Below, piece after piece: positions 1 through 64,000 of a stretch of DNA of 64,000 bases. The DNA comes from an uncultured Nannocystaceae bacterium (lineage in GTDB: Bacteria; Myxococcota_A; Bradymonadia; UBA7976; UBA1532). Both the position numbers and the translations under genes were made by a program. The notes beneath the pieces were generated by a model. That model made no database searches. It was not told where the DNA came from and was given only the letters and a program-made list of their open reading frames with translations. The stretch covers positions 103,601 through 167,600 of the forward strand of contig CAYLJJ010000001.1 in assembly GCA_964384025.1 (NCBI GenBank). The letters run 5' to 3'. Every line of letters begins with the position of its first letter. The stretch's first letter is position 1.

Positions 1-1020
1 GATCCTGTGGATGAAGAGGAGCTGCTTCTGGCTGCAGTGAGGGGGATGCTCAGCAGCTTAGATCCCCACTCAGAGCTACTGGATCCAAAAGCGCTCTTAG
101 AATTTAGAGAAGATCGTCGTGGGCGTTACGGGGGCTTGGGCCTTGAACTGCGCTTGGATGGAGAGCAGATCAGAGTGCAACGTGTATTCCCTGAGAGCCC
201 CGCTGCCGCTGCTGGAATATTGAGAGGAGATCGTCTTATCTCCATCGAAGAGCAGGTGCTTGCTCCAGAGAACTTTAGATCCCTCCTTAAAAGCTTGAGA
301 GGTCCGTTAGGCAGCTCTGTTCAGTTGAAGATCCAACGGGGAGAAGCACAGCCGATCTCATCGACTCTGGAGCGCGCGCTGATCCAGATAAAGAGCGTCA
401 GGGCCTTGCAACTCTCTCCCTCACTGGGGCTCTTTCAGCTTCTCGTTCTTCAAGAGGGCAGCACTCTGGAGTTTAGAGACGCCTATGACGCTCTGAGAGA
501 GGAGATGGAGTTGAGCGCCATGATCCTTGACCTCAGGGGTTGTCCGGGAGGCCTCGTCAGTGAAGGAGTAGGTCTGGCTGACCTCTTCTTGGAGGAGGGG
601 CTCATCGTCTCTGTGCGTGGGCGGCAGAGGAAGCGAAGCTGGAGCGCTTCTTCTCCTGGGACCCTCCCTCCCTTACCGATGATCGTCCTGATCGATGCAG
701 AGACGGCCAGCTCAGCAGAGCTGTTGGCAGGGGCCTTACAAGATCATGGACGAGCGCAGCTCTTGGGAGAGCGAAGCTATGGAAAAGCTTCTGTTCAGCT
801 GCTTTTGCCCCTCTCAAAAGGCTACGCCCTCAAGCTGAGCATCGCTCACTACTTTCGACCCTCAGGACGCTCTCTTCATCAGAGAGGACTTCAGCCTGAT
901 TTCCCTATGGAGAGGCTCGACAAAGGTCTCTCTTTTGCGGAGGATGACCCCCGCTCAGACCCCTGGTTGATTCGCGCTGGCGAACTCCTTCAACCCACTC
1001 TTCAGGCTAGGAAACCATGA
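1..1020 (+). CDS. ctpA: C-terminal processing peptidase, S41 family (5' partial, reading frame open to the window edge)
   Basis: PDZ-like block GLGLELRLDGEQIRVQRVFPESPAAAAGILRGDRLISI is followed by the S41 catalytic-region block LIDAETASSAELLAGALQDHGRAQLLGERSYGKAS. There is no in-frame stop upstream of position 7, so the N-terminus lies outside the window. Confidence 0.75.
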   Translation, partial: DPVDEEELLLAAVRGMLSSLDPHSELLDPKALLEFREDRRGRYGGLGLELRLDGEQIRVQRVFPESPAAAAGILRGDRLISIEEQVLAPENFRSLLKSLRGPLGSSVQLKIQRGEAQPISSTLERALIQIKSVRALQLSPSLGLFQLLVLQEGSTLEFRDAYDALREEMELSAMILDLRGCPGGLVSEGVGLADLFLEEGLIVSVRGRQRKRSWSASSPGTLPPLPMIVLIDAETASSAELLAGALQDHGRAQLLGERSYGKASVQLLLPLSKGYALKLSIAHYFRPSGRSLHQRGLQPDFPMERLDKGLSFAEDDPRSDPWLIRAGELLQPTLQARKP

Positions 1021-2042
1021 GGCAGCTCCTCTTCTCCCTCTTCCTGCTCCTCTTTGGCCTGCTCCTGGGGATCTACACAGAGCGGCTCTTCCTCTCTTCG
1101 CCGCTCCCTCAGCAAAAAGAGCAGATCAAGAGCAGCCCTCCGCAACCCATCGATCCAGAAGAGGCCCGCGACCTCGTCATCGAGACCCTGGGGTCTCAGC
1201 TCTCTGAGAATCAGGTGGAACATGGGCTCTACCCCCTGAGGGGTGCAGGGCGGGAGTTGGGAGAGAGCCTCGCTCTGATCAGCTTCCCCTGCTCCAGGGC
1301 GGGCTGTGATGCCTTCCTAAAGCCTCTAGAGGCACAGGCTCGGAGACGTGGGTTTCAGTTGATTCACCCTCAGGGGGGTGACCGTCCTGGGCGACCTCTC
1401 TATCGCGCTCTGCTTCAGAAAGAGAGGCCTGCGCTGGCACTGCGGTTGCTCCCCAGCGGCCCTCTCTTGACCGTGGTGATCACCGGCCTGGAGAGGGAGG
1501 AGCACCTCAAGTTTCTTTTGAGGCTCGACCCTGAGATCACCGTCGCCCTCAGAGCGCAGACAAAGCAGGCCCCTCTCTTGGCTCGTCGTTTGGAGGCGGA
1601 GGGTCGAGAGTTTATCCTCCAGCTTGGAGGGGGCAGCCCCAGCGCCCTTATTCAGCGACTTCAAGCCTCTCTCCAGCGGTTCCCAGGCGCAGCGGGCTTG
1701 GGCCAAGGTCCTCCTCTGAGCGGCTCTAGATCTCATATGAGCGCGCTGCTGAAGGTCCTCAAGGAGGAGGGGCGTCTCTTCCTAGACTATGGAGGACCTG
1801 CCTCTGTCGCCGAGGCTACAGCGATCGCCTTGGGGCTCAGACGAGCCAGTGCCAGTCATCATCTGAGCTCAGATGATTTTGAGCTGCGCTTGAGGGATGT
1901 AGAAGCCGCCCTCATGCTGGAGGGTCGCGCCCTGCTCTTGGTCCCCGCCGAGGCTCGAACCCTGGGCACGCTGCCCTCCTGGTTGGAGAGCCTCAGGACT
2001 CAAGGGATCCAGCTCCTACGCCTCTCTGAGGTCGTGCTTTGA
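1017..2042 (+). CDS. membrane-anchored protein, probably divergent polysaccharide deacetylase (YibQ-like)
   Basis: 4-nt ATGA overlap with the S41 peptidase gene. N-terminal hydrophobic helix LLFSLFLLLFGLLLGIY. C-terminal segment RLFLDYGGPASVAEA...HHLSSDD...LLLVPAEARTLG resembles the YibQ family, and ctpA-yibQ type synteny is common. Confidence 0.45.
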   Translation: MRQLLFSLFLLLFGLLLGIYTERLFLSSPLPQQKEQIKSSPPQPIDPEEARDLVIETLGSQLSENQVEHGLYPLRGAGRELGESLALISFPCSRAGCDAFLKPLEAQARRRGFQLIHPQGGDRPGRPLYRALLQKERPALALRLLPSGPLLTVVITGLEREEHLKFLLRLDPEITVALRAQTKQAPLLARRLEAEGREFILQLGGGSPSALIQRLQASLQRFPGAAGLGQGPPLSGSRSHMSALLKVLKEEGRLFLDYGGPASVAEATAIALGLRRASASHHLSSDDFELRLRDVEAALMLEGRALLLVPAEARTLGTLPSWLESLRTQGIQLLRLSEVVL

Positions 2043-2107
2043 GCTTGGATCGAGCCCCTGGATGTGCTAGGAGAGAGTGCTCGGTCACGGTCAGGCTGGG
2101 GGAATAA

Positions 2108-3835
2108 ATGCTTCGATTGGTGATAGAGGATGATGAAGGCAAGACGACCGTTGTGCCCCTCATTCGTGATGAGATCACCATCGGTCGCAAAGATGGAAAC
2201 ACGATCCGCCTGACGGAACGCAATGTCTCTCGCCGCCACGCTCGACTCTTCCGCACCGGGGATAACGGGAATTTTACTGTTTTCTTAGAGGATTTAGATA
2301 GTTATAACGGCGTTCATCTCAATGGGGATCATGTCCAGGGTAAGTGTACAGTCCAACCAGGCGATCTGATCCAGATAGGGGATTACTCCCTGGCGCTGAG
2401 GGTGGATCAGTCCAACCTCAGGGATGCTCAAACCCAGGTTGAAGCTCAAGCTCCTCCGGGAATCGGAGAGGTTGAGCTGCTCCCCCTTGATGAACAAGCA
2501 CGGCTTGTCGTTGTCTCCAGCAACTTGGCTGGGACAACCTTCTTTGTTGATCGTCCTGAGGTGATCATTGGTCGTATAGATGAGAACGATCTGGTGGTCA
2601 ATCACCGCTCTATCTCCAGAAATCACGCCAAGATCATCGTCCGAGAAGGGGCCTTCACCATTGTAGATCTGGCCTCCTCCAACGGAGTCCAAGTCAACGG
2701 CGACAACTATGGGACCGCCTCTCTGATCAATGGAGATATCGTCGAGTTGGGTCAGGTCAAGATGCGATACTGCGCGCCTGGCGATGACTATACCTTCACT
2801 CGAGCTGATATTGAGGATGTGGAGTTGGATGGAGGACCCAGCACTGCCAAGCTGGTTCTGATCGCTCTGATTCTCGTCGCTGTCGCGGTGGTGGCTTTTC
2901 TGGGCGTACGCAAATGGAACCGCTCCTCCTCACCCGGCCCCAGTCCTCAAATTCAGGTGCCCAAACAGCCCAAAGCCCAAAGCGATTTTGACAGCAAAGT
3001 TCTATTGGATGAGGGACAGGAGCATCTAAAAGCCCTGCGTTGGAGAGAGGCGGAGCGAGCCTTTGAACGTATCATTCAAACTGAGCCTCAACATGAAGAG
3101 GCGCTGCGTCTCGATAAAATCGCTCGTCAAGAGAACAGCAACCAAGAGCGCCTCAGCAAACTCCGAAAAGAGGTGGAGGCGCAGCAATGGAGTGAAGCAT
3201 ACTTCCTCTTTACTGAGTTTGCTCGAGACAGCGTCTACTTCTCTGAGGTCTCGGAGATGCGCTCAGAGATCGAAGAGGGCTTCGCTCAGAGTGAACTGGA
3301 GCGGGGTCGGGATCTGATCACATATCAGGATCTAGAGGGAGCGGGTAATCTTCAGCTCTCTCTGGCTCAAAAACCCTTCGCTCAAAAACAGGCCAAGCTC
3401 CTCAATGAGGAGATCAAGACCGCTGCTCAAGCACAACTCAAAACCAACAAGCTTGTTCGCAGATCTCGATCAATTCCAAAAGCCTCTCGCAGGCGTCCTG
3501 CACCCAAGCCCGATCTAGAGCCAGAGCCTCCCTCTGATCCTGAGCATCCTGCCGTCGATGAAGAAGAGGAGTATGACAAAGTGATGGATCAGGCGATGTC
3601 CCTCTTTATCCAAGGCAAACGCAATCAAGCCGCCGAGTTCTTTGAGCGGGCCCAGCGCCTCAAGCCGGGGGCAAAAGAAGCCCACGCTCGTCTCTGTGCC
3701 ATCTATCCCACCATGGGCCGTCTTAAGCGTGCTCTCTTTCACTGTAAGAGAAATCTCAAGATTGAGAACGATCCCAGTCACCGAAAAAACCTCAAACGGA
3801 TCATTGAGGGTTTGGAGCGTGAGCTGGATCTCTAG
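2108..3835 (+). CDS. FHA domain protein with two FHA domains, one TM helix and a C-terminal TPR-like region
   Basis: Two FHA cores: ITIGRKDGNTIRLTERNVSRRHARLFR..YNGVHLNG and VIIGRIDENDLVVNHRSISRNHAKIIV..SSNGVQVNG. TM helix AKLVLIALILVAVAVVAFLGV. ATG at 2108. Confidence 0.8.
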   Translation: MLRLVIEDDEGKTTVVPLIRDEITIGRKDGNTIRLTERNVSRRHARLFRTGDNGNFTVFLEDLDSYNGVHLNGDHVQGKCTVQPGDLIQIGDYSLALRVDQSNLRDAQTQVEAQAPPGIGEVELLPLDEQARLVVVSSNLAGTTFFVDRPEVIIGRIDENDLVVNHRSISRNHAKIIVREGAFTIVDLASSNGVQVNGDNYGTASLINGDIVELGQVKMRYCAPGDDYTFTRADIEDVELDGGPSTAKLVLIALILVAVAVVAFLGVRKWNRSSSPGPSPQIQVPKQPKAQSDFDSKVLLDEGQEHLKALRWREAERAFERIIQTEPQHEEALRLDKIARQENSNQERLSKLRKEVEAQQWSEAYFLFTEFARDSVYFSEVSEMRSEIEEGFAQSELERGRDLITYQDLEGAGNLQLSLAQKPFAQKQAKLLNEEIKTAAQAQLKTNKLVRRSRSIPKASRRRPAPKPDLEPEPPSDPEHPAVDEEEEYDKVMDQAMSLFIQGKRNQAAEFFERAQRLKPGAKEAHARLCAIYPTMGRLKRALFHCKRNLKIENDPSHRKNLKRIIEGLERELDL

Positions 3836-3849
3836 CTTTACTTTGCGGG

Positions 3850-5913
3850 TTAGAGATCCTCTTCAAGAGGTTTCCAACACAGACCCAAGATCAGACTGAG
3901 AGCAGGGCTCTGAGCGCTGACTCCAAAGAGAGCTCCTGTTGTCAACTCAAACCCAGAGGCCATCCATGCCAAGCTGGGACCCAAGCTGATGAGACGGATC
4001 CTCTCAGTCTGTTCCTCTCCAAAGGCGGTGTCAGCTTCAATCCCAAGAGAGAGCGCTCGCCAGAGATTGAACTCAAGACCGTAGCCTCCTGACCAGAGGG
4101 TGATGCTCTCATCCTCTAGACCCCTGATGTAGCCTTGGCGGAGCCGTAACGCAAAGCGATCTTGGCGTAGAGATCCCTCCAAACTGGGGAGGAAGCGCGC
4201 TCCGCTGTGATCATTGAGGGTCGGTGCCCAAACACTGAGATCAAGCGAGAGGCCCAAACCCCAGAAGGCGCTGCGCAGCAAACGCAGGCCTAAGCTTCCA
4301 AAGAGAGCACCCTCAGGCTCTTTGCTGACGAAGGGCTCTATACTGAAAGCATGAGCCGCTCTCACCATCAGGCGCTCATTAAAGAGGCTGAACCCTACAC
4401 CGAGGCTCGGCAGCGCAGGGCTGAAGTTTCCTGCGCTGTCCTCCGCGAGAGGAGCTTCTGCAACCCAGAGGTGGAGGCCCATACGCTGCTCATCTCTGAG
4501 GCTCAACCTACGCGGAGAGGGGATCGTGGCGAAGGCTGAAGAAAGAGCCCTGAGTGGATCGAGCTGTAGAGGTGTATACTCCTCTGTAAGCTTGGGAACT
4601 GCAGGCTCTTCAAGTTTACTCTCTTGCGGTTGGGAGCTTGGAGCGCTGGAACTCTGTGCAGGGAGCACCTCGATCTTGGGGCGCGCCAGGAGCTGTCTAC
4701 TTTTATCAACACAACTCAGCTTGAATTGGCCTGGCTCTTTGAATTGGAAGCGACGCGCCTTGGAGCCTAAATTTTGGGCACAGCTTACACCCTCGGGGGC
4801 TTCAATCCAGCTTCCCAGCGGCAACGGGCTGTTGCCCTTAATCTTGCTGCCGTCAGGAGCGGAGAACTCAAGACTCAGCAGCTTGATGGTTTTGATCGGG
4901 GAGGGTTTGCTCTCAAAGCCCTGCGCATCCAGAGCAGAGACTCGAGCATAATAGGTCCCCAGCGGCAAGCCACGGATTTCAAAGCGCTGCGTTGGAGCTG
5001 GGACCGTGGTGATCACCAGGATTTGGCTGCCATCGGGGGAACGAGCCAGCTCAACACGATAAGCCGAAGCCTTGGAGACGGGCTCCCAGCGCCCCCAGGC
5101 TTTGGGTTGCTCTCCAGACAGGTTCAAGAGCTGGCTGGGGCTGTCAAGAGACCAACTGGGGCTTGGAGGGAGAAGCTTTGGCTTACTGGGGCGCTGCCCC
5201 TGTTTGACTGAACTGCCCATACCGGCAACGACCTCGACTTTTCCTCTGCCCCGCTTGCCCTCCAGTTGGATCGGTTTTCCCGCATGGTTGGAGAGCCGCG
5301 TGGTGTTGACTTTGTCTACAGAGAGGAGGGCTTGCCCTTCGCCGAGATGAGTCTCAGCACTGGGAGAGGAGATCAGCAGCTTTGGTGTCCCCGCCAACTC
5401 TCCCAAGTGACTGCGCAAACTTCCTCGCGCCAGGGTGGCGCGGCTGCGCGTTCGAATTCGGCTGGTGGTAGGACCGAAGATGATCACGAGGGTGTCATGA
5501 TGCAGATGGATTTGAGCTTGGTTTTGAAAGGTGATCTCTGCAGTGCCGTTCTCTAGGGTGTTGATCCGCCAGCCTCGGTACAGCTCCTGATTGAGCTTCG
5601 CCTCCTGATAGACGGGGGCGTCTGTTGCCCGAGAGTTTACTTGGGGTTCCATCTCGGTGAGCTTGGCGTCTGGCTCAGGAGCAGGGAGCTGGAGACGCGA
5701 GCCCGGCTTGAGCTTGTGGGGCAGCTTAAAGCCAAGCTGGGGATTGTGGATATGTATCTTGTCCCAGGCCTTGGGATCTCCAAAACGCTCCTCTGCGATC
5801 TTGGAGCAGGTGTCTCCCGGTTTGACAATATATTCAAACAGTTTTGGTTTGGATTGGGCCTGTGTAGTGAGCAGGAACAGCAAGCTCAAGCTGAGTATCC
5901 CAGGGTAATTCAT
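3850..5913 (-). CDS. secreted LysM domain protein with FecR-like and Ig/FN3-like regions
   Basis: Signal peptide MNYPGILSLSLLFLLTTQAQS. LysM motif YIVKPGDTCSKIAEERFGDPKAWDKIHIHNPQ. ATGA overlap with the upstream Ser/Thr kinase gene (5910-5913). Confidence 0.7.
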   Translation of the reverse strand: MNYPGILSLSLLFLLTTQAQSKPKLFEYIVKPGDTCSKIAEERFGDPKAWDKIHIHNPQLGFKLPHKLKPGSRLQLPAPEPDAKLTEMEPQVNSRATDAPVYQEAKLNQELYRGWRINTLENGTAEITFQNQAQIHLHHDTLVIIFGPTTSRIRTRSRATLARGSLRSHLGELAGTPKLLISSPSAETHLGEGQALLSVDKVNTTRLSNHAGKPIQLEGKRGRGKVEVVAGMGSSVKQGQRPSKPKLLPPSPSWSLDSPSQLLNLSGEQPKAWGRWEPVSKASAYRVELARSPDGSQILVITTVPAPTQRFEIRGLPLGTYYARVSALDAQGFESKPSPIKTIKLLSLEFSAPDGSKIKGNSPLPLGSWIEAPEGVSCAQNLGSKARRFQFKEPGQFKLSCVDKSRQLLARPKIEVLPAQSSSAPSSQPQESKLEEPAVPKLTEEYTPLQLDPLRALSSAFATIPSPRRLSLRDEQRMGLHLWVAEAPLAEDSAGNFSPALPSLGVGFSLFNERLMVRAAHAFSIEPFVSKEPEGALFGSLGLRLLRSAFWGLGLSLDLSVWAPTLNDHSGARFLPSLEGSLRQDRFALRLRQGYIRGLEDESITLWSGGYGLEFNLWRALSLGIEADTAFGEEQTERIRLISLGPSLAWMASGFELTTGALFGVSAQSPALSLILGLCWKPLEEDL

Positions 5914-7190
5914 GAGCCTCCCCGGCGTTGTGCACGTCGAATGGTGCGTCGGCTGGCGCGAAGTAGATCCTCCAGCTTTAACGGCAGAGGCAGAACCTCG
6001 GCGATCCCAGCCCGGAGCAGCTCTGCGATGAGCTGAACATCCCCAGGCTTGATCGCCGCGATAACAGGGAGTCCGCTCTTCAAGCCTTGCTCTAAGAGCT
6101 CCTCCTGAGCGACCAGCACCGCTTGAGCTTCGCCGATCCCCTCTTCTAAAGGTTCAACGCTGATCCCGTTGCTACGTAACCCTGTAGACAGAGCTGCTTC
6201 CAGCTCACCTAGGAGGGCCAGGCGCAGCTGTCCTGGGGCCGGCTTAGGTTTGAGCAACTTATGAAACCCATGCTTGCTGGCGGTAAGCATCTGGGTTTCA
6301 CGACCAAGCTTCTGACCGCGCTCACACTCTCCCGCCTTCTCTATTTGCAGTTGAACCAACACAGCGCGAACATCGCTGGCGCTGGGACGCTGAGGAGCTG
6401 CTTTACGCAACATCCGCATGACAAGATCCTCCAGCGCGGAGGGCAGCTCTGCGCCTCTTTCGCTGGGAAGGGGGGGGACGAGACCCACATGCTTGCTGGC
6501 GATCTGAAAAATCGAACCTTCAAAGGGAGGAGCACCACAGAGCATCTCATAAAAAACACAGCCTAGAGAATAGAGATCGCTGGCGGTGGAGATCTGCATA
6601 TCTCCATAGAGCTGCTCAGGTGACATATAGGCGGGGGAGCCTATTATGCGCCCCTCGGTGGTCATCCGCCCTAAGACCTGGTGGTCGATGATATGAGCTA
6701 AGCCAAAGTCCAGGATCATCGGCTGCTCTTCACCATTTTGGCTTCGCTCTACGATGATATTCTCAGGTTTAAGATCTCGATGAATGATCCTCTGCTTATG
6801 AGCAGCGACGAGGGCATCTGCAAGTTGCCAACCCAGACGAATCATACGAGGCACATAGAGACCTCTTTCACGCTGGATGACCGATCCCAACTCCTCTCCT
6901 TTGAGGAGCGGCATAGCCATATAACTCAAGCCCCTATCACGACCAAAATCGTAGATCTCCACAGCGTTGGGGTGGCGAAAGAGGGCCGCGACCTGCGCCT
7001 CTCGCATAAAGCGCTCTTCAGCCTTTTTGCTCCCCACCACATGAGGCAAGAGGACCTTGAGGGCGATCTCACGACCGAGGACCTCATGTTGACAGCGGAA
7101 AACCGCGCCCATACCACCGCGACCGATCTCCTCGACCACCAAGTAGCGCTTCGCGATAATCATTCCCGGCTTTAGGAGTACCTCAGTCAC
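5910..7190 (-). CDS. Ser/Thr protein kinase with an uncharacterised C-terminal domain
   Basis: Hanks kinase motifs [31 protein letters not shown] and SPEQ. GTG start at 7190 forms a GTGA overlap with the cyclase stop. Confidence 0.85.
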   Translation of the reverse strand: MTEVLLKPGMIIAKRYLVVEEIGRGGMGAVFRCQHEVLGREIALKVLLPHVVGSKKAEERFMREAQVAALFRHPNAVEIYDFGRDRGLSYMAMPLLKGEELGSVIQRERGLYVPRMIRLGWQLADALVAAHKQRIIHRDLKPENIIVERSQNGEEQPMILDFGLAHIIDHQVLGRMTTEGRIIGSPAYMSPEQLYGDMQISTASDLYSLGCVFYEMLCGAPPFEGSIFQIASKHVGLVPPLPSERGAELPSALEDLVMRMLRKAAPQRPSASDVRAVLVQLQIEKAGECERGQKLGRETQMLTASKHGFHKLLKPKPAPGQLRLALLGELEAALSTGLRSNGISVEPLEEGIGEAQAVLVAQEELLEQGLKSGLPVIAAIKPGDVQLIAELLRAGIAEVLPLPLKLEDLLRASRRTIRRAQRRGGS

Positions 7191-9043
7191 AGCTTGACCT
7201 CATAAAGTCGCAGCTGCTCAGCACGACCGGCCAGTTCTCGCAACCCAAGATCTTGATACTCAAAGTCATCCCCAGCCGCTTGCTTGGTGGTTTCAGAGAT
7301 CAGGATCTGTTGGGGGCGGGCGATCATCTCTAGACGAGAGGCGACGTTGACGACATCACCAATCGCTGTGTATTCCATACGAGCCTCTGAGCCGACATTG
7401 CCAACGATCGCCTCACCGGAGTTGACCCCGACAGCCAACTGTAACTCCACTCCAAAGCGTGCTCGCCAACCTACGTTGCCGATCTCAAGCCAACGCATGA
7501 TATCTTCAGCCGCCTGGAGCGCTCGATAGGCATGATCCGCTTGAGGTTCAGGCGCTCCCCAAATCGCCATCACACAGTCCCCTAAGAACTTATCCACGGT
7601 TCCCCCGTGCCGAAAAATGATCTCGGTCAAAATGGTGAAGAGTTCATTGAGAATACCGACGACCTCTTCAGGCGCCAGACGTTCGGTGAGTGGGGTAAAA
7701 CCAACAACGTCAGCAAAGAGCACAGAGATGGGCATACGACACCCCCCCAGCGCCATGTTCTGTTCTCGTCGCACCACTTTATCTACCAGATCAGCGTTCA
7801 GATAACGGCCCAGATCCTTGCGAATCTCCAGCTCTTCACGGATACGCAGCTCAGAATTTTGCAGATCGGCGGCGGCGGTGCTCATCGCTTCTCCAAGGAT
7901 GGCCAGCTCATCACGAGTGTTGATGGTGACGCGACGCTCAAAGCGACGCTCAGCCAGATCTCGAGCAAAATCAGCCAAGCTTTGGAGCGGCGCGGTGAGC
8001 CGTCGAGAGAAGAAGATCGCCAAGAACAGGGCCAAAAATGTGGCTAAGGTCAAGGCGAAGATCAGAGTAACGCGCATCACTCCAAGGGAGCCATAAGCCA
8101 CCTCTCTAGGCTGCTGCACCACCACCAATAGAGGCAAGCTGGGTAGACCCACCGCCGCCGCTACAAACTCTCCCCTTGGAGAGTCATAGAGCTTAGAGAT
8201 GGTCAGGCCCGCTTCTAGAGCCTCAGTGCTGATCCCCTCCATGAGATCTCCAAGAGGGGCGGGTTCAAGTAACTCTCTCTCAGCTCCAGGTACCTGAGCC
8301 AGCAGGCGCCCTTTGAGATCGACCACCATCAGAGGATCTGGGAGTCCCCGTAGATGAGCCCCACTCAGCTCCGCCAAGCGTACAGCCAGCGGAGCAAGAT
8401 CGACGGTGCTGGCGAGGAAACCGGTGAGCTTCTCCCCCACATACAGGGGTAGAAGAAGCTTGAAGCTGACTCGCGCTCCCTGAGCGATGGGGGGAAGGGT
8501 CAACATTCCCTTTTGAGCCTCCCTTAGCTCCTCAGCGCTGAGCTGCTCGTCAAACTCTCCCGCTCTGGGGGTGGCTTGCTCCTGAGGGAGGATCTGATCG
8601 ATGAGGCCCCCTGTAGCGCTGTAGATCGCGACTCGTTGATCCCCCTGTCCTGAAACTAGGGCAAGGGCGACGCCCAGCCGCAACTCCTCGGGCTGCCCAA
8701 CATCTGTCAACGCAGCGGCGATGCCTTGGAGCGTCGTGCGGCAGCGCTCCACCTCAAACTCAGCTGCTTGAGCCAGATCAGAGGCCAACATGATGTGAAA
8801 CTCCTTGATTCCACTCTCTACGGCCTTAGCATTGATGTCCATAAGGAGCCAGCCCACAGAGAGAAGGGGGATGATGGCGAGGAAGCTTGCCATCAACATC
8901 AGCTTAAGTCGCAGCGGGACGTTTGCGGCTCTCTGTTCTCTGGGATCTTCAGCTTCCACCACGCTCCTCCGGACTGATTTCTCGCGCAAACTAACTCGTA
9001 AGACAGCAAGATGGGAGTGGGTGGGACAGGACAGGGGCAGCAT
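7187..9043 (-). CDS. class III adenylate/guanylate cyclase with an N-terminal two-TM sensor and HAMP-like linker
   Basis: C-terminal cyclase motifs VLFADVVGFTPLTE, GDCVMAIWGAPE and GVNSGEAIVGNVGS. Two hydrophobic helices flank a ~280-aa predicted periplasmic domain. The track start is an ATG at 9043; internal Met codons at 8899 and 8893, immediately before TM1, are alternative starts. Confidence 0.8.
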   Translation of the reverse strand: MLPLSCPTHSHLAVLRVSLREKSVRRSVVEAEDPREQRAANVPLRLKLMLMASFLAIIPLLSVGWLLMDINAKAVESGIKEFHIMLASDLAQAAEFEVERCRTTLQGIAAALTDVGQPEELRLGVALALVSGQGDQRVAIYSATGGLIDQILPQEQATPRAGEFDEQLSAEELREAQKGMLTLPPIAQGARVSFKLLLPLYVGEKLTGFLASTVDLAPLAVRLAELSGAHLRGLPDPLMVVDLKGRLLAQVPGAERELLEPAPLGDLMEGISTEALEAGLTISKLYDSPRGEFVAAAVGLPSLPLLVVVQQPREVAYGSLGVMRVTLIFALTLATFLALFLAIFFSRRLTAPLQSLADFARDLAERRFERRVTINTRDELAILGEAMSTAAADLQNSELRIREELEIRKDLGRYLNADLVDKVVRREQNMALGGCRMPISVLFADVVGFTPLTERLAPEEVVGILNELFTILTEIIFRHGGTVDKFLGDCVMAIWGAPEPQADHAYRALQAAEDIMRWLEIGNVGWRARFGVELQLAVGVNSGEAIVGNVGSEARMEYTAIGDVVNVASRLEMIARPQQILISETTKQAAGDDFEYQDLGLRELAGRAEQLRLYEVKL

Positions 9044-9270
9044 CTGTCCAGATCCTGCTCATCTTTGATGCTCACTTTTGCTTGAAAGAGGGACTAAGTT
9101 GTGCTTGGAGGTGGCGGGTGACTCAGCTTTTAGGGCTTGGAGAATCGTTGTTTTTGCTCGATATTGGAGTCTCATTCTAGGCCCTGAAATGTTCAGAGCC
9201 ATAGCTTGTTTTGAAACAGAGCTTCAAACCAAGTACAAGCAATCTCCTCAATCGACGAAAGGGAGGCATC

Positions 9271-11085
9271 TTGGGACGCCTGTTTGCGATCAGCCTGATC
9301 CTGCTCCAGGGCTGGGCTTGGGCTGAAGAGAGCTACGATATAGATGTCCAGAATTTTCGCCCCGCGATGGACTCCAAGGGCTTTATCAGCCTGGATCGCT
9401 CCAAAGCCTTGGGGACTCTGGAGCCCAGCATCGGCCTCTACCTCAATTATGCGTTCAAACCCCTCCGACAGAAGATCGACGGAGAGCAGCGAGAACTGCT
9501 GGAGTCTTATGGAACGGGTGACTTTGTGCTGGCTCTGGGCTTTTTTAACCTCTTTGAGGTGGGGGCAGCTCTCCCCATCGTCATCATTCGAGGGGATGGA
9601 GATGGTCCTGGTCGGGAGGATCAGATCGCGGGGGATGGTTTTGGAGATATGCGCCTTAACTTAAAGCTTCGCATCTTGGATCGAGAAGCTTATCCGGTGG
9701 GCTTAGCTCTGGTTCCCAGCCTGCTTCTCCCGACAGGTGAGGCGGGGATCTTCGCCTCTCATGGAAAGATGAGCATTCTCCCTAAGTTGGTCATCGACTG
9801 GGATCTGGGCTCCCGCGTGGGGATGGCCCTGAACCTGGGTGCTCGTCTCCGAGAGAAGCGCAGCTTGGAGAGATCGGTCAGCTTTGAAGATGAGAATGGG
9901 CAGCTTCACACTTTGGCACGAGAAGATCCCATCATCTTGGGCAATGAGCTGCTCTTTGGCTTTGGTCTGGGGGTTCAGGTGTTTAAGGAGCGCTTGGAGT
10001 TTATTCTAGAGAGTTTTGGCTCCTCTCCTTTGGAGGGGGGTGCTCAAAGAGCCAACCCCTTGGAGGTCCTGGCAGCCTTTCGTTTCTTCCTCTCTGGAAA
10101 CTCCTACCTCTCTTTGGGCGCCAGCCATGGCCTGATGGCTGCTTATGGAGATCCAGATCTTCGGCTCTTCGCGGGGATCCTCTTTGAGCCCTCCACAGGT
10201 GATCGTGATGGGGATGGCCTACCCGATGACATCGACAGCTGCCCTGATGATCCTGAGGATAAGGATCTCTTTGAAGATCAGGACGGCTGTCCAGATCTCG
10301 ACAACGATAAAGATGGCATTTTAGATATCAATGATCTCTGCCCCAACGATCCTGAAGATTTCAATCGTTTTGAAGATCATGATGGCTGCCCCGATGACAC
10401 CCGAGATCGAGATGGAGATGGGGTGGTCGATTCCAAAGATCTCTGCCCTGACGAGCCTGAAGATCAAGATAACTTCCAGGATGAAGATGGCTGCCCTGAT
10501 CTTGACAACGATGGGGATGGCATCCCGGATCGACATGATGACTGCCCTGATCAAGCTGAAGATCCAGATGGCTTTAAAGATGAGGATGGCTGCCCTGAGC
10601 TTGACAATGATGGGGATGGCATCCTGGATCGCAGGGATCGCTGTCCCAATAAGCCAGAGAACTTCAACGGAATTGAGGATGAGGATGGTTGCCCTGAGGC
10701 TCCTAAGAAGATCGTGATTACGGGGGGTAAGATCCGAGCGTTGGAGAAGATCTACTTTGAGACCAGCAAAGCGGTCATCAAGAGTGAGAGCTATGAAATC
10801 CTCAGCCAAGTGGCTGAGACGCTCCAGGCAAACCCACAGATCAGCAAGGTCGAGATCCAAGGGCATACAGACAGTCGGGGAAAGGCCAGCTACAACCTGA
10901 GGCTCTCAGAACGTAGGGCCGCTGCAGTGCGCACACACCTCATCGAGCAGGGTGTTGAGGGGGCTCGCCTCGTGGCCCGGGGCTATGGAGAGGAGGAGCC
11001 TATCGATCCCAGTGAGAATGTTCAGGCTTACAGCAAAAATCGTCGTGTGGAGTTCGTCATTCTAGAGGAGGGTGGGAGCCCCTGA
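9271..11085 (+). CDS. OmpA family outer-membrane protein with thrombospondin type 3 (Ca-binding) repeats
   Basis: About 8 repeats of the form DxDxDGxxDxxDxCPxxxED (e.g. DRDGDGLPDDIDSCPDDPEDKD). C-terminal OmpA domain with TDSRG..YNLRLSERRA..NRRVEFVI. I start at TTG 9271 because GGGAGG lies 4 nt upstream and gives the signal peptide MGRLFAISLILLQGWAWA. The track ORF begins at TTG 9211. Confidence 0.8.
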   Translation: MGRLFAISLILLQGWAWAEESYDIDVQNFRPAMDSKGFISLDRSKALGTLEPSIGLYLNYAFKPLRQKIDGEQRELLESYGTGDFVLALGFFNLFEVGAALPIVIIRGDGDGPGREDQIAGDGFGDMRLNLKLRILDREAYPVGLALVPSLLLPTGEAGIFASHGKMSILPKLVIDWDLGSRVGMALNLGARLREKRSLERSVSFEDENGQLHTLAREDPIILGNELLFGFGLGVQVFKERLEFILESFGSSPLEGGAQRANPLEVLAAFRFFLSGNSYLSLGASHGLMAAYGDPDLRLFAGILFEPSTGDRDGDGLPDDIDSCPDDPEDKDLFEDQDGCPDLDNDKDGILDINDLCPNDPEDFNRFEDHDGCPDDTRDRDGDGVVDSKDLCPDEPEDQDNFQDEDGCPDLDNDGDGIPDRHDDCPDQAEDPDGFKDEDGCPELDNDGDGILDRRDRCPNKPENFNGIEDEDGCPEAPKKIVITGGKIRALEKIYFETSKAVIKSESYEILSQVAETLQANPQISKVEIQGHTDSRGKASYNLRLSERRAAAVRTHLIEQGVEGARLVARGYGEEEPIDPSENVQAYSKNRRVEFVILEEGGSP

Positions 11086-11154
11086 ATTGACGCTTCTGCG
11101 CTTGCTGCCCCAGAGGAAGCAAGTTAAGCTGCGCCCAACCACAGGAGAGGTTGT

Positions 11155-11583
11155 ATGTCAAAGAAGAAGAAGAAGAAGAAGAATAAGAAGAAGAATAAAA
11201 ACAAGAAGCATCAAAAGAACGCTGGGAATCCCATCCAATCGATGCTCTTAGGTGGAGTGATCGTCGCGCTCCTCTGTGTCTTTTTCTTTGTTAAGATCTC
11301 AGGTGCGACCCCCTTTAATCATCTCCTCGAACTCATCCCAGGAGAGGAGCAGGTTCAAGAAGAGAGGACCCCAGCCAAGGTCAAGCCCAAGATCCCAGCT
11401 CAGGTCAAGCCCAAGCTTCCAATTCAGGTCAAACCCAAAGAGGTCAAGCCTACGCCTAAGGCTGTTGAAGCTGCGCCCAAGGCTGTTGAAGCCGCTCCTA
11501 AGGCTGTTGAGGCTCTCCCCAAGGCTGTCGAAGCCGCTCCTGTAAAAGCTCCTGTAAAAGCTCCAGAGAAGAAAAACCCGTGA
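11155..11583 (+). CDS. small membrane protein with a poly-lysine N-terminus and KPK / AVEAAPK repeats
   Basis: ATG at 11155 with AGGAGAGG 5 nt upstream. N-terminus MSKKKKKKKNKKKNKNKK is encoded by (AAG)7. One TM helix LLGGVIVALLCVFFFV. Repeats VKPKIPAQVKPKLPIQVKPK and (PKAVEAA)x4. Confidence 0.6.
   Translation: MSKKKKKKKNKKKNKNKKHQKNAGNPIQSMLLGGVIVALLCVFFFVKISGATPFNHLLELIPGEEQVQEERTPAKVKPKIPAQVKPKLPIQVKPKEVKPTPKAVEAAPKAVEAAPKAVEALPKAVEAAPVKAPVKAPEKKNP
11161..11181 (+). repeat. (AAG)7 trinucleotide tract encoding the poly-Lys N-terminus
   Basis: aagaagaagaagaagaagaag directly after ATG-TCA at 11155. Further AAG/AAT codons extend to 11220. Confidence 0.9.
11458..11541 (+). repeat. four 21-bp tandem repeats (aaggctgttgaagc.gc.cc.) encoding (PKAVEAA)x4
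   Basis: Read directly from the sequence at the 3' end of the 11155 gene. Confidence 0.8.
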
Positions 11584-11936
11584 AGTTGCTCTTACTGCTC
11601 TCTCTTTTAGGGAGCAGTGTACTCTCACTCTGGGTGCTTCAACAGGAGTATCAAGGGCGGAGTCAACTTGAAGCGATCACCCGGATCAGAAGCGCCCGCT
11701 TTGGAGAGCATGTCAGCAGCCGCATTGAACTCTATCTCAAAAGCCTGGATCCTCAACTCAAGCTGGTTTGGAGCGCTGAGCCTCAGGGGCTCCTGGGGCC
11801 TCCTGTTCGGGTGAGTGGAAAAGGCCCTGGCCATCATTACTACTTCCTGGTCCAGGCTGATGACTCCATCGAAGGCCTAGATCAGAACAGCCAAGCGCTG
11901 ATCCAAGCCACCCGAGAGTGGTCAGAACCTCCCTGA
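11580..11936 (+). CDS. hypothetical secreted protein
   Basis: GTGA overlap with the upstream gene. N-terminal signal-like MKLLLLLSLLGSSVLSLWV. Confidence 0.45.
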   Translation: MKLLLLLSLLGSSVLSLWVLQQEYQGRSQLEAITRIRSARFGEHVSSRIELYLKSLDPQLKLVWSAEPQGLLGPPVRVSGKGPGHHYYFLVQADDSIEGLDQNSQALIQATREWSEPP

Positions 11937-12413
11937 AACTTCAGCCTCTTCACAAAGATCATCATCCACCCAAGGATCTCCCGATTCATCCAATTCCCCC
12001 TCTTGGATCCCCAAGCTTTGGAGGAGGCGATCAGCATCAAAGGCCTCCAGTTCACAGCCCTCATCCTCCTCAAGATTGGCGCCCGTGCTGCGGACGCGAT
12101 ACCAACCAGGCTCTAGGCGCTCCAACAGGAAGGGCATCTCCCAGCGATCCAGGGCAGGATCGCGTCCGCTGCGGTTGGAGAGGTTCTCGCGGATAAACTC
12201 AGTGAAGCCCTCAGGATCCCGAGGAGAGGGAGGATCGCTGCTCTCCTCCAGGGCTCGGCTGATGAGCTGTAGCTCCTGTTGGGTAAAGAGGGCCCGAGCC
12301 CCGTTGACGATGATCCCTAAAGCTCGTTTTCCGATACGGGCGCTCCAAAAGAGACCGATGAGGAGCAGGAGCAGAGGGAGTGCTCGACGAAAGAGAGAGA
12401 ACAGTGCTCTCAC
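11922..12413 (-). CDS. hypothetical membrane-anchored acidic protein
   Basis: The track ORF runs to 12587. A GTG at 12413 (residue V59) forms a GTGA overlap with the stop of the upstream CNBD gene, and the product then begins VRALFSLFRRALPLLLLLIGLFW (a TM helix). The upstream 58 codons overlap the neighbouring gene. Confidence 0.45.
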   Translation of the reverse strand: MRALFSLFRRALPLLLLLIGLFWSARIGKRALGIIVNGARALFTQQELQLISRALEESSDPPSPRDPEGFTEFIRENLSNRSGRDPALDRWEMPFLLERLEPGWYRVRSTGANLEEDEGCELEAFDADRLLQSLGIQEGELDESGDPWVDDDLCEEAEVSGRF

Positions 12414-14428
12414 AGCGCTTCCAGTCGCGCCGCACAGATGCGATCTAGGCGCAGAAGGCTCTCCATATCCTCTACCAAGATCTCTCTCCAGGCTTCTGCA
12501 GGGATCCGGTGCAGGAGCAGCGCCTCTACCGCCCGCACAGTCGCCGTACGACAACCCCCTTTTAGGGCCACCACCTCCCCAAACCAATCACCGGGACCCA
12601 GCTCGGCGACGCTGTAACAGCTCCCTCCCTCTTCCTTCTCTATCCGTAGTCGCCCCACCTCGTTGAGATAGACCCCATCTTCTTCCTCTTCGCCCTGCTC
12701 TATGACCGCGACTCCAGGAGGAACCTCTAGGATAGAGCAGCGCGCCAGGAGCGCGCTGAGGCGCCCAGGTGAAGCAGCGGTGAGCCCAGGCAGGCGCCTC
12801 AGCATCGAGACCGCACGGATGGTATCGACGATCTCTTCTCCAGCCTGGATCCCTGCCTTAAAGTCCTCCTGAGAGATGCTCAAGACCAGCGCCGACTCCA
12901 TGGCGCGTACGGTAGCGTTGCGCTGCCCAGAGGAGACTAGGGCGATCTCTCCAAAGAAGGAGTGTGCTTCTAGCTCAGCGACTCCATGAATCAGGCCGCT
13001 CTCCTCTTCCCATTCTACCCGTGCACGACCTTCGGCAAGGAAGCAGAGGCGATCACCAGGATCCCCCTGTCTGAGGATCAGCTCCCCCTCCTGATAGGGC
13101 TCTCGCTTAAGGATCTCCGCCAGGGCTTGGCCTTGAGCCAAGGGTCTTAGATATTCGATCGCCTCAGCCGCTCGACGAAAAGCCCTCAACTCTTCAACCC
13201 GCGCGATCTGCCGAATCCAACGGGGCTTGGGCTCTAGGAGCTGAACAAGGATGACAAAGATGAGACCCACAAGGGAGGCGCTGAGAACGACCACGAGTAG
13301 AAAGAGGAGGAGACTGATCCCCAGGAGGCTCCAAGGGCGCTCCCCTTGCACCAGGAGCTGGGCCACCATACGAAGCACGGTAGGAAGGTATTGCTCTCCC
13401 AGTAAGCTTAGGAGCAGCAAGCCATGCAGAAGCCAACTGGAGACCAGGATGAGATAACGCCACTCTCCTCGGGTCATTCCTTGGCTCCGCCTTAGGTTGC
13501 GGCCCACTTGGCGGATAAGGAAACGTAGAGTTCTGCGCCTGAGTTTGGGGATACCGGTTAAGATCCCGGCGATATGCCAAGCATCTGTTTTTAGATAGGG
13601 GGCTAGATCCAGCAGAAGGAGCAGCAGCACGACCCCGGTAAAGAGCGGCGCCTCCAAGAACCGACCAAAAGCGAAGAGAAAACAGAGGCTGGCGAGTCCT
13701 CCCAGCGCCAGCTTGAGGCGTTGTTGGGCTGAGGCGGCGCGTCTGCTTGAGAGATCAAAGGCTAGATAGACACCCCAGGGGCGCAAACGTAGAAAGGCCC
13801 GAGGTACTGGCAGCTCAAAGCTTCTGAGCATCCAAGCTTTAAAGAGGCTTCTGAAGCTGAAGAGCATGCTTGGGAAGAGGATAAGGGCGAAGAAGAGAGC
13901 CAGAGGGGAGTTAAGCGCAGGGATCGGGTTCCAACTCTGAGGGCCTCCTAAGAGGCCGTAGAGCAGCGCCAGCAGCGCCAGAAGGAAGCTGAAGCTCCAG
14001 AAGTGCTGGGGGAGGAGTTTTCCAGGTACGGAGAGGATTCTCAAGGCTGGAAGAGGGAGTTGGCCTCGGATGCGGAGGCTGGGGGGCCCAAAGATGGGCG
14101 CATCTACACCCTCCAAGAGGCCTCGCTGATAGAGCCTGCGCAGGAGCCCTAAGATCTTCAAGGGTTGTAACCTGGGTTTGAGTTCCAGGCCCGCTCTGAG
14201 GATCATATCTAGGCTTCTGCCATCCAAAAATGGGAGGATCTGCTCCTCATCTGGGCTGAGGTCGAGAGCTCCCTGGGAACCAATCACTCTCCCCGCCTCT
14301 AAGCGCCCTAGAAATTTAGGTCTCTGGATCTGCACTCCATCTCCTCTTCCAGAGGGCTGACATCCCCTTGGGTTTATGGACTGTGCTTCTTCTGCCATGA
14401 GCTTGAAGAGACAACAGATGGCTGTCAA
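12410..14428 (-). CDS. polytopic membrane protein with two C-terminal cyclic-nucleotide-binding (CAP-type) domains
   Basis: Multiple hydrophobic helices in the central region. Two CNBDs in the C-terminal third: FGEIALVSSGQRNATVRA and FGEVVALKGGCRTATVRAVE. Alternative start at Met11 (14398). Confidence 0.7.
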   Translation of the reverse strand: MTAICCLFKLMAEEAQSINPRGCQPSGRGDGVQIQRPKFLGRLEAGRVIGSQGALDLSPDEEQILPFLDGRSLDMILRAGLELKPRLQPLKILGLLRRLYQRGLLEGVDAPIFGPPSLRIRGQLPLPALRILSVPGKLLPQHFWSFSFLLALLALLYGLLGGPQSWNPIPALNSPLALFFALILFPSMLFSFRSLFKAWMLRSFELPVPRAFLRLRPWGVYLAFDLSSRRAASAQQRLKLALGGLASLCFLFAFGRFLEAPLFTGVVLLLLLLDLAPYLKTDAWHIAGILTGIPKLRRRTLRFLIRQVGRNLRRSQGMTRGEWRYLILVSSWLLHGLLLLSLLGEQYLPTVLRMVAQLLVQGERPWSLLGISLLLFLLVVVLSASLVGLIFVILVQLLEPKPRWIRQIARVEELRAFRRAAEAIEYLRPLAQGQALAEILKREPYQEGELILRQGDPGDRLCFLAEGRARVEWEEESGLIHGVAELEAHSFFGEIALVSSGQRNATVRAMESALVLSISQEDFKAGIQAGEEIVDTIRAVSMLRRLPGLTAASPGRLSALLARCSILEVPPGVAVIEQGEEEEDGVYLNEVGRLRIEKEEGGSCYSVAELGPGDWFGEVVALKGGCRTATVRAVEALLLHRIPAEAWREILVEDMESLLRLDRICAARLEAL

Positions 14429-14575
14429 GTTGAGCGTCTATCAGCTTGATTTTTTGAGAGCAGGGGCTCAGAAAATCAACACTCTGTTCTCTAAAGTCTT
14501 GATTTTACTTAAAAATATGATTGGTTCTATTTTTGCTCGCGGCACGGGCCGCCTTTTGAGTCCCAGGAGTCTCTC
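14429..14575. promoter_or_regulatory. divergent intergenic region between the CNBD membrane protein gene and the beta-propeller lipoprotein gene
   Basis: 147-bp AT-richer spacer (ttttgagagcaggggctcagaaaatcaacactctgttctctaaagtcttgattttacttaaaaatatgattgg) between two divergent starts. No specific promoter boxes assigned. Confidence 0.25.
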
Positions 14576-17500
14576 ATGCCCAAATCCTCTCTCATTTCAC
14601 TGCTCCTCTCCCTCTCTCTGCTTCCTCTCTTGGGGTGTGAGGAGGAGGGAAGCTGCCGATCTTCAGAGCCCGCCGCTCCCGCTGAGCCCGCTGCCCCTCA
14701 GGCTCCTGAGGGCTCCATCAGCCCTGACGGTTTTCTACCCCCAACCGCCCCTGGTGAAGTTCCTGCTTTAGACCCAAGCATCTTTCCCCTTAAGGGAGAG
14801 ATGGAGTTTACGACAGCCAATGAAAATGAGCTGCTCTCCAACGGGATGAATGGCTATATCGGTCAAAATGGTCGGGATGTTTTGGGCGATATGGATGGAG
14901 ACTTTGCAGGTGAAGCTGAGCCAGGCGCTGCGGGTAACCCCAACGCTCCTCCAGCAGAGGAGGCGGTCCCAGATCCCAGCCGAGAGATTGTCGAGGCGGA
15001 TGTCTACAAATTAGAGGGCGATCTTCTCTATGTGCTTAATCGCTTTCGAGGTCTAGCGATCATCGATGTCTCCGATCCCTCTGAGATGCAGGTCATCGGT
15101 CGCCTCCCCTTCCAGGCGATGCCGATCGAGATGTATGTTCGCGAGGGCCGCGCCTATATCGTCATGAGCGATCATTTTGTTTATTGGCAGTATGATCCCG
15201 ACGCTGATCCTCAGGGTTTCCATGGCAGCCAAGTAATGATCGCCGATGTCAGCGATCCTCAGAACCCAAAGCAGATGGGTAGCCTACATGTAGATGGTGA
15301 GGTCACCGATACCCGGATGGTGGGGGATGTGCTCTACGCTGTGAGTAAGCGCCGTGCGGACTATTGGCGCTATAACACCGCCGACTGGGAAGATCGGACC
15401 TGGATTGTCTCTCTTAACATCAGCGATCCCAGCCAGATTCATGAGATCGATCGCATCACCTTCTCCGGTACCAGCACTCTTATCCATGTCGCTCATCACG
15501 CCATTTTTGTTGCTGCTTGGGACCCTAACTACTATCTGACCGATGGCCTCAATGAGCAGGAGACCTTGGTGACCTATGTGGATATCAGTGATCCAGAAGG
15601 AGCGCTTTCGAAGCGTGGGCATGTCTATATCCCAGGTCAGATCGCCGATAAGTTCAAGATGGACTGGTTTGAGGGCAGCCTTCGCGTCATCTCTCAGCGA
15701 TGGAGGAGTGATGGGAATATCGGCTTGCACATCGTACATACAAACCACCCTGATGAGTTGGAGATCGACGCCAATTTGGAGGTAGATGGGGTCACTCGCA
15801 GCGGTCTACGCGCTACCCGCTTCCAAGGAGATCGTGCCTTCGCCATGACCTCCTACTACGAAAACTACAGAAACGGTAGCGGCTACCGAAACCGCATCCG
15901 CGAACTGCACACCTTAGATCTCAGCGACGCTGACCACCCTGAGCATGTCGCTCAGGCCCGCATCGATCTGGACATCAGCCACTTTGAGATCCATGAGGAT
16001 CGCCTGCTGGCCTTGGGCAGCAACCACGAGCGCTGGAACGATCGTCGGGTGGTCCTGGCACTCTATGATATCTCCAACCTGGAGAACCCTGAAGAGCTGG
16101 CTCTAGAACGTTTAGGTGAGGGCAACAGCAGCAGCGGGGCCAACAATGATTATAAGGCTCTCAAGGTTTATCGAGATCTGGAGCTGATCCTGATCCCTCT
16201 GAACTACTGGGTCCGCGACAACAACAACCACAATCGCAGCTTTCAGGGCGTTCAGTTGGTAGACTGGCGTGGTGATCGCATTATTGAGCGGGGTCGTGTC
16301 GCCAACTTTGGAGGGGTCCGCCGCGCTTTCCCGGTCAATGATGAGCAGATCATCGCTGTGGGAGAGCGAGCCATCAGCAGCATCAATATCCAGGACAGAG
16401 ACAATCCCGAGGTAGAAGAGGTCATCAACCTCATCCATCAAGTCCATGACATCTATAATATCCAGGATCTCCAGGTGCAGTTTGTCACCGACATCTATGA
16501 AAACAGCGTAGAGATCCAAGTGCGGGAGTTCGCCAAGGAGGACAATGGCCCTCTGTTGGCGCGCTTGATCTTGCCCTACTACCATACGCCCAGCGTCTAT
16601 CAAGATGGCGATGTTCTACACCTCATCGGTTATGAGCACGGCAATGGTCAGACAGTTCGCAATGTAGATCTCAGCGATCCCCGTGATCCTCAACTCAGAG
16701 GACAGCTCATCTTGGTCAATGAATATGAGCGCATCTATAACCAGGGGCAGAGCTACTACGCCCGCTACTGGAGCCCCTACGCTGGCCTTCCCCTACGCAA
16801 CCAGATCCTCCCCGCGACCTTCCGGCATATCGTTGAAGATGAGACAGGACGCCGTGATTTCCAGAGCGAGCTGCGCTTCTTGGACCTTCGTGACGTCGAT
16901 AACCCCCGTATCGCTGATGGTGTGGTCCCCATGAATGAGTTTCCTTTTGTCAATAAGGTGACCCACGGTCAGATCCTCTACAGCACCCATGTGGAGCAAG
17001 CCACCAGTGAACAGGGAGAGTCCCTCCTCTACCACGTGCGCAGCTATGTAGATCGCATCGACCTCAGTGACCCCGATCACCCCGAGATGCTGCCCAGCAT
17101 CAATGTCCCTGGTTATCTGGTCGATGTCAGCGAGGATGGGCAAGTTTGGTTCACCGTCGATTTTCAGTGGGACAACTTTGGACGGCGTCGCAACAGCCTC
17201 AATGTCCTACGTCAAATCAGCGATCATCAGGTAGAGCTGATCACCATGATCCCTGTCGCTGATCAGATCGACCGAGCGCTCTATCGCCCCAGCGCTGAGG
17301 CTGCCAAGTCCATCTGGCTCGCCGCTCACAAATATCCCTGGTGGGGCGTACGCAGCGACACCGTCGCCAGCCGCCAGCCCTACACCGTGCTACAGAACTT
17401 CAATATCGACGCAGAGGGTCAGCTGGTTGGCCAGACCCGAGCGACCGTGGCGGGCTATCACTTTGATCTCCTGGACATCGAAGCGCAGCGAGCCTATCTG

Positions 17501-17692
17501 GCCAGCACGGGACCCTGGGGCCTCCTGGTCCTGGATGTCTCTGACGCCGCCCAGCCTGTCGTACGCTACGCTGCTCGCAGCATCGGCTATCTAAGCCGCA
17601 TCGTCCTCCATGGTCTCTACGCCTATACCCCTCTGGGTTGGTATGGGATCCATCGCTATCAAGTAGAGCAGGAGAGCAGCGAGGCGCTCTAA
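14576..17692 (+). CDS. large lipoprotein, predicted beta-propeller type
   Basis: Lipobox LLPLLGC. 1038 aa, rich in repeated beta-strand-like blocks (LYVLNRFRGLAIIDVSDPSEMQVIG ...). No recognisable catalytic motif. Confidence 0.5.
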   Translation: MPKSSLISLLLSLSLLPLLGCEEEGSCRSSEPAAPAEPAAPQAPEGSISPDGFLPPTAPGEVPALDPSIFPLKGEMEFTTANENELLSNGMNGYIGQNGRDVLGDMDGDFAGEAEPGAAGNPNAPPAEEAVPDPSREIVEADVYKLEGDLLYVLNRFRGLAIIDVSDPSEMQVIGRLPFQAMPIEMYVREGRAYIVMSDHFVYWQYDPDADPQGFHGSQVMIADVSDPQNPKQMGSLHVDGEVTDTRMVGDVLYAVSKRRADYWRYNTADWEDRTWIVSLNISDPSQIHEIDRITFSGTSTLIHVAHHAIFVAAWDPNYYLTDGLNEQETLVTYVDISDPEGALSKRGHVYIPGQIADKFKMDWFEGSLRVISQRWRSDGNIGLHIVHTNHPDELEIDANLEVDGVTRSGLRATRFQGDRAFAMTSYYENYRNGSGYRNRIRELHTLDLSDADHPEHVAQARIDLDISHFEIHEDRLLALGSNHERWNDRRVVLALYDISNLENPEELALERLGEGNSSSGANNDYKALKVYRDLELILIPLNYWVRDNNNHNRSFQGVQLVDWRGDRIIERGRVANFGGVRRAFPVNDEQIIAVGERAISSINIQDRDNPEVEEVINLIHQVHDIYNIQDLQVQFVTDIYENSVEIQVREFAKEDNGPLLARLILPYYHTPSVYQDGDVLHLIGYEHGNGQTVRNVDLSDPRDPQLRGQLILVNEYERIYNQGQSYYARYWSPYAGLPLRNQILPATFRHIVEDETGRRDFQSELRFLDLRDVDNPRIADGVVPMNEFPFVNKVTHGQILYSTHVEQATSEQGESLLYHVRSYVDRIDLSDPDHPEMLPSINVPGYLVDVSEDGQVWFTVDFQWDNFGRRRNSLNVLRQISDHQVELITMIPVADQIDRALYRPSAEAAKSIWLAAHKYPWWGVRSDTVASRQPYTVLQNFNIDAEGQLVGQTRATVAGYHFDLLDIEAQRAYLASTGPWGLLVLDVSDAAQPVVRYAARSIGYLSRIVLHGLYAYTPLGWYGIHRYQVEQESSEAL

Positions 17693-18456
17693 CACCAAGT
17701 CGCCCGCCAAGGGGGCCTCGGAAGCTCCTGAAAACGCCTCACCAACTCTGAGAGGGTATAGGTCCGCAGCCCTCGACGCTGAATCAACTTCAACAGCTCG
17801 TCTAAAAGCGTGGCGATCCCTCCGGAGCGTCGCAGGGGAGCCAGCTGCTCAGGGCGGAGGCTGGGCAGAGGTCCCAGCGCCTTGGCTGCCTCATAGCTGC
17901 TCAGATCCTGAGCGCCCAGATACCACTGAAGGGGGTGCCAAGCCAGCACCTTAAGCCCTGGTTGTTCTAGAAAAAGAGCTCTGAGATCGATGGGACGACC
18001 CTCAGCGAGGTGTGCTGCGTCAGACCAGACATAGGGAACTCGGATCAAACCAAAGAAGCTCTGAAAAACCTCAAGATTGGGGTGATCAAAGAGCTGGAGG
18101 CTGCTGTCATAGATCAGCCCGTGGGCGCAGAGACGCCGGAGCAGGGGGCTGGATTGGATCAGGCAGTGGCTTCGGCTTCCCTGCGCTCCTGGAAACCACT
18201 CCTTAAGCTGGATCAGCACCTCATCGATGCTCTCTCCCTGACTACTCCCTGGCGCAAAATTGGGATGCCAAGCACGCTCTAGGTTAGGGGACAGCCGTTC
18301 CAGGCTGGGGCAGGGCTGGGTAGCAAAGAGGGTCGCTGAGACCCCATACGCTTGAAGAACGCTGATCAGCTCAGCCAACACAAACTCTGGGGCCCAATCT
18401 AGATCAAAGGTCAGGGCCAAGCTCTGTAGACCTCCTTGGTTGTAGAAACACCTCAC
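17689..18456 (-). CDS. polysaccharide deacetylase-like protein (NodB / CE4 fold)
   Basis: N-terminal LALTFDLDWAPEFVLAELISVLQAYGVSATLFAT matches the CE4 N-terminal pattern (TFDDG...ATFF) with variant Asp spacing. Its stop codon overlaps the stop of the convergent lipoprotein gene on the opposite strand. Confidence 0.5.
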   Translation of the reverse strand: MRCFYNQGGLQSLALTFDLDWAPEFVLAELISVLQAYGVSATLFATQPCPSLERLSPNLERAWHPNFAPGSSQGESIDEVLIQLKEWFPGAQGSRSHCLIQSSPLLRRLCAHGLIYDSSLQLFDHPNLEVFQSFFGLIRVPYVWSDAAHLAEGRPIDLRALFLEQPGLKVLAWHPLQWYLGAQDLSSYEAAKALGPLPSLRPEQLAPLRRSGGIATLLDELLKLIQRRGLRTYTLSELVRRFQELPRPPWRATWC

Positions 18457-18992
18457 TTCCGAGCTTCTCCTTCGCGAAAGAGAGCCATCAAACAGAGATT
18501 GAGATAGCGCCCTTCCAGATAATGATGTTTGCGTAAGCAGCCCTCCTCTTGAAAACCGAGAGAGGTGTAGAGCCTCCGAGCGGGATTGTCTTCTAAGACC
18601 TGGAGGCAGATCTTACGCAGGTTGAGGGCCTCCCAGGCATAGTTGATCAGCAACAGGATTGCTTCACGCCCCAGACCCTGACCTCGATAACTCGAGGCGC
18701 CGATGGCGATCCCAAAAGAGGCGGTGCCGCTGATCCAATCGATCTCGCTCAGCTGGATATAACCCACGAGGCGAGGTGGCTCATCTAAGCTCTCAATCCC
18801 AAAGAGGAGGCGCCGTCGATCCTTGAGGAGCGCTTCATACCAGTTCTGTACTTGCTCTGGACTGACAGGACCGCGATAACCCATCGCGGGATCGCGCACC
18901 AAGGGGTCGTTCTGCCACTCTAAAATTTGAGGGAGATCTGCCGAAGAGATCGGCCTCAGGCGCAGCCTCTCGCCTTGATACTGAATTACCAT
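18453..18992 (-). CDS. GNAT family N-acetyltransferase
   Basis: GNAT core YIQLSEIDWISGTASFGIAIGASSYRGQGLGREAILLLINYAWE...LGFQEEG. I start at the ATG at 18992 (MVIQYQGERLRL). The 58 codons the track adds upstream would overlap the radical SAM gene. Confidence 0.75.
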   Translation of the reverse strand: MVIQYQGERLRLRPISSADLPQILEWQNDPLVRDPAMGYRGPVSPEQVQNWYEALLKDRRRLLFGIESLDEPPRLVGYIQLSEIDWISGTASFGIAIGASSYRGQGLGREAILLLINYAWEALNLRKICLQVLEDNPARRLYTSLGFQEEGCLRKHHYLEGRYLNLCLMALFREGEARK

Positions 18993-20378
18993 CTGGAGAA
19001 GCACTCCTTGAGAACATCTTTGAAGAAGATCGACGCGCTGGAAGCCCAGCTTGAAGAGAGCAGCCTCCTGGCCTGGGGCCTGGGCCGAGATCAGGCCGCT
19101 GCACCACAGATCATCTACCTCTGCCCCACCAACCACTGCAACCACCGCTGCATCACCTGTGCTCACTCGGTCACGATCCGCTCAGGGCGAGGAGAGCGAG
19201 GCTTTATGGAGTTGGAGCTGTTTGAGGAGATCCTCAAACAGCTCCCTCCGGGGCGACGGAGGATCTACCTCCAGAAGACAGGAGAGCCGCTGCTCCACCC
19301 CCAGATTGGGGAGATGTTGCGGCTCCTGCGGGAGGCGCGGCCTGAGTATGAGATCGCGCTACACAGCAACGCCAGCCATCTCAGCGGAGAGAAGATCCCA
19401 CTCCTCCTGAGGTACGCCGATTTTGTCTCCTTTTCGATCTTTGGCTTTGATCCTGAGCGTTACGCTGCGGCGCATGGCCGGGATGATTTTCAACGCTTTC
19501 ACCGCAACTTGGGGGCCTTCTATGAGGCTTGGCGAAAGGTTGATCGTCGCCCCAAGGTTTACTTCGACGTGGTGCGTTGTCCTGAGAACGCTGGGTTGAG
19601 CCCTGAGGAGATTTTTCAAGCGCTACAGTCTCGCTATCCCGCCTTTAACGTGGGCCTTCACTTTCCCTTTAATTTTCAGGGGGTTCTCCCTGGTTACGAT
19701 CTTGATGCCTTCAAACATCTGTCTCAGGAGCAGTTTCCAGTCTGTATCTGGCCCTGGGTGATGGCGGTGATCCACTGGGATGGCAAGCTGGGCTATTGCG
19801 TAGGAGATGCTTATGAGACCGCCTTCTTGGGGGATCTGCGAAAAGATTCCTTGATGGATCTATGGAACGGCCCCGCTTATCGCGCTTTTCGGAGGGGGCA
19901 TCTGGAGCGCGCCTTTGATCGTTTGGCGCAGGAGGAGATCCACTGTGGACGCTGTAACTGGCTCTTTGGTCTCAAGTCTCAGTCAGCCGAGAACCTCTGT
20001 CTAACACAGCGCAAAGAGTCCTCAGATCCTCTGGAGGCTCTCCCAGGAGGTACACCGGTCAGTGGCGCTCAACATCTAGAGTTAGGGCTGCGGCGGCTGC
20101 AGCGGGGAGAGCTGGCTGAGGCGATGCGCGCTTTTGTGCTCGCCGAGCTGCTCAATGAGGACCTCGCTGAACGAGCACAAGCTTGGCAGGTGCGGGTCCG
20201 TAAGATCTGGACACGGCGAGCCGATCTGGAGTCCTGGGAGAGCGCTTTAAACCAAGAGGGGCTCTCTCTGGCGACGGTACATCAGAGCCACTATAGCCTC
20301 TCCAAAGATCCTCTAGCGCAGATCTCAGATGCTCATCAGCGCTTGGGAGAGATCATCCTTAAAGAGGGGGATCTTTAG
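18927..20378 (+). CDS. radical SAM protein with a SPASM-like C-terminal Cys cluster and a TPR-like tail
   Basis: CxxxCxxC motif CPTNHCNHRCITC. C-terminal Cys-rich FPVCIWPW...GYCVGD...HCGRCNW. Start is uncertain: the ATG at 18927 overlaps the divergent GNAT start by 66 nt. In-frame TTGs at 19008 and 19020 precede the Cys motif and avoid the overlap. Confidence 0.65.
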   Translation: MREICRRDRPQAQPLALILNYHLEKHSLRTSLKKIDALEAQLEESSLLAWGLGRDQAAAPQIIYLCPTNHCNHRCITCAHSVTIRSGRGERGFMELELFEEILKQLPPGRRRIYLQKTGEPLLHPQIGEMLRLLREARPEYEIALHSNASHLSGEKIPLLLRYADFVSFSIFGFDPERYAAAHGRDDFQRFHRNLGAFYEAWRKVDRRPKVYFDVVRCPENAGLSPEEIFQALQSRYPAFNVGLHFPFNFQGVLPGYDLDAFKHLSQEQFPVCIWPWVMAVIHWDGKLGYCVGDAYETAFLGDLRKDSLMDLWNGPAYRAFRRGHLERAFDRLAQEEIHCGRCNWLFGLKSQSAENLCLTQRKESSDPLEALPGGTPVSGAQHLELGLRRLQRGELAEAMRAFVLAELLNEDLAERAQAWQVRVRKIWTRRADLESWESALNQEGLSLATVHQSHYSLSKDPLAQISDAHQRLGEIILKEGDL

Positions 20379-21330
20379 GGGCTGGGGGCACAGGGATCGC
20401 TGCTTTGGGGGCTGGGGGATCTTTAGGAGCCGGGGGCACAGGGATCGCTGCTTTGGGGGCAGCCTTTGCTTTAGGAGCTGGGGCGGGCGCATGCTCAGGC
20501 CCCACCGTGCGGATCAGCTCAGCGATAAGGGTTACAGGGGTTCCCCGAGGAGGGGTACGAGCCTTGAACACCTCAAAGCCCAGATCTGCGCCTTGATAGG
20601 GGTTGCCCTGGAAGCTTCCTGACTCTAAGAGAACTGAAGAATCGGGGACCAAGCCGATGAGGCTGCCCTCTTGATCGGCGGAGTATCTCCCATCCTGAAA
20701 ACGGCTGCCCAGGAAGTGCCACTCACCCACCGGTGGGCTGGTGTCTTCTTTGCGGTTATAGAGCCACTCTTCAGCGGGGCATCGCTGTTGCGCTCCCTGC
20801 TGGTCTTGCCAGCGAACGAAAAGCTTTACCGCCCCTCCATCTCTTAAGATCTGTGGAGGCTTGATGTGCTTGGGATCGATCTGAAGCTTGGCCACCTCCA
20901 TCCCGATGAGGAGGAAGGCGAGGTGAAGACGGCGGGGACGGATCATGCATTCCAACACAGACTCGTGAAGCTTCCCCTGAGAGCTGACCGCAAAATACTC
21001 TAGAATTCCCTCCTCCATATTGAGCTTACAGGGGATCTCCAGCTTGCGCTCTAGGCGGTCCACAAAGATTTCATCCACTTTGAGCCGGTAGGCATCTAGG
21101 CGTTTGATTCCCGAGGGGGCTTTAGCTTGAACCTGGGCAGCGGCTGGCTTTTGGGCAGGGCTTTGAACCTTGGGGCTGGCGGCTTGCTTCTGTTGAGGGA
21201 ACGAGAGAGGCTTAGGAGGAATCTCTGGTCCCTGAGCGACCAGGAGCAGATCTGGGGCGGGCTTGACCTGTTGCTGCTCAGCCAAGTCTTGGAAGCAACC
21301 AGGGAGAAGGAAGAGAGAGAGGAACTTCAT
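20359..21330 (-). CDS. lipoprotein with a Pro/Ala/Lys-rich repetitive C-terminus
   Basis: Lipobox FLLPGC. The C-terminus carries two copies of APKAAIPVPPAPKDPP, encoded by a 48-bp tandem duplication. Confidence 0.6.
   Translation of the reverse strand: MKFLSLFLLPGCFQDLAEQQQVKPAPDLLLVAQGPEIPPKPLSFPQQKQAASPKVQSPAQKPAAAQVQAKAPSGIKRLDAYRLKVDEIFVDRLERKLEIPCKLNMEEGILEYFAVSSQGKLHESVLECMIRPRRLHLAFLLIGMEVAKLQIDPKHIKPPQILRDGGAVKLFVRWQDQQGAQQRCPAEEWLYNRKEDTSPPVGEWHFLGSRFQDGRYSADQEGSLIGLVPDSSVLLESGSFQGNPYQGADLGFEVFKARTPPRGTPVTLIAELIRTVGPEHAPAPAPKAKAAPKAAIPVPPAPKDPPAPKAAIPVPPAPKDPPL
20371..20466. repeat. 48-bp tandem duplication (2 copies, 2 mismatches)
   Basis: atctttagg(g/a)gc(t/c)gggggcacagggatcgctgctttggggg x2. 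On the minus strand it encodes the APKAAIPVPPAPKDPP x2 tail of the lipoprotein. It lies at the convergent overlap with the radical SAM gene 3' end. Confidence 0.8.
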
Positions 21331-21333
21331 GGT

Positions 21334-22320
21334 TCAGACGCGCTCCGCTTGAATGATTGTATAGTGGATGGGGGGCGGAAGCTGAATCACCTGCTTGACC
21401 TGAAGCCCCAGCTCCTCTAACCAGCCACGCTGCTCAGCGACAGAGTGACAGCGCCCACCATGTGAAAGGACCCGCATATTAAGGGCAAACATCGTCCCAA
21501 AGAGTGGCCCTGTACGCGCATCATCCAGCATCACATCGCTGAGATAGAGGACTCCTCCTGGCTCCAAAATCTCGACCGCTTGTTTAAGAAGATCACGCAC
21601 CTGCCCGGGCTGCTCTCGATGAAGAACCCCAGAGATGAGCACCGCATCATAGCGCCCCTCCAATCCCCCCTGATAGTAGTCATAGGGGCAGCAAGAGACC
21701 CGCTCTGAGGCCCCCATAGAGGCCACGATCTCCTGAGCGATCTCGACCACCGGGGGAAGATCAAAGAGCGTCGCTCTGAGCTGGGGATATTTTTGGCAGA
21801 GGAGCACGGAGTAAGTCCCTGGGCCGCCGCCGAGATCTGCCAAGTGGCGCCGACCTTGAAGATCCAGGCTACCGAGAACTCCCTGTCCAAGACCCAGGGC
21901 GCGATGGTGCATCCCATAGACAAAGTTTCGGGTTCGTTCCTCATCCTGGCCCAGATAAGCGGTGGGTGCCTTCTGAGCGCTCCCCTGCCGGATCACTTGA
22001 TGGAGATCTGCCCAGAGGGGATAAACATCACCGTTATAGAGGAGCGCAGGGCCCAGATAGCCAGGGCGACCAGAGACCAGGAACTGAGAGGCCAGCTCCC
22101 GGTTATAGAAACATCTCCCCTCTTTGCGGAGCAGATCCAAGCTGACCAAAGCAGCGAGGAGCGCCTCCAAAGCCAGGGGATCACAACCCAACAGCTCCCC
22201 GAGCGCTTCCGGTTCAGAGCCCTCTTCCAGAAAGGAGAAGAGATCAAGGCGGACAGCGGCGATGAGGGTTGCGCTGCCCCAATAGGCGGTCGCGAGTTGG
22301 ATAAGCGGAGCTGGGTTCAT
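21334..22320 (-). CDS. class I SAM-dependent O-methyltransferase
   Basis: Dimerisation N-domain followed by the SAM-binding motif LADLGGGPGTYSVLLCQKYPQLRATLFDLPPVV, typical of small-molecule O-methyltransferases. Confidence 0.8.
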   Translation of the reverse strand: MNPAPLIQLATAYWGSATLIAAVRLDLFSFLEEGSEPEALGELLGCDPLALEALLAALVSLDLLRKEGRCFYNRELASQFLVSGRPGYLGPALLYNGDVYPLWADLHQVIRQGSAQKAPTAYLGQDEERTRNFVYGMHHRALGLGQGVLGSLDLQGRRHLADLGGGPGTYSVLLCQKYPQLRATLFDLPPVVEIAQEIVASMGASERVSCCPYDYYQGGLEGRYDAVLISGVLHREQPGQVRDLLKQAVEILEPGGVLYLSDVMLDDARTGPLFGTMFALNMRVLSHGGRCHSVAEQRGWLEELGLQVKQVIQLPPPIHYTIIQAERV

Positions 22321-22445
22321 GCTCTTCTCCTGGCGAGTGGTGACTTGATGATGCCTGGGATGCTAAGTGAAGCGCTCTTGGGGGTAAAGCACCGTAGAGA
22401 GTCCTACTCTGGCGCAGACCTCAGAGTAAAAATCGCAGGAGATGC

Positions 22446-23378
22446 ATGATCCCGATGATGCCTTTGAGGCCCCGAACATTGCTGGCCCTGATCCCTCCTG
22501 GGAGCCGCTTGCTGCTTTTGCTGATCATCCTCTGCTCTACTCTCTTTAGCCTCGCGGTGAACCTCCCCACCCATCCCCTTTGGGCGATGCCTGAAGTTCA
22601 GCCCTGGGGGATCGTTGATTGGTCCCTGATTCATCAGAACAGCCTTGGGGGCTTACGTCTACCCGCGCTCTTGAGCAACAGCCTGATCGCCGCGCCAGGC
22701 TCTCCTTTCTCACTGATCATCTTCTTAGGGTTGGCCTACTTTCTCTTTCGATCTGCGCTGACCCAGCTCTGGTACAGCAGGAAACGGGAGATCATCATCG
22801 GCATCTTGAGTCTCTTTTTGGGGGTCTTTATCATCGACACTTGGCTCCTCCCCGATATGGGCTGGGGCATTATTGGGGCGATTCTGCCGATCCTCTGGTT
22901 TGCGCCGATGATGGAGCGCCCTTGGGGTGCTCGTCGCCTCCTTGTTTTCTGCTTCTGGGCAGCCCTGCTGATCAACCTGGGAGGCGCGCTCTGTCTAGCG
23001 CTCTTTCCTGACAGCCTCACTCCCCTCTTGGGCGGGGGTCAAGCGGCGGTCAATGGGAGCCAAGCGCTGGGCGTAGCCCTGATCACCTCCTGGGCCCTTA
23101 TGTTGAGTCCTCAGCGTCGCTTAGCCCTGATCAACTTAAGCGGACGGGGGCTGATCTATCTGCTCTTGATCATCGGCGCATTTACCTTCCTTCTGGTTGG
23201 TCGCGCGCGAGGGCTGATGGAGATTTGGGCGGTAGGCGTCGCTTGGCTGCTCTGGACCGGACTCTGGCGACCAGACAGGCTCTTTGATCGCCTTCAACTC
23301 TGGCGCTTGGAGCGGCGCCATGCTCAGCGAACTCCTGGACTTCGGGTGATTCAGGGGGGGCGAGAGAGGCTGCATTGA
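22446..23378 (+). CDS. polytopic integral membrane protein of unknown function
   Basis: At least 7 hydrophobic helices, no recognisable catalytic motif. Confidence 0.5.
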   Translation: MIPMMPLRPRTLLALIPPGSRLLLLLIILCSTLFSLAVNLPTHPLWAMPEVQPWGIVDWSLIHQNSLGGLRLPALLSNSLIAAPGSPFSLIIFLGLAYFLFRSALTQLWYSRKREIIIGILSLFLGVFIIDTWLLPDMGWGIIGAILPILWFAPMMERPWGARRLLVFCFWAALLINLGGALCLALFPDSLTPLLGGGQAAVNGSQALGVALITSWALMLSPQRRLALINLSGRGLIYLLLIIGAFTFLLVGRARGLMEIWAVGVAWLLWTGLWRPDRLFDRLQLWRLERRHAQRTPGLRVIQGGRERLH

Positions 23379-23411
23379 GTTTGGATCTCCTGTTCTCCGT
23401 TCTGTGTTAAT

Positions 23412-24320
23412 ATGCCGCGGCTTTGGATCTTGGAGGCGACTTTGAGGGGACTCCTGCTATCGCTTGGCTTTCTATTGCTGCCCCTCCTGGTGCAGGCCGA
23501 AGGAGAGAAGAGCACCGCTGTTCAAGCCTACAAAGCGGGGAGAGAACACTTTAAGGGGAAGCGTTTTGCTGACGCGATCCTTGAATTCAATAAAGCCTAC
23601 CGCCTCGATCCCAACCCTGTGTTGGTTTTTAATATGGCTCGTAGCTTTGAAGAGCTTAAAGAATACCGCTCCGCCATCGAATATTATCGTAAATATTTAG
23701 AGATGTCGCCAAAGGCGAAAGATCGAATTCAGGTTGAAGAATCCCTACGGACTCTAGAGCTGCTCTCCTCCAGAGAGGTTCATAGAGTACACCTTCAGAT
23801 CACATCTACTCCTGAAGGCGCTCAAGTTTTTGTAGATGGACAGGCCCGAGGACTCACGCCATTTCGTGGTGAAGTGACTCCAGGCAAACACTTTATCATG
23901 GTGGAGATGGAAGGTTATAGCCGACAGGTTGAGGAGCTTCTCTTTAAGAATAATGAACTGAAACATCACGTTCAACTGATCTCTATCGAAGCTGCTCCTG
24001 AGGCAAAAACGAAGGAGTCGAGCCAAGTGGGAGCTTGGACCCTCTTAGGGCTCAGCGCAGCCCTCTTGGTGGGCAGCGCCGTGTCGGGTTTTGCGGCCCT
24101 TGATCGACATCAGAGCCTTAATGATCTAGATGATGATCCCAGCAGAGGCGATGCCGCCGAATATGATTCTCTTAGATCTACTGGTCGCGATTTGAGCTAC
24201 CTGAGCGATGGTCTTCTCTTAGGAGGTGTCGCCAGCGGGATCACCGGAGCGATCTTTCTCTTTGGAGCTGAAGAGGAGACTGCCAGCTTCAGGCAGGGGA
24301 AAGAGCGATGGACGCGATGA
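23412..24320 (+). CDS. secreted TPR plus PEGA domain protein with a C-terminal TM anchor
   Basis: Signal peptide, then TPR-like AYKAGREHFKGKRFADAILEFNKAYRLDPNP. PEGA-like VHLQITSTPEGAQVFVDGQARGLTPFRGEVTPGKHFIMVEMEGY. TM helix WTLLGLSAALLVGSAVSGFAAL. Confidence 0.65.
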   Translation: MPRLWILEATLRGLLLSLGFLLLPLLVQAEGEKSTAVQAYKAGREHFKGKRFADAILEFNKAYRLDPNPVLVFNMARSFEELKEYRSAIEYYRKYLEMSPKAKDRIQVEESLRTLELLSSREVHRVHLQITSTPEGAQVFVDGQARGLTPFRGEVTPGKHFIMVEMEGYSRQVEELLFKNNELKHHVQLISIEAAPEAKTKESSQVGAWTLLGLSAALLVGSAVSGFAALDRHQSLNDLDDDPSRGDAAEYDSLRSTGRDLSYLSDGLLLGGVASGITGAIFLFGAEEETASFRQGKERWTR

Positions 24321-26122
24321 GCGAGAGTTTCAATAACTCCATGACCGAGATGAGCCTTGATGGGGGTCGCTATGAGATCCAGACGCTCATCGGTGAGGGA
24401 GGGATGGGGCGTGTCTATCGCGCTTTACAGACCTCCATGAATCGCCTCGTGGCCATCAAGGTTCTACGAGCCTCGGTCAAAGAGGATGAGAAGCTTTTGC
24501 TCCGTTTTGGGCAGGAGATGAAGAGCCTCTCTCGTCTACAACACCCCAACGTCTTGACCATCCATGACTTTGGACAAGAGGGAAGCTCCCCCTATATTGT
24601 CATGGAGCTGTTGGGAGGGCAGAGCCTCTCCAGCCTCATCGCAAAGACCGGAGCGCTCCCTGAAGCACGCGCGCTGCACATCATAGAGCATGTCTGTGGT
24701 GCTGTCTCTGAGGCCCATAAATTTGGGATCATCCACCGAGATCTCAAGCCAGAGAATATCCAGATCGCGCGGGTGGGTAATGATCCTGACTTCGCGAAGG
24801 TCTTGGACTTTGGTATCGCCAAGATCGTCCAAGGAGATGAAGAGGCTGACGTAAATATCACCATCGCAGGGGCGATATTTGGGACCCCTCACTATATGAG
24901 CCCTGAGCAGGTTCATGGCGAGCGGGTAGATCATCGCACAGATATCTACGCCCTGGGCGTCATCCTCTGTGAGCTGCTCTTAGGGCGTCCCCCCTTTGAT
25001 GGCCCTACTGCAATGTCTGTAATGATGTCTCAGGCCTCCAAGCCGCCCCCTGATCTGCGCAAAGAGGCTCCTCATATCAGCGATTGCATCGTCGAACTGT
25101 TGGAGTCCTGCCTTTCAAAAAAGAGGGAAGAGCGCCCTCAATCTGTAGAGGAGATGATCAAAAAGCTTCGTGAGGCGATGTTTAAGCTGAGCGATTCGAC
25201 TGGAAATCTGATCCGCTTCATTCCCAGCGGGGAGCCGCTCGGTCCTGAGAGCAGCGCGCTCTCTCCCACACTACCTATGGAGGGAGATCAGGCCACAACA
25301 GATGAGCGTACTGCGCCCCCCAGAGCGACCCCTGAGCATGTTGGAGAGTTGGATTCCTCAGAAGATTCGGGTGAAGAGCAGAGAGGGGGCTCAAAACCCT
25401 GGCTCATCTCTCTCGTGCTCCTCTTGCTCCTCGGCGGTGGAGGCTTTTGGAGCTTTCAGAAGCTATACAGTGTGGAGGCTGAGGATCTGCTGATTCATCC
25501 GGTGGTGGAACCGGTTCGGATTCAGATGTCAGAAGCCCGCCACCTCATCGAGAGCACCCCCAGCAGAGCGAAGATCTTTGAGGGTGTTAGGTTCATCGCC
25601 CATACCCCCTATACGCTGATCTGGAACGATGGCAAAGATAGAACTGTGCAGCTCAAGTTGGAGGGACATATGGCTCACTCCATCACCCTCTCAGGCCGCG
25701 AAGAGAAGAAAACACAGCGGATCATCCTGATCCCTTCTGGGGCGTCAGCGTCTTCAGTCCCAGAGAAGGATCTCGGTCTCCCCGAGGCGCCCCTCAACGC
25801 TTGGCTGAAGATCAAGAGTGTTCCTTCGGGGGCTGAGGTTTGGGAGGGAAAGAAAAAGCTGGGGTCGACCCCCTTTGAGTGGAAGCCTTCTGTGGGGGGT
25901 GAGGTGAAGCTCTCCCTCAGCAAATGGGGCTATCAGAAACAGCCTTTGAGCATCCCCAGAGAGCCCGCAGGAGAGGAGCCGCTGGAGCTGAGCTTTAAGC
26001 TAAAGCGCAGAAAGCCAAAGCGGATCAAGAAGCCCACCGAGAAGCCCACCGAGAAGCCCACCGAGAAGAAGCAGGATGAGGTTCCTGAACCAGGGGAAGA
26101 AAACCCCTATATAAAACTCTGA
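24317..26122 (+). CDS. Ser/Thr protein kinase with a TM helix and two C-terminal PEGA domains
   Basis: Kinase motifs [28 protein letters not shown] helix [17 protein letters not shown]. Two PEGA-like blocks. [13 protein letters not shown] tail. The ATG at 24317 forms an ATGA overlap with the upstream stop; the track start is the ATG at 24308. Confidence 0.8.
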
Positions 26123-26123
26123 G

Positions 26124-27124
<1,001 letters not shown>

Positions 27125-27128
<4 letters not shown>

Positions 27129-27628
27129 GATCTCTTATGCTCCTCAGCCTCCTCTTGGTCGCCTGTGGAAGCAAACCTCAATGGGTCCGCTCAGCGCCCG
27201 CTGAAGCTTTGAGCGGCGCGGCGACGCGGCTTCAAGATCGAGGCATCAAGTTAAAGAGACTGCCGCTTCAGCAGCTTCAAAGTGATTGGTACTGCTATCA
27301 GCCCCCCAAGGTTCATGAACAGGGTTGGGATCGTAACTTCAGCCTCCGTCGTGCGCCTCTGCCCTTTTCCCACAGCGGCGCTCTCAAAGAGCAGGAACGG
27401 CTCAAAGTGAGCTGTCCTTACCTTTTCCGTTTTCAGGTGCTGGCGCGACAACAAGAAGGGGGGACAGAGCTGCATGTAGAGAGCGAGTGGTGGCGACTCT
27501 CCAGTGAGGGCTGTGAGACTCAGGGAGATCCCATCTTGGGGATCTATGATTGCCGCTACAATTGGCGGGGCTGCCAAGCCCCTGAGGATCTCCGCTCCTT
27601 TGTCTATGGAATTTTGGCAGGGCTCTGA
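27125..27628 (+). CDS. hypothetical lipoprotein
   Basis: ATGA overlap with the ruvB stop. Lipobox LLLVACGS. Several Cys/Trp-rich segments. Confidence 0.5.
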
Positions 27629-27677
27629 GCCAAAGAATCCATAGAGAGTTTTGAAAACAGCGCTTCAGAGAGAACTT

Positions 27678-29027
27678 ATGTTTAAGAAAGTCCTTGTCGC
27701 CAACCGGGGCGAGATCGCCTGCCGTTTGATGCAGGTCCTCAGAGAGCGTGGAATCGCCAGCGTAGCGGTCTACTCCCAGATAGAAGCTCAGGCTGCTCAT
27801 GTTCAAGCTGCCGATGAGGCGATCCTCCTGGGACCCGCGCCTGTCTCTCAGAGCTATCTTCGGGCAGATGCGATCATCGCTGCTGCCCAGGAGTGCGGCG
27901 CTGAGGCGATTCATCCTGGCTATGGCCTGCTCTCGGAGAACGTCGATTTTGCGCGGAGCTGTGCTGAGGCGGGGATCTGCTTTATCGGTCCCCAGCCTGA
28001 GACCATCGAGGCGATGGGGGATAAAGCTCAGGCGCGAGAAGCTGCTCGTCGAGCGGGGGTTCCTGTTGTTCCTGGCTCCTCGGGATATCTCGAGGAGCTT
28101 GAAGCAGCTGCCCTGGCGGAGGCCCTGGGCTACCCCATCTTGGTGAAAGCCGCTGCTGGGGGTGGAGGCATCGGGATGGCTGTGGTTAAGAAGCCAGGGC
28201 GTTTGGCTCGGGCGATCGCCTCCTGCCGTGATCGGGGCTTAAGCAGCTTTGGCAGCGGAGAGATCTACCTGGAGAAGTATATCCAGCACCCTCGACATAT
28301 CGAGGTGCAGATCCTTTTTGATCGCTTTGGGCGTGGGATCCACCTCTTTGAGCGGGAGTGTAGCCTCCAGCGTCGCCATCAGAAGGTGATCGAAGAGGCC
28401 CCCTCTCCCTTCATCAGCACACGGCCCGCGCTGCGAGAGGAGCTGCTCAAGGCTGCGCTTCGTCTAGGAGAGTCGATTGGCTATGAGGGTGCAGGCACCG
28501 TCGAGTTTATCGTTGATCAGGCGGGGAGCTTCTATTTTATCGAGATCAACACCCGCCTACAGGTGGAGCACCCTGTGAGTGAGGCGATCACAGGAGTGGG
28601 GATCATCGACTGGCAGCTTGAGATCGCGGCGGGGAACCCGCTCACGCTCTCTCAGGAGGAGGTTCAGATCCAAGGAGCAGCCATCGAGACTCGACTCTAT
28701 GCTGAGGATCCTCATCGTAATTTTATCCCACGGCCAGGAAGATTGGAGCGCTTTGAGCTGCCCAAGCTGGAGGGGATCCGTCTAGACAGTGGAGTTCAGG
28801 CACCACAGGAGATCAGCCCATACTATGATCCCATGATCGCTAAGTTGATCGCTCATGGAGCTGATCGAAGCCAAGCCACGGCGCGGGCTTTAGGCGCTCT
28901 AGAGGCGCTTCAGATCGAGGGGCTGACCACAAACCAGGAGTTTCTTAAGCAGATCTTAGGGGAGCCAGCCTTTGTAACCGGGGAGTTTGACACAGGCTGG
29001 CTGGCTCAGCTGGCCAAATCTCTGTAG
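27678..29027 (+). CDS. accC: biotin carboxylase (ATP-grasp subunit of an acetyl/acyl-CoA carboxylase)
   Basis: Canonical N-terminus MFKKVLVANRGEIACR, ATP-grasp motifs, EMNTRLQVEHPV-type block IEINTRLQVEHPVSE. I start at the ATG at 27678; the track begins at an upstream TTG (27651). Confidence 0.9.
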   Translation: MFKKVLVANRGEIACRLMQVLRERGIASVAVYSQIEAQAAHVQAADEAILLGPAPVSQSYLRADAIIAAAQECGAEAIHPGYGLLSENVDFARSCAEAGICFIGPQPETIEAMGDKAQAREAARRAGVPVVPGSSGYLEELEAAALAEALGYPILVKAAAGGGGIGMAVVKKPGRLARAIASCRDRGLSSFGSGEIYLEKYIQHPRHIEVQILFDRFGRGIHLFERECSLQRRHQKVIEEAPSPFISTRPALREELLKAALRLGESIGYEGAGTVEFIVDQAGSFYFIEINTRLQVEHPVSEAITGVGIIDWQLEIAAGNPLTLSQEEVQIQGAAIETRLYAEDPHRNFIPRPGRLERFELPKLEGIRLDSGVQAPQEISPYYDPMIAKLIAHGADRSQATARALGALEALQIEGLTTNQEFLKQILGEPAFVTGEFDTGWLAQLAKSL

Positions 29028-29069
29028 AAGAGAACTCGCGAAAAAGATCAATGCCCTAAGGAGAGCTTT

Positions 29070-29285
29070 ATGGAGATCAAGGCCCAAATCACAGGAACCA
29101 TCTGGAAGATCGAGTGCGCGGTGGGGGATGAAGTAGAAGAGGATGATGTGCTCTTTATCCTGGAGTCGATGAAGATGGAGATGCCTCTAGAGGCCATCGC
29201 CGATGGTCGCATCACCCAGATCTTGGTTAAGGAGGGGGATCCTGTTCAGGAGGATCAGCTCCTCGCCTATATGGAGGAGGACTGA
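29070..29285 (+). CDS. biotinyl (biotin/lipoyl attachment) domain protein, 70 aa
   Basis: Biotinylation motif LESMKMEMPLEA in a single 70-aa hybrid-motif barrel. AAGGAGAG Shine-Dalgarno upstream. Confidence 0.8.
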   Translation: MEIKAQITGTIWKIECAVGDEVEEDDVLFILESMKMEMPLEAIADGRITQILVKEGDPVQEDQLLAYMEED

Positions 29286-29594
29286 GCTTCTCCCTTAGGG
29301 ATGGCCTCGCTGATCACTGCGTTCACTGGAGACGAGATTGGGAGCGGAGAGAGCAGGTCGCTGGACTTGAGCTGATCTATGAACTCAGGGTCTCAGGCTT
29401 CTTCTAAACTTGCTTTAAGCAGATCGCTTGAAGACATCAGCGATTTTTGGACGTACTTGTCTCGGCCCTGGTGATTGATCATCTTGCTGTCGATCTTGGT
29501 CATCTCATTTTGCTCTCTATCCAGATTGGAACCAGCCCAGCCTCTTCCTCAATACTGCTGAGGAGCAATTCAGAAAAATGAAGGATGAAGGACG

Positions 29595-32500
29595 ATGAAA
29601 CTCAGACTCCTCTCTCTCCTGCTGCTCTCACTCTTCGCCTGTGATGAGGAGACCAGCCTCAGCGCAGCGGATGATCAGGGAGAGACCCTACCCCCAGGTC
29701 GTGACGCTGCCTTCAATGACAACACCCCAGACGCTGGAGAGGAGCGAGGAGATACAGGTCTGGAGCCGAGGCTCTTTGGAGAGCCCTGCCAGAGCCCCGG
29801 AGATTGCTTGATGGGCTACTGTGTTCCTGATCCTCAGGGCCTCCGTGTATGTACTCAGACCTGCTATGACGACGAAAGCTGTCCAGAGCAGTGGGAGTGT
29901 CGCCCAGTCAACAACACCTACCCCGACACCGTCTTTATCTGCGTCGCCGAGCGCCATGTTCAGTGTCTGCCCTGTGAGCATGATGGACACTGTGGCAGCG
30001 GTGAGGATCGCTGCGTCTCTATCGGCAACGGCCTCTATTGCGCTCGAAACTGTGTCACTGAAGCCTGCCCCGAGGGTCACAGCTGTACAGAGATGGAGAT
30101 CGATGGTGAGGCTCTCTCTCTTTGCCGCCCAGAGGGAGAGAGCTGTCGCCCCTGTCGAGACCAGGATGGAGATGGCTATGGTGAGGGAGAGGACTGCGCG
30201 GGCTTTGACTGCGATGATGAGGATCCTCTGATCTATGAGGGGGCTCCTGAGGTCTGCGACTCCAAAGACAACAACTGTAATGCTCTCACAGATGATGCGG
30301 TTGCGATTCCAGAGAGCGTAAGCTGCGGCCAGGTAGGAGTCTGTCAAGGCAGCATCCCTCGATGCGTTCAGGGAGCTTGGAGTTGTGATTATGGCAGCCT
30401 CTACAGCGAGGATGATCAGCGCTGCGATGAGTTGGACAATGATTGCGATGGCTCAGTGGATGAGGATGTGGACTTTGAGGGAGACCTAGAAAACTGTGGC
30501 TTCTGTGGAGAGGTCTGCGCCTTTGACAACGGCTTTCCTGATTGTGAGGAGGGAGTCTGCATTTTGGGGAGCTGTGAAGAGGAGTATTACGATCTGGATG
30601 AGGAGCCCGAGAATGGCTGTGAATACCACTGCAATTTAAGCAATGAGGGCGAGGAGCAGTGTGATGGCATCGACAACGACTGTGATGGGGAGATCGACGA
30701 AGAGACAAATCTCTTGGGAGATTCTCTGAACTGCGGAGGTTGTGGTCAGATCTGCGCCTTCGACTTTGCCCAGGCGCACTGTGAAGAGGGACGCTGCCTC
30801 TTGGCGGAGTGTGAACCTGAGCACTGGGACCTGGATCGAGATCCTGAGAATGGCTGTGAGTATATCTGCCTCTTTGATGCAGAGGAGGACCTCTGTGATG
30901 GCGTTGACAACGACTGTGATGGAGAGCTGGAGGAGGATGCTGATCTACACGGAGATCCGATGAACTGTGGGAGCTGTGGTCACGCCTGCGACTTTGAGTT
31001 CGCCAGCGCCTCCTGCATTGAGGGGGTCTGTGTGCTCCTGGAGTGCGATCCAGGGCATTGGGATCTAGACGCCCAAGCGGAGAATGGCTGCGAATATATC
31101 TGCGCTTTCAGCCCTGAAGATCCTGAGCAGTGTGATGGTATTGACAATAACTGTGATGGTCAGGTCGATGAGGAGTTCAACCTCGACAGCGATCTTCTTC
31201 ACTGTGGAGCCTGTAATCAGCTCTGCGCGCCCGCCTTCGCGCTCCCTCTCTGCGAGCAGGGTCGCTGCCTCTTTGAGAGCTGCCAAGCGGGGCACTACGA
31301 TCTCAACGGCATTCAGGAGGATGGTTGTGAGTATGATTGTCTCCCTACCGAGAGCGCTGAGGAGCGCTGTAATCTCAGGGATGATGATTGTGATGGCCTG
31401 ATCGATGAGGGCTTCGACCTCTCTTCAGATGTCAGCCACTGTGGAGTGTGTGAGCAGATCTGTGTTTACCCCAACGCTCGCCCGCTCTGCCTTGAGGGCG
31501 CGTGTCAGATGGGGGCCTGTGATCAGTTCTTCTGGGACATTGACGGCCTCTCAGAGAACGGCTGCGAGTATGCTTGTGTGATCACCCAGGGGGGACAAGA
31601 GGTCTGTGACGAGATCGACAACGACTGTGACGGTCTCATCGATGAGGGCTTCGATCTCAACAGCGATGTGGAGCACTGTGGGCTCTGCGATCAGGGCTGT
31701 GCTTTTCAGCGAGGGATCCCCCGCTGTCTGGGTGGAGAGTGCCTGTTGGAGGCCTGCGCAGAGGGCTACTGGGATCTTGATGAGGACTCAGATAATGGCT
31801 GTGAATATGCCTGCTTGCTTGACGGAGAGGAGATCTGCGATGAGATCGACAATGACTGTGACGGTCTTATCGATGAGGGCTTTGATCTCAACATCGATCT
31901 TGAGCACTGCGGAGCCTGTGAACAGCCCTGTGAGCCTCTACGGGCAGAGGGTCGCTGTATCGAAGGGCAGTGTACCATCGACCGCTGTGATTCAGGGAGT
32001 TGGGATCTGGATGGAGAGGTGGAGAGCGGCTGTGAATATCGCTGTGGTGAGAGTGGGGAGGAGATCTGTGATCAGCAGGACAATGACTGTGATGGCCTCA
32101 TCGATGAGGGCTTCGATCTAGAGGGAGATCCTCGGCACTGTGGGGTCTGCAACCAGCGCTGTGTTGCTGAGCATGCTGAGCCTCTCTGTCTCCAGGGAGA
32201 CTGTCAACCGGGAGAGTGTGAGCCCAACTGGCACGATCTAGATGGAGCCCCTGGTTGTGAGTACCCCTGTGCTCCGACCCTGGACGGAGAAGAGGCCTGT
32301 GATGAGATCGACAATGACTGCGATGGGGTGGTGGATGAGGGCTATGATCTAGAGCGGGATGTCGATCACTGTGGAGCCTGTGGCCAAGCCTGCCGCTACC
32401 CCTTTGGGGTGGGGGAGTGTCAAGCGGGGAGCTGCGTCCTCATCGCTTGCCACCACGGCTATGTTGATCAAAACGAGGATCCCAACGACGGCTGTGAGTA

Positions 32501-34874
32501 TGGCTGTGTACCCACAGGCTCTGAAAGCTGCGATGAGATCGACAACAATTGCAATGGAGAGATTGACGAGACCTTCCAGTTCCTCACTGACCTCCAGAAC
32601 TGTGGCCGCTGCAATAACGTCTGTTCCTTTGAACATGCGCTCCCAGCCTGTGAGTTTGGACACTGTCGCCTTATGGAGTGTGACCTGGGGCATATCAACC
32701 TCAATGGCCTCTCCCAGGATGGCTGTGAATATGCTTGCCTCGTCGATGGAGCGGAGCGCTGTGATCTACAGGACAATGACTGTGATGGCGCTGTTGATGA
32801 AGATTTCGATCTCCAAACAGACACCATGAACTGCGGTCGATGTGGAGAGATCTGCTTCTTTGACAACGCTACCCCAGAGTGTTTTGGGGGAGAGTGCCGT
32901 ATCGAGAGTTGCCAAGCGGGCTTCTGGAATCTGGATGGTGACTCAGAGAACGGCTGCGAATATCCCTGCTTTGTTACGGAAAATGGTGTTGAGGTGTGTG
33001 ACGAGGCCGACAATGATTGTAATGGCTTCGTGGATGAGGGTTTTGATCTCAGCCGGGATCCAGAGCATTGTGGAGACTGCAATGCTGCCTGCGACCTGCC
33101 CCACGCGGTCTCTGGTTGTCGGGCGGGGAGCTGTGTGATCACGGAATGCGCTCCAGGTCGAGTGGATCTGAACTTGGAGCCGGAGGATGGCTGTGAGTAC
33201 GCCTGCACCCCCAGCAACGATGGTGAGGAACGCTGTGATGAGCAGGACAATAATTGTGATGGAGAGATCGATGAAGGCTTCGATCTCAGCAGCGACCCGC
33301 TCAACTGTGGCCTCTGTGGTATTGACTGTCGGCGCCCCAATGCTCTCGTAGAGTGTGCGCTTGGGAGCTGCCAATTTCTGGGCTGTGAGGAGCATTATTG
33401 GGATCTGGACGGCAACGCGGCCAACGGCTGTGAATATGCTTGCCAGCGACAGGGAGCTGAGGATCTCCCTGATCTGATGGGCCTGGACAGCAACTGTGAT
33501 GGCATCGACGGCGACATTCAACATGCCCTCTTTGTTTCTCCCGCTGGAGATGATGAAGGCCCTGGCAGCATGGAGCGGCCCCTCCGCAGCTTAGGCGTCG
33601 CTATTACCCAAGCCTACGCCGATGATGAGATTCAACAGGTCCTTGTCTCTCGGGGTGTTTACCGAGAGGCGCTCCAGCTCAAAAACGCCGTCCATCTCTT
33701 TGGAGGCTATGATCACAGCCAGCGTTGGCTTCGCGATCTTGAACTCTATGAGAGCCGTATCGAGAGCGATTCGATCCCTGTACAAGCGTTCCTCGTCGGT
33801 GAGGAGACCTACTTTCAGGGCTTCACCATTGAAGATATCCATCTGGGCGCAGAGGGGCGCTCCAGCTACGCAGTTCATATCTCCTTTGGGGATGGTTTGA
33901 TCCTGGAGGCTTGTCGCATCATCGCTGGACCTGGTGGTTTTGGAGCTGATGGCATCTCAGGCAGCAATGGAGCCAATGGAGCTCGTGGGGGCGATGGACA
34001 GAGTGGCTATAATGATGGCAGCAGTGGTGGCTATGGTGGTGCTGGAGCGAGCAGCAGCTGTGGGGCAACAGGAGGAAGGGGAGGACGAGGAGGCTACGGA
34101 AATAATAGAGGGAGTGGAGGAGGCTCAGGTGGTGGGATTATGGGGGCTCCGGGTGGACCGGGCGGTGCCCCAGGGACAGACAACTGCTGGTCTGGTTGCA
34201 GTCACTCCGATCCGGGCTGTGGCCCCGGCCAATCGGGCTCGGGCTGCACAGGCAATCTCCTCAGTGGAGGCTCTGGGGGCTCTGGACAACAGGGCGCTGG
34301 AGGAACGGGCGAGGGTCAACTGGATGGGCTCTACTGGGTTGGCTATGTGGGGCAGGATGGCGTTGATGGAGTACATGGCAGCGGCGGAGGTGGTGGGGGC
34401 GGTGGTGCTGGCAATGACTGCTGCTTAGATGATCGAGGCGGCGGCGGTGGGGGCGGCGGCGCGGGTGGCTGTGCTGGCACCCGAGGTCGTGGAGGTCACG
34501 CGGGTGGAGGAAGCTTTGGCGTCTTTATCTACCACGCCAACCCTGAGGTTCGAGACAACCTGATCATCACCGCTGGGGGGGGCTCTGGTGGTGACGGTGG
34601 CGATGGAGGTCTTGGTGGAAATGGTGGTTTAGGAGGCGCTGGCGGCCCTCGTCGAGATGATGGCAACCGTGGAGGTTCTGGGAGCAGTGGAGGTCGCGGT
34701 GGTCGTGGTGGCTGCGGTGGTGGTGGCGCGGGGGGTGTCTCCTACGGCATCTACCGCGTTCAGGATGCCGAGCCGATCCTCAGCGGCAACAGCTTTGAGA
34801 TCGGCCCTGGTGGTCAGGGTGGCAGCAGCTGTCGGCATCCAGGTGAAGAGGGAGACTCTGGAGAGCTGCTCTAG
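29595..34874 (+). CDS. giant secreted/lipoprotein: 13 tandem Cys-rich MopE-like modules, a DUF1565-like beta-helix N-cap and a Gly-rich C-terminal region
   Basis: Signal and lipobox LLSLFAC. 13 copies of a ~70-aa, 8-Cys module ExCDxxDNDCDGxxDEgfDLxxDxxNCGxCGxxCxfxxAxxxCxxGxCxxxxCxxGxwDLDgxxENGCEYxC. Then HALFVSPAGDDEGPGSMERPLRSLGVAITQAYADDEIQQVLVSRGVYRE (beta-helix cap-like). Then a ~330-aa GGxGG-rich region. Confidence 0.85.
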   Translation: MKLRLLSLLLLSLFACDEETSLSAADDQGETLPPGRDAAFNDNTPDAGEERGDTGLEPRLFGEPCQSPGDCLMGYCVPDPQGLRVCTQTCYDDESCPEQWECRPVNNTYPDTVFICVAERHVQCLPCEHDGHCGSGEDRCVSIGNGLYCARNCVTEACPEGHSCTEMEIDGEALSLCRPEGESCRPCRDQDGDGYGEGEDCAGFDCDDEDPLIYEGAPEVCDSKDNNCNALTDDAVAIPESVSCGQVGVCQGSIPRCVQGAWSCDYGSLYSEDDQRCDELDNDCDGSVDEDVDFEGDLENCGFCGEVCAFDNGFPDCEEGVCILGSCEEEYYDLDEEPENGCEYHCNLSNEGEEQCDGIDNDCDGEIDEETNLLGDSLNCGGCGQICAFDFAQAHCEEGRCLLAECEPEHWDLDRDPENGCEYICLFDAEEDLCDGVDNDCDGELEEDADLHGDPMNCGSCGHACDFEFASASCIEGVCVLLECDPGHWDLDAQAENGCEYICAFSPEDPEQCDGIDNNCDGQVDEEFNLDSDLLHCGACNQLCAPAFALPLCEQGRCLFESCQAGHYDLNGIQEDGCEYDCLPTESAEERCNLRDDDCDGLIDEGFDLSSDVSHCGVCEQICVYPNARPLCLEGACQMGACDQFFWDIDGLSENGCEYACVITQGGQEVCDEIDNDCDGLIDEGFDLNSDVEHCGLCDQGCAFQRGIPRCLGGECLLEACAEGYWDLDEDSDNGCEYACLLDGEEICDEIDNDCDGLIDEGFDLNIDLEHCGACEQPCEPLRAEGRCIEGQCTIDRCDSGSWDLDGEVESGCEYRCGESGEEICDQQDNDCDGLIDEGFDLEGDPRHCGVCNQRCVAEHAEPLCLQGDCQPGECEPNWHDLDGAPGCEYPCAPTLDGEEACDEIDNDCDGVVDEGYDLERDVDHCGACGQACRYPFGVGECQAGSCVLIACHHGYVDQNEDPNDGCEYGCVPTGSESCDEIDNNCNGEIDETFQFLTDLQNCGRCNNVCSFEHALPACEFGHCRLMECDLGHINLNGLSQDGCEYACLVDGAERCDLQDNDCDGAVDEDFDLQTDTMNCGRCGEICFFDNATPECFGGECRIESCQAGFWNLDGDSENGCEYPCFVTENGVEVCDEADNDCNGFVDEGFDLSRDPEHCGDCNAACDLPHAVSGCRAGSCVITECAPGRVDLNLEPEDGCEYACTPSNDGEERCDEQDNNCDGEIDEGFDLSSDPLNCGLCGIDCRRPNALVECALGSCQFLGCEEHYWDLDGNAANGCEYACQRQGAEDLPDLMGLDSNCDGIDGDIQHALFVSPAGDDEGPGSMERPLRSLGVAITQAYADDEIQQVLVSRGVYREALQLKNAVHLFGGYDHSQRWLRDLELYESRIESDSIPVQAFLVGEETYFQGFTIEDIHLGAEGRSSYAVHISFGDGLILEACRIIAGPGGFGADGISGSNGANGARGGDGQSGYNDGSSGGYGGAGASSSCGATGGRGGRGGYGNNRGSGGGSGGGIMGAPGGPGGAPGTDNCWSGCSHSDPGCGPGQSGSGCTGNLLSGGSGGSGQQGAGGTGEGQLDGLYWVGYVGQDGVDGVHGSGGGGGGGGAGNDCCLDDRGGGGGGGGAGGCAGTRGRGGHAGGGSFGVFIYHANPEVRDNLIITAGGGSGGDGGDGGLGGNGGLGGAGGPRRDDGNRGGSGSSGGRGGRGGCGGGGAGGVSYGIYRVQDAEPILSGNSFEIGPGGQGGSSCRHPGEEGDSGELL
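30415..33460 (+). repeat. 13 tandem ~210-bp coding repeats (diverged, roughly 60-70% identical by eye) inside the giant gene
   Basis: Recurrent blocks tgtgatgg..gacaatgactgtgatgg...ctgtgg..ggctgtgaatat at ~210-bp spacing. They generate many spurious overlapping ORFs on both strands. Confidence 0.8.
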
Positions 34875-34910
34875 CTTCTCTTTGCTTTGCCTCTCGACAG
34901 GGCTCAATCT

Positions 34911-34938
34911 GCTCAAAGTTTTGAGCAACTTATTTTCC
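34911..34938 (+). terminator. possible intrinsic terminator after the giant gene
   Basis: Hairpin gctcaa-agtt-ttgagc followed by aacttattttcc. A second GC hairpin ggggagaag..cttcccc follows. This lies between the giant gene stop and the likely kinase start at 35006. Confidence 0.3.
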
Positions 34939-35005
34939 AGTGGGGAGAAGAGATTGCTTCCCCTCAAACCTCAAGCTACGGTCTCCCAATCCAAGGGAGA
35001 CTCGA

Positions 35006-36814
35006 ATGCCTACAAAGAGCACAATTTTATCCCGAGTCGGCCAGGACGCTCTGCTCTTCTTGAAGACCATTCAGGATGAGATCGCCGAAAGCCGCACCCC
35101 CTACGCCAGCGATATTCGTCGATTTATCGAGCGAGGCCTAAGCCTTAAATTCCCAGAATACATACAGTTCCTTGAAAAGTATGGTTTCTTGAGCTATCAG
35201 CGCCGAGGAGATGTTCTCTCTCTGACCCGTGCCGGTGAGGAGATCGTGGATGGGAATGAGGGCCGACTGGCAGGTCTCATCGAGGATGCTGATTACCACT
35301 TTGGGGATCGCCTTGAGAAGCTGGAGTTGAAGGAGGTCCCAACTCAGGGGCAGCGTCTGGATGAGCGCTACCTTCAGTTTGAGTCGGTGGGCAGTGGAGG
35401 CTTGGGGAGTGTCTGGCGAGGGGCTCAGCTCAGCATCGATCGTCCAGTGGCGATCAAGACCCTGGATGGGCTCTTTGATCTCTTCCCTGGCGATCAACAC
35501 GAGACCGTCCTTCGTCGATTGGAGATGGTGATACGAGATCACGCGCGTCTGATCAGCCCCTTTATCGTGCAGATCTTGGATCAGAACCCTCGACATGAAC
35601 CGCCCTACTTTGTAATGGAGCTGGCTCAGGGGGGGAATCTCCGACGCCTGCTCAGCAAAGGCCCCCTGGCTGCACCCATCGCCATCCGTTACCTTATTCA
35701 GATCTCCATCGGACTCCAGGCCGCTCACGCTGAGGGTCTCCTTCATCGAGACCTACGACCTGAGAATGTGCTCTTCGATGAAAATGGCAACATCAAGTTG
35801 AGTGACTTTGGCATCACTCGGGTCGCTGAGCGAGACGCCGGGAATATGCGGCAAGCTTATGTGGGCTATGGCTCTGTAGGCTATATGGCTCCTGAAAACT
35901 TCCGTCGAGGAGCTCGTCCCCAGCCCAACGCAGATATCTACTCTCTGGGGATCCTGCTCTATGAAATGCTGGTGGGTGAGCTGCCGGGGAGACGCTCTCC
36001 CATGCCCAGCGAGGTAGCCGCAGGAGTACCCCAAGATCTCGACGAACTCTTTGACGTGATGACCCAGGATTATCCAGATCGTCGTCCTGGCAGCATAGAG
36101 GAGGTCTTGGAGATGATCTGGCGCTCAGACTCCATCGTCGCGCTCCTGGATCCTCGTCAAGCTCCCCTCTTCTCTAGCCCCCCACTGCCCCTCCCGGGCC
36201 TGGAATCCAAGCCCACACACTCAGAGGGTCGGCGCGTGGGTGGAGGACAGAACTCTCGTAGAGAATCTAACCCCCGCCGAGAGTCTGCCCGTCATGAGAC
36301 AGAAGGCTCCAGCGCTCCTCGTCACGAAGCGCGGAGAGCGAGCAGCTCTCATAAGGCGACCCAACCTCCCAGGGTGATCGAGCCTCCGCTCAGCTCTACA
36401 TCTCCGACGAGTTCTGAGGTGGAACCCCAGAATCTTCAAGAACCTGAGGTGCGTGGAAGAGCCCCTAGAGCCAGAGCTGTGCTTAGATCTCGAAACGCAG
36501 AGAGTTCAAGAGCCCCTCGCCCCAGCCGCTCTCGGACCTCCCTTCCGCGCATCCCTGAAATTGAGCCGCATGAGGAGGAGATCCTACCACGGGCTCAGGC
36601 GATCCCTGCGACAGAGCCCATACTCACAGATGATGAACTCTTTCAGGAGACCTTGGCGCGTTTGGGAGAGGATCCTGAAGCAGATTTAGATGAGAGCATC
36701 GAGGTTCTCGATGTAGAGCTGATGGAGGAGGAGGAGTTGCGTAGCTCTTCAGAGCGCCGACGAGAGCAGACTCGTGCTGAGATCAACGCTCGCCTCAACC
36801 GTTTACGCAAGTAG
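35006..36814 (+). CDS. Ser/Thr protein kinase with an N-terminal ~130-aa unknown domain and a basic, disordered C-terminal tail
   Basis: Kinase motifs VGSGGLGSVWRG, HRDLRPENVLFDENGNIKLSDFGI, APE. I start at ATG 35006 (MPTKST) with AAGGGAG 6 nt upstream. The track GTG at 34940 sits inside the putative terminator hairpin. Confidence 0.8.
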   Translation: MPTKSTILSRVGQDALLFLKTIQDEIAESRTPYASDIRRFIERGLSLKFPEYIQFLEKYGFLSYQRRGDVLSLTRAGEEIVDGNEGRLAGLIEDADYHFGDRLEKLELKEVPTQGQRLDERYLQFESVGSGGLGSVWRGAQLSIDRPVAIKTLDGLFDLFPGDQHETVLRRLEMVIRDHARLISPFIVQILDQNPRHEPPYFVMELAQGGNLRRLLSKGPLAAPIAIRYLIQISIGLQAAHAEGLLHRDLRPENVLFDENGNIKLSDFGITRVAERDAGNMRQAYVGYGSVGYMAPENFRRGARPQPNADIYSLGILLYEMLVGELPGRRSPMPSEVAAGVPQDLDELFDVMTQDYPDRRPGSIEEVLEMIWRSDSIVALLDPRQAPLFSSPPLPLPGLESKPTHSEGRRVGGGQNSRRESNPRRESARHETEGSSAPRHEARRASSSHKATQPPRVIEPPLSSTSPTSSEVEPQNLQEPEVRGRAPRARAVLRSRNAESSRAPRPSRSRTSLPRIPEIEPHEEEILPRAQAIPATEPILTDDELFQETLARLGEDPEADLDESIEVLDVELMEEEELRSSSERRREQTRAEINARLNRLRK

Positions 36815-36815
36815 A

Positions 36816-37613
36816 TCAGTGGCCTCCAAAGCGGGGGCTGCGTCCCTCCAGGAGCGCATTGACCGCCTCCTGATGATCCTGGGTATGTTGAGCGAGCGCT
36901 TGATAGCTTGCGGCCAACTCCAGGGCCCGATCCAGATCCATATCCCAGCTTCGATAAGCGCTGCGTTTGCTGAGTTGCATGGCGATAGGAGCACTCTGAG
37001 CCAACTGCTCGCCGTGCCGTCGTGCCTCTGTGCTCAGCTCCTCAGAGGGGACTCGATGATGGATCAAGCCGATCCGCTCCGCTTCTCTGGCTTCGATCAC
37101 CCGTCCGGTGAGCATCAATTCCAACGCTCTGGAGAAGCCCACGGTACGAGAGAGCAGGTAGGCACCTCCATCTCCTGGGACCAAACCCACACGGACAAAA
37201 GTAGAGCCAAAGATCGCCTCCTCCGAGGCGATCCGAATGTCGCACATACAGGCCAGATCTAAGCCAGCGCCGATGGCGGCTCCATTGATGGCGGCGATGA
37301 TCGGTTTGTCAAAGAGGGCCAAGCGCCTTGGAATGCGTTGTAGACCTCGGATGTAGTTCCCCCGCAGCTCCGTTGGATCCCCTGCGAACATCCCCTCTCG
37401 CGCCCTCATCTTCTTGAGATCACCCCCTGCGCAGAAGCTCTCCCCCTCTCCGGTGAGGATCAAACAGCGGATCTCGGGATCCTGCTCAGCTTGCTCCAGA
37501 GCAGCTAAAAGCTCCTCCACCATCTGTGTATTGAGAGCGTTGCGTGCCTCGCTCCGTTTGAGCACAAGCCACAACAAGGGGCCTTCCTGCTGATATCCAA
37601 TCTGCGTGTACAT
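36816..37613 (-). CDS. enoyl-CoA hydratase/isomerase (crotonase family)
   Basis: Crotonase signature LILTGEGESFCAGGDLK. Oxyanion-hole region AAINGAAIGAGLDLACMCDIRIA. Confidence 0.85.
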   Translation of the reverse strand: MYTQIGYQQEGPLLWLVLKRSEARNALNTQMVEELLAALEQAEQDPEIRCLILTGEGESFCAGGDLKKMRAREGMFAGDPTELRGNYIRGLQRIPRRLALFDKPIIAAINGAAIGAGLDLACMCDIRIASEEAIFGSTFVRVGLVPGDGGAYLLSRTVGFSRALELMLTGRVIEAREAERIGLIHHRVPSEELSTEARRHGEQLAQSAPIAMQLSKRSAYRSWDMDLDRALELAASYQALAQHTQDHQEAVNALLEGRSPRFGGH

Positions 37614-37782
37614 ATCCCTCCATGGCTCAGTACAGAGTTTTGGGTCCAGCCTGAGCGCTCAGACATGATAACGGAGGGATCCCTCTAGATAAAACGAGAT
37701 TGAATCTTTCCAGTAGATTTTCAGGACATTTTGATCTCCCTCCAGATCAGGCATGGTGTGACAAACTTCGAGGAGATCTTCA

Positions 37783-38988
37783 GTGAACAAGGGGTGGTTG
37801 TGCCCAGCCGGTGAAATGCAGAGAGGGAAGCTCGCCCACATCTTAAGCAGCTGCTTTGCGGTCAGCGATGAGGAATCCCTGAACTGGTTTAAGAGGCTGG
37901 GAGAGGAGAATGTTCGAGTTGCCTTGCGTTTAGGTGAGGTGCAGGGGGGGATGGTATTGCTCCCGATGTTCCAGTACTTCGGTGGCAGACCCATCCCGAT
38001 GATGGGGGTGGCTGGGGTAGGAGTCTCTCCCTGTTATCGTCGCCAAGGTTTGGCTAAGAAGATGATGAAGCAGGCGTTGCTGGAGGCTCATGAGCGGGGC
38101 TTTGCTCTCTCCAGCCTCTACGCATCCAGCTTGGCCCTCTATCGCCACTCGGGCTATGAGCTGGCGGGGGGACGTTATAAGGTTCAGATCCCCGCTGAGT
38201 TGATCAAGGTCAAGGGTGACACAAGCAGGATCCAGGAGCTGGAAGAGGCGGATTTTGAAGCGGTCAAAGAGGTTCATCAGCGCTTCGCTGAAGCGGGCAA
38301 CGGCCAACTGGGACGCCCTGAGGCGCTCTGGCGTCGAGCACGCTTTGAGCGAGATGGGCGTCCCCTCTTTGGCTATGGCTATAGAACTGCGAAGGGTCTG
38401 GAGGGCTACCTCTATCTGCGAACGGAGCGTCAGCCCGGAGAGATGCACCATCTGCTCAAGCTGACCGACTTTATCGCTCTCAATGAAGCCGCAGCGCGAG
38501 GGCTCTGGGCCTTACTGAGCAACCACGCGACTACAGCATCGAATGTCCACTGTTTCCTCTCTCCCTGGAGCCTACCCCCTATGGTCTTAGAGGAGCGGCA
38601 AGCCCTCAAGACGCGGTTACTGGACACTTGGACTCTGCGGATCCTCAACATCCCTCTGGCCCTAGAATCACGCGGCTACCCCAAAGCGGTCTCTGGACGA
38701 GTCTCTCTTCGGATAAAAGACAAGCAGCTCTTCCAAAACAACCGCGCTTGGGTTTTGGATGTCGATAGGGGAGTTGCCCAGGTAAAGGTGGATGCTGAGC
38801 TTCCGTCACGCCTGAGATCATCCCATCCAGTCTTTTTGGGACCCAGGGGGCTCTCTGCCCTCTTTAGCGGTCATATGAACCCATTTCAGCTTAAAGCCCT
38901 GGGTTTTTTGGATGGAGAAGATCGAGACCTACTGACACTCCAGCTTCTCTTTGGAGGACCTCAACCCTGGATGATCGATATGTTTTGA
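37783..38988 (+). CDS. Eis-like GNAT acetyltransferase (tandem GNAT plus SCP2-like C-terminus)
   Basis: GNAT core GMVLLPMFQYFGGRPIPMMGVAGVGVSPCYRRQGLAKKMMKQALLEAHERGFALSSLYAS. ~400-aa length and C-terminal region are consistent with the Eis/SCP2 architecture. Confidence 0.6.
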   Translation: MNKGWLCPAGEMQRGKLAHILSSCFAVSDEESLNWFKRLGEENVRVALRLGEVQGGMVLLPMFQYFGGRPIPMMGVAGVGVSPCYRRQGLAKKMMKQALLEAHERGFALSSLYASSLALYRHSGYELAGGRYKVQIPAELIKVKGDTSRIQELEEADFEAVKEVHQRFAEAGNGQLGRPEALWRRARFERDGRPLFGYGYRTAKGLEGYLYLRTERQPGEMHHLLKLTDFIALNEAAARGLWALLSNHATTASNVHCFLSPWSLPPMVLEERQALKTRLLDTWTLRILNIPLALESRGYPKAVSGRVSLRIKDKQLFQNNRAWVLDVDRGVAQVKVDAELPSRLRSSHPVFLGPRGLSALFSGHMNPFQLKALGFLDGEDRDLLTLQLLFGGPQPWMIDMF

Positions 38989-39012
38989 ATAAAACTTAGA
39001 AATAACTCAAGA

Positions 39013-41544
39013 TTGCAACAAACAGTCCAAAAAAAGAGTGTTTTCCCATTGATAGAGCCTCGACCACTCAAATGCCCAGTTACAGGGTTGCTTATTCGGC
39101 GCGATCCTGCTTGGCAAGATATCCAGATCAATAAAGATTATTATGTCAGCTTTGAACTCATTGGAGAGTATATACTTCATACACAAATAAAGGGATTTTC
39201 TCCAAATCTAGATGTCGATCTTTTATATCAATACCGAGAAGTTGCGTTAATGGAATATTTAGGGGAGCCCTCTGATTTTATTGAGATAAAGAGATATGAC
39301 GACATCTATGGGCGTTCATCTAATGAGCAGATTAAGAAAAACATCTTTCATTTCATAAAAGACAACAATAGATGTCGTGGTTTTTTTGGATATGGTGCCA
39401 GATTATGGATTCGTAGTGTATTTAACCTGGCTTCTCGTCATTATAAAGTTAGATATCCTATCGAACAATATGGTTCTTACACTGAAGCGATTCAAGTTGC
39501 TCTGACAATTGAGAACAAACTCAGATTCGAAAAAGAATTTCGATCATTTATATTGCCTCATAAAACATATTTGGATGGAAATACTGGGTATGAGTTTTCT
39601 CAAATAAAAGACCATACTCTAATTATAAAACTAATCGGTTTTGTTAGTGATCCAAAGATCACTGAAGAGTTAATTCAGTTGCAGAGATCTGCTTACCAAG
39701 ACGGGCTTCTCAAGAAAGATAATAACTATCGGATTTTAGACTATTCTGAGTTTAGTGGAGCAACATGGAGTAGACGTTGGGCATATATAAATGGTCTCAA
39801 GAAATGTTATGAAGACTATGGCAAACCTAAAGCGATAGTATTTATTAGTACAAACAAATCTATGGAGTCATTTATCCGATCGATTGTTGCGTTTTTAGGC
39901 GCACCGTATTTCTTCGTTGAAAATTTTTCTGATGCGGTCAAAATTATCAGTGAACTTAAGTTTCATGGGTCTAAAAATGCCAAATCTGCACTTAAGCAGC
40001 TTACATATATTAGTCCACGTAGACTTTGGCGTCGTTGGTACAAGCTTCCTAAGCTTAGAGATCTTGAAGAGCTGTTTCTCAATTTAGGCCGAGTAGTTTG
40101 GGAACCTCAACCCTCCGAATTGCCTGATGTCAGCCCTGAACATCCCCTCGCTGATATATACTCTGCCCTACATCTTATCGTTCATGATGTAAAGCAGCTA
40201 TTGGATGAACGTCATAAACGCGAGAAAAAACTATCCCAAGTCCAAGATGAACTGATTCTCAGCAATCAGCGATTAGAAGAAGCTCTACAGCACTCAAAAG
40301 AGCTAACCCAAGAAGCTCAGGAAATGGCACATCAAGCCAAAGCCAGTAGCCAAGCAAAAAGCACATTTTTGGCCAATATGAGTCATGAAATACGCACTCC
40401 TATGAATGGAATCATCGGAATGTGTGCTTTGCTAAACGAATCGGAGCTAAATTCAAAACAACAAGAACAGCTAGGGATAATTCAACAAAGCTCTAAGCAC
40501 TTATTGAATTTAATCAACAGTATTCTGGATATTTCAAAACTTGAAGCGGGAAGGATGGAATTTGAACAACTTGATTTTCAACTTAAAGAGCAAATCAATG
40601 CACTTTTTAATACACTCTCTACCCAAGCAAAGAAGAAAGACATTCAGCTCCTGGCTGAGATCTCTCCTGATATTCCTAAGGCTTTGTTAGGAGATCAATC
40701 ACGTCTCCAACAGATCCTGCTCAATCTCTTGGGTAACGCGATCAAGTTCAGCCAAAATTGCTCGGTTCTGCTGCAAGTGGAGCTTCTCTCAGATCCTCAG
40801 AAAGAGGGGCCTATATCTCTACGCTTTGCGGTGAAAGATCAGGGTATCGGGCTCTCCCCAGAACAGCAGGAGCGCCTGTTCGAACCCTTCGTTCAAGCGG
40901 ACAGCTCCACTACCCGCCGTTATGGAGGGACCGGATTGGGCCTTTCTATCTGTCGCCACTTGGTGAAGCTATGGGGTGGCGAAATGGGAGTAAAGAGCAG
41001 CTTAGGAGAAGGCAGCGAGTTCTGGTTTGTGATCTCACTACAACAAGGCAAGGAGCAAGCGCGTACTCTTCCTGAGAGCAAGCAACTAAGCCAACTCAGA
41101 CAAGGGCCTCCCCTGCGGCTTCTCCTGGCTGAGGATAATCCTGTTAATCAGAGGGTTGCCCTGGGAATTTTGCGGCGCCTGGGCCATCAAGTCCAAGCTG
41201 TAAATGATGGCCTAGAAGCCCTGCAAGCCCTCAAAGAGGGCAGCTATGATCTGGTGCTCATGGACTGCCAGATGCCAAGGCTGGATGGCTATGAGGCCAC
41301 CAAGGCGATCCGCAGCGCTGGAGCCTCTTTAAGTGATCCACAGATCCCTGTGATCGCTATGACTGCCAACGCCATGACTGAGGATCGCCAGCGCTGCTTA
41401 GACGCAGGGATGAACGCCTATCTGAGCAAGCCAGTGAGGCCACAGTTGCTCGCTCAGGTTCTGGACCACTGGGGTAATAGAGCAGAGATCCAGAGGAGTG
41501 ACGGGGAACGACCGGATCCAGATATGGAGGGGTCGCCAAGTTGA
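39013..41544 (+). CDS. hybrid sensor histidine kinase / response regulator with a ~430-aa cytoplasmic N-terminal sensor region
   Basis: HisKA H-box [15 protein letters not shown]. HATPase N, G1 and G2 boxes ([27 protein letters not shown]). Receiver domain with [20 protein letters not shown] and a conserved Lys. No TM segments. Start codon is uncertain (TTG at 39013; no nearby ATG). Confidence 0.85.
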
Positions 41545-41625
41545 ATTTTATATACTCAGAAGCGCAGTTGATTGAATCCAGAGAGGGCAGAGTTTAGCAT
41601 CGGTGATCTTCGCTTCAGAGGGGAT

Positions 41626-42921
41626 ATGAGCGACAAACTACGTTTTGGAGAGATCCTGACTCGAGCGGGGGTCTTAGAGAGAACAGATCTGGAGAGCATC
41701 CTGTCTCTGATCGGAGACAGCGCGGTTGATCTGGGAGAGGTCTTGGTGAGCCGAGGTTTTTTAGATGAAGCCACGATGCTCAAGACCATCAGCAAAGCGC
41801 TCAATCTACCAAGCATAAGCCTAAAACATATCCAGCCAGATAAACGTGGTTTGGAGCTGATCCCCAGAGAGTTTTGTGCAGATCACTTCCTCCTGCCAGT
41901 GGAGGTAGAGCGTAGCCGCACTGGAGAGCATCTCCATGTGGCCATGGCCAACCCCTCTGATGTACGTGCCATCAAGCGCGTCACTCGAAAGGCCCGCCTT
42001 AGAATTCGTCCCCTGGTGGCCTCAGCTCGGGAGATTCGCGAGGCGATCCAACGCTGGTACGGTGGAGAGCTGGTTGAGGACTCCTCTCTGATCTTAGAGG
42101 AGAGCCTTAACTCCAGTATGGGAGGAGAAAACTCCAGTGAGAACCTCTTTGACTTTGGCCTCGGTGACCTTTCTCAATCCCTTCCAACAAAACAAGCCTC
42201 AACCCCTCCAAGAGCAAACTCTTCAAAGAGGAGAGGTGAAGAGGGGAGAATAACGCCCCCTGATCTGCCCAAGCAACGTAAGGCAGATCTGCTCAACGCT
42301 CTTGACTTAGAACCGGGATCCCAAACCTCCGAGGTCCAAGAGCGAGAGGAGCAAGGGTTTGGAACATTACCGAGGAGAGGCTCAAGACACCGTCCGCCTT
42401 CAGAGCGTCCTCCCTTTCGGAATTCAGAGCGTCCTCGCTCAGAGCGTCTGCCTCCTCTTCCGCGCCAGACCTCTCGAGAGCTTCCACCTCTCCCACCCAG
42501 TCTGCGAAGCGGCAATCAGAGGAAAGCCCCACGCAGCTCCTCAATTCCTCCTCAGAACATCAAACATAGCCGCGGCTCCTCAGCTCCTCCTCAGGGTGCT
42601 CAGGGTATCAAATACCACCAAAATTCAGCGCCGACCCTCGTTGAGGAGCGGGGCAGCGTTGAGGAACTCAAGGGGGTTTTGGATCGCTATGTCGCTGAGA
42701 TCAATGAGGAGAGCAGTGGAGATGGGCTGATCTCTCAGGAGTTGAAGCGTTACGGTCTTAAGAGATCATCTCCCGAGTCTGAGCTTTTCGCAGCTTTAGA
42801 GAACACCTTGAGTCGTGCTCAGGGTCCCAACGCTCAGCTTCTCCTCGCGCTGATCCGGCAACTGGCGCGCAGAGGCCTTTTGGATCTTCAGGAGCTGCTC
42901 TCGGATCTGCCCCCTCAGTGA
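41626..42921 (+). CDS. stand-alone MshEN / T2SSE_N domain protein (predicted c-di-GMP receptor) with a long Ser/Pro/Arg-rich disordered tail
   Basis: Tandem MshEN motifs RFGEILTRAGVLERTDLESILSLI, GDSAV, DLGEVLVSRGFLDEATMLKTISKA, then the rest of the GspE N-terminal fold. No ATPase domain. Start at ATG 41626 with GAGGGG upstream; the track begins at an upstream TTG. Confidence 0.7.
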   Translation: MSDKLRFGEILTRAGVLERTDLESILSLIGDSAVDLGEVLVSRGFLDEATMLKTISKALNLPSISLKHIQPDKRGLELIPREFCADHFLLPVEVERSRTGEHLHVAMANPSDVRAIKRVTRKARLRIRPLVASAREIREAIQRWYGGELVEDSSLILEESLNSSMGGENSSENLFDFGLGDLSQSLPTKQASTPPRANSSKRRGEEGRITPPDLPKQRKADLLNALDLEPGSQTSEVQEREEQGFGTLPRRGSRHRPPSERPPFRNSERPRSERLPPLPRQTSRELPPLPPSLRSGNQRKAPRSSSIPPQNIKHSRGSSAPPQGAQGIKYHQNSAPTLVEERGSVEELKGVLDRYVAEINEESSGDGLISQELKRYGLKRSSPESELFAALENTLSRAQGPNAQLLLALIRQLARRGLLDLQELLSDLPPQ

Positions 42922-43886
42922 AGCCTCCCCTCCTCTCTGTTGAAAAGCTCTCTCTGACGCTGGTCGGAGAGGAGAGAGGCCCCCTCTTGCTGCGCGATCT
43001 CAATTTCTCTTTAGAGCTTGGTGAAGCCCTGGCCTTGGTGGGCGAGAGTGGCTGCGGTAAGAGCTTAAGCGCCAAGGCCCTGCTTGACCTGTTACCTCCC
43101 ACCATCCAACGCCGCTCTGGGCATGTCCTGCTGGAGGGGGAGCCTCTTTTTGAAGTGAGCCCTGCTCGCCTCAGAAGCTTACGAGGAACACAGTTGGGCT
43201 TTGTCTCTCAGGATCCTCTCAGCGCCCTCAATCCGCTCTTCTCTGTTGGAGAGCAGATTGCTGAGCGCCTACGACACCACGGGGGCTTAAAAGCTCGGGC
43301 CGCTTGGGCTCGCGGGGTGGAGTTGATGGAGCAGGTGGGGATCTCCGCTCCCCAAGAACGAGCCCGAGCCTACCCCCATCAACTCTCAGGGGGGATGCGA
43401 CAGCGAGCGCTCATGGCCATCGCGCTTGCCTGTGATCCTCTCCTTCTCATCGCCGATGAGCCAACGACGGCTCTGGATGTCAGCGTCCAAGCCCAACTCA
43501 TGGAGCTGCTTAAAGAGGAGCGCAGGCGACGGGGTATGGCGCTGCTGCTGATCACCCATGATCTGGGCTTGGTCGCTCAATATGTTGATCGGGTCTTGGT
43601 GATGTACGCTGGAGAGGTGGTTGAAGCAGCTCCAGTTGAGGCCCTCTTCAGTGAGCCCCGACATCCCTACACCTGGGGTCTCCTCCAAGCGATCCCCAGG
43701 GAGGGCGGAGAACTTCACCCTATTCCGGGTCAAGTCCCCAACCCCAAAGATTATCCAGAGGGATGCCGCTTTGCTCCTCGCTGTAAACGTAGAGTTCCAG
43801 GATGTGCGCAGCCCCAGATCCTCGGAGAGGATCGCCATGCTCATCGCTGCCTGAGGCCCCTAAGCCCAGAGAGAGAGAGCCGCTGA
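42918..43886 (+). CDS. ABC transporter ATP-binding protein, Opp/Dpp D-type, with oligopeptide C-terminal extension
   Basis: Walker A GESGCGKS, signature LSGGMRQR, Walker B LLIADEPTTALD, C-terminal SEPRHPYTWGLLQAIP. 4-nt overlap with the MshEN gene. Confidence 0.85.
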   Translation: MKPPLLSVEKLSLTLVGEERGPLLLRDLNFSLELGEALALVGESGCGKSLSAKALLDLLPPTIQRRSGHVLLEGEPLFEVSPARLRSLRGTQLGFVSQDPLSALNPLFSVGEQIAERLRHHGGLKARAAWARGVELMEQVGISAPQERARAYPHQLSGGMRQRALMAIALACDPLLLIADEPTTALDVSVQAQLMELLKEERRRRGMALLLITHDLGLVAQYVDRVLVMYAGEVVEAAPVEALFSEPRHPYTWGLLQAIPREGGELHPIPGQVPNPKDYPEGCRFAPRCKRRVPGCAQPQILGEDRHAHRCLRPLSPERESR

Positions 43887-44821
43887 TGCTCCTCCAAGCG
43901 CTGAATCTTCAGGTCCACTACCCAGGCTCCAGAGGGAAGATTTTGCGGGCTGTCAACGGCGTCGATCTTGAGATTCGCTCTGGAGAGACTCTGAGCTTGG
44001 TGGGAGAGAGCGGCTGTGGCAAGTCCAGCTTGGGTCGCGCGCTCCTTAGGCTAGAGCCCCTGGCTGGAGGCCGCCTGATCGCCTTTGGAGAGGAGATCAG
44101 TCACCGCCCTGAGCGCCAACTCAAGGAGCTACGCAAGCGCAGCGCTTTGATTTTTCAAGATCCCTACGCCAGTTTAAACCCAAGGATGAGCCTCAACGCT
44201 GCCCTGTTAGAACCTCTTCAGATCCACCGTTGGGGAACGCGCAACCAACGTCGAGCCCGGGTAAAGCATCTCCTTGAGCGCGTGGGCCTCTCCCCTGAAC
44301 AGGGAGATCGTCGCCCTCATAGCTTCAGCGGTGGGCAGCTTCAACGCGCTTGTATCGCTCGAGCCCTGGCGCTGAACCCGGAGCTGTTGGTCGCCGACGA
44401 GGCTCTAAGTGCCCTGGATGTCAGCGTCCAAGCGGGGATCCTCAAGCTGCTTAAGGCTCTTCAGGAGGAGCGGAATCTCGCCTATCTCTTTATCGCCCAT
44501 GATCTCACGGTGGTTCGCCATATCAGCCACCGCGTTGCAGTGATGTATCTGGGGCGCATCGTAGAGGAGGCGCCTTGCGCGCAGCTCTTTTCAGATCCTC
44601 GACATCCCTACACTCAGGCCCTCTTGGCGGCGGTCCCACGCCCAGATCCTCAACACAGCTCAAAGCCTTTAACTCTGGTGGGTGAAGCACCCAGCCCCTT
44701 GGATCTTCCTCCCGGTTGCTCCTTTGCTCCTCGCTGTCCCAGAGCCTTGCCACGCTGCCGAGAAGGTTGCCCCTCTCTAAAGGCGGATGGGAGCCACAAA
44801 ACAGCCTGTTATCTCTGTTGA
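43886..44821 (+). CDS. ABC transporter ATP-binding protein, Opp/Dpp F-type
   Basis: Walker A GESGCGKSS, signature FSGGQLQR, Walker B LLVADEALSALD, C-terminal SDPRHPYTQALLAAVP. Start at ATG 43886 shares 1 nt with the upstream TGA; the track start at 43802 would overlap 85 nt. Confidence 0.85.
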   Translation: MLLQALNLQVHYPGSRGKILRAVNGVDLEIRSGETLSLVGESGCGKSSLGRALLRLEPLAGGRLIAFGEEISHRPERQLKELRKRSALIFQDPYASLNPRMSLNAALLEPLQIHRWGTRNQRRARVKHLLERVGLSPEQGDRRPHSFSGGQLQRACIARALALNPELLVADEALSALDVSVQAGILKLLKALQEERNLAYLFIAHDLTVVRHISHRVAVMYLGRIVEEAPCAQLFSDPRHPYTQALLAAVPRPDPQHSSKPLTLVGEAPSPLDLPPGCSFAPRCPRALPRCREGCPSLKADGSHKTACYLC

Positions 44822-44905
44822 GTGAAGCTTGATGATCAGCCAAACTGCGGTTCTCAGGTCTTCAGATCTTTTTGAGGCCGATGACGTAGCAGGAGCGCGA
44901 AATCG

Positions 44906-45568
44906 ATGCTCAGCATGATCCTCATGGCCTCCCGGCGGCTTTTTCGTGGGGAGAACAGCGACGAGGAGTTAATGGAGAGGTTCCGAGACGGTGACACAAT
45001 GGCTTTTGAGATCCTGCTCAGTCGTCATGAGAGGGCCATCTTTAATTTCATCTACCGCATGATCAGAGATCGAGAGAAGGCTCAGGACCTCCTCCAAGAG
45101 ACCTTCCTCAGAGTGATCAAAAACAAACAACGCTATATCCCCAAGGCCCGCTTTACTACTTGGCTCTACACCATCGCTCGCAATCAGTGCATCGACGCCT
45201 TCCGCAAAGCGAAGCACAGAAGGCACGCCAGCCTGGACCAGCCCTATCGGGGAGAACCAGGAGGCCGTTCATTGATGGATAAGCTCCCCGGAAAAAGTGA
45301 GGATGCTCTCCAACGTAAAGAGGCTCAGGAGATCACTTTGCGCATCGAAGAGGCGCTCACTCATCTCAGCTCCGAGCAGCGTGAGGTCTTTGTGATGCGG
45401 CAGTTTCGCAACCTGCGCTTCAGGGAGATCGCTGAGATCGTGGGGGTCTCTGAGAACACCATCAAGAGCCGGATGCGCTATGCTCTAGAGCACCTTCGCC
45501 TTCAACTTGCTGATTATGCAGCAGAGCTGCCCAAGTCTCAGGTGATCCCCAAGAGGAGCCCAGCCTGA
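44906..45568 (+). CDS. ECF (sigma-70 group 4) RNA polymerase sigma factor
   Basis: Region 2 DLLQETFLRVIKNKQRY..TWLYTIARNQCIDAFRK. Region 4 FVMRQFRNLRFREIAEIVGVSENTIKSRMRYALEHLR. Confidence 0.85.
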   Translation: MLSMILMASRRLFRGENSDEELMERFRDGDTMAFEILLSRHERAIFNFIYRMIRDREKAQDLLQETFLRVIKNKQRYIPKARFTTWLYTIARNQCIDAFRKAKHRRHASLDQPYRGEPGGRSLMDKLPGKSEDALQRKEAQEITLRIEEALTHLSSEQREVFVMRQFRNLRFREIAEIVGVSENTIKSRMRYALEHLRLQLADYAAELPKSQVIPKRSPA

Positions 45569-46821
45569 TGAACTCTTCAATCGATGACAACCGCTTGTTG
45601 GAGCTGCTGTATGGAGAGTTGGAGGGGGAGGAGTTGCAGCATGTTGAAGCTTCTCTCAGTTCAGAGGAGCGTGATCTCCTCCAGAGCTGGGAGCAGATCA
45701 GAGAGGCCTGTATGTTGCTCCCTGAGTTGGAGCCAGATCTTCAGGCCCACTACAGCCTTCTCCGCGCCTCTCGCGCCTCTCCAAAGCCGCGCTTCTCGTT
45801 CTTTTTTTCGTTTTCGCTCAAGCATCTCTCTTTGATCCCTGGCGCAGCGACCTTGGGGCTGCTCATCTTAGCCCTTGGGACCTTCTATCTCCTCAATCAA
45901 GAGGAGAGCGGCAGAGGTGAGCTAAGCTTAGATCATTTTACCGCTCAAAAGCCGCCTCTTCCCCTGCCCACTGAGCCGCCAAAGCTTGCTCTAAAGAGGA
46001 GCCCGAAGGGCTCTGTAAAGAGCGCAGAGTTTAAAGAGAAGTCCCCAGCAAAGCAGATCCCTGAGGCGCCGTTGGAGAGAGTTGATAAGCCTGCGCTTAA
46101 AGCTGAAGCCAGAGAGAAGGAGAACCTCTCGGAAGCCAAAGAGTCAGCCAAGGTGCTCTCTATCGAGATAGAGACCCCCGCTTTAGAGAAGAAGCTCGAA
46201 AGAGCCAGAGAGCCTCGAAAAGCTGGCAAACGGAGACGCGCCAGAAGATCCCCGAGCACCAAGGCAAAGTTCCCAAAGACGCGGCCACAAAAAGCCAGAC
46301 CAAAGCAAGCCCTTCCAGTGAGGGCTCCTGAGCCCTCGCCAAAATTTGAACTTCAGCCCCCTATTCCACCCCCTTCTCCTCCAGAACCTCCTATATTGGA
46401 CTCCCTCCCAGAGTCATCCAGAGTTCGTTTTGCGCTCCCTCCCCCTCCCTCTATAGATGATGGGCTTTCAGGCAAAACCTCCGATTCAGCTCCTCAAGTT
46501 GAAGAGGTACTTCCCCCTCGAAACCTCGATGAAATCGGACCTCAAGCTGTCTCGATCGAGAGCCCCAACTCCTCAAAGCTGCTGCGGCAGGCACAAAGAG
46601 AGCGCTCTCGGGGGGATCATCACTCTGCGGTAAAGAGCTACGAGGCCTTTCTCTCTAGATATCACGAGCACCCAGCTCTCCAGAGGGTCCTTTTTGAGAC
46701 CGCTGAGAGCTATGAAGCTTTAGAGCAGCGGGAGCGAGCCCGACAGCTTTATCGTTTGGTTCAGGAAGCGGGGGGGGTGTTAGGAGATAAGGCCAAGGAG
46801 CGCTTAGAAGCCCTACAATAA
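45568..46821 (+). CDS. anti-sigma factor (single-pass membrane protein with a periplasmic Lys/Pro-rich region and a TPR-like C-terminus)
   Basis: 1-nt ATGA overlap with the sigma gene. N-terminal anti-sigma-like LLELLYGELEGEEL. TM helix GAATLGLLILALGTFYLL. C-terminal TPR-like SYEAFLSRYHEHPALQR. Confidence 0.65.
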   Translation: MNSSIDDNRLLELLYGELEGEELQHVEASLSSEERDLLQSWEQIREACMLLPELEPDLQAHYSLLRASRASPKPRFSFFFSFSLKHLSLIPGAATLGLLILALGTFYLLNQEESGRGELSLDHFTAQKPPLPLPTEPPKLALKRSPKGSVKSAEFKEKSPAKQIPEAPLERVDKPALKAEAREKENLSEAKESAKVLSIEIETPALEKKLERAREPRKAGKRRRARRSPSTKAKFPKTRPQKARPKQALPVRAPEPSPKFELQPPIPPPSPPEPPILDSLPESSRVRFALPPPPSIDDGLSGKTSDSAPQVEEVLPPRNLDEIGPQAVSIESPNSSKLLRQAQRERSRGDHHSAVKSYEAFLSRYHEHPALQRVLFETAESYEALEQRERARQLYRLVQEAGGVLGDKAKERLEALQ

Positions 46822-46828
46822 GCACAAC

Positions 46829-47551
46829 TCAGCGATCTTCAGGGAGGCTCTCCAAGAGCGCTCGGTATTTGATAGTTTTACGACCTGGGTTGGGAAAAGA
46901 GGTCTCTTTTAAGATCTCCAAAACACAGGAAAAGAGACCCTCTGGAGGGGGCTGCTTGGATTGAAAACCGGCTGAGAGGAGGCGCCCTGGCCGGGCGATA
47001 TAGGCGACCATGTGAAAAGGGGCTCGAAACTTATAACTCTGGCGACAGCCTTCTATCTCTCGTCGTTTGCTCCTGAGGGCTCGATAGCCCCAACTCTCTT
47101 CGACTTGTTGAGAGAGCCGAGTTCCTGCCAAGTTTCGATGGATTGGGTAGAGGAAGAGAGCTGCTGCTTGGCCGCTGGGTTTGGGAAACTCCAAGAAGCG
47201 CCCCGCTTGAACTAAGCACTCCTCAATAGCCAAGCTCCCCATGCTGGAGCGTTCTACATGGACCCGCTCCACCTGCCCCTCGACGTTCACCAAAAAACGC
47301 AGATGGCTGACGCCGCTGATATAGGCTGCTCCCGCCCTGAGACAGTTATCAAAGCCTGCACGGTGAGCCTCCATTACCACCTCGACTTGCTCCTGGGAGA
47401 GCTGCCCATAGCTGCTCTTCAGATCCTCCTCTCTTTGAATCTCCCTTAAGCGACTGTCTGGAGGGGGGCGATGCCCCGAGCCGGTAAAATCATCTGAGGG
47501 GAGGGGCCCACAGGCGAGAAGCAGAAGGGCGGTGAGCAAGCTGTATTTCAT
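46829..47551 (-). CDS. hypothetical lipoprotein
   Basis: Lipobox LLLLACGP. Likely the last gene of the long minus-strand operon. Confidence 0.5.
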   Translation of the reverse strand: MKYSLLTALLLLACGPLPSDDFTGSGHRPPPDSRLREIQREEDLKSSYGQLSQEQVEVVMEAHRAGFDNCLRAGAAYISGVSHLRFLVNVEGQVERVHVERSSMGSLAIEECLVQAGRFLEFPKPSGQAAALFLYPIHRNLAGTRLSQQVEESWGYRALRSKRREIEGCRQSYKFRAPFHMVAYIARPGRLLSAGFQSKQPPPEGLFSCVLEILKETSFPNPGRKTIKYRALLESLPEDR

Positions 47552-47593
47552 GGAGAGAGTCTAGCTCAGGCGAGAAGAGGTGACACTCTAAAC

Positions 47594-48124
47594 TCAAAGA
47601 TCCCAAATCCACTTGGAGCGCTGATAGGGCTTGGCTCTCTGGCGTTTCTTTTTACGACGCGCTGCCCGTTTGCGGGCCCTCTCCTTGGCTTTGCGCTTCT
47701 CCTCTTTTGGATCGATCTTGGGGGGAGGCTCTACTGTAGCTTGAACTCGATCTCCTAAGCTGATAGCGAGGGCCTCAGGGCTGCTCCTCTTCTTTCGAGA
47801 CTTTCTCCTGCGTTTTCTCTTTTTAAGACCATCATAGACGATCTCGGCGATGAGAAGCTTGCCTCGAATCTCCTTGATCTTAAGCTGGCCCACGTTGACT
47901 CGATACTGGCTCTCAGCCTCGCCGGGGATGTTTCGCTCTCGCAGCACAGTGAAGCGCCCTCCCAAGAGCAACTTCATCTGCTCCTCGGGTCCCTTTAGGC
48001 GCTTTAAAAAGACCTGTCGAGTTGCGGTCACAAAGCGGCCTTTAAGCTCTACAGGTCGGTGGATGTTGATCACCTCCAGCTCAAAACTGATCAGGCTGAG
48101 GAGGAGAGAGAACAGAGGGCTCAT
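47594..48124 (-). CDS. hypothetical protein with a highly basic Lys/Arg-rich C-terminal tail
   Basis: 4-nt overlap with the cyaA stop. N-terminal hydrophobic segment. C-terminus KKRKRRRKSRKKR...KRKAKERARKRAARRKKKRQRAK. Confidence 0.45.
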   Translation of the reverse strand: MSPLFSLLLSLISFELEVINIHRPVELKGRFVTATRQVFLKRLKGPEEQMKLLLGGRFTVLRERNIPGEAESQYRVNVGQLKIKEIRGKLLIAEIVYDGLKKRKRRRKSRKKRSSPEALAISLGDRVQATVEPPPKIDPKEEKRKAKERARKRAARRKKKRQRAKPYQRSKWIWDL

Positions 48125-51100
48125 GGGCTCTCCCTGAAGGGGCTTCGGCTGGTCACGCTGCGGATCTTCTCTCCACGAAAGACCAAGAGAGCTCGCTTCA
48201 AAGCGTTCTCATAGAGGTCGATGAGGCGCAGGTGCTTGACCACGCCTCGATCAACCCCCTTTTGACGATGCGCCGGTCCAAAGTTGACTACCGAGGCGTC
48301 GATCTCGAAGAAGTCTGCATCGTAAGGGCTGCGTCTCCTCATCAACTCAAGCAGGGTCTCGTAGACAAAGGCGCGACCATGCTCCTGGGCGCTGATGCGT
48401 CGCTGAGCGATCTGAAACCAGAGCCCAGCGCGCCCCTTCTGGAGATCCCCACCCAACCAAAGCTCCTCTCTGGAGCTGCGAGCTTGCATCAAAGCGTCCA
48501 GGACCCTCTGAGTATCATCCAGAGGGCTGGCCTGCTCTCCAGGGCGCTGTGGCCCCCTCAGATGAAAGATACGGAGCTGGCGGCGCAGCTCTCGGGTGTT
48601 ACGCACAGACTCTCGGAGTCGCAAGATGATGCGACGCACCAGGGTCAATAGGATCCCCTCAAGATCTTGAGGGGGGAGTTGACGGTGATAGATGCGTTGG
48701 ATCTCATCACAGATAAAGATTTGACCCCGTTGAGGGGAGAGCCGCCAAGCGATAAGGACCCCTGGCTGAAGCTCATCGAGGCGACGCTTTACCAGAAGCC
48801 GTAGATCTCCCAGGTTCGCTGAGAGGCGATCGATCTTCAACTCCTGGAGGTCATAGCCACAGTTGCCCAGAATACGACAGACCCCTTTGAGAGAGCGGAG
48901 CCCGCAGAGAAGATCACCATCAGCGCTGCGATAGATCACTTGGAAACGCCCCCCCACCTCATAGACAAAACCCCGACTGTGGCGCGGCTTGAGAGGCTCT
49001 ACTAGGACCCAGCTGCTCTCCCGCAGTAGTTCAGTGATGCGGTTGCGCACCGCAGGCAGCATACGGTCTGAGGGCGCCAAAACCACGACCTCTTCTATCG
49101 CCGCCTGAGGTTCAACTTCAGCGAAGAGAGACTTAAGGGCTGAGGGCACCGCCTGAGGCCCTGAGTGGCGATGGCAGAAGACCTCCCCCCAACTATTGAG
49201 GCTGAGGACAGAGACTTCGCTGAGTTGGCAGCGTCGTTTGCGACCATAGTTGAGGATGTCCCAGTTTTCAGGGAGATAAAAGACGCCTGCCTGCTCACTG
49301 GCGTCACTGAGGGTTCTGGGGCGATCAAAGTTCACCAGCACCGCCACCCTCAAGATTGAGCGGCGCTCTAGAAAGCGGCCAGGGGCGATACTGAAGGGAT
49401 CAGGACTCTCAAAGATCCTCTGGAAGCGCTGAAGCATCCCCCGCAACTCATTGGGGCTGACACGCGAGATGGGGCTGATCAGGGCTACCACCGTACCGGA
49501 GTGATAGAGGCCATTAAAGGTGAGCCAACCGGCGATCTCTGCGATGGTTGAGGCGCTCCAGATCGGCTCCCCTCGGCTGAGGATGCGCTCTCTCTTTAAC
49601 TCCCGATGGATCTCCCAGCGTCGCACAGGGAGGGCTTCAGGGACCTCTAAGATGACCAAGCGATCTTCACAGCGGGGTTCCTTGAGGAAGTAGGTAAAAA
49701 GATGACGGATCTTGCCTGGCTCTCGCCCAAAGACCGCGAAGAGACGACGCCCCAGGATGGTGATATCCTTCTCGTTGATATGAACGGTGGCCTCTCTGGC
49801 TCGGCGAATCAGGTGGCGGTAGAGCCCCAACATAAAGCTGCGGATCTGTTGCCCAATCTCGTCCACCTTCTCAGCCGACCAGCTTTCCAAGCTGTCCAGC
49901 TCCTCAAGCAGTTCGCGATCCCACCCCCAACGCTCGATATAGGCGCGCATCACTTGAAAGCGCCGCATAAAGAGCTTGCGCTCAGAGCGCTCCTTGGAGA
50001 GCTTAAGCCCTACCTTGAGATAGAAGCACTTCTGCACCAGACGGAAGGCTTTCCAGTCCCCTCGATCAGCAAAATATCCACTGATAGCGTCAAAGAGGAG
50101 CACATAGGGATCGGTGTACTGAGGACCATCCTCACCCTGAAAGACGCGCTCTTTGAGCTGGTCACAGAGCAGCCTGGGTTTTGGATCATCCAGATAACGC
50201 AGCAGCAAAGCCATCTTGAGCAAGCTCTTAAAAGGACTCCTCAAGCTCTTGTTGATTTGCCAAAGCGCAGCGCCAAAGAACTCTCCACGATCAATCTCAG
50301 CGATAAAGCCCAGATCCACCACTGAGATGCCAGGGGGGAGCTGAGCCCTTTCAAGAGCATGAAGCACACGCTGATAGCCCTGCGCGCTGACCCCTACAGG
50401 TACCAGCCACCAAGCGGGGATATCTCCACTGATCAGCACCGCCGTACGATAAAACTCCTCCTTTAAAAGCTTGCCTTGAGCGCTGCCTGATGAGTCTACA
50501 TCCTCCTCCGCTCCCCCGAAGTCATTGGCTCGGCTGCGCTTTAGATCCACCAGGAAGAAGTGTGCATCGAGGCCTCGCTTCTGAACCCAGGCTTCAATCT
50601 TCTGGATACGCTCTTTAAGAGCTCGCTGCTGTTGCAGAGAGAGGCGGTCAAGCTCAACAACGACCCAGTAATCAACATCACTCTTACCCGATTGACCGAT
50701 GGTGCCCACGCTGCCCATCGCCAAAAGAGAGAGGATATGCGGTCTCTGAGGAGGCTGCTCAGCCAGGGCCCCTCGTCGAGAGAAGAAGCCCTCAGCTGCG
50801 TGGCGAATGCTGAGGTTGAACTCAAAGTTACGGATTCCGTGGGGCGCTCCGGCGACATAGCTTGGCAGGTGGGGGAGATTTTGGTGAAGGAGGTAGGGGA
50901 TCACCGAAAAGAGATTGCGCTCCTTGGGCTTGAGCGCCTGATATAGATAAGCCAGTTTCATCTTGGTGAAGCGCAGATAGGCTTGTAGATGCTTGCCCAG
51001 CTGCTCTATCCCCAGACCTGAGTCCATGCTGCGACTGGACTGAAGCATCTCCTTAAAATAGGGCTTCGCGAATGATAGCCCCTCCTCGGGACCTTCCTCC

Positions 51101-51255
51101 TTCTGCTCCAGGGTGATCGGCCCCGAGTACTCCAGCTTAAGGGGGGTAGCTTCCTCCGCGATCCAAGCCCCAGCAAACTCCTCCTTGCTTAGGCCCTGGA
51201 GCCAGCCGGCTACAGAGTCAGTTGCCTGTGGAGGAGGAAGCTTGGGCAAGATCAC
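48121..51255 (-). CDS. cyaA: class I adenylate cyclase (CyaA family, enterobacterial type)
   Basis: Alignable by eye to E. coli CyaA. [21 protein letters not shown] matches [43 protein letters not shown] matches [20 protein letters not shown] (catalytic Asp pair). FFLVD matches FFLID. [21 protein letters not shown] matches [40 protein letters not shown] matches [42 protein letters not shown] matches CFYLKVCEKLSRER. GTG start forms a GTGA overlap with the fliW stop; the N-terminus is ~75 aa longer than E. coli, and Met68, Met75 and Met108 are possible alternative starts. Confidence 0.85.
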   Translation of the reverse strand: [1044 protein letters not shown]

Positions 51256-51722
51256 CTCAGAGAGATGGAGCGGGCCTCAGAGCTTTGCCCTGGTTGCCCC
51301 TCCTTTAGAACATAATATTTGACCGGGTATCGCTGATCCCTCAGAACAAGCTGCATCCCCAGCCGCTTCTCCAAGTTAAAGATCAAGGGAGCCAAGAGGT
51401 TGGCGCTCATCTCTCTCACCTCAGCAGGGATGGTCATCAACACCGAGACCACCAAGTCCTCTTCCTCTCTCGGCTCGATCACCTGAACCTCTGAGCGTTT
51501 CAGAGAGATATGGTAGTCAGGCTTAAAAAAGAGGGGATCAGTGACTACAAAAGCCAGCTGAGGCTCATCCACAGACTGCAACCATTTGAAGGGTGTACCC
51601 TCGTGATCAACGATCACATAACGACGCTGTTTAGCAAACCCCAGGAGCCCCATAGGGAAATAGTAGAGTTGAGCCTCATCGATCTCCAGGGAGCCAAAGC
51701 GACTGGTCTGAATATTCATCAC
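51252..51722 (-). CDS. fliW: flagellar assembly factor FliW (CsrA antagonist)
   Basis: FliW signature FGSLEIDEAQLYYFPMGLLGF...YVIV..EGTPFKWLQSVDEPQLAFVVTDP. 4-nt overlap with csrA. Confidence 0.85.
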   Translation of the reverse strand: MMNIQTSRFGSLEIDEAQLYYFPMGLLGFAKQRRYVIVDHEGTPFKWLQSVDEPQLAFVVTDPLFFKPDYHISLKRSEVQVIEPREEEDLVVSVLMTIPAEVREMSANLLAPLIFNLEKRLGMQLVLRDQRYPVKYYVLKEGQPGQSSEARSISLR

Positions 51723-51958
51723 CCCTCCTCCTGTGGAGCAAAGAGATCGCTGATCGCCTCTAGGCTGTTGCTGTCTGGTGCCAAGGCTTTGAGATTCTCC
51801 TCTTGGATCTTCTTATACAGCTCTTCTCGGCAGACATAGATATCTCTGGGGGCGATGATCCCCAGGCGGATCTGTCGCCCTCTGATCTCTTTGACGATGA
51901 TTTTGATATCATCTCCAATACAGATCGCCTCCCCGAGCTTGCGGGTCAGTGTCAGCAC
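51719..51958 (-). CDS. csrA: carbon storage regulator CsrA
   Basis: MLTLTRKLGEAICIGDDIKIIVKEIRGRQIRLGIIAPRDIYVCREELY is the classic CsrA fold sequence with the flagellar-type C-terminal extension. Confidence 0.9.
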   Translation of the reverse strand: MLTLTRKLGEAICIGDDIKIIVKEIRGRQIRLGIIAPRDIYVCREELYKKIQEENLKALAPDSNSLEAISDLFAPQEEG

Positions 51959-52006
51959 ACTCCTCCTCCCAAAGATAGTTGGATCTGCCCAGGATACACA
52001 GATTCC

Positions 52007-52894
52007 TCAGCGCAAGTAATTGAGCAGGGAGACCTCAGCCATGATGCGCCCGCTGAGAGCCATCGTTGCCTGAAGCGCATTCTCACTGAGGCTCAACTCC
52101 GAGATGATTCGGCTGAGATCAGCGTCTCGAAGATCGGAGAGTTCCTCAGGAAGGCGCTCACTCAAGGTCTCATGAACCGCCCGAGCTGCCTCCAAGCTTT
52201 GAAGCTGTGTGCCCACCCGAGCGCGGGCCTTAATCTGCTGCTCGATCCCCAACTCCAAATTCTCAAGCCCTGTCTGCATCTCTCCATTATCGCGGTCTGA
52301 GATCGCCTCGGCCAAGCTCTTTAAGTCCTCAAAGAGGTTGCGGGTGTCGGCGGTCCCATCTCCAAAGGCCAGCCCTCCAGGGAGGCTGCTCTCTAGGTGC
52401 AGCCTCTCGCCCACCTCTAGGCGCGGCGCGCGAAGATCTCCCTGGTAGGAGAAGTCATCGGCATAGGGTGGATCGCCGCTGCCTCCACCAAAGATCCACT
52501 GCTCTCCAGAGCGGCTGTTGGCCAAAGCTCTAAGATGCTCTCTCAAGGCCAAGATCTCTCCTGAGATGATCTCTGCATCTTCAGGGAGGAGGCTGGCGTT
52601 GATCCCCTGGATCGCCAGCTCTTTGGCGCGATAGAGGGCCTCGTTGGCCTCCCCCAACTTGGCGTCTGAGAGCCCTAAGGTGGCCGTGGCGCGATCCTGA
52701 GCCCTGCCATGCTGGACCCAACGGCTGCGCTGGCTCTCTAGGGCTCGAACACGCAGCGCCCCCAGAGGATCATCTGAGGGTTTGTGGATCCGATGACCGG
52801 AGAGGATCTGCTCCTGAAGCTTCGCGCTTCGCTCACGATGGCGCTCAATCCGACGACTGGGTTCAAGATAGCGGCTGCGCTCAGTGATCCTCAT
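52007..52894 (-). CDS. flgL: flagellar hook-associated protein 3, FlgL
   Basis: Flagellin-like N-terminal helix (RITERSRY...) and C-terminal ...ALQATMALSGRIMAEVSLLNYLR. Position downstream of flgK. Confidence 0.8.
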   Translation of the reverse strand: MRITERSRYLEPSRRIERHRERSAKLQEQILSGHRIHKPSDDPLGALRVRALESQRSRWVQHGRAQDRATATLGLSDAKLGEANEALYRAKELAIQGINASLLPEDAEIISGEILALREHLRALANSRSGEQWIFGGGSGDPPYADDFSYQGDLRAPRLEVGERLHLESSLPGGLAFGDGTADTRNLFEDLKSLAEAISDRDNGEMQTGLENLELGIEQQIKARARVGTQLQSLEAARAVHETLSERLPEELSDLRDADLSRIISELSLSENALQATMALSGRIMAEVSLLNYLR

Positions 52895-52912
52895 TTTATT
52901 TCCTCAGGGCCT

Positions 52913-54286
52913 CTACTGCACCAAAGCCATCACGGTGTCCAGGAGGCGATCAACAGTGGTGATCACTCGAGAGCTGGCCTCAAAGTGCTTCTGGAAGCGG
53001 CTGAGCTGAACCATCTCCTCATCTGTGCTCACCCCCGTCACTGAGTCTCGCAGAGCTTCAGCCTGCTCTGTACGCACCTCAGCCAACAGCCTTCGATCCC
53101 GATTCTCAGCGGCGGCCCTCCCTAGAATCTCTAGACGCTCTCCAAAGGCGCGCTGAAGGCTTCGGTTGCCAAGGGCTGCGCGTGTGGAGCCTTGTAGATC
53201 CGCGAGGAGCTGAGCCTGCCGCTCATCTCCAGGGAGCCCCGCGACCTCCTCAGCCGCAGCGACCTGATCGGGATCCTCAAGGGCCACCCGAATAAGCCCT
53301 GCGGCTCCCTCAGCAGCGCCCAGGGCCTGAAAGAGATCACGCCCCCCCAATCCATCCAGGCCAAAGCCCCCTTGGTGGGTCTGATTGACCGCGTTGATCA
53401 GCTCAAAGGCGAGGTTATCCAGAGCACCGCGCTCCTCCGCCAACTCCTCATCTCGGATGGAGATCAATCCCCCCAGCTCTCCTGAGCGAAGCTGGGCGGT
53501 GAGATCTCGTCCTCCCACGCTCAAAGTCAGGGTACCTAAGCCATCTACGCTGGCCTCCAGGGGTCGAACCTGATCTCCCTGAACGAGGAGCTGCCCCTCC
53601 AAAATCAGGCTTGTTCCCTCCGCCTCATTCAGCACCGTCACCCCCAGACCCTGAGAGAGGAGCTGGAGTTGCTGATCGCGCTCATCTCGAAGATCGTTGG
53701 CTCGGCTCCCGTCTGCCTCGCTGGCACGAACCTGGGCGTTGAGCTGGGCGACCGCCGCCAAACGCTCATTCAGCTCAGCGACCTGAGCGCGAATCTGATC
53801 ATCTAGACCCTGCTCTAGAGCCTCAAAGTCGCGATCCAAGCTCTGGAAGCCATCAGCGAGGCTGTTGGCTGCGCCCAGGAAGCTGCGACGATGTGCTTCG
53901 CTGCTGGGCGCCTGGGTCAACTCCCGAGCGGCATTGAAGAAGCGATCCATCTGCCCACTTAGATCAGGCTCATTTCCCTCAGAGAAGAGGCGTTCTAGAG
54001 GGTTCAAGCCTGAGGCACGCCCCTCATAGAAGCCCCCCAGCCCTCGCTCTCTCCTGAGCTGGGTCTCTAGGAAAGGGTCTTCACTGCGCTGGATGCCTTG
54101 GCTGAGAGCACCTCGACCCACAGGACCTGCGCGACCCAGCCTAAAGGCAGGCTGGGTTCCCAGGTGCAGGCGTTGGCGGCTGAAGCCTTCAGTGTCAGCG
54201 TTGGCGAGGTTGTGCCCGACTGTAGCAAGGCCCAGGCGAGCTACACGTAATCCAGAGGCAGCTGTTTGAATTGTATTATTGAGCAC
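52913..54286 (-). CDS. flgK: flagellar hook-associated protein 1, FlgK
   Basis: N-terminus MLNNTIQTAASGLRVARLGLATVGHNLANADTEGFSRQRL and C-terminal ...VTGVSTDEEMVQLSRFQKHFEASSRVITTVDRLLDTVMAL. Confidence 0.85.
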   Translation of the reverse strand: MLNNTIQTAASGLRVARLGLATVGHNLANADTEGFSRQRLHLGTQPAFRLGRAGPVGRGALSQGIQRSEDPFLETQLRRERGLGGFYEGRASGLNPLERLFSEGNEPDLSGQMDRFFNAARELTQAPSSEAHRRSFLGAANSLADGFQSLDRDFEALEQGLDDQIRAQVAELNERLAAVAQLNAQVRASEADGSRANDLRDERDQQLQLLSQGLGVTVLNEAEGTSLILEGQLLVQGDQVRPLEASVDGLGTLTLSVGGRDLTAQLRSGELGGLISIRDEELAEERGALDNLAFELINAVNQTHQGGFGLDGLGGRDLFQALGAAEGAAGLIRVALEDPDQVAAAEEVAGLPGDERQAQLLADLQGSTRAALGNRSLQRAFGERLEILGRAAAENRDRRLLAEVRTEQAEALRDSVTGVSTDEEMVQLSRFQKHFEASSRVITTVDRLLDTVMALVQ

Positions 54287-54686
54287 TTGAGCGCCTCCTC
54301 ATTGGACCATAGCTCTCTCTGGGCTTAAGTCGCCTTATGCTGCGCGCCAACAGCTCTTGAGCGGTGGAGGCGAAAGCTTGGTTCTCCTGGCGCAGCTTGA
54401 GGAGATGCTCAGCAAGCCCTCGAAGTCGCTCACGAGCAGCGACGATCTCAGGCCCTTCAAGCTCAGAGAGCTGGCTCGCTCCAGGAGAGAGCGCTTGGAG
54501 AGAGCGAAACCCCTCTTGTCGGATGCGTTTGTGCTCGGCGCTCAGATGTTGGATGTTGTGGAGTTGAATCTCCAGAGCGCTGCTGTCCATTCGACGCAGG
54601 GCCTGAGCCTGAAGCTCAAGGGCGCTGATCAGTCGAACAAGGCAGGCTTCCTCTTTGGAGAGTGATTTGAGCAGCGCGATCAACAT
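54276..54686 (-). CDS. flgN: FlgN-like flagellar export chaperone
   Basis: 136-aa predicted helical protein between flgM and flgK, overlapping flgK by 11 nt. Assigned by position and size only. Confidence 0.5.
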   Translation of the reverse strand: MLIALLKSLSKEEACLVRLISALELQAQALRRMDSSALEIQLHNIQHLSAEHKRIRQEGFRSLQALSPGASQLSELEGPEIVAARERLRGLAEHLLKLRQENQAFASTAQELLARSIRRLKPRESYGPMRRRSSAQ

Positions 54687-54715
54687 AGGCCCTCCAGGGC
54701 TTGGCCGCGCGGATT

Positions 54716-55000
54716 TCAGCCAAAGAGGCTGGCCTCTCTGATCATCTCTTCAGCGACGCGCTGAAAATCGGGGCGATACTCACCTTTGGTGATCGCCTCT
54801 CGCAGCTGGGCGACCCGAGCTTCATCCACCTCGGGGCTTCGCTTCGCCTTGACCGTGGCCACCGCCGCCTCTCGACGGGAGTGATCAACGCTCTCTCCAG
54901 ATTGGGTTGAGCGCTGCTTCTCCGCCTTGAGACCCTCAGCGCGACCCTTGGGCCGTCCTAGGGTTGAAGGGGAGTGGGTCCCTGTGATTCTCACCGCCAT
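54716..55000 (-). CDS. flgM: anti-sigma-28 factor FlgM
   Basis: C-terminal sigma-28-binding region VDEARVAQLREAITKGEYRPDFQRVAEEMIREA. Confidence 0.8.
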   Translation of the reverse strand: MAVRITGTHSPSTLGRPKGRAEGLKAEKQRSTQSGESVDHSRREAAVATVKAKRSPEVDEARVAQLREAITKGEYRPDFQRVAEEMIREASLFG

Positions 55001-55115
55001 GACCGCCTCCTTTCAGGCTGGGCATCGTCAAGACCTTACCCAACTTGAGGAGATAATGAGCTTTCATCCGCGCTTTGGCCAGCCCTCCTTATCTGTGTTC
55101 ATTTTCATTCAATCT

Positions 55116-55883
55116 CTACCAGGGGTTAGAAGAGCTGAAGCCCTCGCTTCTCAAGCTGCGATGCTGGAGCCAAGCTCCTGGTGCTTGTTTCAACTCCAAC
55201 CAAGCTCCAGGATCAAGCGCGCGTCCCTCTTGAGAGACATGAAAGCGCAAGCTGGGCTCGGCGCCTCCGCTGAGGCGCCCCAGGAAAGCTCCCCGTGGAA
55301 TCTGCATACCTGAATTCATCTCCGACTCCAGGCCCTGATAGTGGCTGATGGAGCCATCCTTATGTTTTAAGCTGACCCCTCCCTCCTGAAGGCTCAGCTC
55401 ACCTCCACGAGCCGCATAGACGGGCGCTCCTTGAGGTCCAGCGATCTTTAAGCTCTTTGGGTCGCGCTCTAGAAGCTTACCGCAGAGAGGAAGCTGGCTC
55501 TGAGGTTTTGGGGCGTAGGCCCGCTTCATTCTTCCCGGCCTCGACACCCTAAATCTTCTAAGAGCGCTCCGATCTTCTTCGATCCTTTGAGGTCCTGGTT
55601 GAGCTTCAGAGCTGGCTCCCAGCTGCTTGGCTAAGATCTCTGCCAAGCCAAGCTGACCACTGCGAGCTGAGAGGCCCGCGAACTCCGCGTCTTGCCACTC
55701 ACTAAAGAGCTGCCCCGCGAAGCCCGCGTCCATCATGCCCCCCTTGGGGACCGTGGCCCGCATCGACTTCATCAGTTGTTGGCTGAAGATCGCCTCAAGT
55801 TGGCGGGCCGCCTCGCGGATCCCCTCCTGGCTGTCTTTTTGTGCTAGAGTCCTGAGATTTTGAACTCCTGTGATGGCGCTCAT
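55116..55883 (-). CDS. flgJ: FlgJ rod-binding domain fused to an M23 (LytM) peptidase domain
   Basis: N-terminal rod-binding block AARQLEAIFSQQLMKSMRAT. C-terminal HYQGLESEM...SLRFHVSQEGRALDPGAWL resembles M23 peptidase motifs (HxxxD / HLHFE) in place of a glucosaminidase. Start shares 1 nt with the flgI stop. Confidence 0.65.
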   Translation of the reverse strand: MSAITGVQNLRTLAQKDSQEGIREAARQLEAIFSQQLMKSMRATVPKGGMMDAGFAGQLFSEWQDAEFAGLSARSGQLGLAEILAKQLGASSEAQPGPQRIEEDRSALRRFRVSRPGRMKRAYAPKPQSQLPLCGKLLERDPKSLKIAGPQGAPVYAARGGELSLQEGGVSLKHKDGSISHYQGLESEMNSGMQIPRGAFLGRLSGGAEPSLRFHVSQEGRALDPGAWLELKQAPGAWLQHRSLRSEGFSSSNPW

Positions 55884-56974
55884 CAGATCACCTCAATGGT
55901 GGCTCGCAAGGCCCCCGAGACACGAAGGGCTTCCAAAATGGAGATAAGATCCCGAACTGAAGCGCCCAGATCATTGAGCCCTCGCACCACATCGCTTAGG
56001 CGGGGGGCACCACGAAGCAACAGAACCTGATTTTCCTCCTCCTCATCGACGCTGATCTCCTCATTCTTCTCCAGGGCGGTATCTCCTGGAGTGAGGGGTG
56101 CGGCGGGGACCGCCTTCTCAACCGCTGAGATCTTCACCGTGAGGTTTCCATGCGCCACCGCCGCAGGGCTGAGTTGGACATCTTGCCCCAGGATCAGGGT
56201 CCCGGTGCGCTCGCTGATCACAACCTTAGCGCGTAGATCGGGGGTGATCTCCAGACGCTCGATGAGAGCCAGAAACTCCAGCGAACGCCCTCGATGACTC
56301 TCGGGGAGCTGAACCTCTACGCTCCCTGGATCTATCGCTTTAGCCTGAGGGCGACCCAGGTTCATATTGATCACCTCAGCCATACGCACCGCTGTGGTGA
56401 TATCTGCGTCATGAAGCAGGAAGCGAAAACGCCCATCTCTGAGGAGCTGACGGCTGCGGCCTTGTACCACCTGCCCTCCATCGGGGATCTGTCCTACGGT
56501 GGGGTGGTTCTTGATCTTGCCGCCCCCTCCGCGACCTTGCAGCGCATAGCCTCCCACCAAGACAGCACCCTGAACATGGGCTCGTGTGCGCCCTTGAGCG
56601 TCCAACAGGGTGGTCATCAGCAGCTCTCCTCCTGAGAGGCTCTTGGAATCTCCCATGCTGCTGACTGTGACCATAAAGCGGTGTCCTTTGCGACTGAAGG
56701 GGGGTAAAGAAGCAGTGAGCATCACCCCCGCGATATTCTTAAGCTTTACCTGCTGGTTGCCTGAAGAGAGCTGGAACTTGTTCATCGCAGCTCTCATCGC
56801 CTTGTGATGATAGACAACCTTATCTGAGTCCCCTGTCCCTGCCAGACCAACGACGACGCCGTAGCCGACGAGGCGCTCAACCTCGCTGCCCTCCAGAGCG
56901 CTGAGATCTTTGATGCGCTCTGCCTGAAGCGTTGAGGGGAGGCTGAGGAGCAAACTAAGAGTGAACAGGCGCAT
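55883..56974 (-). CDS. flgI: flagellar P-ring protein FlgI
   Basis: GYGVVVGLAGTGD motif. I start at Met52 (MRLFTLSLLLSLPSTLQA, a good signal peptide), 13 nt after the flgH stop. The track extension to 57127 would overlap flgH. Confidence 0.85.
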   Translation of the reverse strand: MRLFTLSLLLSLPSTLQAERIKDLSALEGSEVERLVGYGVVVGLAGTGDSDKVVYHHKAMRAAMNKFQLSSGNQQVKLKNIAGVMLTASLPPFSRKGHRFMVTVSSMGDSKSLSGGELLMTTLLDAQGRTRAHVQGAVLVGGYALQGRGGGGKIKNHPTVGQIPDGGQVVQGRSRQLLRDGRFRFLLHDADITTAVRMAEVINMNLGRPQAKAIDPGSVEVQLPESHRGRSLEFLALIERLEITPDLRAKVVISERTGTLILGQDVQLSPAAVAHGNLTVKISAVEKAVPAAPLTPGDTALEKNEEISVDEEEENQVLLLRGAPRLSDVVRGLNDLGASVRDLISILEALRVSGALRATIEVI

Positions 56975-56987
56975 GAGTTGCCTCCCT

Positions 56988-57620
56988 TTAGAAGGGCCAG
57001 AAGAGGTCAAAGAGCTGAGCGAACCAGCCCCGGCGCACAGAGTCTCCCGTGATGGTGATGCGGGCATAAGCGAGGCGATCAGAGCGAAGGCTGTTATCCT
57101 CATCGATATCTCGGGGGTTAACCACACCGCTGACAGCTACATAGCTGAGCTGCTCATTGAGCTTGATCTCTTTATCTCCAGCCACAAAGAGCAAGCCGTT
57201 GGGATAGATCTGGTGCACCATACAGGAGATTTCGGTTTGGAGGCTCTCCTCTCGCTGAGTCCCTCCCTTTCCTGCGAAGGCGCTCTTTGAGCCCATACCC
57301 GCTTGCCTCGCTTTGAGATCGAGGATCGCTGCCTGAGCAGAGATCTCCTCGCTGCGTTGAGCATCTGTGCTGTTTTTGCTCTGAGCGGTGGACTTTTCAG
57401 CCACCAAAATCTTAAGGCTGTCTCCCACCCGGTAGCTCTTACGCGAGTTAAAGAGGGTCTCGGCTAGACTCAGGGGCTTAGCCGCGCTGGGGCCGCTGGG
57501 GAGCTGTGGGGCGTTGAGGCTCAGTTGGTTATGATTTTGACGTACACAGCCAAACTGAACCAACAATAGCCAAAGCAGAGTTAAGGCAAAACGCTTCATC
57601 TCACCCCCCCACCCGTACAT
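56988..57620 (-). CDS. flgH: flagellar L-ring lipoprotein FlgH
   Basis: Signal and lipobox LLVQFGC. FlgH-type sequence ...YRVGDSLKILVAEKSTAQSKNST...LNEQLSYVAVSGVVNPRDID. Confidence 0.85.
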   Translation of the reverse strand: MYGWGGEMKRFALTLLWLLLVQFGCVRQNHNQLSLNAPQLPSGPSAAKPLSLAETLFNSRKSYRVGDSLKILVAEKSTAQSKNSTDAQRSEEISAQAAILDLKARQAGMGSKSAFAGKGGTQREESLQTEISCMVHQIYPNGLLFVAGDKEIKLNEQLSYVAVSGVVNPRDIDEDNSLRSDRLAYARITITGDSVRRGWFAQLFDLFWPF

Positions 57621-58530
57621 GCCCAGGCCGAGTTACCCGCCCCATGATCATCTTGCCGCTCTTGAGATTGCGTAGGCGAATACGTTGACCCCGTCGCCCA
57701 TCCTCTTGAGCGATGCCCAGGGCGCTCAGCTCCAAACCCGCTTGACGAAAAAACATCCGTACTCGCTCTTTGCGACGGATCATCAAAGGGGGCCTGATCA
57801 TCTGCTGGGTCAAGGGTTGACCACGACGCAAGCTCCGCGTCGCCTCTCCCCGTTCAAAGGCGACCCCAGCGAGGATCGCGCCTCGGGGGAGGCGGCGGCT
57901 GCGCTGCCGTTTGATCTGAAGGTCGGCCCTTTGAACCGGCTCACCTCGTCGAATATGACGCGCAGGCACCAACAGCTCCACCCAAAGATCTGCGCGTACC
58001 CAGAGACGTCTACTCAGGCTGCGAGCCTCCCCCTCCACCGCCCAAAGCTGCACTGGAAAGACCCCAGGCTCTCCTTCAGCGAGGATCAGCTCCAGCTCTG
58101 CTCCCTCGGGGAGGAGCAGAGGAGAGAGCTGGGGTATCTGTAGCTCAGCCAGCTCCTCTGGGTTGGGCAAGCTGGCCTCGATATGCTCCTGGATCAACGC
58201 TTTAAGCTTTTTGCTGGAGATCTTCTGCCCTGGGCGCAGGAATGTGACCCGCCGAGGCGCCCTGAGTTGTACTCCAGGCAGCGCTCTACGGAGTCGATCC
58301 CTGAGATCTTTACGGCGGATGATCCGACGACCACCTAGGCGAGGCGCGGCTCCCAGATCAACGCGCTCCAAGGCAGCGCGTTGCTTGGGGCTCAGCCCTC
58401 GCGCGCGAGCGACCTCCGCCAGACGAATACGAGCGCCGCCCACCTTGATCTCTTTGGAGAAGCTGAGGCGGGGGCGAGCCTGGAGAGAGGCCAGAGGGAG
58501 GAGTGAAAGGAGAAGGATCAGGCGGCTCAT
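57601..58530 (-). CDS. flgA: flagellar P-ring assembly chaperone FlgA
   Basis: Signal peptide. SAF/FlgA C-terminal domain RGQPLTQQMIRPPLMIRRKERVRMFF...GIAQEDGRRGQRIRLRNLKSGKMIMGRV. Confidence 0.75.
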   Translation of the reverse strand: MSRLILLLSLLPLASLQARPRLSFSKEIKVGGARIRLAEVARARGLSPKQRAALERVDLGAAPRLGGRRIIRRKDLRDRLRRALPGVQLRAPRRVTFLRPGQKISSKKLKALIQEHIEASLPNPEELAELQIPQLSPLLLPEGAELELILAEGEPGVFPVQLWAVEGEARSLSRRLWVRADLWVELLVPARHIRRGEPVQRADLQIKRQRSRRLPRGAILAGVAFERGEATRSLRRGQPLTQQMIRPPLMIRRKERVRMFFRQAGLELSALGIAQEDGRRGQRIRLRNLKSGKMIMGRVTRPGHVRVGG

Positions 58531-59315
58531 CTCAGCCTCCCGATCTCACGCAGCATCTGATCTGAGGCTTGCACTGCCTTGCTGTTGAACTCAAAGGCGC
58601 GTTGAGCGCTGATGAGGTGGATCATCTCTTCTACTACAGTGACATTGGCTCCCTCTAGGAAACCTCCGCTGAGCTTGCCAAAGCCCTCTTCTCCAGGATT
58701 CCCCACTTGTGGGGCTCCGCTGGAGCCGCTCTCTCGGTAGAGGTTGCCTCCCATCGCCACCAGACCGCTGGGGTTGACGAAAGTGGCCAGCTGGAGCTGT
58801 CCCAGCTCAACAGGCTCTGCGTCAGCTCCCCCGACATAGCCCGTCACCGTGCCATCTTCACCAAACTCCAGACGTGACACCTCGGCGGGGATCTGGATAT
58901 TGGGATCGACGGGGTGCCCCTCGGCGTTGACCAGCTGGCCATTCTCATCGCGATCAAAAGCCCCATCGCGGGTGTAGGCCACGGTCCCATCAGGTTGGCG
59001 GATCTGGAAAAAACCCGTGCCCTCAATGGCCACATGTAGGCTGTTACCTGTGGGTTGCAGGCTGCCCTGAGTATACTCTCGTTGTGTCCCAGCCACGCGT
59101 ACACCCAGGCCCACTTGCACTCCAGAGGGAGAATCCACTCCCTCAGCGGTGGCTTGACCTGGAGCCTTCTGAATCTGATACATCAGATCTTGGAACTGAA
59201 CACGGGACTTCTTAAAACCGGTAGTGTTGACGTTGGCTAAGTTGTTAGCAGTTACATCGATATAGGTTTGCTGTCCAACCATCCCTGTCGCGGCTGAGTG
59301 TAGACCTTTTAACAT
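58527..59315 (-). CDS. flgG: flagellar distal rod protein FlgG
   Basis: N-terminus [38 protein letters not shown] and C-terminal ...[33 protein letters not shown]. Confidence 0.85.
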   Translation of the reverse strand: [262 protein letters not shown]

Positions 59316-59328
59316 AGCTGAAGCTCCT

Positions 59329-60096
59329 TTAACTCAGCCGCCCCACATCTCGAGCTGCCTGCTGGTCAAGCTCATTGTGGGTCTGTATTGCGCGGATGTT
59401 GTATTCAAATGTGCGGTTGGCCTTGATCAGATCAACCATCTGAGCCACCAAATTGAGATTGGGGCTCTCCACCATCCCTTGCTGTATGGAGGCAGAGCTC
59501 TCCTGTGGTTCAAGGCCCTCAGGGGCTCGCCAGAGGTTCCCACCCACGCGGATCAGCTTATCGGGATCCTCAAATCGCTTAACCCCGATCTGGCCCAAGA
59601 GAGTATCCTCATCTTCGATAGAGCCGTCGGGGGCGATAAAGAGATCACTGCCCTCACCCAGAGAGACAGGGCGTCCTGAGGTGTCTAAAACCGCCTGGCC
59701 GGAAGCGTTGATCAGGGTCCCTTCGTTGGATCGGCTGAAGCGCCCATCTCGGGTATAGAGCGGACCATCAGGGCCCTGGATGAGGAAGAAGCCCTCCCCC
59801 TCTAGAGCCAGATCGAGGTTGTTATCAGTTTTATGTAGGGGTCCCTGGTTCCAATCTGTGAATTGAGCGTGGACTTGAGCGGGGGTTCGATCGACAGGGA
59901 GGGTACGGGCAGGGTGATGGATCCCCATCGCCTGCCTGGGATCCCCGCGTGTGCTTTGATGGAAGATCTGCCGCCAGCGATTGTGCTGAGCTTTAAAGCC
60001 TGCGGTTTGAGCGTTGGCCATGCTGTTGGAGAGCGTATCGATGCGTTGATCCTGGACACGCGCGCCGCTCAGAGCTGTGTAAATCCCGCTGGCCAT
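59329..60096 (-). CDS. flgF: flagellar proximal rod protein FlgF
   Basis: N-terminus MASGIYTALSGARVQDQRIDTLSNSMANAQTAGFKAQ and C-terminal ...NLVAQMVDLIKANRTFEYNIRAIQTHNELDQ. Position upstream of flgG. Confidence 0.75.
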   Translation of the reverse strand: MASGIYTALSGARVQDQRIDTLSNSMANAQTAGFKAQHNRWRQIFHQSTRGDPRQAMGIHHPARTLPVDRTPAQVHAQFTDWNQGPLHKTDNNLDLALEGEGFFLIQGPDGPLYTRDGRFSRSNEGTLINASGQAVLDTSGRPVSLGEGSDLFIAPDGSIEDEDTLLGQIGVKRFEDPDKLIRVGGNLWRAPEGLEPQESSASIQQGMVESPNLNLVAQMVDLIKANRTFEYNIRAIQTHNELDQQAARDVGRLS

Positions 60097-60203
60097 GAGA
60101 CCTCCTCTGGGGAGGCTTTACGCAAGGGCTACGCCAGCACGGGAGGTTGAAGGATTTGGAATGAAGCGTCAGGAGGGTGACGGCGTTGACAGGAACCAAG
60201 CAG

Positions 60204-61196
60204 CTAAGAGCGCCTTCTCCGCAACCTGGGTACCTTAGCTTGGACCCGCCACCTCCCCCCTGTCGCCTCGTAGAAATTGAGCCGGAAAGGATCTGCATCT
60301 GCGCTGTGGCGAACCCACTCGGCGAGGCTGCGTCGCTGAGCGTCGATCTCCTCTTTAGAAGCAGGCGTGCTGCGTAGCCACACAAGCCCCAGAGTCCAGG
60401 AATCGGGAGCGGTCGAACCCAAGCTTTGGAGGCTTCGCCTTATGTGATGGAGGAGAGGGCTTTGACGAAGCTCCTGCTCCTCGTTGATCAGGATCGCTGC
60501 TCTGAGCCGCCGCCAGCGGGGTAGATGCTCTGCTCGATAGGGGGCTCTTGAGCCGGACTCGCGAGCGAAGAGACAGCTGCCCTCATAGGAGCGACTGGGG
60601 CTGAGCGCGCTGAGGAGGATCAGGAAATCCAGATCATCTTCTAAGAGTCTAGAGAGCCTCCGTGCCACCATCAGCCCTCCATGCGGTCCCTTGACAGGGG
60701 GTGCTCTCCAGAGCAGCAGATCGCCATGTTGGCTGAGGGTCTCATTGAGACGCCGGGGCTGCACAGGCCAGAGCGCCTCTGCGGCGCGAGTTTCAGGGAG
60801 GGCGGCGCACCAAGAGCGCCAAAGGCCATAGCTCTCCCTGCTCCTCTGTCGCTCCTCTTGGGCTAGGCTGATGCCAAAGCGGGCCTGAGCCAGAGGTTGA
60901 GCCCAGGGCTGCGCGCGCAGCGCCAGCAGTTCATGCGCTTCTCGCAGCTCAGCCCAGGCTCGATCAAGGCGAACAGCAGGTTCAGAGAGGCCACCACAGC
61001 TCAAGCTTCCTGGACGAAGACGTACCGCCTCTACGCTCTCCTCCCAACCTCGCCAAGCGGCTCGAAGCTGCCCCGTTTGAGCCAGCACTCTCTGGCGAGC
61101 CTGCTCAAAGAGTTTAGGAGCGAGATCTTGAGAGTTGGGTGGGGATGGTTGAGGAGTACCACAGCTGAGAAATAAGAGGAGAAGCGAGGCTCTCAT
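60204..61196 (-). CDS. hypothetical lipoprotein
   Basis: Start at Met30 (MRASLLLLFLSCGTPQP, lipobox LSCG) gives an ATGA overlap with the upstream gene. The track extension to 61283 would overlap it by 90 nt. Confidence 0.5.
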   Translation of the reverse strand: MRASLLLLFLSCGTPQPSPPNSQDLAPKLFEQARQRVLAQTGQLRAAWRGWEESVEAVRLRPGSLSCGGLSEPAVRLDRAWAELREAHELLALRAQPWAQPLAQARFGISLAQEERQRSRESYGLWRSWCAALPETRAAEALWPVQPRRLNETLSQHGDLLLWRAPPVKGPHGGLMVARRLSRLLEDDLDFLILLSALSPSRSYEGSCLFARESGSRAPYRAEHLPRWRRLRAAILINEEQELRQSPLLHHIRRSLQSLGSTAPDSWTLGLVWLRSTPASKEEIDAQRRSLAEWVRHSADADPFRLNFYEATGGRWRVQAKVPRLRRRRS

Positions 61197-62173
61197 GAGG
61201 AGGAGCGAGGAGGTTGCAGTAGGAGGGGCAGGAAAAGCAGTAAGAGCAACCAGGGGGCGGTGGAGCCCCGCCCCAGTGAACAAAACGCGGCCTCTTGCTC
61301 GCCGCTCGCTGAGAGATCCTCCACTTCAAAAGCAGCAGGCAGGCTCTGCTCGCTGCCGTTGGGGTTGCTCACTGTCAGGCTGCGAAATCCTGGTTGAGCT
61401 CCCTCCTCAACCTCTAAACTCCAACTGAGAATCACTACACCTGCGTCAGAGTCTCCAGGGATGAGCTTGGGTTCATCCAGGGCCAAGATCCCTCCGCCAG
61501 AGATACGTACCGCAGCACCACAGGCGAAGCCCCGACCCAAAATCTCCAGGCGCTGACGCTCTCCGGGCCTGAGCAGAGCTGGTCGCACCTCGCTCAGCTC
61601 AATCAGAGAGGTCTCTAGATCGGGACAGGGGCTCAGAGAAGGGAGGATAAGATCCCCTTCAGGTATCGAGGGTTGATCTTCTGGAATAAAGAGCTCCTCG
61701 ATCTGGAGATCCTGACTGAGGGTGCTATCGGAAGCACCAGCGTCCAGAGAGAGATCGAGAAGAGGACTCAGATCTTGAAGGGGGGCCATGGCGGGGGGCG
61801 CCAACACCTCCTCGACGATCTCCAACTTATTTAAACTGACAAAAGGCTGCTCATCGCTGGGGTTCCTAAGGCTCAGATCACGCGGTCCCAAAGGAGCATC
61901 TATAGCGATGTGAAGATGCACCTCCAAACCATCACCCATACGCTGCCCCTCATCACGATCAGCTTGAAGAACCACTCGGGGGGTTCCGATCACCTCGACT
62001 CCCTCTCCAGAGACCTCGACGCTGATCCCCTCCTGGAAGCCTCGACCCACGATCCAGACAGGGGCATCAGGGACCCCCCTGGGCTGAAGCCGCTCAGAGG
62101 CGCTGGTGACTCCATCTACTGCGGCTGCGGATAGGGGGAGGAGAGCGAGGAGGGAGACGATGAAACGCTGCAT
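61193..62173 (-). CDS. secreted protein with two IPT/TIG-like domains and a C-terminal hydrophobic tail
   Basis: Signal peptide MQRFIVSLLALLPLSAAA. Repeated blocks VWIVGRGFQEGISVEVSGEGVEV and LEILGRGFACGAAVRISGGGILAL. C-terminus ...GRGSTAPWLLLLLFLPLLLQPPRSSS. Confidence 0.5.
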   Translation of the reverse strand: MQRFIVSLLALLPLSAAAVDGVTSASERLQPRGVPDAPVWIVGRGFQEGISVEVSGEGVEVIGTPRVVLQADRDEGQRMGDGLEVHLHIAIDAPLGPRDLSLRNPSDEQPFVSLNKLEIVEEVLAPPAMAPLQDLSPLLDLSLDAGASDSTLSQDLQIEELFIPEDQPSIPEGDLILPSLSPCPDLETSLIELSEVRPALLRPGERQRLEILGRGFACGAAVRISGGGILALDEPKLIPGDSDAGVVILSWSLEVEEGAQPGFRSLTVSNPNGSEQSLPAAFEVEDLSASGEQEAAFCSLGRGSTAPWLLLLLFLPLLLQPPRSSS

Positions 62174-62188
62174 ATTTGAGTTTAGTGT

Positions 62189-62434
62189 TCAGAAGGCCTG
62201 CCCCTCAACGCTCTTAAGGATTCGGGGAAGGAAGCTCTTTTTGAGGCTGATCCGATCAAAGCCCAACTCGGTTCGCTGGAGGATATAGAAAGCTTCAGGG
62301 ACTTGAGGCTTCGCAAAGACTCGCAGCTCCTTGAACTGAACCACGCGATCTTTGGGGTTGGGCTTCTGAGCTTGGGTGATGGCAGGAAGAAGCAGGAGTG
62401 AGATGATCAGTAGGGCGCGCATCATGATCTCCAA
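62189..62434 (-). CDS. small secreted hypothetical protein
   Basis: Signal-like MRALLIISLLLLPAITQAQ. 81 codons. Weak support. Confidence 0.3.
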   Translation of the reverse strand: MEIMMRALLIISLLLLPAITQAQKPNPKDRVVQFKELRVFAKPQVPEAFYILQRTELGFDRISLKKSFLPRILKSVEGQAF

Positions 62435-62528
62435 TCGTGTGAGCCTAAGACTACCTCCTCTTCGACCCGTTCCTCGCGCTCTTTAAATGAGGGGTCTTCT
62501 TTTCTTTGAGCCTCTGTTACAAAGAAAA

Positions 62529-64000
62529 AATGAGTGCCTGGACCCTTGATCTTGGAACCACCCACAGCGCCATCGCTTGTTGGGACGAAGATGCAGAGCG
62601 CCCACATCTATTAGAGCTGCCCGAGATCTGTCGCCACCCAGGGCAGAATGATCCCCTCAAGGCCCCTCGAATGATCCCCTCAGCGGTGCAGGTTCGCGTT
62701 TTGCGAGGATTTTGGGATCGTCTGGGGGCCAACCGACTCTTTCAGCGTTATTTTTTCTGGGGCTGTCAGGGTCTGATCGGTCGTGCAGCCTTAGCGCAGA
62801 ATGAAGGCTGGACTCAACCCAGCTTTGCTCCCGGCTTTAAATCTGCGCTCTCTACCGATCCTCACCGCGTCCTCGCGCGCACACGAGGTAAGAGCTTTAT
62901 CGCTCGGGACATCGCCCGCATCTTTATGAGGGAGCTGCTTGTCCAGGTTCAGAGAAAGCGTGGAGAGCGTATCCGAGAGCTGGTGATCACCACCCCTGTT
63001 GAGTCCTACGACAGCTATCGAGCGGAGTTGATGCGGATCGCCCGGCTCCTGGGTATTCAGAAGCTGCGCTTCATCGATGAGCCGGTCGCCGCAGCCCTGG
63101 GTTATGGCCTGAGCCTCCGCGAAGATCGTCGTGTCTTGGTGGTGGACTTTGGGGGAGGCACCCTGGATCTCGCGGTGGTCTCCCTCTCTGCGCGAGAGAT
63201 GGAGGCGGGGCAAGCTCAGGTCCTGGCCAAGAGTGGACGGCCTCTGGGTGGGGACAGCGTGGATCAGTGGATCCTAGAGGAGATCAACGCTCGCTTAGAG
63301 CTGCCCAAGATGGAAGGAGCTAAGCGGGACCTAGAGCTCTGGCAGGGTTTGATGAAAGAAGAAGCGCGGCGAATTAAAGAGAGGCTACACTTCGAGCCCC
63401 AAGCCACCTTCTCCATCACCCCACCTGAGGAGTTTCGAGGCTTCCAAAACCAGATGGGAGCGCAGGCACGCTTCTTAGACTTTGAGCGTGAGGATCTGCT
63501 CGCTCTGCTCAAGCACCGAGGTCTCTACGATCTCTTGGAGGATTGCTGTCTGGAGATTGAGGGGCAGATAGATGAGAGCCTGGATGAGGTGCTCATGGTG
63601 GGAGGCTCCACCCTGCTGCCTCAAGTCTACAGCTTCTTTGAGAACCGCTATGGTCGCGATCGGGTGAGGGCTTGGCAGCCCTTTGAGGCGGTCACCTTTG
63701 GAGCCTGTGCTTTTGCAGCAGATCGCTTTGTTCAGTCCGATTTTGTGATCCATGACTACGCCATCCTCACCTTTGATCCCAAAAACCATGAGCGCATCTA
63801 CACTCCAGTGATCCGCAAAGGGACCCGTTTTCCAACTCCTATGGACTTTTGGAAGCGGCAGTTCGTCCCCACCTGCTCTTTGGGAGAACCAGAGCGCATC
63901 TTTAAGTTGATCATCTGTGAAATGGCTTCAGGAGCCCAGGAGGGCCTCTCCTTCGCCTGGGACGCCCAGGGTCAGCTCCATCGCTTAGAGGCTGGAGCCA
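62529..64000 (+). CDS. Hsp70-family (actin-like ATPase) protein, 3' partial
   Basis: ATG at 62529. LDLGTTHSAIA (phosphate-1), VLVVDFGGGTLDLAVVS (phosphate-2), LMVGGSTLLPQV (adenosine motif). The frame stays open to the window end and is not in the ORF track because it has no stop. Confidence 0.75.

Follow-up and report, generated by a model that had tools for sequence, protein, structure and literature searches.

A conserved operon pairs an MshEN-fold protein of degenerate motifs with the ATPases of a putative split Opp-type importer in uncultured Myxococcota

Introduction

The N-terminal domains of MshE (V. cholerae), PilB (M. xanthus, Geobacter) and PilF (T. thermophilus) share a fold with a four-helix N-subdomain, two 24-residue hairpin motifs separated by a 5-residue spacer, and then an alpha/beta C-subdomain. 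When genomes are surveyed, an MshEN domain is counted as a c-di-GMP receptor. GspE/XpsE and Xanthomonas PilB have N-domains that bind no nucleotide and through which the ATPase docks to its partners. Motif I follows the pattern RLGxx(L/V/I)(L/V/I)xxG(L/V/I)(L/V/I)xxxxLxxxLxxQ, and motif II requires a guanine-stacking first residue, Arg (Lys, Pro, Asn and Leu being tolerated), and a terminal Gln. Perfect conservation of the motif is not required, and MshE charged-residue mutants lose less than fivefold in affinity (Wang et al., 2016). The GSPII-B domain of PilF has Lys and Leu at the first motif positions and nevertheless binds with an affinity of 6 nM, while each Gln-to-Glu change costs it 77- to 158-fold and the double mutation abolishes binding. 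[quoted passage not shown] In the PilF literature comparable deviations abolish binding or lower it about 100-fold. MshEN domains that lack a secretion ATPase and are joined to a domain of unknown function have already been noted (M. xanthus FrgA, P. aeruginosa PA3740; Wang et al., 2016).

In Opp/Dpp/Nik importers adjacency of the permease and binding-protein genes is a typical, not strictly defining, feature, and E. coli MppA-OppBCDF recycles cell-wall peptides. Here we have analysed a 64-kb stretch of DNA (the window) in which a gene for a stand-alone MshEN-type protein lies next to genes for two Opp-type ATPases. Our preferred reading, to which we give a probability of about 45%, is that the ATPases belong to a split importer and are accompanied by a clade-specific accessory protein with an MshEN fold, all co-made in one ancestral operon.

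Results

Gene order and its conservation

The genes and domains are listed in Table 1. The 431-residue ORF reported in the first-pass annotation was confirmed, its chosen start agreeing with the family N-terminus MSDKLRFGEI. So were the 4-nt overlap of its stop with the start of oppD (GTGA), the hybrid kinase before the trio, and the ECF sigma factor and membrane anti-sigma-like protein after it; the overlap between oppD and oppF is the 1 nt originally given if oppF starts at 43886 and 4 nt if it starts at 43883. The tentative promoter matches the consensus at 8 of 12 positions and falls below the reporting of the promoter scan. Similar promoter-like elements (TTTCGC, about 17 nt, then TAACAT, TAAGAT, TAGAAT or TAGCAT) lie at the same place upstream of the MshEN homologues in most related loci.

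Table 1. Coordinates of genes, domains and other features within the window.
Feature	Position	Strand	Details
Hybrid histidine kinase, upstream of MshEN gene	39013-41544		
Tentative sigma-70-type promoter, TTGAAT-17 nt-TAGCAT	41572..41600	+	about 25 nt upstream of the MshEN-gene start codon; read by eye
MshEN-fold protein gene	41626-42921	+	ORF, 431 aa
MshEN/GSPII-fold N-terminal domain	41626..42075	+	residues 1-150; Pfam, PDB sequence matches, AF2, Foldseek
Pro/Ser/Arg-rich disordered linker	42121..42657	+	residues 166-344; pLDDT mostly < ~60
Family-specific C-terminal helical domain	42658..42918	+	residues 345-431, 87 aa; family alignment, AF2
OppD/DppD-type ABC nucleotide-binding subunit	42918-43886	+	322 aa
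OppF/DppF-type ABC nucleotide-binding subunit	43883-44821	+	312 aa from 43883; gene caller start 43886
ECF sigma factor, downstream of oppF	44906-45568	+	
Putative anti-sigma-like membrane protein, downstream of ECF sigma	45568-46821	+	

The coupling of the MshEN gene to the two ATPase genes is borne out by related genomes: oppD directly follows it in 13 of the 18 that are informative, with oppF next wherever the contig continues, and the 4-nt overlap recurs in 7 of 11 loci examined. The trio is intact where the upstream neighbours differ (the window, L008 and L009) and where the ECF pair is missing (L011 and L013). Judged by gene order, the three genes form a genuine conserved operon and have not come together by chance, although it should be noted that the 18 genomes come from one clade and that the shared order may reflect inheritance, not function. 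Compact operons often have overlapping stop and start codons, also where their products do not interact. Five genomes lack oppDF and represent at least two separate lineages (four form a clade in 92/100 bootstraps, which the fifth joins in 0/100). All five keep the MshEN gene, with the ECF sigma gene following after about 20-150 nt, and the MshEN protein is equally conserved without oppDF. The two loss lineages have no lost segment in common, so that the sequence bears no trace of an element for binding OppDF. As the MshEN gene outlives at least two independent losses of oppDF, its function cannot consist solely in serving these ATPases.

The ECF sigma neighbourhood

The ECF sigma factor (Sigma70_r2 and r4_2 in Pfam; 220 bits with NCBIfam NF009166, cut-off 206) is encoded beside the MshEN gene in most relatives, either directly or after oppDF. 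The start of the anti-sigma-like gene overlaps the sigma stop, and in relatives the gene after the ECF sigma encodes a protein with homologous N- and C-termini. By inspection the anti-sigma-like product has the layout expected of such a partner, its N-terminus being short and cytoplasmic and followed by one hydrophobic segment, a Pro/Lys-rich region and C-terminal TPR; it gives only weak TPR, BamD and YbgF matches and none to anti-sigma domain models, and we infer its anti-sigma role from sequence.

This arrangement makes it conceivable, if doubtful, that the MshEN-fold protein works with the envelope module of the ECF sigma/anti-sigma pair, perhaps modulating the sigma/anti-sigma complex from the cytoplasm. 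The ATPase genes would then be passengers that lie between the two as part of a scattered importer locus, and the ATPases would make no direct contact with the protein. Such a role would fit the position of the sigma gene in the oppDF-less genomes and the full conservation of the protein there, as well as the presence of the ECF pair after oppF in at least nine genomes with oppDF and the conserved upstream genes of relatives, which code for proteins of the envelope (a TPR lipoprotein and a LolA-like DUF2092/DUF4292 protein). It sits poorly, however, with L011 and L013, which keep MshEN-oppD-oppF with the 4-nt overlap and have no ECF sigma downstream, and with L008, where the sigma pair is inverted. 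Moreover, in genomes with oppDF the 76-240 nt between oppF and the sigma gene seem, by eye, to include a -10-like element that belongs to the latter, and domain and fold searches detected no known anti-sigma or anti-anti-sigma domain in the 431-residue protein.

The MshEN/GSPII domain and its motifs

The 431-residue protein matched Pfam MshEN (T2SSE_N, PF05157) with 66.1 bits (cut-off 23.1, E = 2.8e-18), and its N-domain gave PDB sequence matches to PilF (1e-14), M. xanthus PilB (4e-13) and MshE (2e-10). The AF2 model had a pLDDT above 92 across residues 1-150, and Foldseek returned TM-scores of 0.72-0.80 to MshE, XpsE-N (0.74) and PilF GSPII-A, with a probability of 1.00 to the N-domains of MshE, PilF and XpsE; the closest structure was PilF GSPII-A (TM 0.80, rmsd 2.5 A). 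The GspE-N-type fold proposed in the first-pass annotation agrees with all of these results, and from sequence matches and the predicted model we are confident that the protein has an MshEN/GSPII fold. Pfam found no C-terminal T2SSE (PF00437) hexameric ATPase domain in it, as expected of the stand-alone protein first described. The NCBIfam PilB model matched at model positions 2-149 only (61.6 bits, cut-off 675), and the NfrB model matched the N-domain weakly.

The two 24-residue motifs occupy residues 6-29 (RFGEILTRAGVLERTDLESILSLI) and 35-58 (DLGEVLVSRGFLDEATMLKTISKA) and together with the 5-residue spacer (residues 30-34) make up the 53-residue unit, in register with residues 9-61 of MshE. 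Motif I keeps the Arg, the Gly and most hydrophobic positions, Thr12 replacing one of them, and ends in Ile29, which lies outside the relaxed class for its terminal Gln (QNKRYWST). Motif II begins with Asp35 and ends with Ala58, neither of which it allows. In the alignment with V. cholerae MshE, Gln32, Arg38 and Gln61 thus correspond to Ile29, Asp35 and Ala58, and the description of a textbook tandem motif pair has to be withdrawn, since neither motif fits even the relaxed pattern; alignment with validated MshEN sequences extends to the register and the spacer but not to the ligand-contact residues. Across 60 family members the relaxed motif of Wang et al. (2016) was fitted by motif I in 12 (the window protein not among these) and by motif II in none. 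Position 29 is hydrophobic in most of the family and Gln in 6/60, position 35 (the motif-II Arg site) is Asp in all 60 homologues, and position 58 is Ala in 49. Near-invariant, by contrast with the ligand contacts, is the Gly/hydrophobic skeleton of both motifs (R6, F7, G8, L11, G15, L22, L36, G37, L40, G44, M51 and I55). The 53-position c-di-GMP-binding motif model of NCBIfam (NF053729) scored 30.4 bits, below its curated cut-off of 38.

We therefore consider it unlikely that the N-domain is a working c-di-GMP receptor by which the protein switches the OppDF ATPases on and off with the c-di-GMP level. The conserved skeleton and exact spacer, the leeway that Wang et al. (2016) allow the motif, with the small losses of the charged MshE mutants, the 6 nM affinity of PilF GSPII-B with Lys and Leu at its first positions and the real operon coupling to oppD all leave room for such a switch. 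Its three polar ligand contacts are, however, replaced family-wide, both terminal Gln sites being affected, at which Gln-to-Glu changes are so costly to GSPII-B, and the motif-II Arg without exception; the counts for the relaxed motifs and the NF053729 score point the same way. The best structural match, PilF GSPII-A, is a non-binder deviating at the same three positions, although its non-binding rests on the N-cap and helix alpha1 too, so that its behaviour is not simply transferable to the window protein. As far as its residues go, the window protein is not a textbook c-di-GMP sensor, and the c-di-GMP gating suggested for it is unproven.

The linker and the C-terminal domain

About 60 proteins make up the family, each of them from a Myxococcota or Bradymonadia MAG. 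Their N- and C-domains are conserved, and the linker is so variable in length that the proteins range from 374 to 655 residues (fragments excluded). In the window protein the disorder, the composition (P 14%, S 13%, R 12%) and the SERP-like repeats (SERP twice, SERL and SREL) are as first described, the length being about 180 residues and not about 230. No DNA-level tandem repeat was found in the linker region. Short motifs are conserved in the family consensus of the linker (FDFxxxDLS, LPPLPPxLR and a basic RRxRR-like patch).

A helical C-terminal domain, overlooked in the first reading, follows the linker. AF2 predicts five helices, the last part carrying a single MshEN-like half motif (LLxLIRQLARRGLxDxxELLxxL), and D366, L409, L413, G417, D420 and L424 are near-invariant (at least 90% in the 60-sequence alignment A1). 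The domain had no Pfam match and no PDB fold match, and its profile, searched against 1.84 billion representatives, gave 40 matches, 36 of them to the same family or its fragments and four of repeat type in long unrelated proteins.

The ATPases and the missing permeases

The OppD-like and OppF-like identities given earlier hold, both proteins having ABC_tran (95 and 98 bits respectively) and oligo_HPY (73 and 71 bits) in Pfam. Neither reached an NCBIfam equivalog or subfamily cut-off among the OppD, OppF, DppD, DppF, NikD/E, GsiA, YejF and SapD/F models: the best models for the OppD-like protein were OppD/DppD (top score 279.5 against 575 for the OppD subfamily), and the OppF-like protein scored 366.7 bits with the DppF-type subfamily (cut-off 408). 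In the family loci checked (11 OppD, 10 OppF) Walker A, LSGGM, Walker B with its Glu, the H-loop and the four-Cys tail of OppD are intact in the window and all relatives, as are the catalytic motifs and Cys tail of OppF. By these motifs the two ATPases are catalytically intact. Near the Q-loop the family has 'GF' at 94-95 where generic OppD has 'SM'.

As the first-pass annotation had it, no permease or binding-protein genes are adjacent. BPD_transp_1 and SBP_bac_5 proteins were absent from 40 large ORFs spread over the window, the SBP, OppB and OppC sequences of six canonical operons, used as tblastn queries, had no match anywhere in it, and a further 9 kb upstream held no such genes. Generic oppD loci had an OppC-like permease in 61 of 80 cases, mostly adjoining oppD, and an MshEN gene in none. 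Among the family genomes examined, L005 is the only one with a permease within 10 kb of oppDF. It carries, 4-8 kb downstream of oppF, an oppB-oppC pair followed by a GH3 gene and not by ATPases, with an SBP_bac_5 gene (nearest to the NikA and DppA models) between this pair and oppDF, in keeping with the suggestion of a transporter encoded elsewhere. Relatives have a PBP4-type D,D-peptidase and a NagZ-like GH3 beside the SBP and oppCB, and in all five oppDF-less genomes the PBP4 and AhpC genes have no SBP between them and the GH3 is not followed by oppCB.

Discussion

In the reading that we prefer, the trio would form one operon, inherited from the ancestor of a clade of uncultured Myxococcota/Bradymonadia-like bacteria, and OppD and OppF would be ordinary, active subunits of an Opp/Dpp/Nik-type importer with scattered genes, whose SBP and two permeases are encoded apart from the ATPases (4-8 kb from oppF in L005 and, presumably, outside the window here). 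The first gene would provide a clade-specific cytoplasmic accessory protein, composed of the degenerate-motif GSPII/MshEN domain, a flexible Pro/Ser/Arg linker and the unique C-terminal helical domain, and probably made together with OppD through the overlapping stop and start codons. By analogy with the docking N-domains of the secretion ATPases it is most likely a protein-protein adaptor or regulator. Where the importer is present, we infer that the adaptor docks on the OppDF dimer; its persistence after importer loss calls for a second, Opp-independent partner. The neighbouring ECF sigma/anti-sigma pair, with which the protein may interact, is the candidate that suggests itself.

A bolder version of this reading, which we regard as speculative, would make the protein a signalling adaptor that couples importer ATPase activity to the ECF sigma/anti-sigma switch, reporting import flux (e.g. 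of cell-wall-derived peptides) to envelope-stress transcription, its altered pocket (invariant Asp35, no Gln contacts) perhaps reading a ligand other than c-di-GMP. Finally, that OppDF power no peptide importer and together with the MshEN-fold protein energize or regulate another process is highly improbable, for although permeases near oppDF are confined to L005, the 'GF' residues are family-specific and the OppD-type ATPase SapD of E. coli is also needed for Trk potassium uptake, the L005 locus holds complementary orphan halves about 7 kb apart with the SBP between, oppDF, SBP and oppCB are jointly absent in five genomes, the complete oligo_HPY tail is typical of transporter subunits, and the data can be accounted for without a non-transport role.

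The practical reach of these findings is limited by the confinement of the family to a few uncultured Myxococcota lineages. A conserved, selected MshEN variant lacking the polar ligand contacts nevertheless means that counts of c-di-GMP receptors can mislead, and the absence together of split importer parts in every ATPase-less lineage provides a means of matching orphan ABC ATPases with their permeases.

Compared with MshE, PilB and PilF, the window protein has the same two-subdomain fold (TM 0.66-0.80, E 1e-14 to 2e-10) but, in place of a T2SSE/PilT-type ATPase, a disordered linker and a unique helical domain. It differs from MshE in the three ligand contacts, now Ile, Asp and Ala, and resembles PilF GSPII-A in deviating at these very positions. 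PilF GSPII-A and the N1 domain of XpsE/GspE are MshEN-fold non-binders of c-di-GMP that act through protein contacts, and in comparison with XpsE the present family keeps more of the Gly/Leu skeleton. E. coli NfrB, in which MshEN is fused to a glycosyltransferase, likewise lacks a secretion ATPase; unlike FrgA, PA3740 and NfrB, the family here has a C-terminal domain without relatives outside it. A literature search for MshEN together with oligopeptide and ATP-binding returned no papers, and FrgA, PA3740 and NfrB are not reported in an operon with ABC ATPases. The OppD and OppF of the window share the domains and motifs of Opp/Dpp/Nik importers, their genes being detached from permease genes unlike those of typical loci, and the peptidase and GH3 genes beside SBP/oppCB in relatives recall the link between Opp and peptidoglycan recycling. 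Two functional analogies, with no relationship in sequence or fold, may be drawn with soluble or nucleotide-dependent regulators. EIIA-Glc, a soluble regulator, acts on the ABC nucleotide-binding subunit MalK, its logic being that of a cytoplasmic partner that binds the C-terminal regulatory region of an ABC ATPase, while RsiG-WhiG is a c-di-GMP-dependent anti-sigma system with the logic of a nucleotide-dependent partner of a sigma/anti-sigma pair. Docking of the window protein on OppDF, if it occurs, would give the first case of an ABC transporter regulated by a protein of MshEN/GSPII fold and would apply the 'N-domain in trans' logic of the secretion ATPases to a different class of ATPase.

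Locus layout

The gene calls and coordinates of the first-pass annotation hold, including the overlaps of the MshEN gene with oppD and of oppD with oppF. Pfam assigned MshEN (PF05157; 66 bits, E 2.8e-18) to the 431-aa protein and both ABC_tran and oligo_HPY to each of the two ATPases. As had been described, a hybrid histidine kinase gene lies upstream of the MshEN gene and an ECF sigma pair follows oppF, the second member of the pair being a membrane protein whose layout resembles that of an anti-sigma factor. The claim that no permease or binding-protein (SBP) genes are adjacent was borne out over a wider region: 40 large ORFs spread over the window include none with a permease or binding-protein domain, SBP, OppB and OppC queries from six canonical operons gave no tblastn match in the 64 kb, and such genes are also absent from a further 9 kb upstream. 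The reading as an ordinary opp locus, with permease or SBP genes at its flanks, is thus rejected for this window. A promoter-like element, read by eye, is found repeatedly 5' of the MshEN gene in different genomes; in a terminator/promoter scan nothing exceeded the shuffled background, and no riboswitch, other RNA or tRNA was found near the operon.

Coordinates of the operon and of other features (window numbering)
Feature	Position	Strand	Remarks
Promoter-like element TTGAAT-17-TAGCAT	41572-41600		not flagged by the scan
MshEN-fold protein, 431 aa	41626-42921	+	N-terminus MSDKLRFGEI is the conserved start across the whole family
OppD-like protein, 322 aa	42918-43886		start overlaps MshEN-gene stop as GTGA
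OppD residues 94-95	43197-43202
OppF-like protein	43883 or 43886 to 44821		start overlaps OppD stop
Kinase gene, N-terminal (sensor) half	39000-40500		35-43% G+C
Cyclic-nucleotide signalling genes	7187-9043, 12410-14428, 48121-51255	-	class-III cyclase with HAMP, protein with two cNMP-binding domains, class-I cyclase
Radical-SAM/SPASM protein	18927-20378	+	adjoins an unannotated 323-aa ORF and the O-methyltransferase
O-methyltransferase	21334-22320	-
MopE-type repeat protein, 1759 aa	29595-34874	+	putative metal-binding motifs (PF11617, 165 bits)
AgmX/PglI C-terminal 'myxo_SS_tail' protein, 240 aa	46829-47551	-	GltG/TonB_C-like
Class-I cyclase, FliW, CsrA and flagellar block	48121-60096	-	cyclase of 1044 aa

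Elsewhere in the window, genes for cyclic-nucleotide signalling are dense, and no GGDEF, EAL or PilZ gene was found among the ORFs scanned. The class-I (CyaA-type) adenylate cyclase gene lies directly upstream of FliW and CsrA, after which come FlgL/flagellin-like, FlgK, FlgN, FlgM, FlgJ-like, FlgI, FlgH, FlgA, FlgG and FlgF genes; a cyclase of the enterobacterial type and flagellar genes are unexpected in a Myxococcota-like genome, an affiliation that the myxo_SS_tail protein supports. The region from the radical-SAM/SPASM gene to the O-methyltransferase gene may be a small peptide-modification cluster.

Conservation of the operon in related genomes

Homologues of the 431-aa protein form about 60 clusters at 90% identity, all from Myxococcota, 'Myxococcales' and Bradymonadia MAGs. 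oppD directly follows the MshEN gene in 13 of 18 informative genomes, and oppF comes next wherever the contig continues, a synteny that must partly reflect inheritance because all of these genomes are MAGs from one clade. The 4-nt stop/start overlap of the MshEN gene with oppD was present in seven of the 11 examined, and the three genes stay together in the window and in loci L008 and L009 despite differing upstream genes. The control consisted of 80 generic oppD loci (39-52% identity) from a metagenome scan with OppD; the scan had been intended as a reverse-association test via close OppD relatives, of which it returned none. At these loci an OppC-like permease was found in 61 of 80, mostly adjoining oppD, and a MshEN gene in none. 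A protein search with OppD was swamped by fused double-ATPase proteins of the YejF/GsiA type and was uninformative. At the position of the hybrid kinase, relatives have TPR and LolA-like genes, and the sensor half of the kinase gene is low in G+C relative to the window (about 56%); for these reasons the kinase gene and a GNAT gene may have come to lie upstream of the operon later, by insertion or rearrangement.

Five of the genomes lack oppDF. In a tree built on 160 residues of the N-terminal domain four of them group together in 92 of 100 bootstraps, and the fifth joins this clade in none of 100, so that oppDF must have been lost at least twice. The MshEN protein has no segment that is kept alongside oppDF and missing from both lineages without them, so its sequence gives no sign of an OppDF-binding element. 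In all five the MshEN gene lies directly beside the ECF sigma gene, as would be expected if the protein belonged to the ECF module and made no contact with OppDF; against this, L011 and L013 keep the MshEN-oppD-oppF order and the 4-nt overlap with no ECF sigma gene after it, and we consider such a restricted role rather unlikely.

The N-terminal domain and c-di-GMP

Residues 1-150 of the MshEN protein align with solved MshEN/GSPII domains (PilF 1e-14, M. xanthus PilB 4e-13, V. cholerae MshE 2e-10), are modelled by AlphaFold2 with pLDDT >92 and in Foldseek return only the MshEN/GSPII fold, with TM-scores of 0.66-0.80. The GspE-N fold that was originally reported around the motif pair (here residues 6-29 and 35-58) therefore stands, but the description of the motifs as textbook does not. 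In the in-register alignment Arg9 of MshE is kept as Arg6, whereas Gln32, Arg38 and Gln61 are replaced by Ile29, Asp35 and Ala58. Asp35 is found without exception in a set of 60 homologues; Ala occupies position 58 in 49 of them, and most have a hydrophobic residue at position 29, with Gln there in only six. The Gly and hydrophobic skeleton of the motifs hardly varies. The relaxed pattern that Wang et al. (2016) used for searching fits motif I in 12 of the 60 members, the window protein not among them, and motif II in none, and the NCBIfam 53-position c-di-GMP-motif model reaches 30.4 bits where its cut-off is 38. Either Gln-to-Glu change lowers binding by PilF GSPII-B 77- to 158-fold, and the double mutant does not bind. 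Motif, cut-off and literature comparison together rule out a textbook c-di-GMP receptor, and physiological binding of c-di-GMP by this domain appears doubtful.

The proposal that c-di-GMP gates OppDF through the MshEN protein is unlikely on the same replacements and motif score, and also because the best structural neighbour in Foldseek, PilF GSPII-A, is a non-binding domain, although PilF GSPII-B with Lys or Leu as first motif residues still has 6 nM affinity and Wang et al. stressed that imperfect motifs can still bind. In the four-member clade without oppDF (L004, L018, L021 and L022) the equivalent of residue 29 is Arg or Gln rather than hydrophobic, which places these homologues nearer the canonical c-di-GMP motif than the oppDF-linked ones.

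Linker and C-terminal domain

The Ser/Pro/Arg-rich segment with SERP-like repeats, previously described as disordered, was predicted to be so by AlphaFold2 at residues 166-344 (Pro 14%, Ser 13%, Arg 12%; two copies of SERP, with SERL and SREL). No DNA tandem repeats were found in it, and in the family consensus FDFxxxDLS, LPPLPPxLR and a basic patch stand out as conserved. Residues 345-431, overlooked in the first-pass annotation, are a conserved five-helix domain, the last helices of which bear one MshEN-like half motif (LLxLIRQLARRGLxDxxELL). A profile of this domain gave 40 matches among 1.84 billion representative proteins, 36 being the same family or its fragments and four being repeat-type matches in long unrelated proteins. 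With no Pfam match, no PDB fold match and no other architecture among these representatives, assignment to a known fold or family was rejected.

The ATPases as probable parts of a split importer

At all family loci examined (11 OppD and 10 OppF proteins) the ATPases retain the Walker A and signature motifs, the Q-loop region, the H-loop and a Walker B motif that includes the catalytic Glu, together with a four-Cys C-terminal tail. Both fall below every NCBIfam equivalog cut-off and the substrate is therefore left unassigned. The region just before the Q-loop usually faces the permease coupling helix; here OppD residues 94-95 are 'GF' in the family (LGFVSQDP) and mostly 'SM' in 69 generic OppD proteins (ISMIFQDP). 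With ten further family-specific positions these make 12, scattered and uninterpretable without a structure of the complex.

In relatives the ancestral block begins with PP2C and continues, after an interval, with a TPR lipoprotein, a LolA-like DUF2092/DUF4292 protein, the MshEN gene, oppD, oppF, ECF sigma and anti-sigma; then follow PBP4 (opposite strand), SBP, a ResA/AhpC-like gene, a NagZ-like GH3 gene (opposite strand), and oppC and oppB (opposite strand). The whole set was seen only in L005, where GH3 rather than ATPase genes comes after oppB-oppC and the SBP gene sits between oppB-oppC and oppDF. All five genomes without oppDF also lack the SBP gene between PBP4 and AhpC and oppCB after GH3. 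Two observations, the joint absence of the separated Opp parts from every ATPase-less lineage and the complementary orphan halves in L005, speak for OppDF powering a split importer rather than being free-standing ATPases; the same observations make a non-transport role for the ATPases highly improbable. The PBP4-type D,D-carboxy/endopeptidase, ResA/AhpC-like thiol oxidoreductase and NagZ-like GH3 genes are conserved in L005 (15676-21431) and at equivalent positions in L002, L004, L018, L021, L022 and L132, with SBP and oppCB interleaved only where oppDF exist. The block is a hint of cell-wall peptide import, although the models nearest to the SBP are NikA and DppA.

Interpretation and comparison with known systems

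The constant element of the locus is the MshEN-fold gene, operonic with oppDF where these are present and fully conserved where they have been lost. Because of this constancy, and since no segment of the protein disappears in both loss lineages, we favour the reading that it is a clade-specific accessory or adaptor protein. OppDF would be one partner of the adaptor, and a second partner would be independent of Opp, the ECF sigma/anti-sigma pair being the leading candidate. Our literature search found no paper linking MshEN with oligopeptide ATPases. Detached ABC ATPase genes are already known, as are MshEN domains attached to uncharacterised domains, for example in FrgA and PA3740, which the window family resembles in this respect; the novel features are a C-terminal domain confined to this family, the loss under selection of the polar ligand contacts, and a conserved operon that joins the gene to Opp-type ATPases. 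By analogy with the N1/GSPII domains of XpsE/GspE and Xanthomonas PilB, which do not bind the ligand and work through protein contacts, the adaptor may act in the same way.

Follow-up and report, generated by a model that had tools for sequence, protein, structure and literature searches.

A predicted class I adenylate cyclase encoded directly behind fliW in the filament-stage flagellar cluster of a Myxococcota/Bradymonadia lineage

In model organisms, cAMP acts upstream of flagellar gene expression: in E. coli, cAMP-CRP activates flhDC, and the adenylate cyclase CyaA is itself regulated by the PTS via its C-terminal domain. The 64,000-nucleotide stretch of DNA analysed here (the window) carries a cyaA-like gene that abuts fliW inside a flagellar cluster, in a lineage from a phylum noted for its gliding motility and type IV pili. 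To our knowledge, a cyclase that forms a conserved, translationally coupled part of the filament-stage block has not been reported for any flagellar system. We therefore asked whether the gene encodes a genuine cyclase, whether its position behind fliW is conserved, and what the association could mean.

A preliminary description had assigned the gene to the CyaA-type cyclases, and this assignment was borne out. An independent gene caller run on the source contig gave the same gene, the product matched both class I Pfam families far above their cutoffs (Table 1), and BLASTP aligned it with E. coli K-12 CyaA (E 2e-80, 31% identity across 679 aa). The catalytic Asp pair is present as proposed: S182, S192, D193, D195 and W197 align to E. 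coli S103, S113, D114, D116 and W118, residues whose importance is given by Linder 2008, as cited in PMC12104821, and the catalytic set is intact. The other motifs named at the outset were all found (MGSVGTIGQSGKSDVDYWV, HFFLVD, LLKEEFYRTAV, EFFGAALWQINKSLRSPFKSL and CFYLKV); HFFxxD, SGSAQxxLLKEEFYRT and EFFGAALWQxNKxxxSPFKS, conserved across about 90 outgroup sequences, are intact, and all four family-wide motifs are unbroken. Structurally, the catalytic core folds as a Pol-beta-type nucleotidyltransferase, and the AlphaFold2 model of the whole protein reached a pLDDT of 88.4 and a pTM of 0.83. A sequence search of the PDB gave no match and Foldseek against the PDB gave weak nucleotidyltransferase matches only (E ~1e-2), implying that no class I cyclase structure can be recognised in the PDB as searched. 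Nine NCBIfam class I equivalog models all scored below cutoff (best NF006981, 439.9 bits against 802), so the protein represents a divergent branch while still being a family member. We conclude that the gene product is a class I (CyaA-type) adenylate cyclase, predicted to be catalytically competent, and that this flagellar-context cyclase is a variant of a known enzyme family.

Table 1. Coordinates of the flagellar genes, the cyclase gene with its parts, and the downstream genes in the window
Feature	Position	Strand	Evidence or remark
flgM, anti-sigma-28 factor	54716..55000	-	Pfam FlgM 2.9e-11
flgN, chaperone of hook-associated proteins	54276..54686	-	Pfam FlgN 1.2e-08
flgK, hook-associated protein 1	52913..54286	-	Pfam FlgK_D1 1.1e-52
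flgL, hook-associated protein 3	52007..52894	-	Pfam Flagellin_N 3.4e-12; position after flgK kept in all loci
csrA, 79 aa, long form	51719..51958	-	Pfam CsrA 3.6e-22; NCBIfam NF002469 84.3 bits (cutoff 73); TIGR00202 82.8 bits (cutoff 70.1)
fliW, overlaps csrA stop	51252..51722	-	Pfam FliW 8.2e-38; C-terminal tail ...ARSISLR
cyaA-like class I adenylate cyclase, 1044 aa, GTG start	48121..51255	-	Pfam, BLASTP, AlphaFold2 model
Cyclase N-terminal extension, aa 1-80	51016..51255	-	Mostly low pLDDT; probably disordered
Adenyl_cycl_N domain, aa 91-283, housing the Pol-beta-type nucleotidyltransferase core	50407..50985	-	Pfam PF12633, E 4.5e-49, 167.6 bits (cutoff 27)
Catalytic motif G181-S182...S192-D193-V-D195-Y-W197	50665..50715	-	Alignment to E. 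coli CyaA
Adenylate_cycl class I domain, aa 313-748	49012..50319	-	Pfam PF01295, E 4.5e-81, 273.7 bits (cutoff 27)
Cyclase C-terminal region, aa 749-1044	48124..49011	-	Diverged long-form class I cyclase C-terminus
pX, 176-aa basic protein, ATGA overlap with cyaA stop	47594..48124	-	Sequence, homologues
Putative lipoprotein, 240 aa, TonB_C/AgmX-PglI-like C-terminal domain	46829..47551	-	NCBIfam NF033768 5.4e-12

The window protein shares with E. coli CyaA (848 aa) its Pfam domains, the catalytic Ser/Asp/Trp set, the flanking motifs and the succession of an N-terminal catalytic and a C-terminal regulatory part; it differs in being of the ~950-aa long form with an added extension at the N-terminus. 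The preliminary description had counted a ~75-aa N-terminal extension and ~120 further residues. An extension of about 60-80 aa, modelled with low confidence (pLDDT 37-71 over residues 1-60) and holding a short conserved helix (DxVAxWLxxL in the alignment consensus, aa 13-22), does exist; the extra length is however no novelty, being that of the ordinary long form. The C-terminal 296 aa were considered as a novel domain and rejected as such, since the usual ~950-aa class I cyclases of the long form have C-termini to which the profile of this region aligns colinearly, as a remote homologue; the region's identity to E. coli CyaA is 7-11%. Long-form cyclases are known from non-enteric Gammaproteobacteria and other phyla (NCBIfam PRK09450.2 models; best matches NF006981 and NF006984), and those sampled lie in unrelated genomic contexts with no fliW neighbour, unlike the window gene. 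The supposition that class I cyclases are essentially gammaproteobacterial proved wrong: among 684 homologues scored at E<=1e-10, the named sources include Nitrospinae, Thermodesulfobacteriota, Desulfatiferula and Myxococcota, and the case corrects the textbook view of a family confined to Gammaproteobacteria. A search for literature on class I cyclases in Myxococcota found nothing relevant.

We then considered how the gene is built into its surroundings. The upstream genes had been read as flgM, flgN, flgK, flgL, csrA and fliW, and Pfam agreed in every case. FliW and CsrA are encoded side by side by overlapping genes in this filament-stage cluster, csrA and fliW being adjacent after flgM-flgN-flgK-flgL and CsrA being of the long form, as in the systems with a FliW-CsrA-flagellin partner switch (Bacillus subtilis, Campylobacter jejuni, Helicobacter pylori; PMC7829508, PMC11905337). 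Those systems include no cyclase, whereas here cyaA follows at once: at the junction ...CTGAG GTGA TCTTG, the cyaA GTG and the fliW TGA share a 4-nt overlap. An alternative in-frame TTG at 51249, two codons past the GTG and 5 nt after the GAGG in GAGGTGATC, has better Shine-Dalgarno spacing, so the true start may lie 2 nt past the fliW stop; read from the sequence, coupling is tight with either codon. The next junction is an ATGA overlap, confirming the predicted coupled basic gene (pX; pI 11.2, 49 K+R residues). A sequence scan from flgL to the end of pX showed no terminator-like or sigma-70-like sites; the abutment of fliW and cyaA, with no intergenic space, stood. The linkage to csrA-fliW recurs in every related locus found, which is far stronger evidence than the preliminary description could draw on. 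The notion that cyaA closes the operon applies to this window only, because fliS follows pX on the same strand in 13/13 relatives with enough flanking DNA. The last same-strand gene of the window array encodes instead a putative lipoprotein that has no tblastn match in the related loci, where fliS occupies its place.

Upstream of flgM, the same-strand array runs on through the rod and ring genes flgF/G/A/H/I/J, with a 115-nt gap between flgJ and flgM that could house an internal promoter. This gap bears a weak TCAAG...CGAT resemblance to a sigma-28 promoter, and no TAAA-N14-16-CCGATA match to the sigma-28 type (TAAA-N15-GCCGATAA) occurs in the whole window, with the caveat for both that the consensus may not be that of the host lineage. 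Since no such match was found and the array continues through the rod and ring genes, a "late" timing of the cluster is not established, and the suggestion in the preliminary description that cAMP synthesis is timed to completion of the hook-filament junction is hypothetical. Direct control of cyaA translation by CsrA was considered and dropped, as no convincing GGA site was seen by eye at the cyaA ribosome-binding site. The window gave no hits to Rfam or in a tRNA scan, and it contains no flagellin gene.

The arrangement extends well beyond this contig. Beyond the window, 22 loci from MAGs and metagenomes labelled Myxococcota/Bradymonadia have a cyaA gene behind fliW at a gap of -4 to +37 nt: 11/11 genome loci, the low-GC locus L015 and 10/10 evaluable metagenome loci with FliW at least 51% identical. 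In contrast, none of the 68 more distant FliW loci has cyaA after fliW. The relatives share the order csrA-fliW-cyaA-pX-fliS, facing fliD-flaG-flagellin, and carry two flagellin genes at a distance of 4-7 kb downstream. In 11 loci, pX and the cyaA stop overlap by 4 nt. The window has undergone rearrangement of the downstream flank, yet fliW-cyaA-pX were kept together. The linked loci form one clade, except for the low-GC lineage of L015 and L098. Recent horizontal transfer of cyaA was considered but left no sign: its GC (0.54-0.58) is that of the neighbouring DNA and the clade is old.

Not every linked cyclase appears functional. Seven fliW-linked relatives (L009, L010, L019, L021, L023, L028 and P0027) lack all four catalytic motifs, yet they retain the fliW linkage and a conserved C-terminal ~300 aa, and the complete ones have ORFs of about 1000 aa. 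Relative to the window protein, the catalytic parts of these dead members are 30-37% identical, against 49-78% in active members, whereas the C-terminal region is 35-46% identical in dead and 32-55% in active members. Within the clade, the C-terminal region is equally conserved in active and catalytically dead members. Maintenance of the fliW-cyaA arrangement across the lineage, even in dead copies, suggests that flagellum assembly and cAMP signalling are connected in a way not yet described.

How is this association best explained? The reading that we favour, and hold to be probable, is that a long-form cyclase, predicted to be competent, has become part of the filament-stage flagellar cluster in a clade of flagellated, Myxococcota/Bradymonadia-labelled MAGs and takes flagellum-related input. 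It would be quite improbable, in comparison, that the cyclase is a passenger, a general housekeeping supplier of cAMP whose gene came to lie behind fliW in an ancestor, the order then being inherited with no specific flagellar function. Descent of all linked loci save L015/L098 from one clade suits such a history, as does the occurrence of class I cyclases elsewhere in unrelated contexts; the stop/start-level junction has nevertheless persisted while cyaA diverged to 31-35% identity across fliW-linked loci, flagellar genes flank cyaA on both sides in the relatives, the block survived the rearrangement next to it in the window, and dead copies were kept in place. We consider it highly improbable that cyaA-pX are driven by a promoter of their own inside the fliW coding region, untied from the flagellar hierarchy: the close junction in every locus, a Shine-Dalgarno-like GAGG within the last fliW codons in several loci and the absence of promoter-like sites in the scan all speak against it, although the scans covered sigma-70 and sigma-28 types only and the lineage may use another consensus.

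The dead relatives raise a different alternative, rather unlikely, in which what is conserved is a role other than catalysis: as a scaffold or a regulator, the protein would serve the FliW-CsrA-flagellin-FliS circuit via its C-terminal ~300 aa, cAMP being accessory or ancestral and dropped in some lineages. The seven motif-less relatives argue for it, with their full-length ORFs and a C-terminal region as conserved as that of active members, and their mutual identity of 37-41% across the deepest splits implies long persistence under selection. The presence of dead copies in a subclade argues that making cAMP is not the whole of the conserved role, and clade-wide that role may be something other than cAMP synthesis. 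Conversely, no catalytic motif conserved in the outgroup cyclases is missing from the window protein or from most of the clade, which argues that catalysis is under selection here; besides, the two roles are not mutually exclusive, and the dead relatives constitute a natural experiment separating them.

Under the favoured reading of a flagellum-integrated cyclase, csrA-fliW-cyaA-pX would act as a stop/start-coupled block, continuing into fliS in the relatives, from which the cyclase would be co-transcribed and co-translated with FliW; such co-expression would limit cAMP synthesis to cells building flagella. E. coli cyaA is a stand-alone gene beside hemC and cyaY, and the window cyclase, lying inside a flagellar cluster, would by contrast sit downstream in the logic connecting cAMP and the flagellum. 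The diverged C-terminal region, the part still conserved in dead relatives, would take flagellum-related input instead of the PTS input of the E. coli enzyme; no PTS genes were found among the window proteins scanned. The leading candidate partner would be FliW, through a conserved C-terminal tail, RSISLR, that the described partner-switch systems do not have. This tail occurs only in the cyaA-linked FliW of the main clade, where it is conserved while six of its six codons vary synonymously, and it bears a faint resemblance to the ...LSLLG terminus of flagellins from the clade. In the low-GC L015 lineage, fliW-cyaA occurs without the RSISLR tail, and since the other linked loci form a single clade, common descent confounds the co-occurrence of the FliW tail with cyaA and pX. 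The cAMP produced could be read out by cNMP-binding proteins encoded in the same window, such as a 672-aa dual-cNMP protein at 12410-14428. More speculatively, and in our estimation doubtful, the cyclase might be a fourth partner of the FliW-CsrA-flagellin switch, the RSISLR tail docking on the C-terminal region, cAMP reporting the cytoplasmic flagellin/secretion state, and dead cyclases persisting as pure FliW/FliS-binding regulators.

If the enzyme is controlled by the assembly state of the flagellum, it would give cells a simple way to announce internally that a working flagellum is in place, and this signal could toggle them between swimming and programmes of surface motility or predation. 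All of these predictions are open to heterologous expression although the organisms are uncultured. We found no paper on a class I adenylate cyclase with FliW, and papers on FliW, CsrA, adenylate cyclase and cAMP, judged by title and abstract, describe no such link. The class I CyaA of Vibrio cholerae AJ10 is light-responsive and its cAMP output alters flagellar motor performance (PMC13079933). Its terminal regions give non-PTS sensory input; its input is however light and its gene does not lie in a flagellar operon, while the link between cyclase and flagellum in the window is known from the genome alone.

Finally, we analysed pX, in which a beta-barrel spans aa 15-98 and a basic helix aa 139-162, and whose C-terminal part bears the conserved motif KPY.R...W.L. 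By inspection, its homologues have typical Sec-type signal-peptide-like N-termini; that of the window protein is short, uncharged and hydrophobic (MSPLFSLLLSLISF). No relevant Pfam match, FlgT domains included, was obtained at E<=1 for 13 family members. A word-indexed search returned the query alone, and three more proteins with the family alignment, because low-complexity Pro/Ala/Lys words saturated the candidates; an exhaustive HMMER search gave 24 representatives. We propose that pX is a small new family and a candidate lineage-specific flagellar accessory protein. The best match of its beta-barrel is a chain of the Vibrio LPHT-ring, chain 5, which is probably FlgT, judging from the chain length and the ring composition. 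Compared with Vibrio FlgT (H-ring) and TsaP, which forms a ring round the type IV pilus secretin, pX is much smaller and has no sequence-level match to any Pfam family.

The minus-strand open reading frame at 48121..51255 (GTG start, 1044 aa), placed by the preliminary description in class I on an alignment by eye, is real, and gene calling on the metagenome contig it comes from predicted it identically. Its product is a class I adenylate cyclase by Pfam (Adenyl_cycl_N, 4.5e-49, aa 91-283; class I Adenylate_cycl, 4.5e-81, aa 313-748), and BLASTP against E. coli K-12 CyaA (reference sequence taken from NC_000913) aligned 679 residues at 31% identity (E 2e-80). The catalytic Asp pair is kept: D193 and D195 align with Asp114 and Asp116 of E. 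coli, and in the same alignment S182, S192 and W197 correspond to Ser103, Ser113 and Trp118, these five E. coli residues being named as key catalytic ones in PMC12104821, citing Linder 2008. The motifs HFFxxD, SGSAQxxLLKEEFYRT and EFFGAALWQxNKxxxSPFKS are all intact and are near-invariant among 120 homologues. An AlphaFold2 model built with 82 homologues reached a pLDDT of 88.4 and a pTM of 0.83; its first ~60 residues, not confident, are probably disordered. The window cyclase has a nucleotidyltransferase fold and an intact predicted active site; the copy of the PDB that was searched contained no class I cyclase structure. The protein matches nine NCBIfam class I models, all far under their equivalog cutoffs (best 440 bits versus 802); it is therefore a divergent member, by these scores belonging to the class I family and not an equivalog of its curated subfamilies. 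The extra residues relative to E. coli CyaA, listed in the preliminary description, reflect the long-form architecture, which is common, together with an extension at the N-terminus, since a profile built from the last 296 residues aligns colinearly with the C-terminal ends of typical class I cyclases of ~950 aa (E 5e-11 to 1e-4).

Pfam identified the genes upstream of cyaA as those for FlgM, FlgN, FlgK, FlgL, CsrA and FliW, and the junctions first described were found again: the fliW stop overlaps the cyaA start (GTGA), and the cyaA stop overlaps the start of the gene for a 176-aa basic protein, here called pX (ATGA). The csrA and fliW genes overlap as well. A TTG codon is better spaced from an upstream GAGG than the GTG, so cyaA may start 2 nt past the fliW stop; the choice of start leaves the conclusion unchanged. 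No terminator-like or sigma-70-like site was seen from flgL to the end of the pX gene, and the same-strand gene array reaches upstream through flgF/G/A/H/I/J. For the proposal that cAMP synthesis is timed to completion of the hook junction, no promoter evidence was found.

We then looked at related loci. Scanning one genome from each GTDB species gave 11 loci, all from MAGs labelled Myxococcota, Myxococcales, Bradymonadia or plain "bacterium"; each with a long enough contig has the order flgJ-flgM-flgN-flgK-flgL-csrA-fliW-cyaA, with 1-17 nt from the fliW stop to the cyaA start. A metagenome scan, queried with FliW and not with the cyclase, gave 80 loci. cyaA directly follows fliW in all ten evaluable ones whose FliW is at least 51% identical to that of the window, and in none of 68 with a more distant FliW; in many of these distant loci fliW is the final gene ahead of a convergent gene. 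More distant class I cyclases lie in unrelated gene neighbourhoods. In 11 loci the pX start and the cyaA stop overlap by 4 nt, and fliS follows pX on the same strand in 13 of 13 relatives with enough sequence, opposite a convergent fliD-flaG-flagellin-flagellin block. The cyclase gene therefore normally sits between the genes of two flagellin-binding proteins, FliW and FliS. In the window, unlike in these relatives, fliS, fliD, flaG and flagellin genes are all absent; after pX come a TonB_C/AgmX-like lipoprotein gene, which is not conserved, and then a convergent ECF sigma pair, an arrangement that, judged from the gene order, is a local rearrangement sparing fliW-cyaA-pX. The genes csrA-fliW-cyaA-pX are stop/start-coupled in the window, and their order and tight junctions are kept across the clade.

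Within this main clade, the cyaA-linked FliW proteins all end in R/K-S-I-S-L-R-COOH after a variable linker, with the variants PLTLR (L002) and KAISLS (L028). The tail is absent from every FliW examined that has no cyaA neighbour. All six tail codons vary synonymously among loci; the tail is therefore conserved for its amino acids, and not merely because cyaA needs a ribosome-binding site there. The association of tail, cyaA and pX is nonetheless confounded by common descent, because their co-occurrence falls within one clade. In a low-GC lineage outside it, fliW lies 37 nt upstream of cyaA in P0028/L015, the C-terminal regions of L015 and L098 are not clade-like (12-18% identity for the L015 cyclase), and their FliW proteins have no RSISLR tail. 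Linkage of fliW and cyaA may thus either predate the main clade or have arisen twice. Clade flagellins end in VALSLLG, whose faint likeness to ISLR is too short to count.

Some relatives have lost the active site. Seven homologues have degenerate versions of all four conserved motifs (for example GSVGTIGQSGKSDVDYW to GEPGTLIEGGDPLLTVY), yet their genes still adjoin fliW, and the complete ones are ORFs of ~1000 aa. They are mutually 37-41% identical across their deepest splits, which argues for long persistence under selection, and they look like long-lived pseudo-cyclases. Active members, so called from intact motifs, and dead ones fall in one clade of a neighbour-joining tree. Over the N-terminal and catalytic parts, dead homologues are 30-37% identical to the window cyclase, whereas active ones are 49-78% identical; over the C-terminal 300 aa the two groups share the same range (35-46% and 32-55%, respectively). 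Conservation across the whole clade thus lies in the C-terminal region and not in the active site.

The pX protein, encoded at 47594-48124 on the minus strand, has a pI of 11.2 and 49 K+R residues and is always cyaA-coupled. Its family is small and unannotated, with no Pfam match; of 1.84 billion cluster representatives, 24 belong to it at E<=1e-3. Its homologues, 166-442 aa long, have N-termini that by inspection resemble Sec-type signal peptides. Between their two conserved segments lies a variable insert rich in either Pro/Ala or Lys/Arg, and beyond these come a run of prolines and a basic C-terminus that ends in KPYERKVMRWKL; the window pX N-terminus carries a weak hydrophobic segment only. 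An AlphaFold2 model (pLDDT 85) consists of a beta-barrel and a basic helix, the barrel being best matched by TsaP and by a Vibrio LPHT ring chain that is probably FlgT. A periplasmic flagellar accessory protein is a plausible identity for pX.

From this arrangement, cyaA would be co-expressed with filament-stage genes, so that cAMP would be made in flagella-building cells. A flagellum-related input would reach the cyclase through its C-terminal region, and FliW is the foremost candidate for it. The more far-reaching idea that the partner switch of FliW is wired to the cyclase seems to us rather unlikely. cAMP output would be read by cNMP-binding proteins; a class III cyclase gene and a gene for a protein with two cNMP-binding domains indicate that the genome has more cyclic-nucleotide signalling parts, candidate cAMP receptors among them. 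The window cyclase departs from E. coli CyaA in its gene context, its C-terminal region and the direction of its regulatory logic. No paper in the literature searched connects a class I cyclase with FliW; those that bring up FliW and CsrA together with adenylate cyclase and cAMP describe no such connection in their titles or abstracts. A variant class I CyaA from V. cholerae senses light through its terminal regions, and cAMP raises flagellar motor output (PMC13079933, 2026); this gives a precedent for the family acquiring new inputs and for effects of cAMP on flagellar function.

Features of the window and of related loci (coordinates without a locus name are within the window)
Feature	Location	Strand	Remarks
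Dead cyclase homologues, fliW-linked	L009:9935-12967; L010:9944-12952; L023:1701-4748; L028:5489-8524; L019:2495-4969; L021:1852-3720; P0027		motif loss
Low-GC lineage, fliW then active class I cyclase	L015:2-3350		activity by motifs
Low-GC lineage, pX-like exported protein downstream	L098:38-3427
FliW RSISLR tail	51252-51275; also FliW C-termini of L001-L011, L018-L029	minus (window)	present only where cyaA follows
Alternative cyaA start	51247-51255	minus	in-frame TTG two codons past GTG; 5 nt from GAGG within GAGGTGATC
Rearranged stretch after pX	44906-47551		240-aa putative lipoprotein (lipobox LLAC) with TonB_C/AgmX-PglI-like domain; ECF sigma and 417-aa gene
ECF sigma, convergent	44906-45568		accompanied by 417-aa gene
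Protein with two cNMP-binding domains, 672 aa	12410-14428	minus	candidate cAMP receptor
Class III cyclase, HAMP and Guanylate_cyc	7187-9043	minus	
GNAT/SCP2 acetyltransferase gene, in GC dip	37783-38988
Hybrid histidine kinase, in GC dip	39013-41544
1759-aa protein, mostly MopE-type putative metal-binding repeats	29595-34874	plus	GC skew there strongly positive, 0.14-0.19
Ser/Thr kinase genes	5910-7190, 24308-26122, 34940-36814

The preliminary view that class I cyclases are essentially gammaproteobacterial does not hold: among 684 proteins scored at E<=1e-10, with taxon names only where the source gives them, named homologues include Nitrospinae, Thermodesulfobacteriota, Desulfatiferula olefinivorans, Myxococcota and Gammaproteobacteria. 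Seven class I cyclases of 1060-1340 aa (P0042, P0049, P0057, P0076, P0099, P0105 and P0106) carry fused N-terminal pentapeptide-repeat and HEAT-like regions, by their domain make-up another undescribed architecture of the class; one pentapeptide-repeat fusion comes from D. olefinivorans. Elsewhere in the window, GC content falls to 0.46-0.49 at 38001-42000, against 0.53-0.60 in the remainder, and this dip may be foreign DNA.
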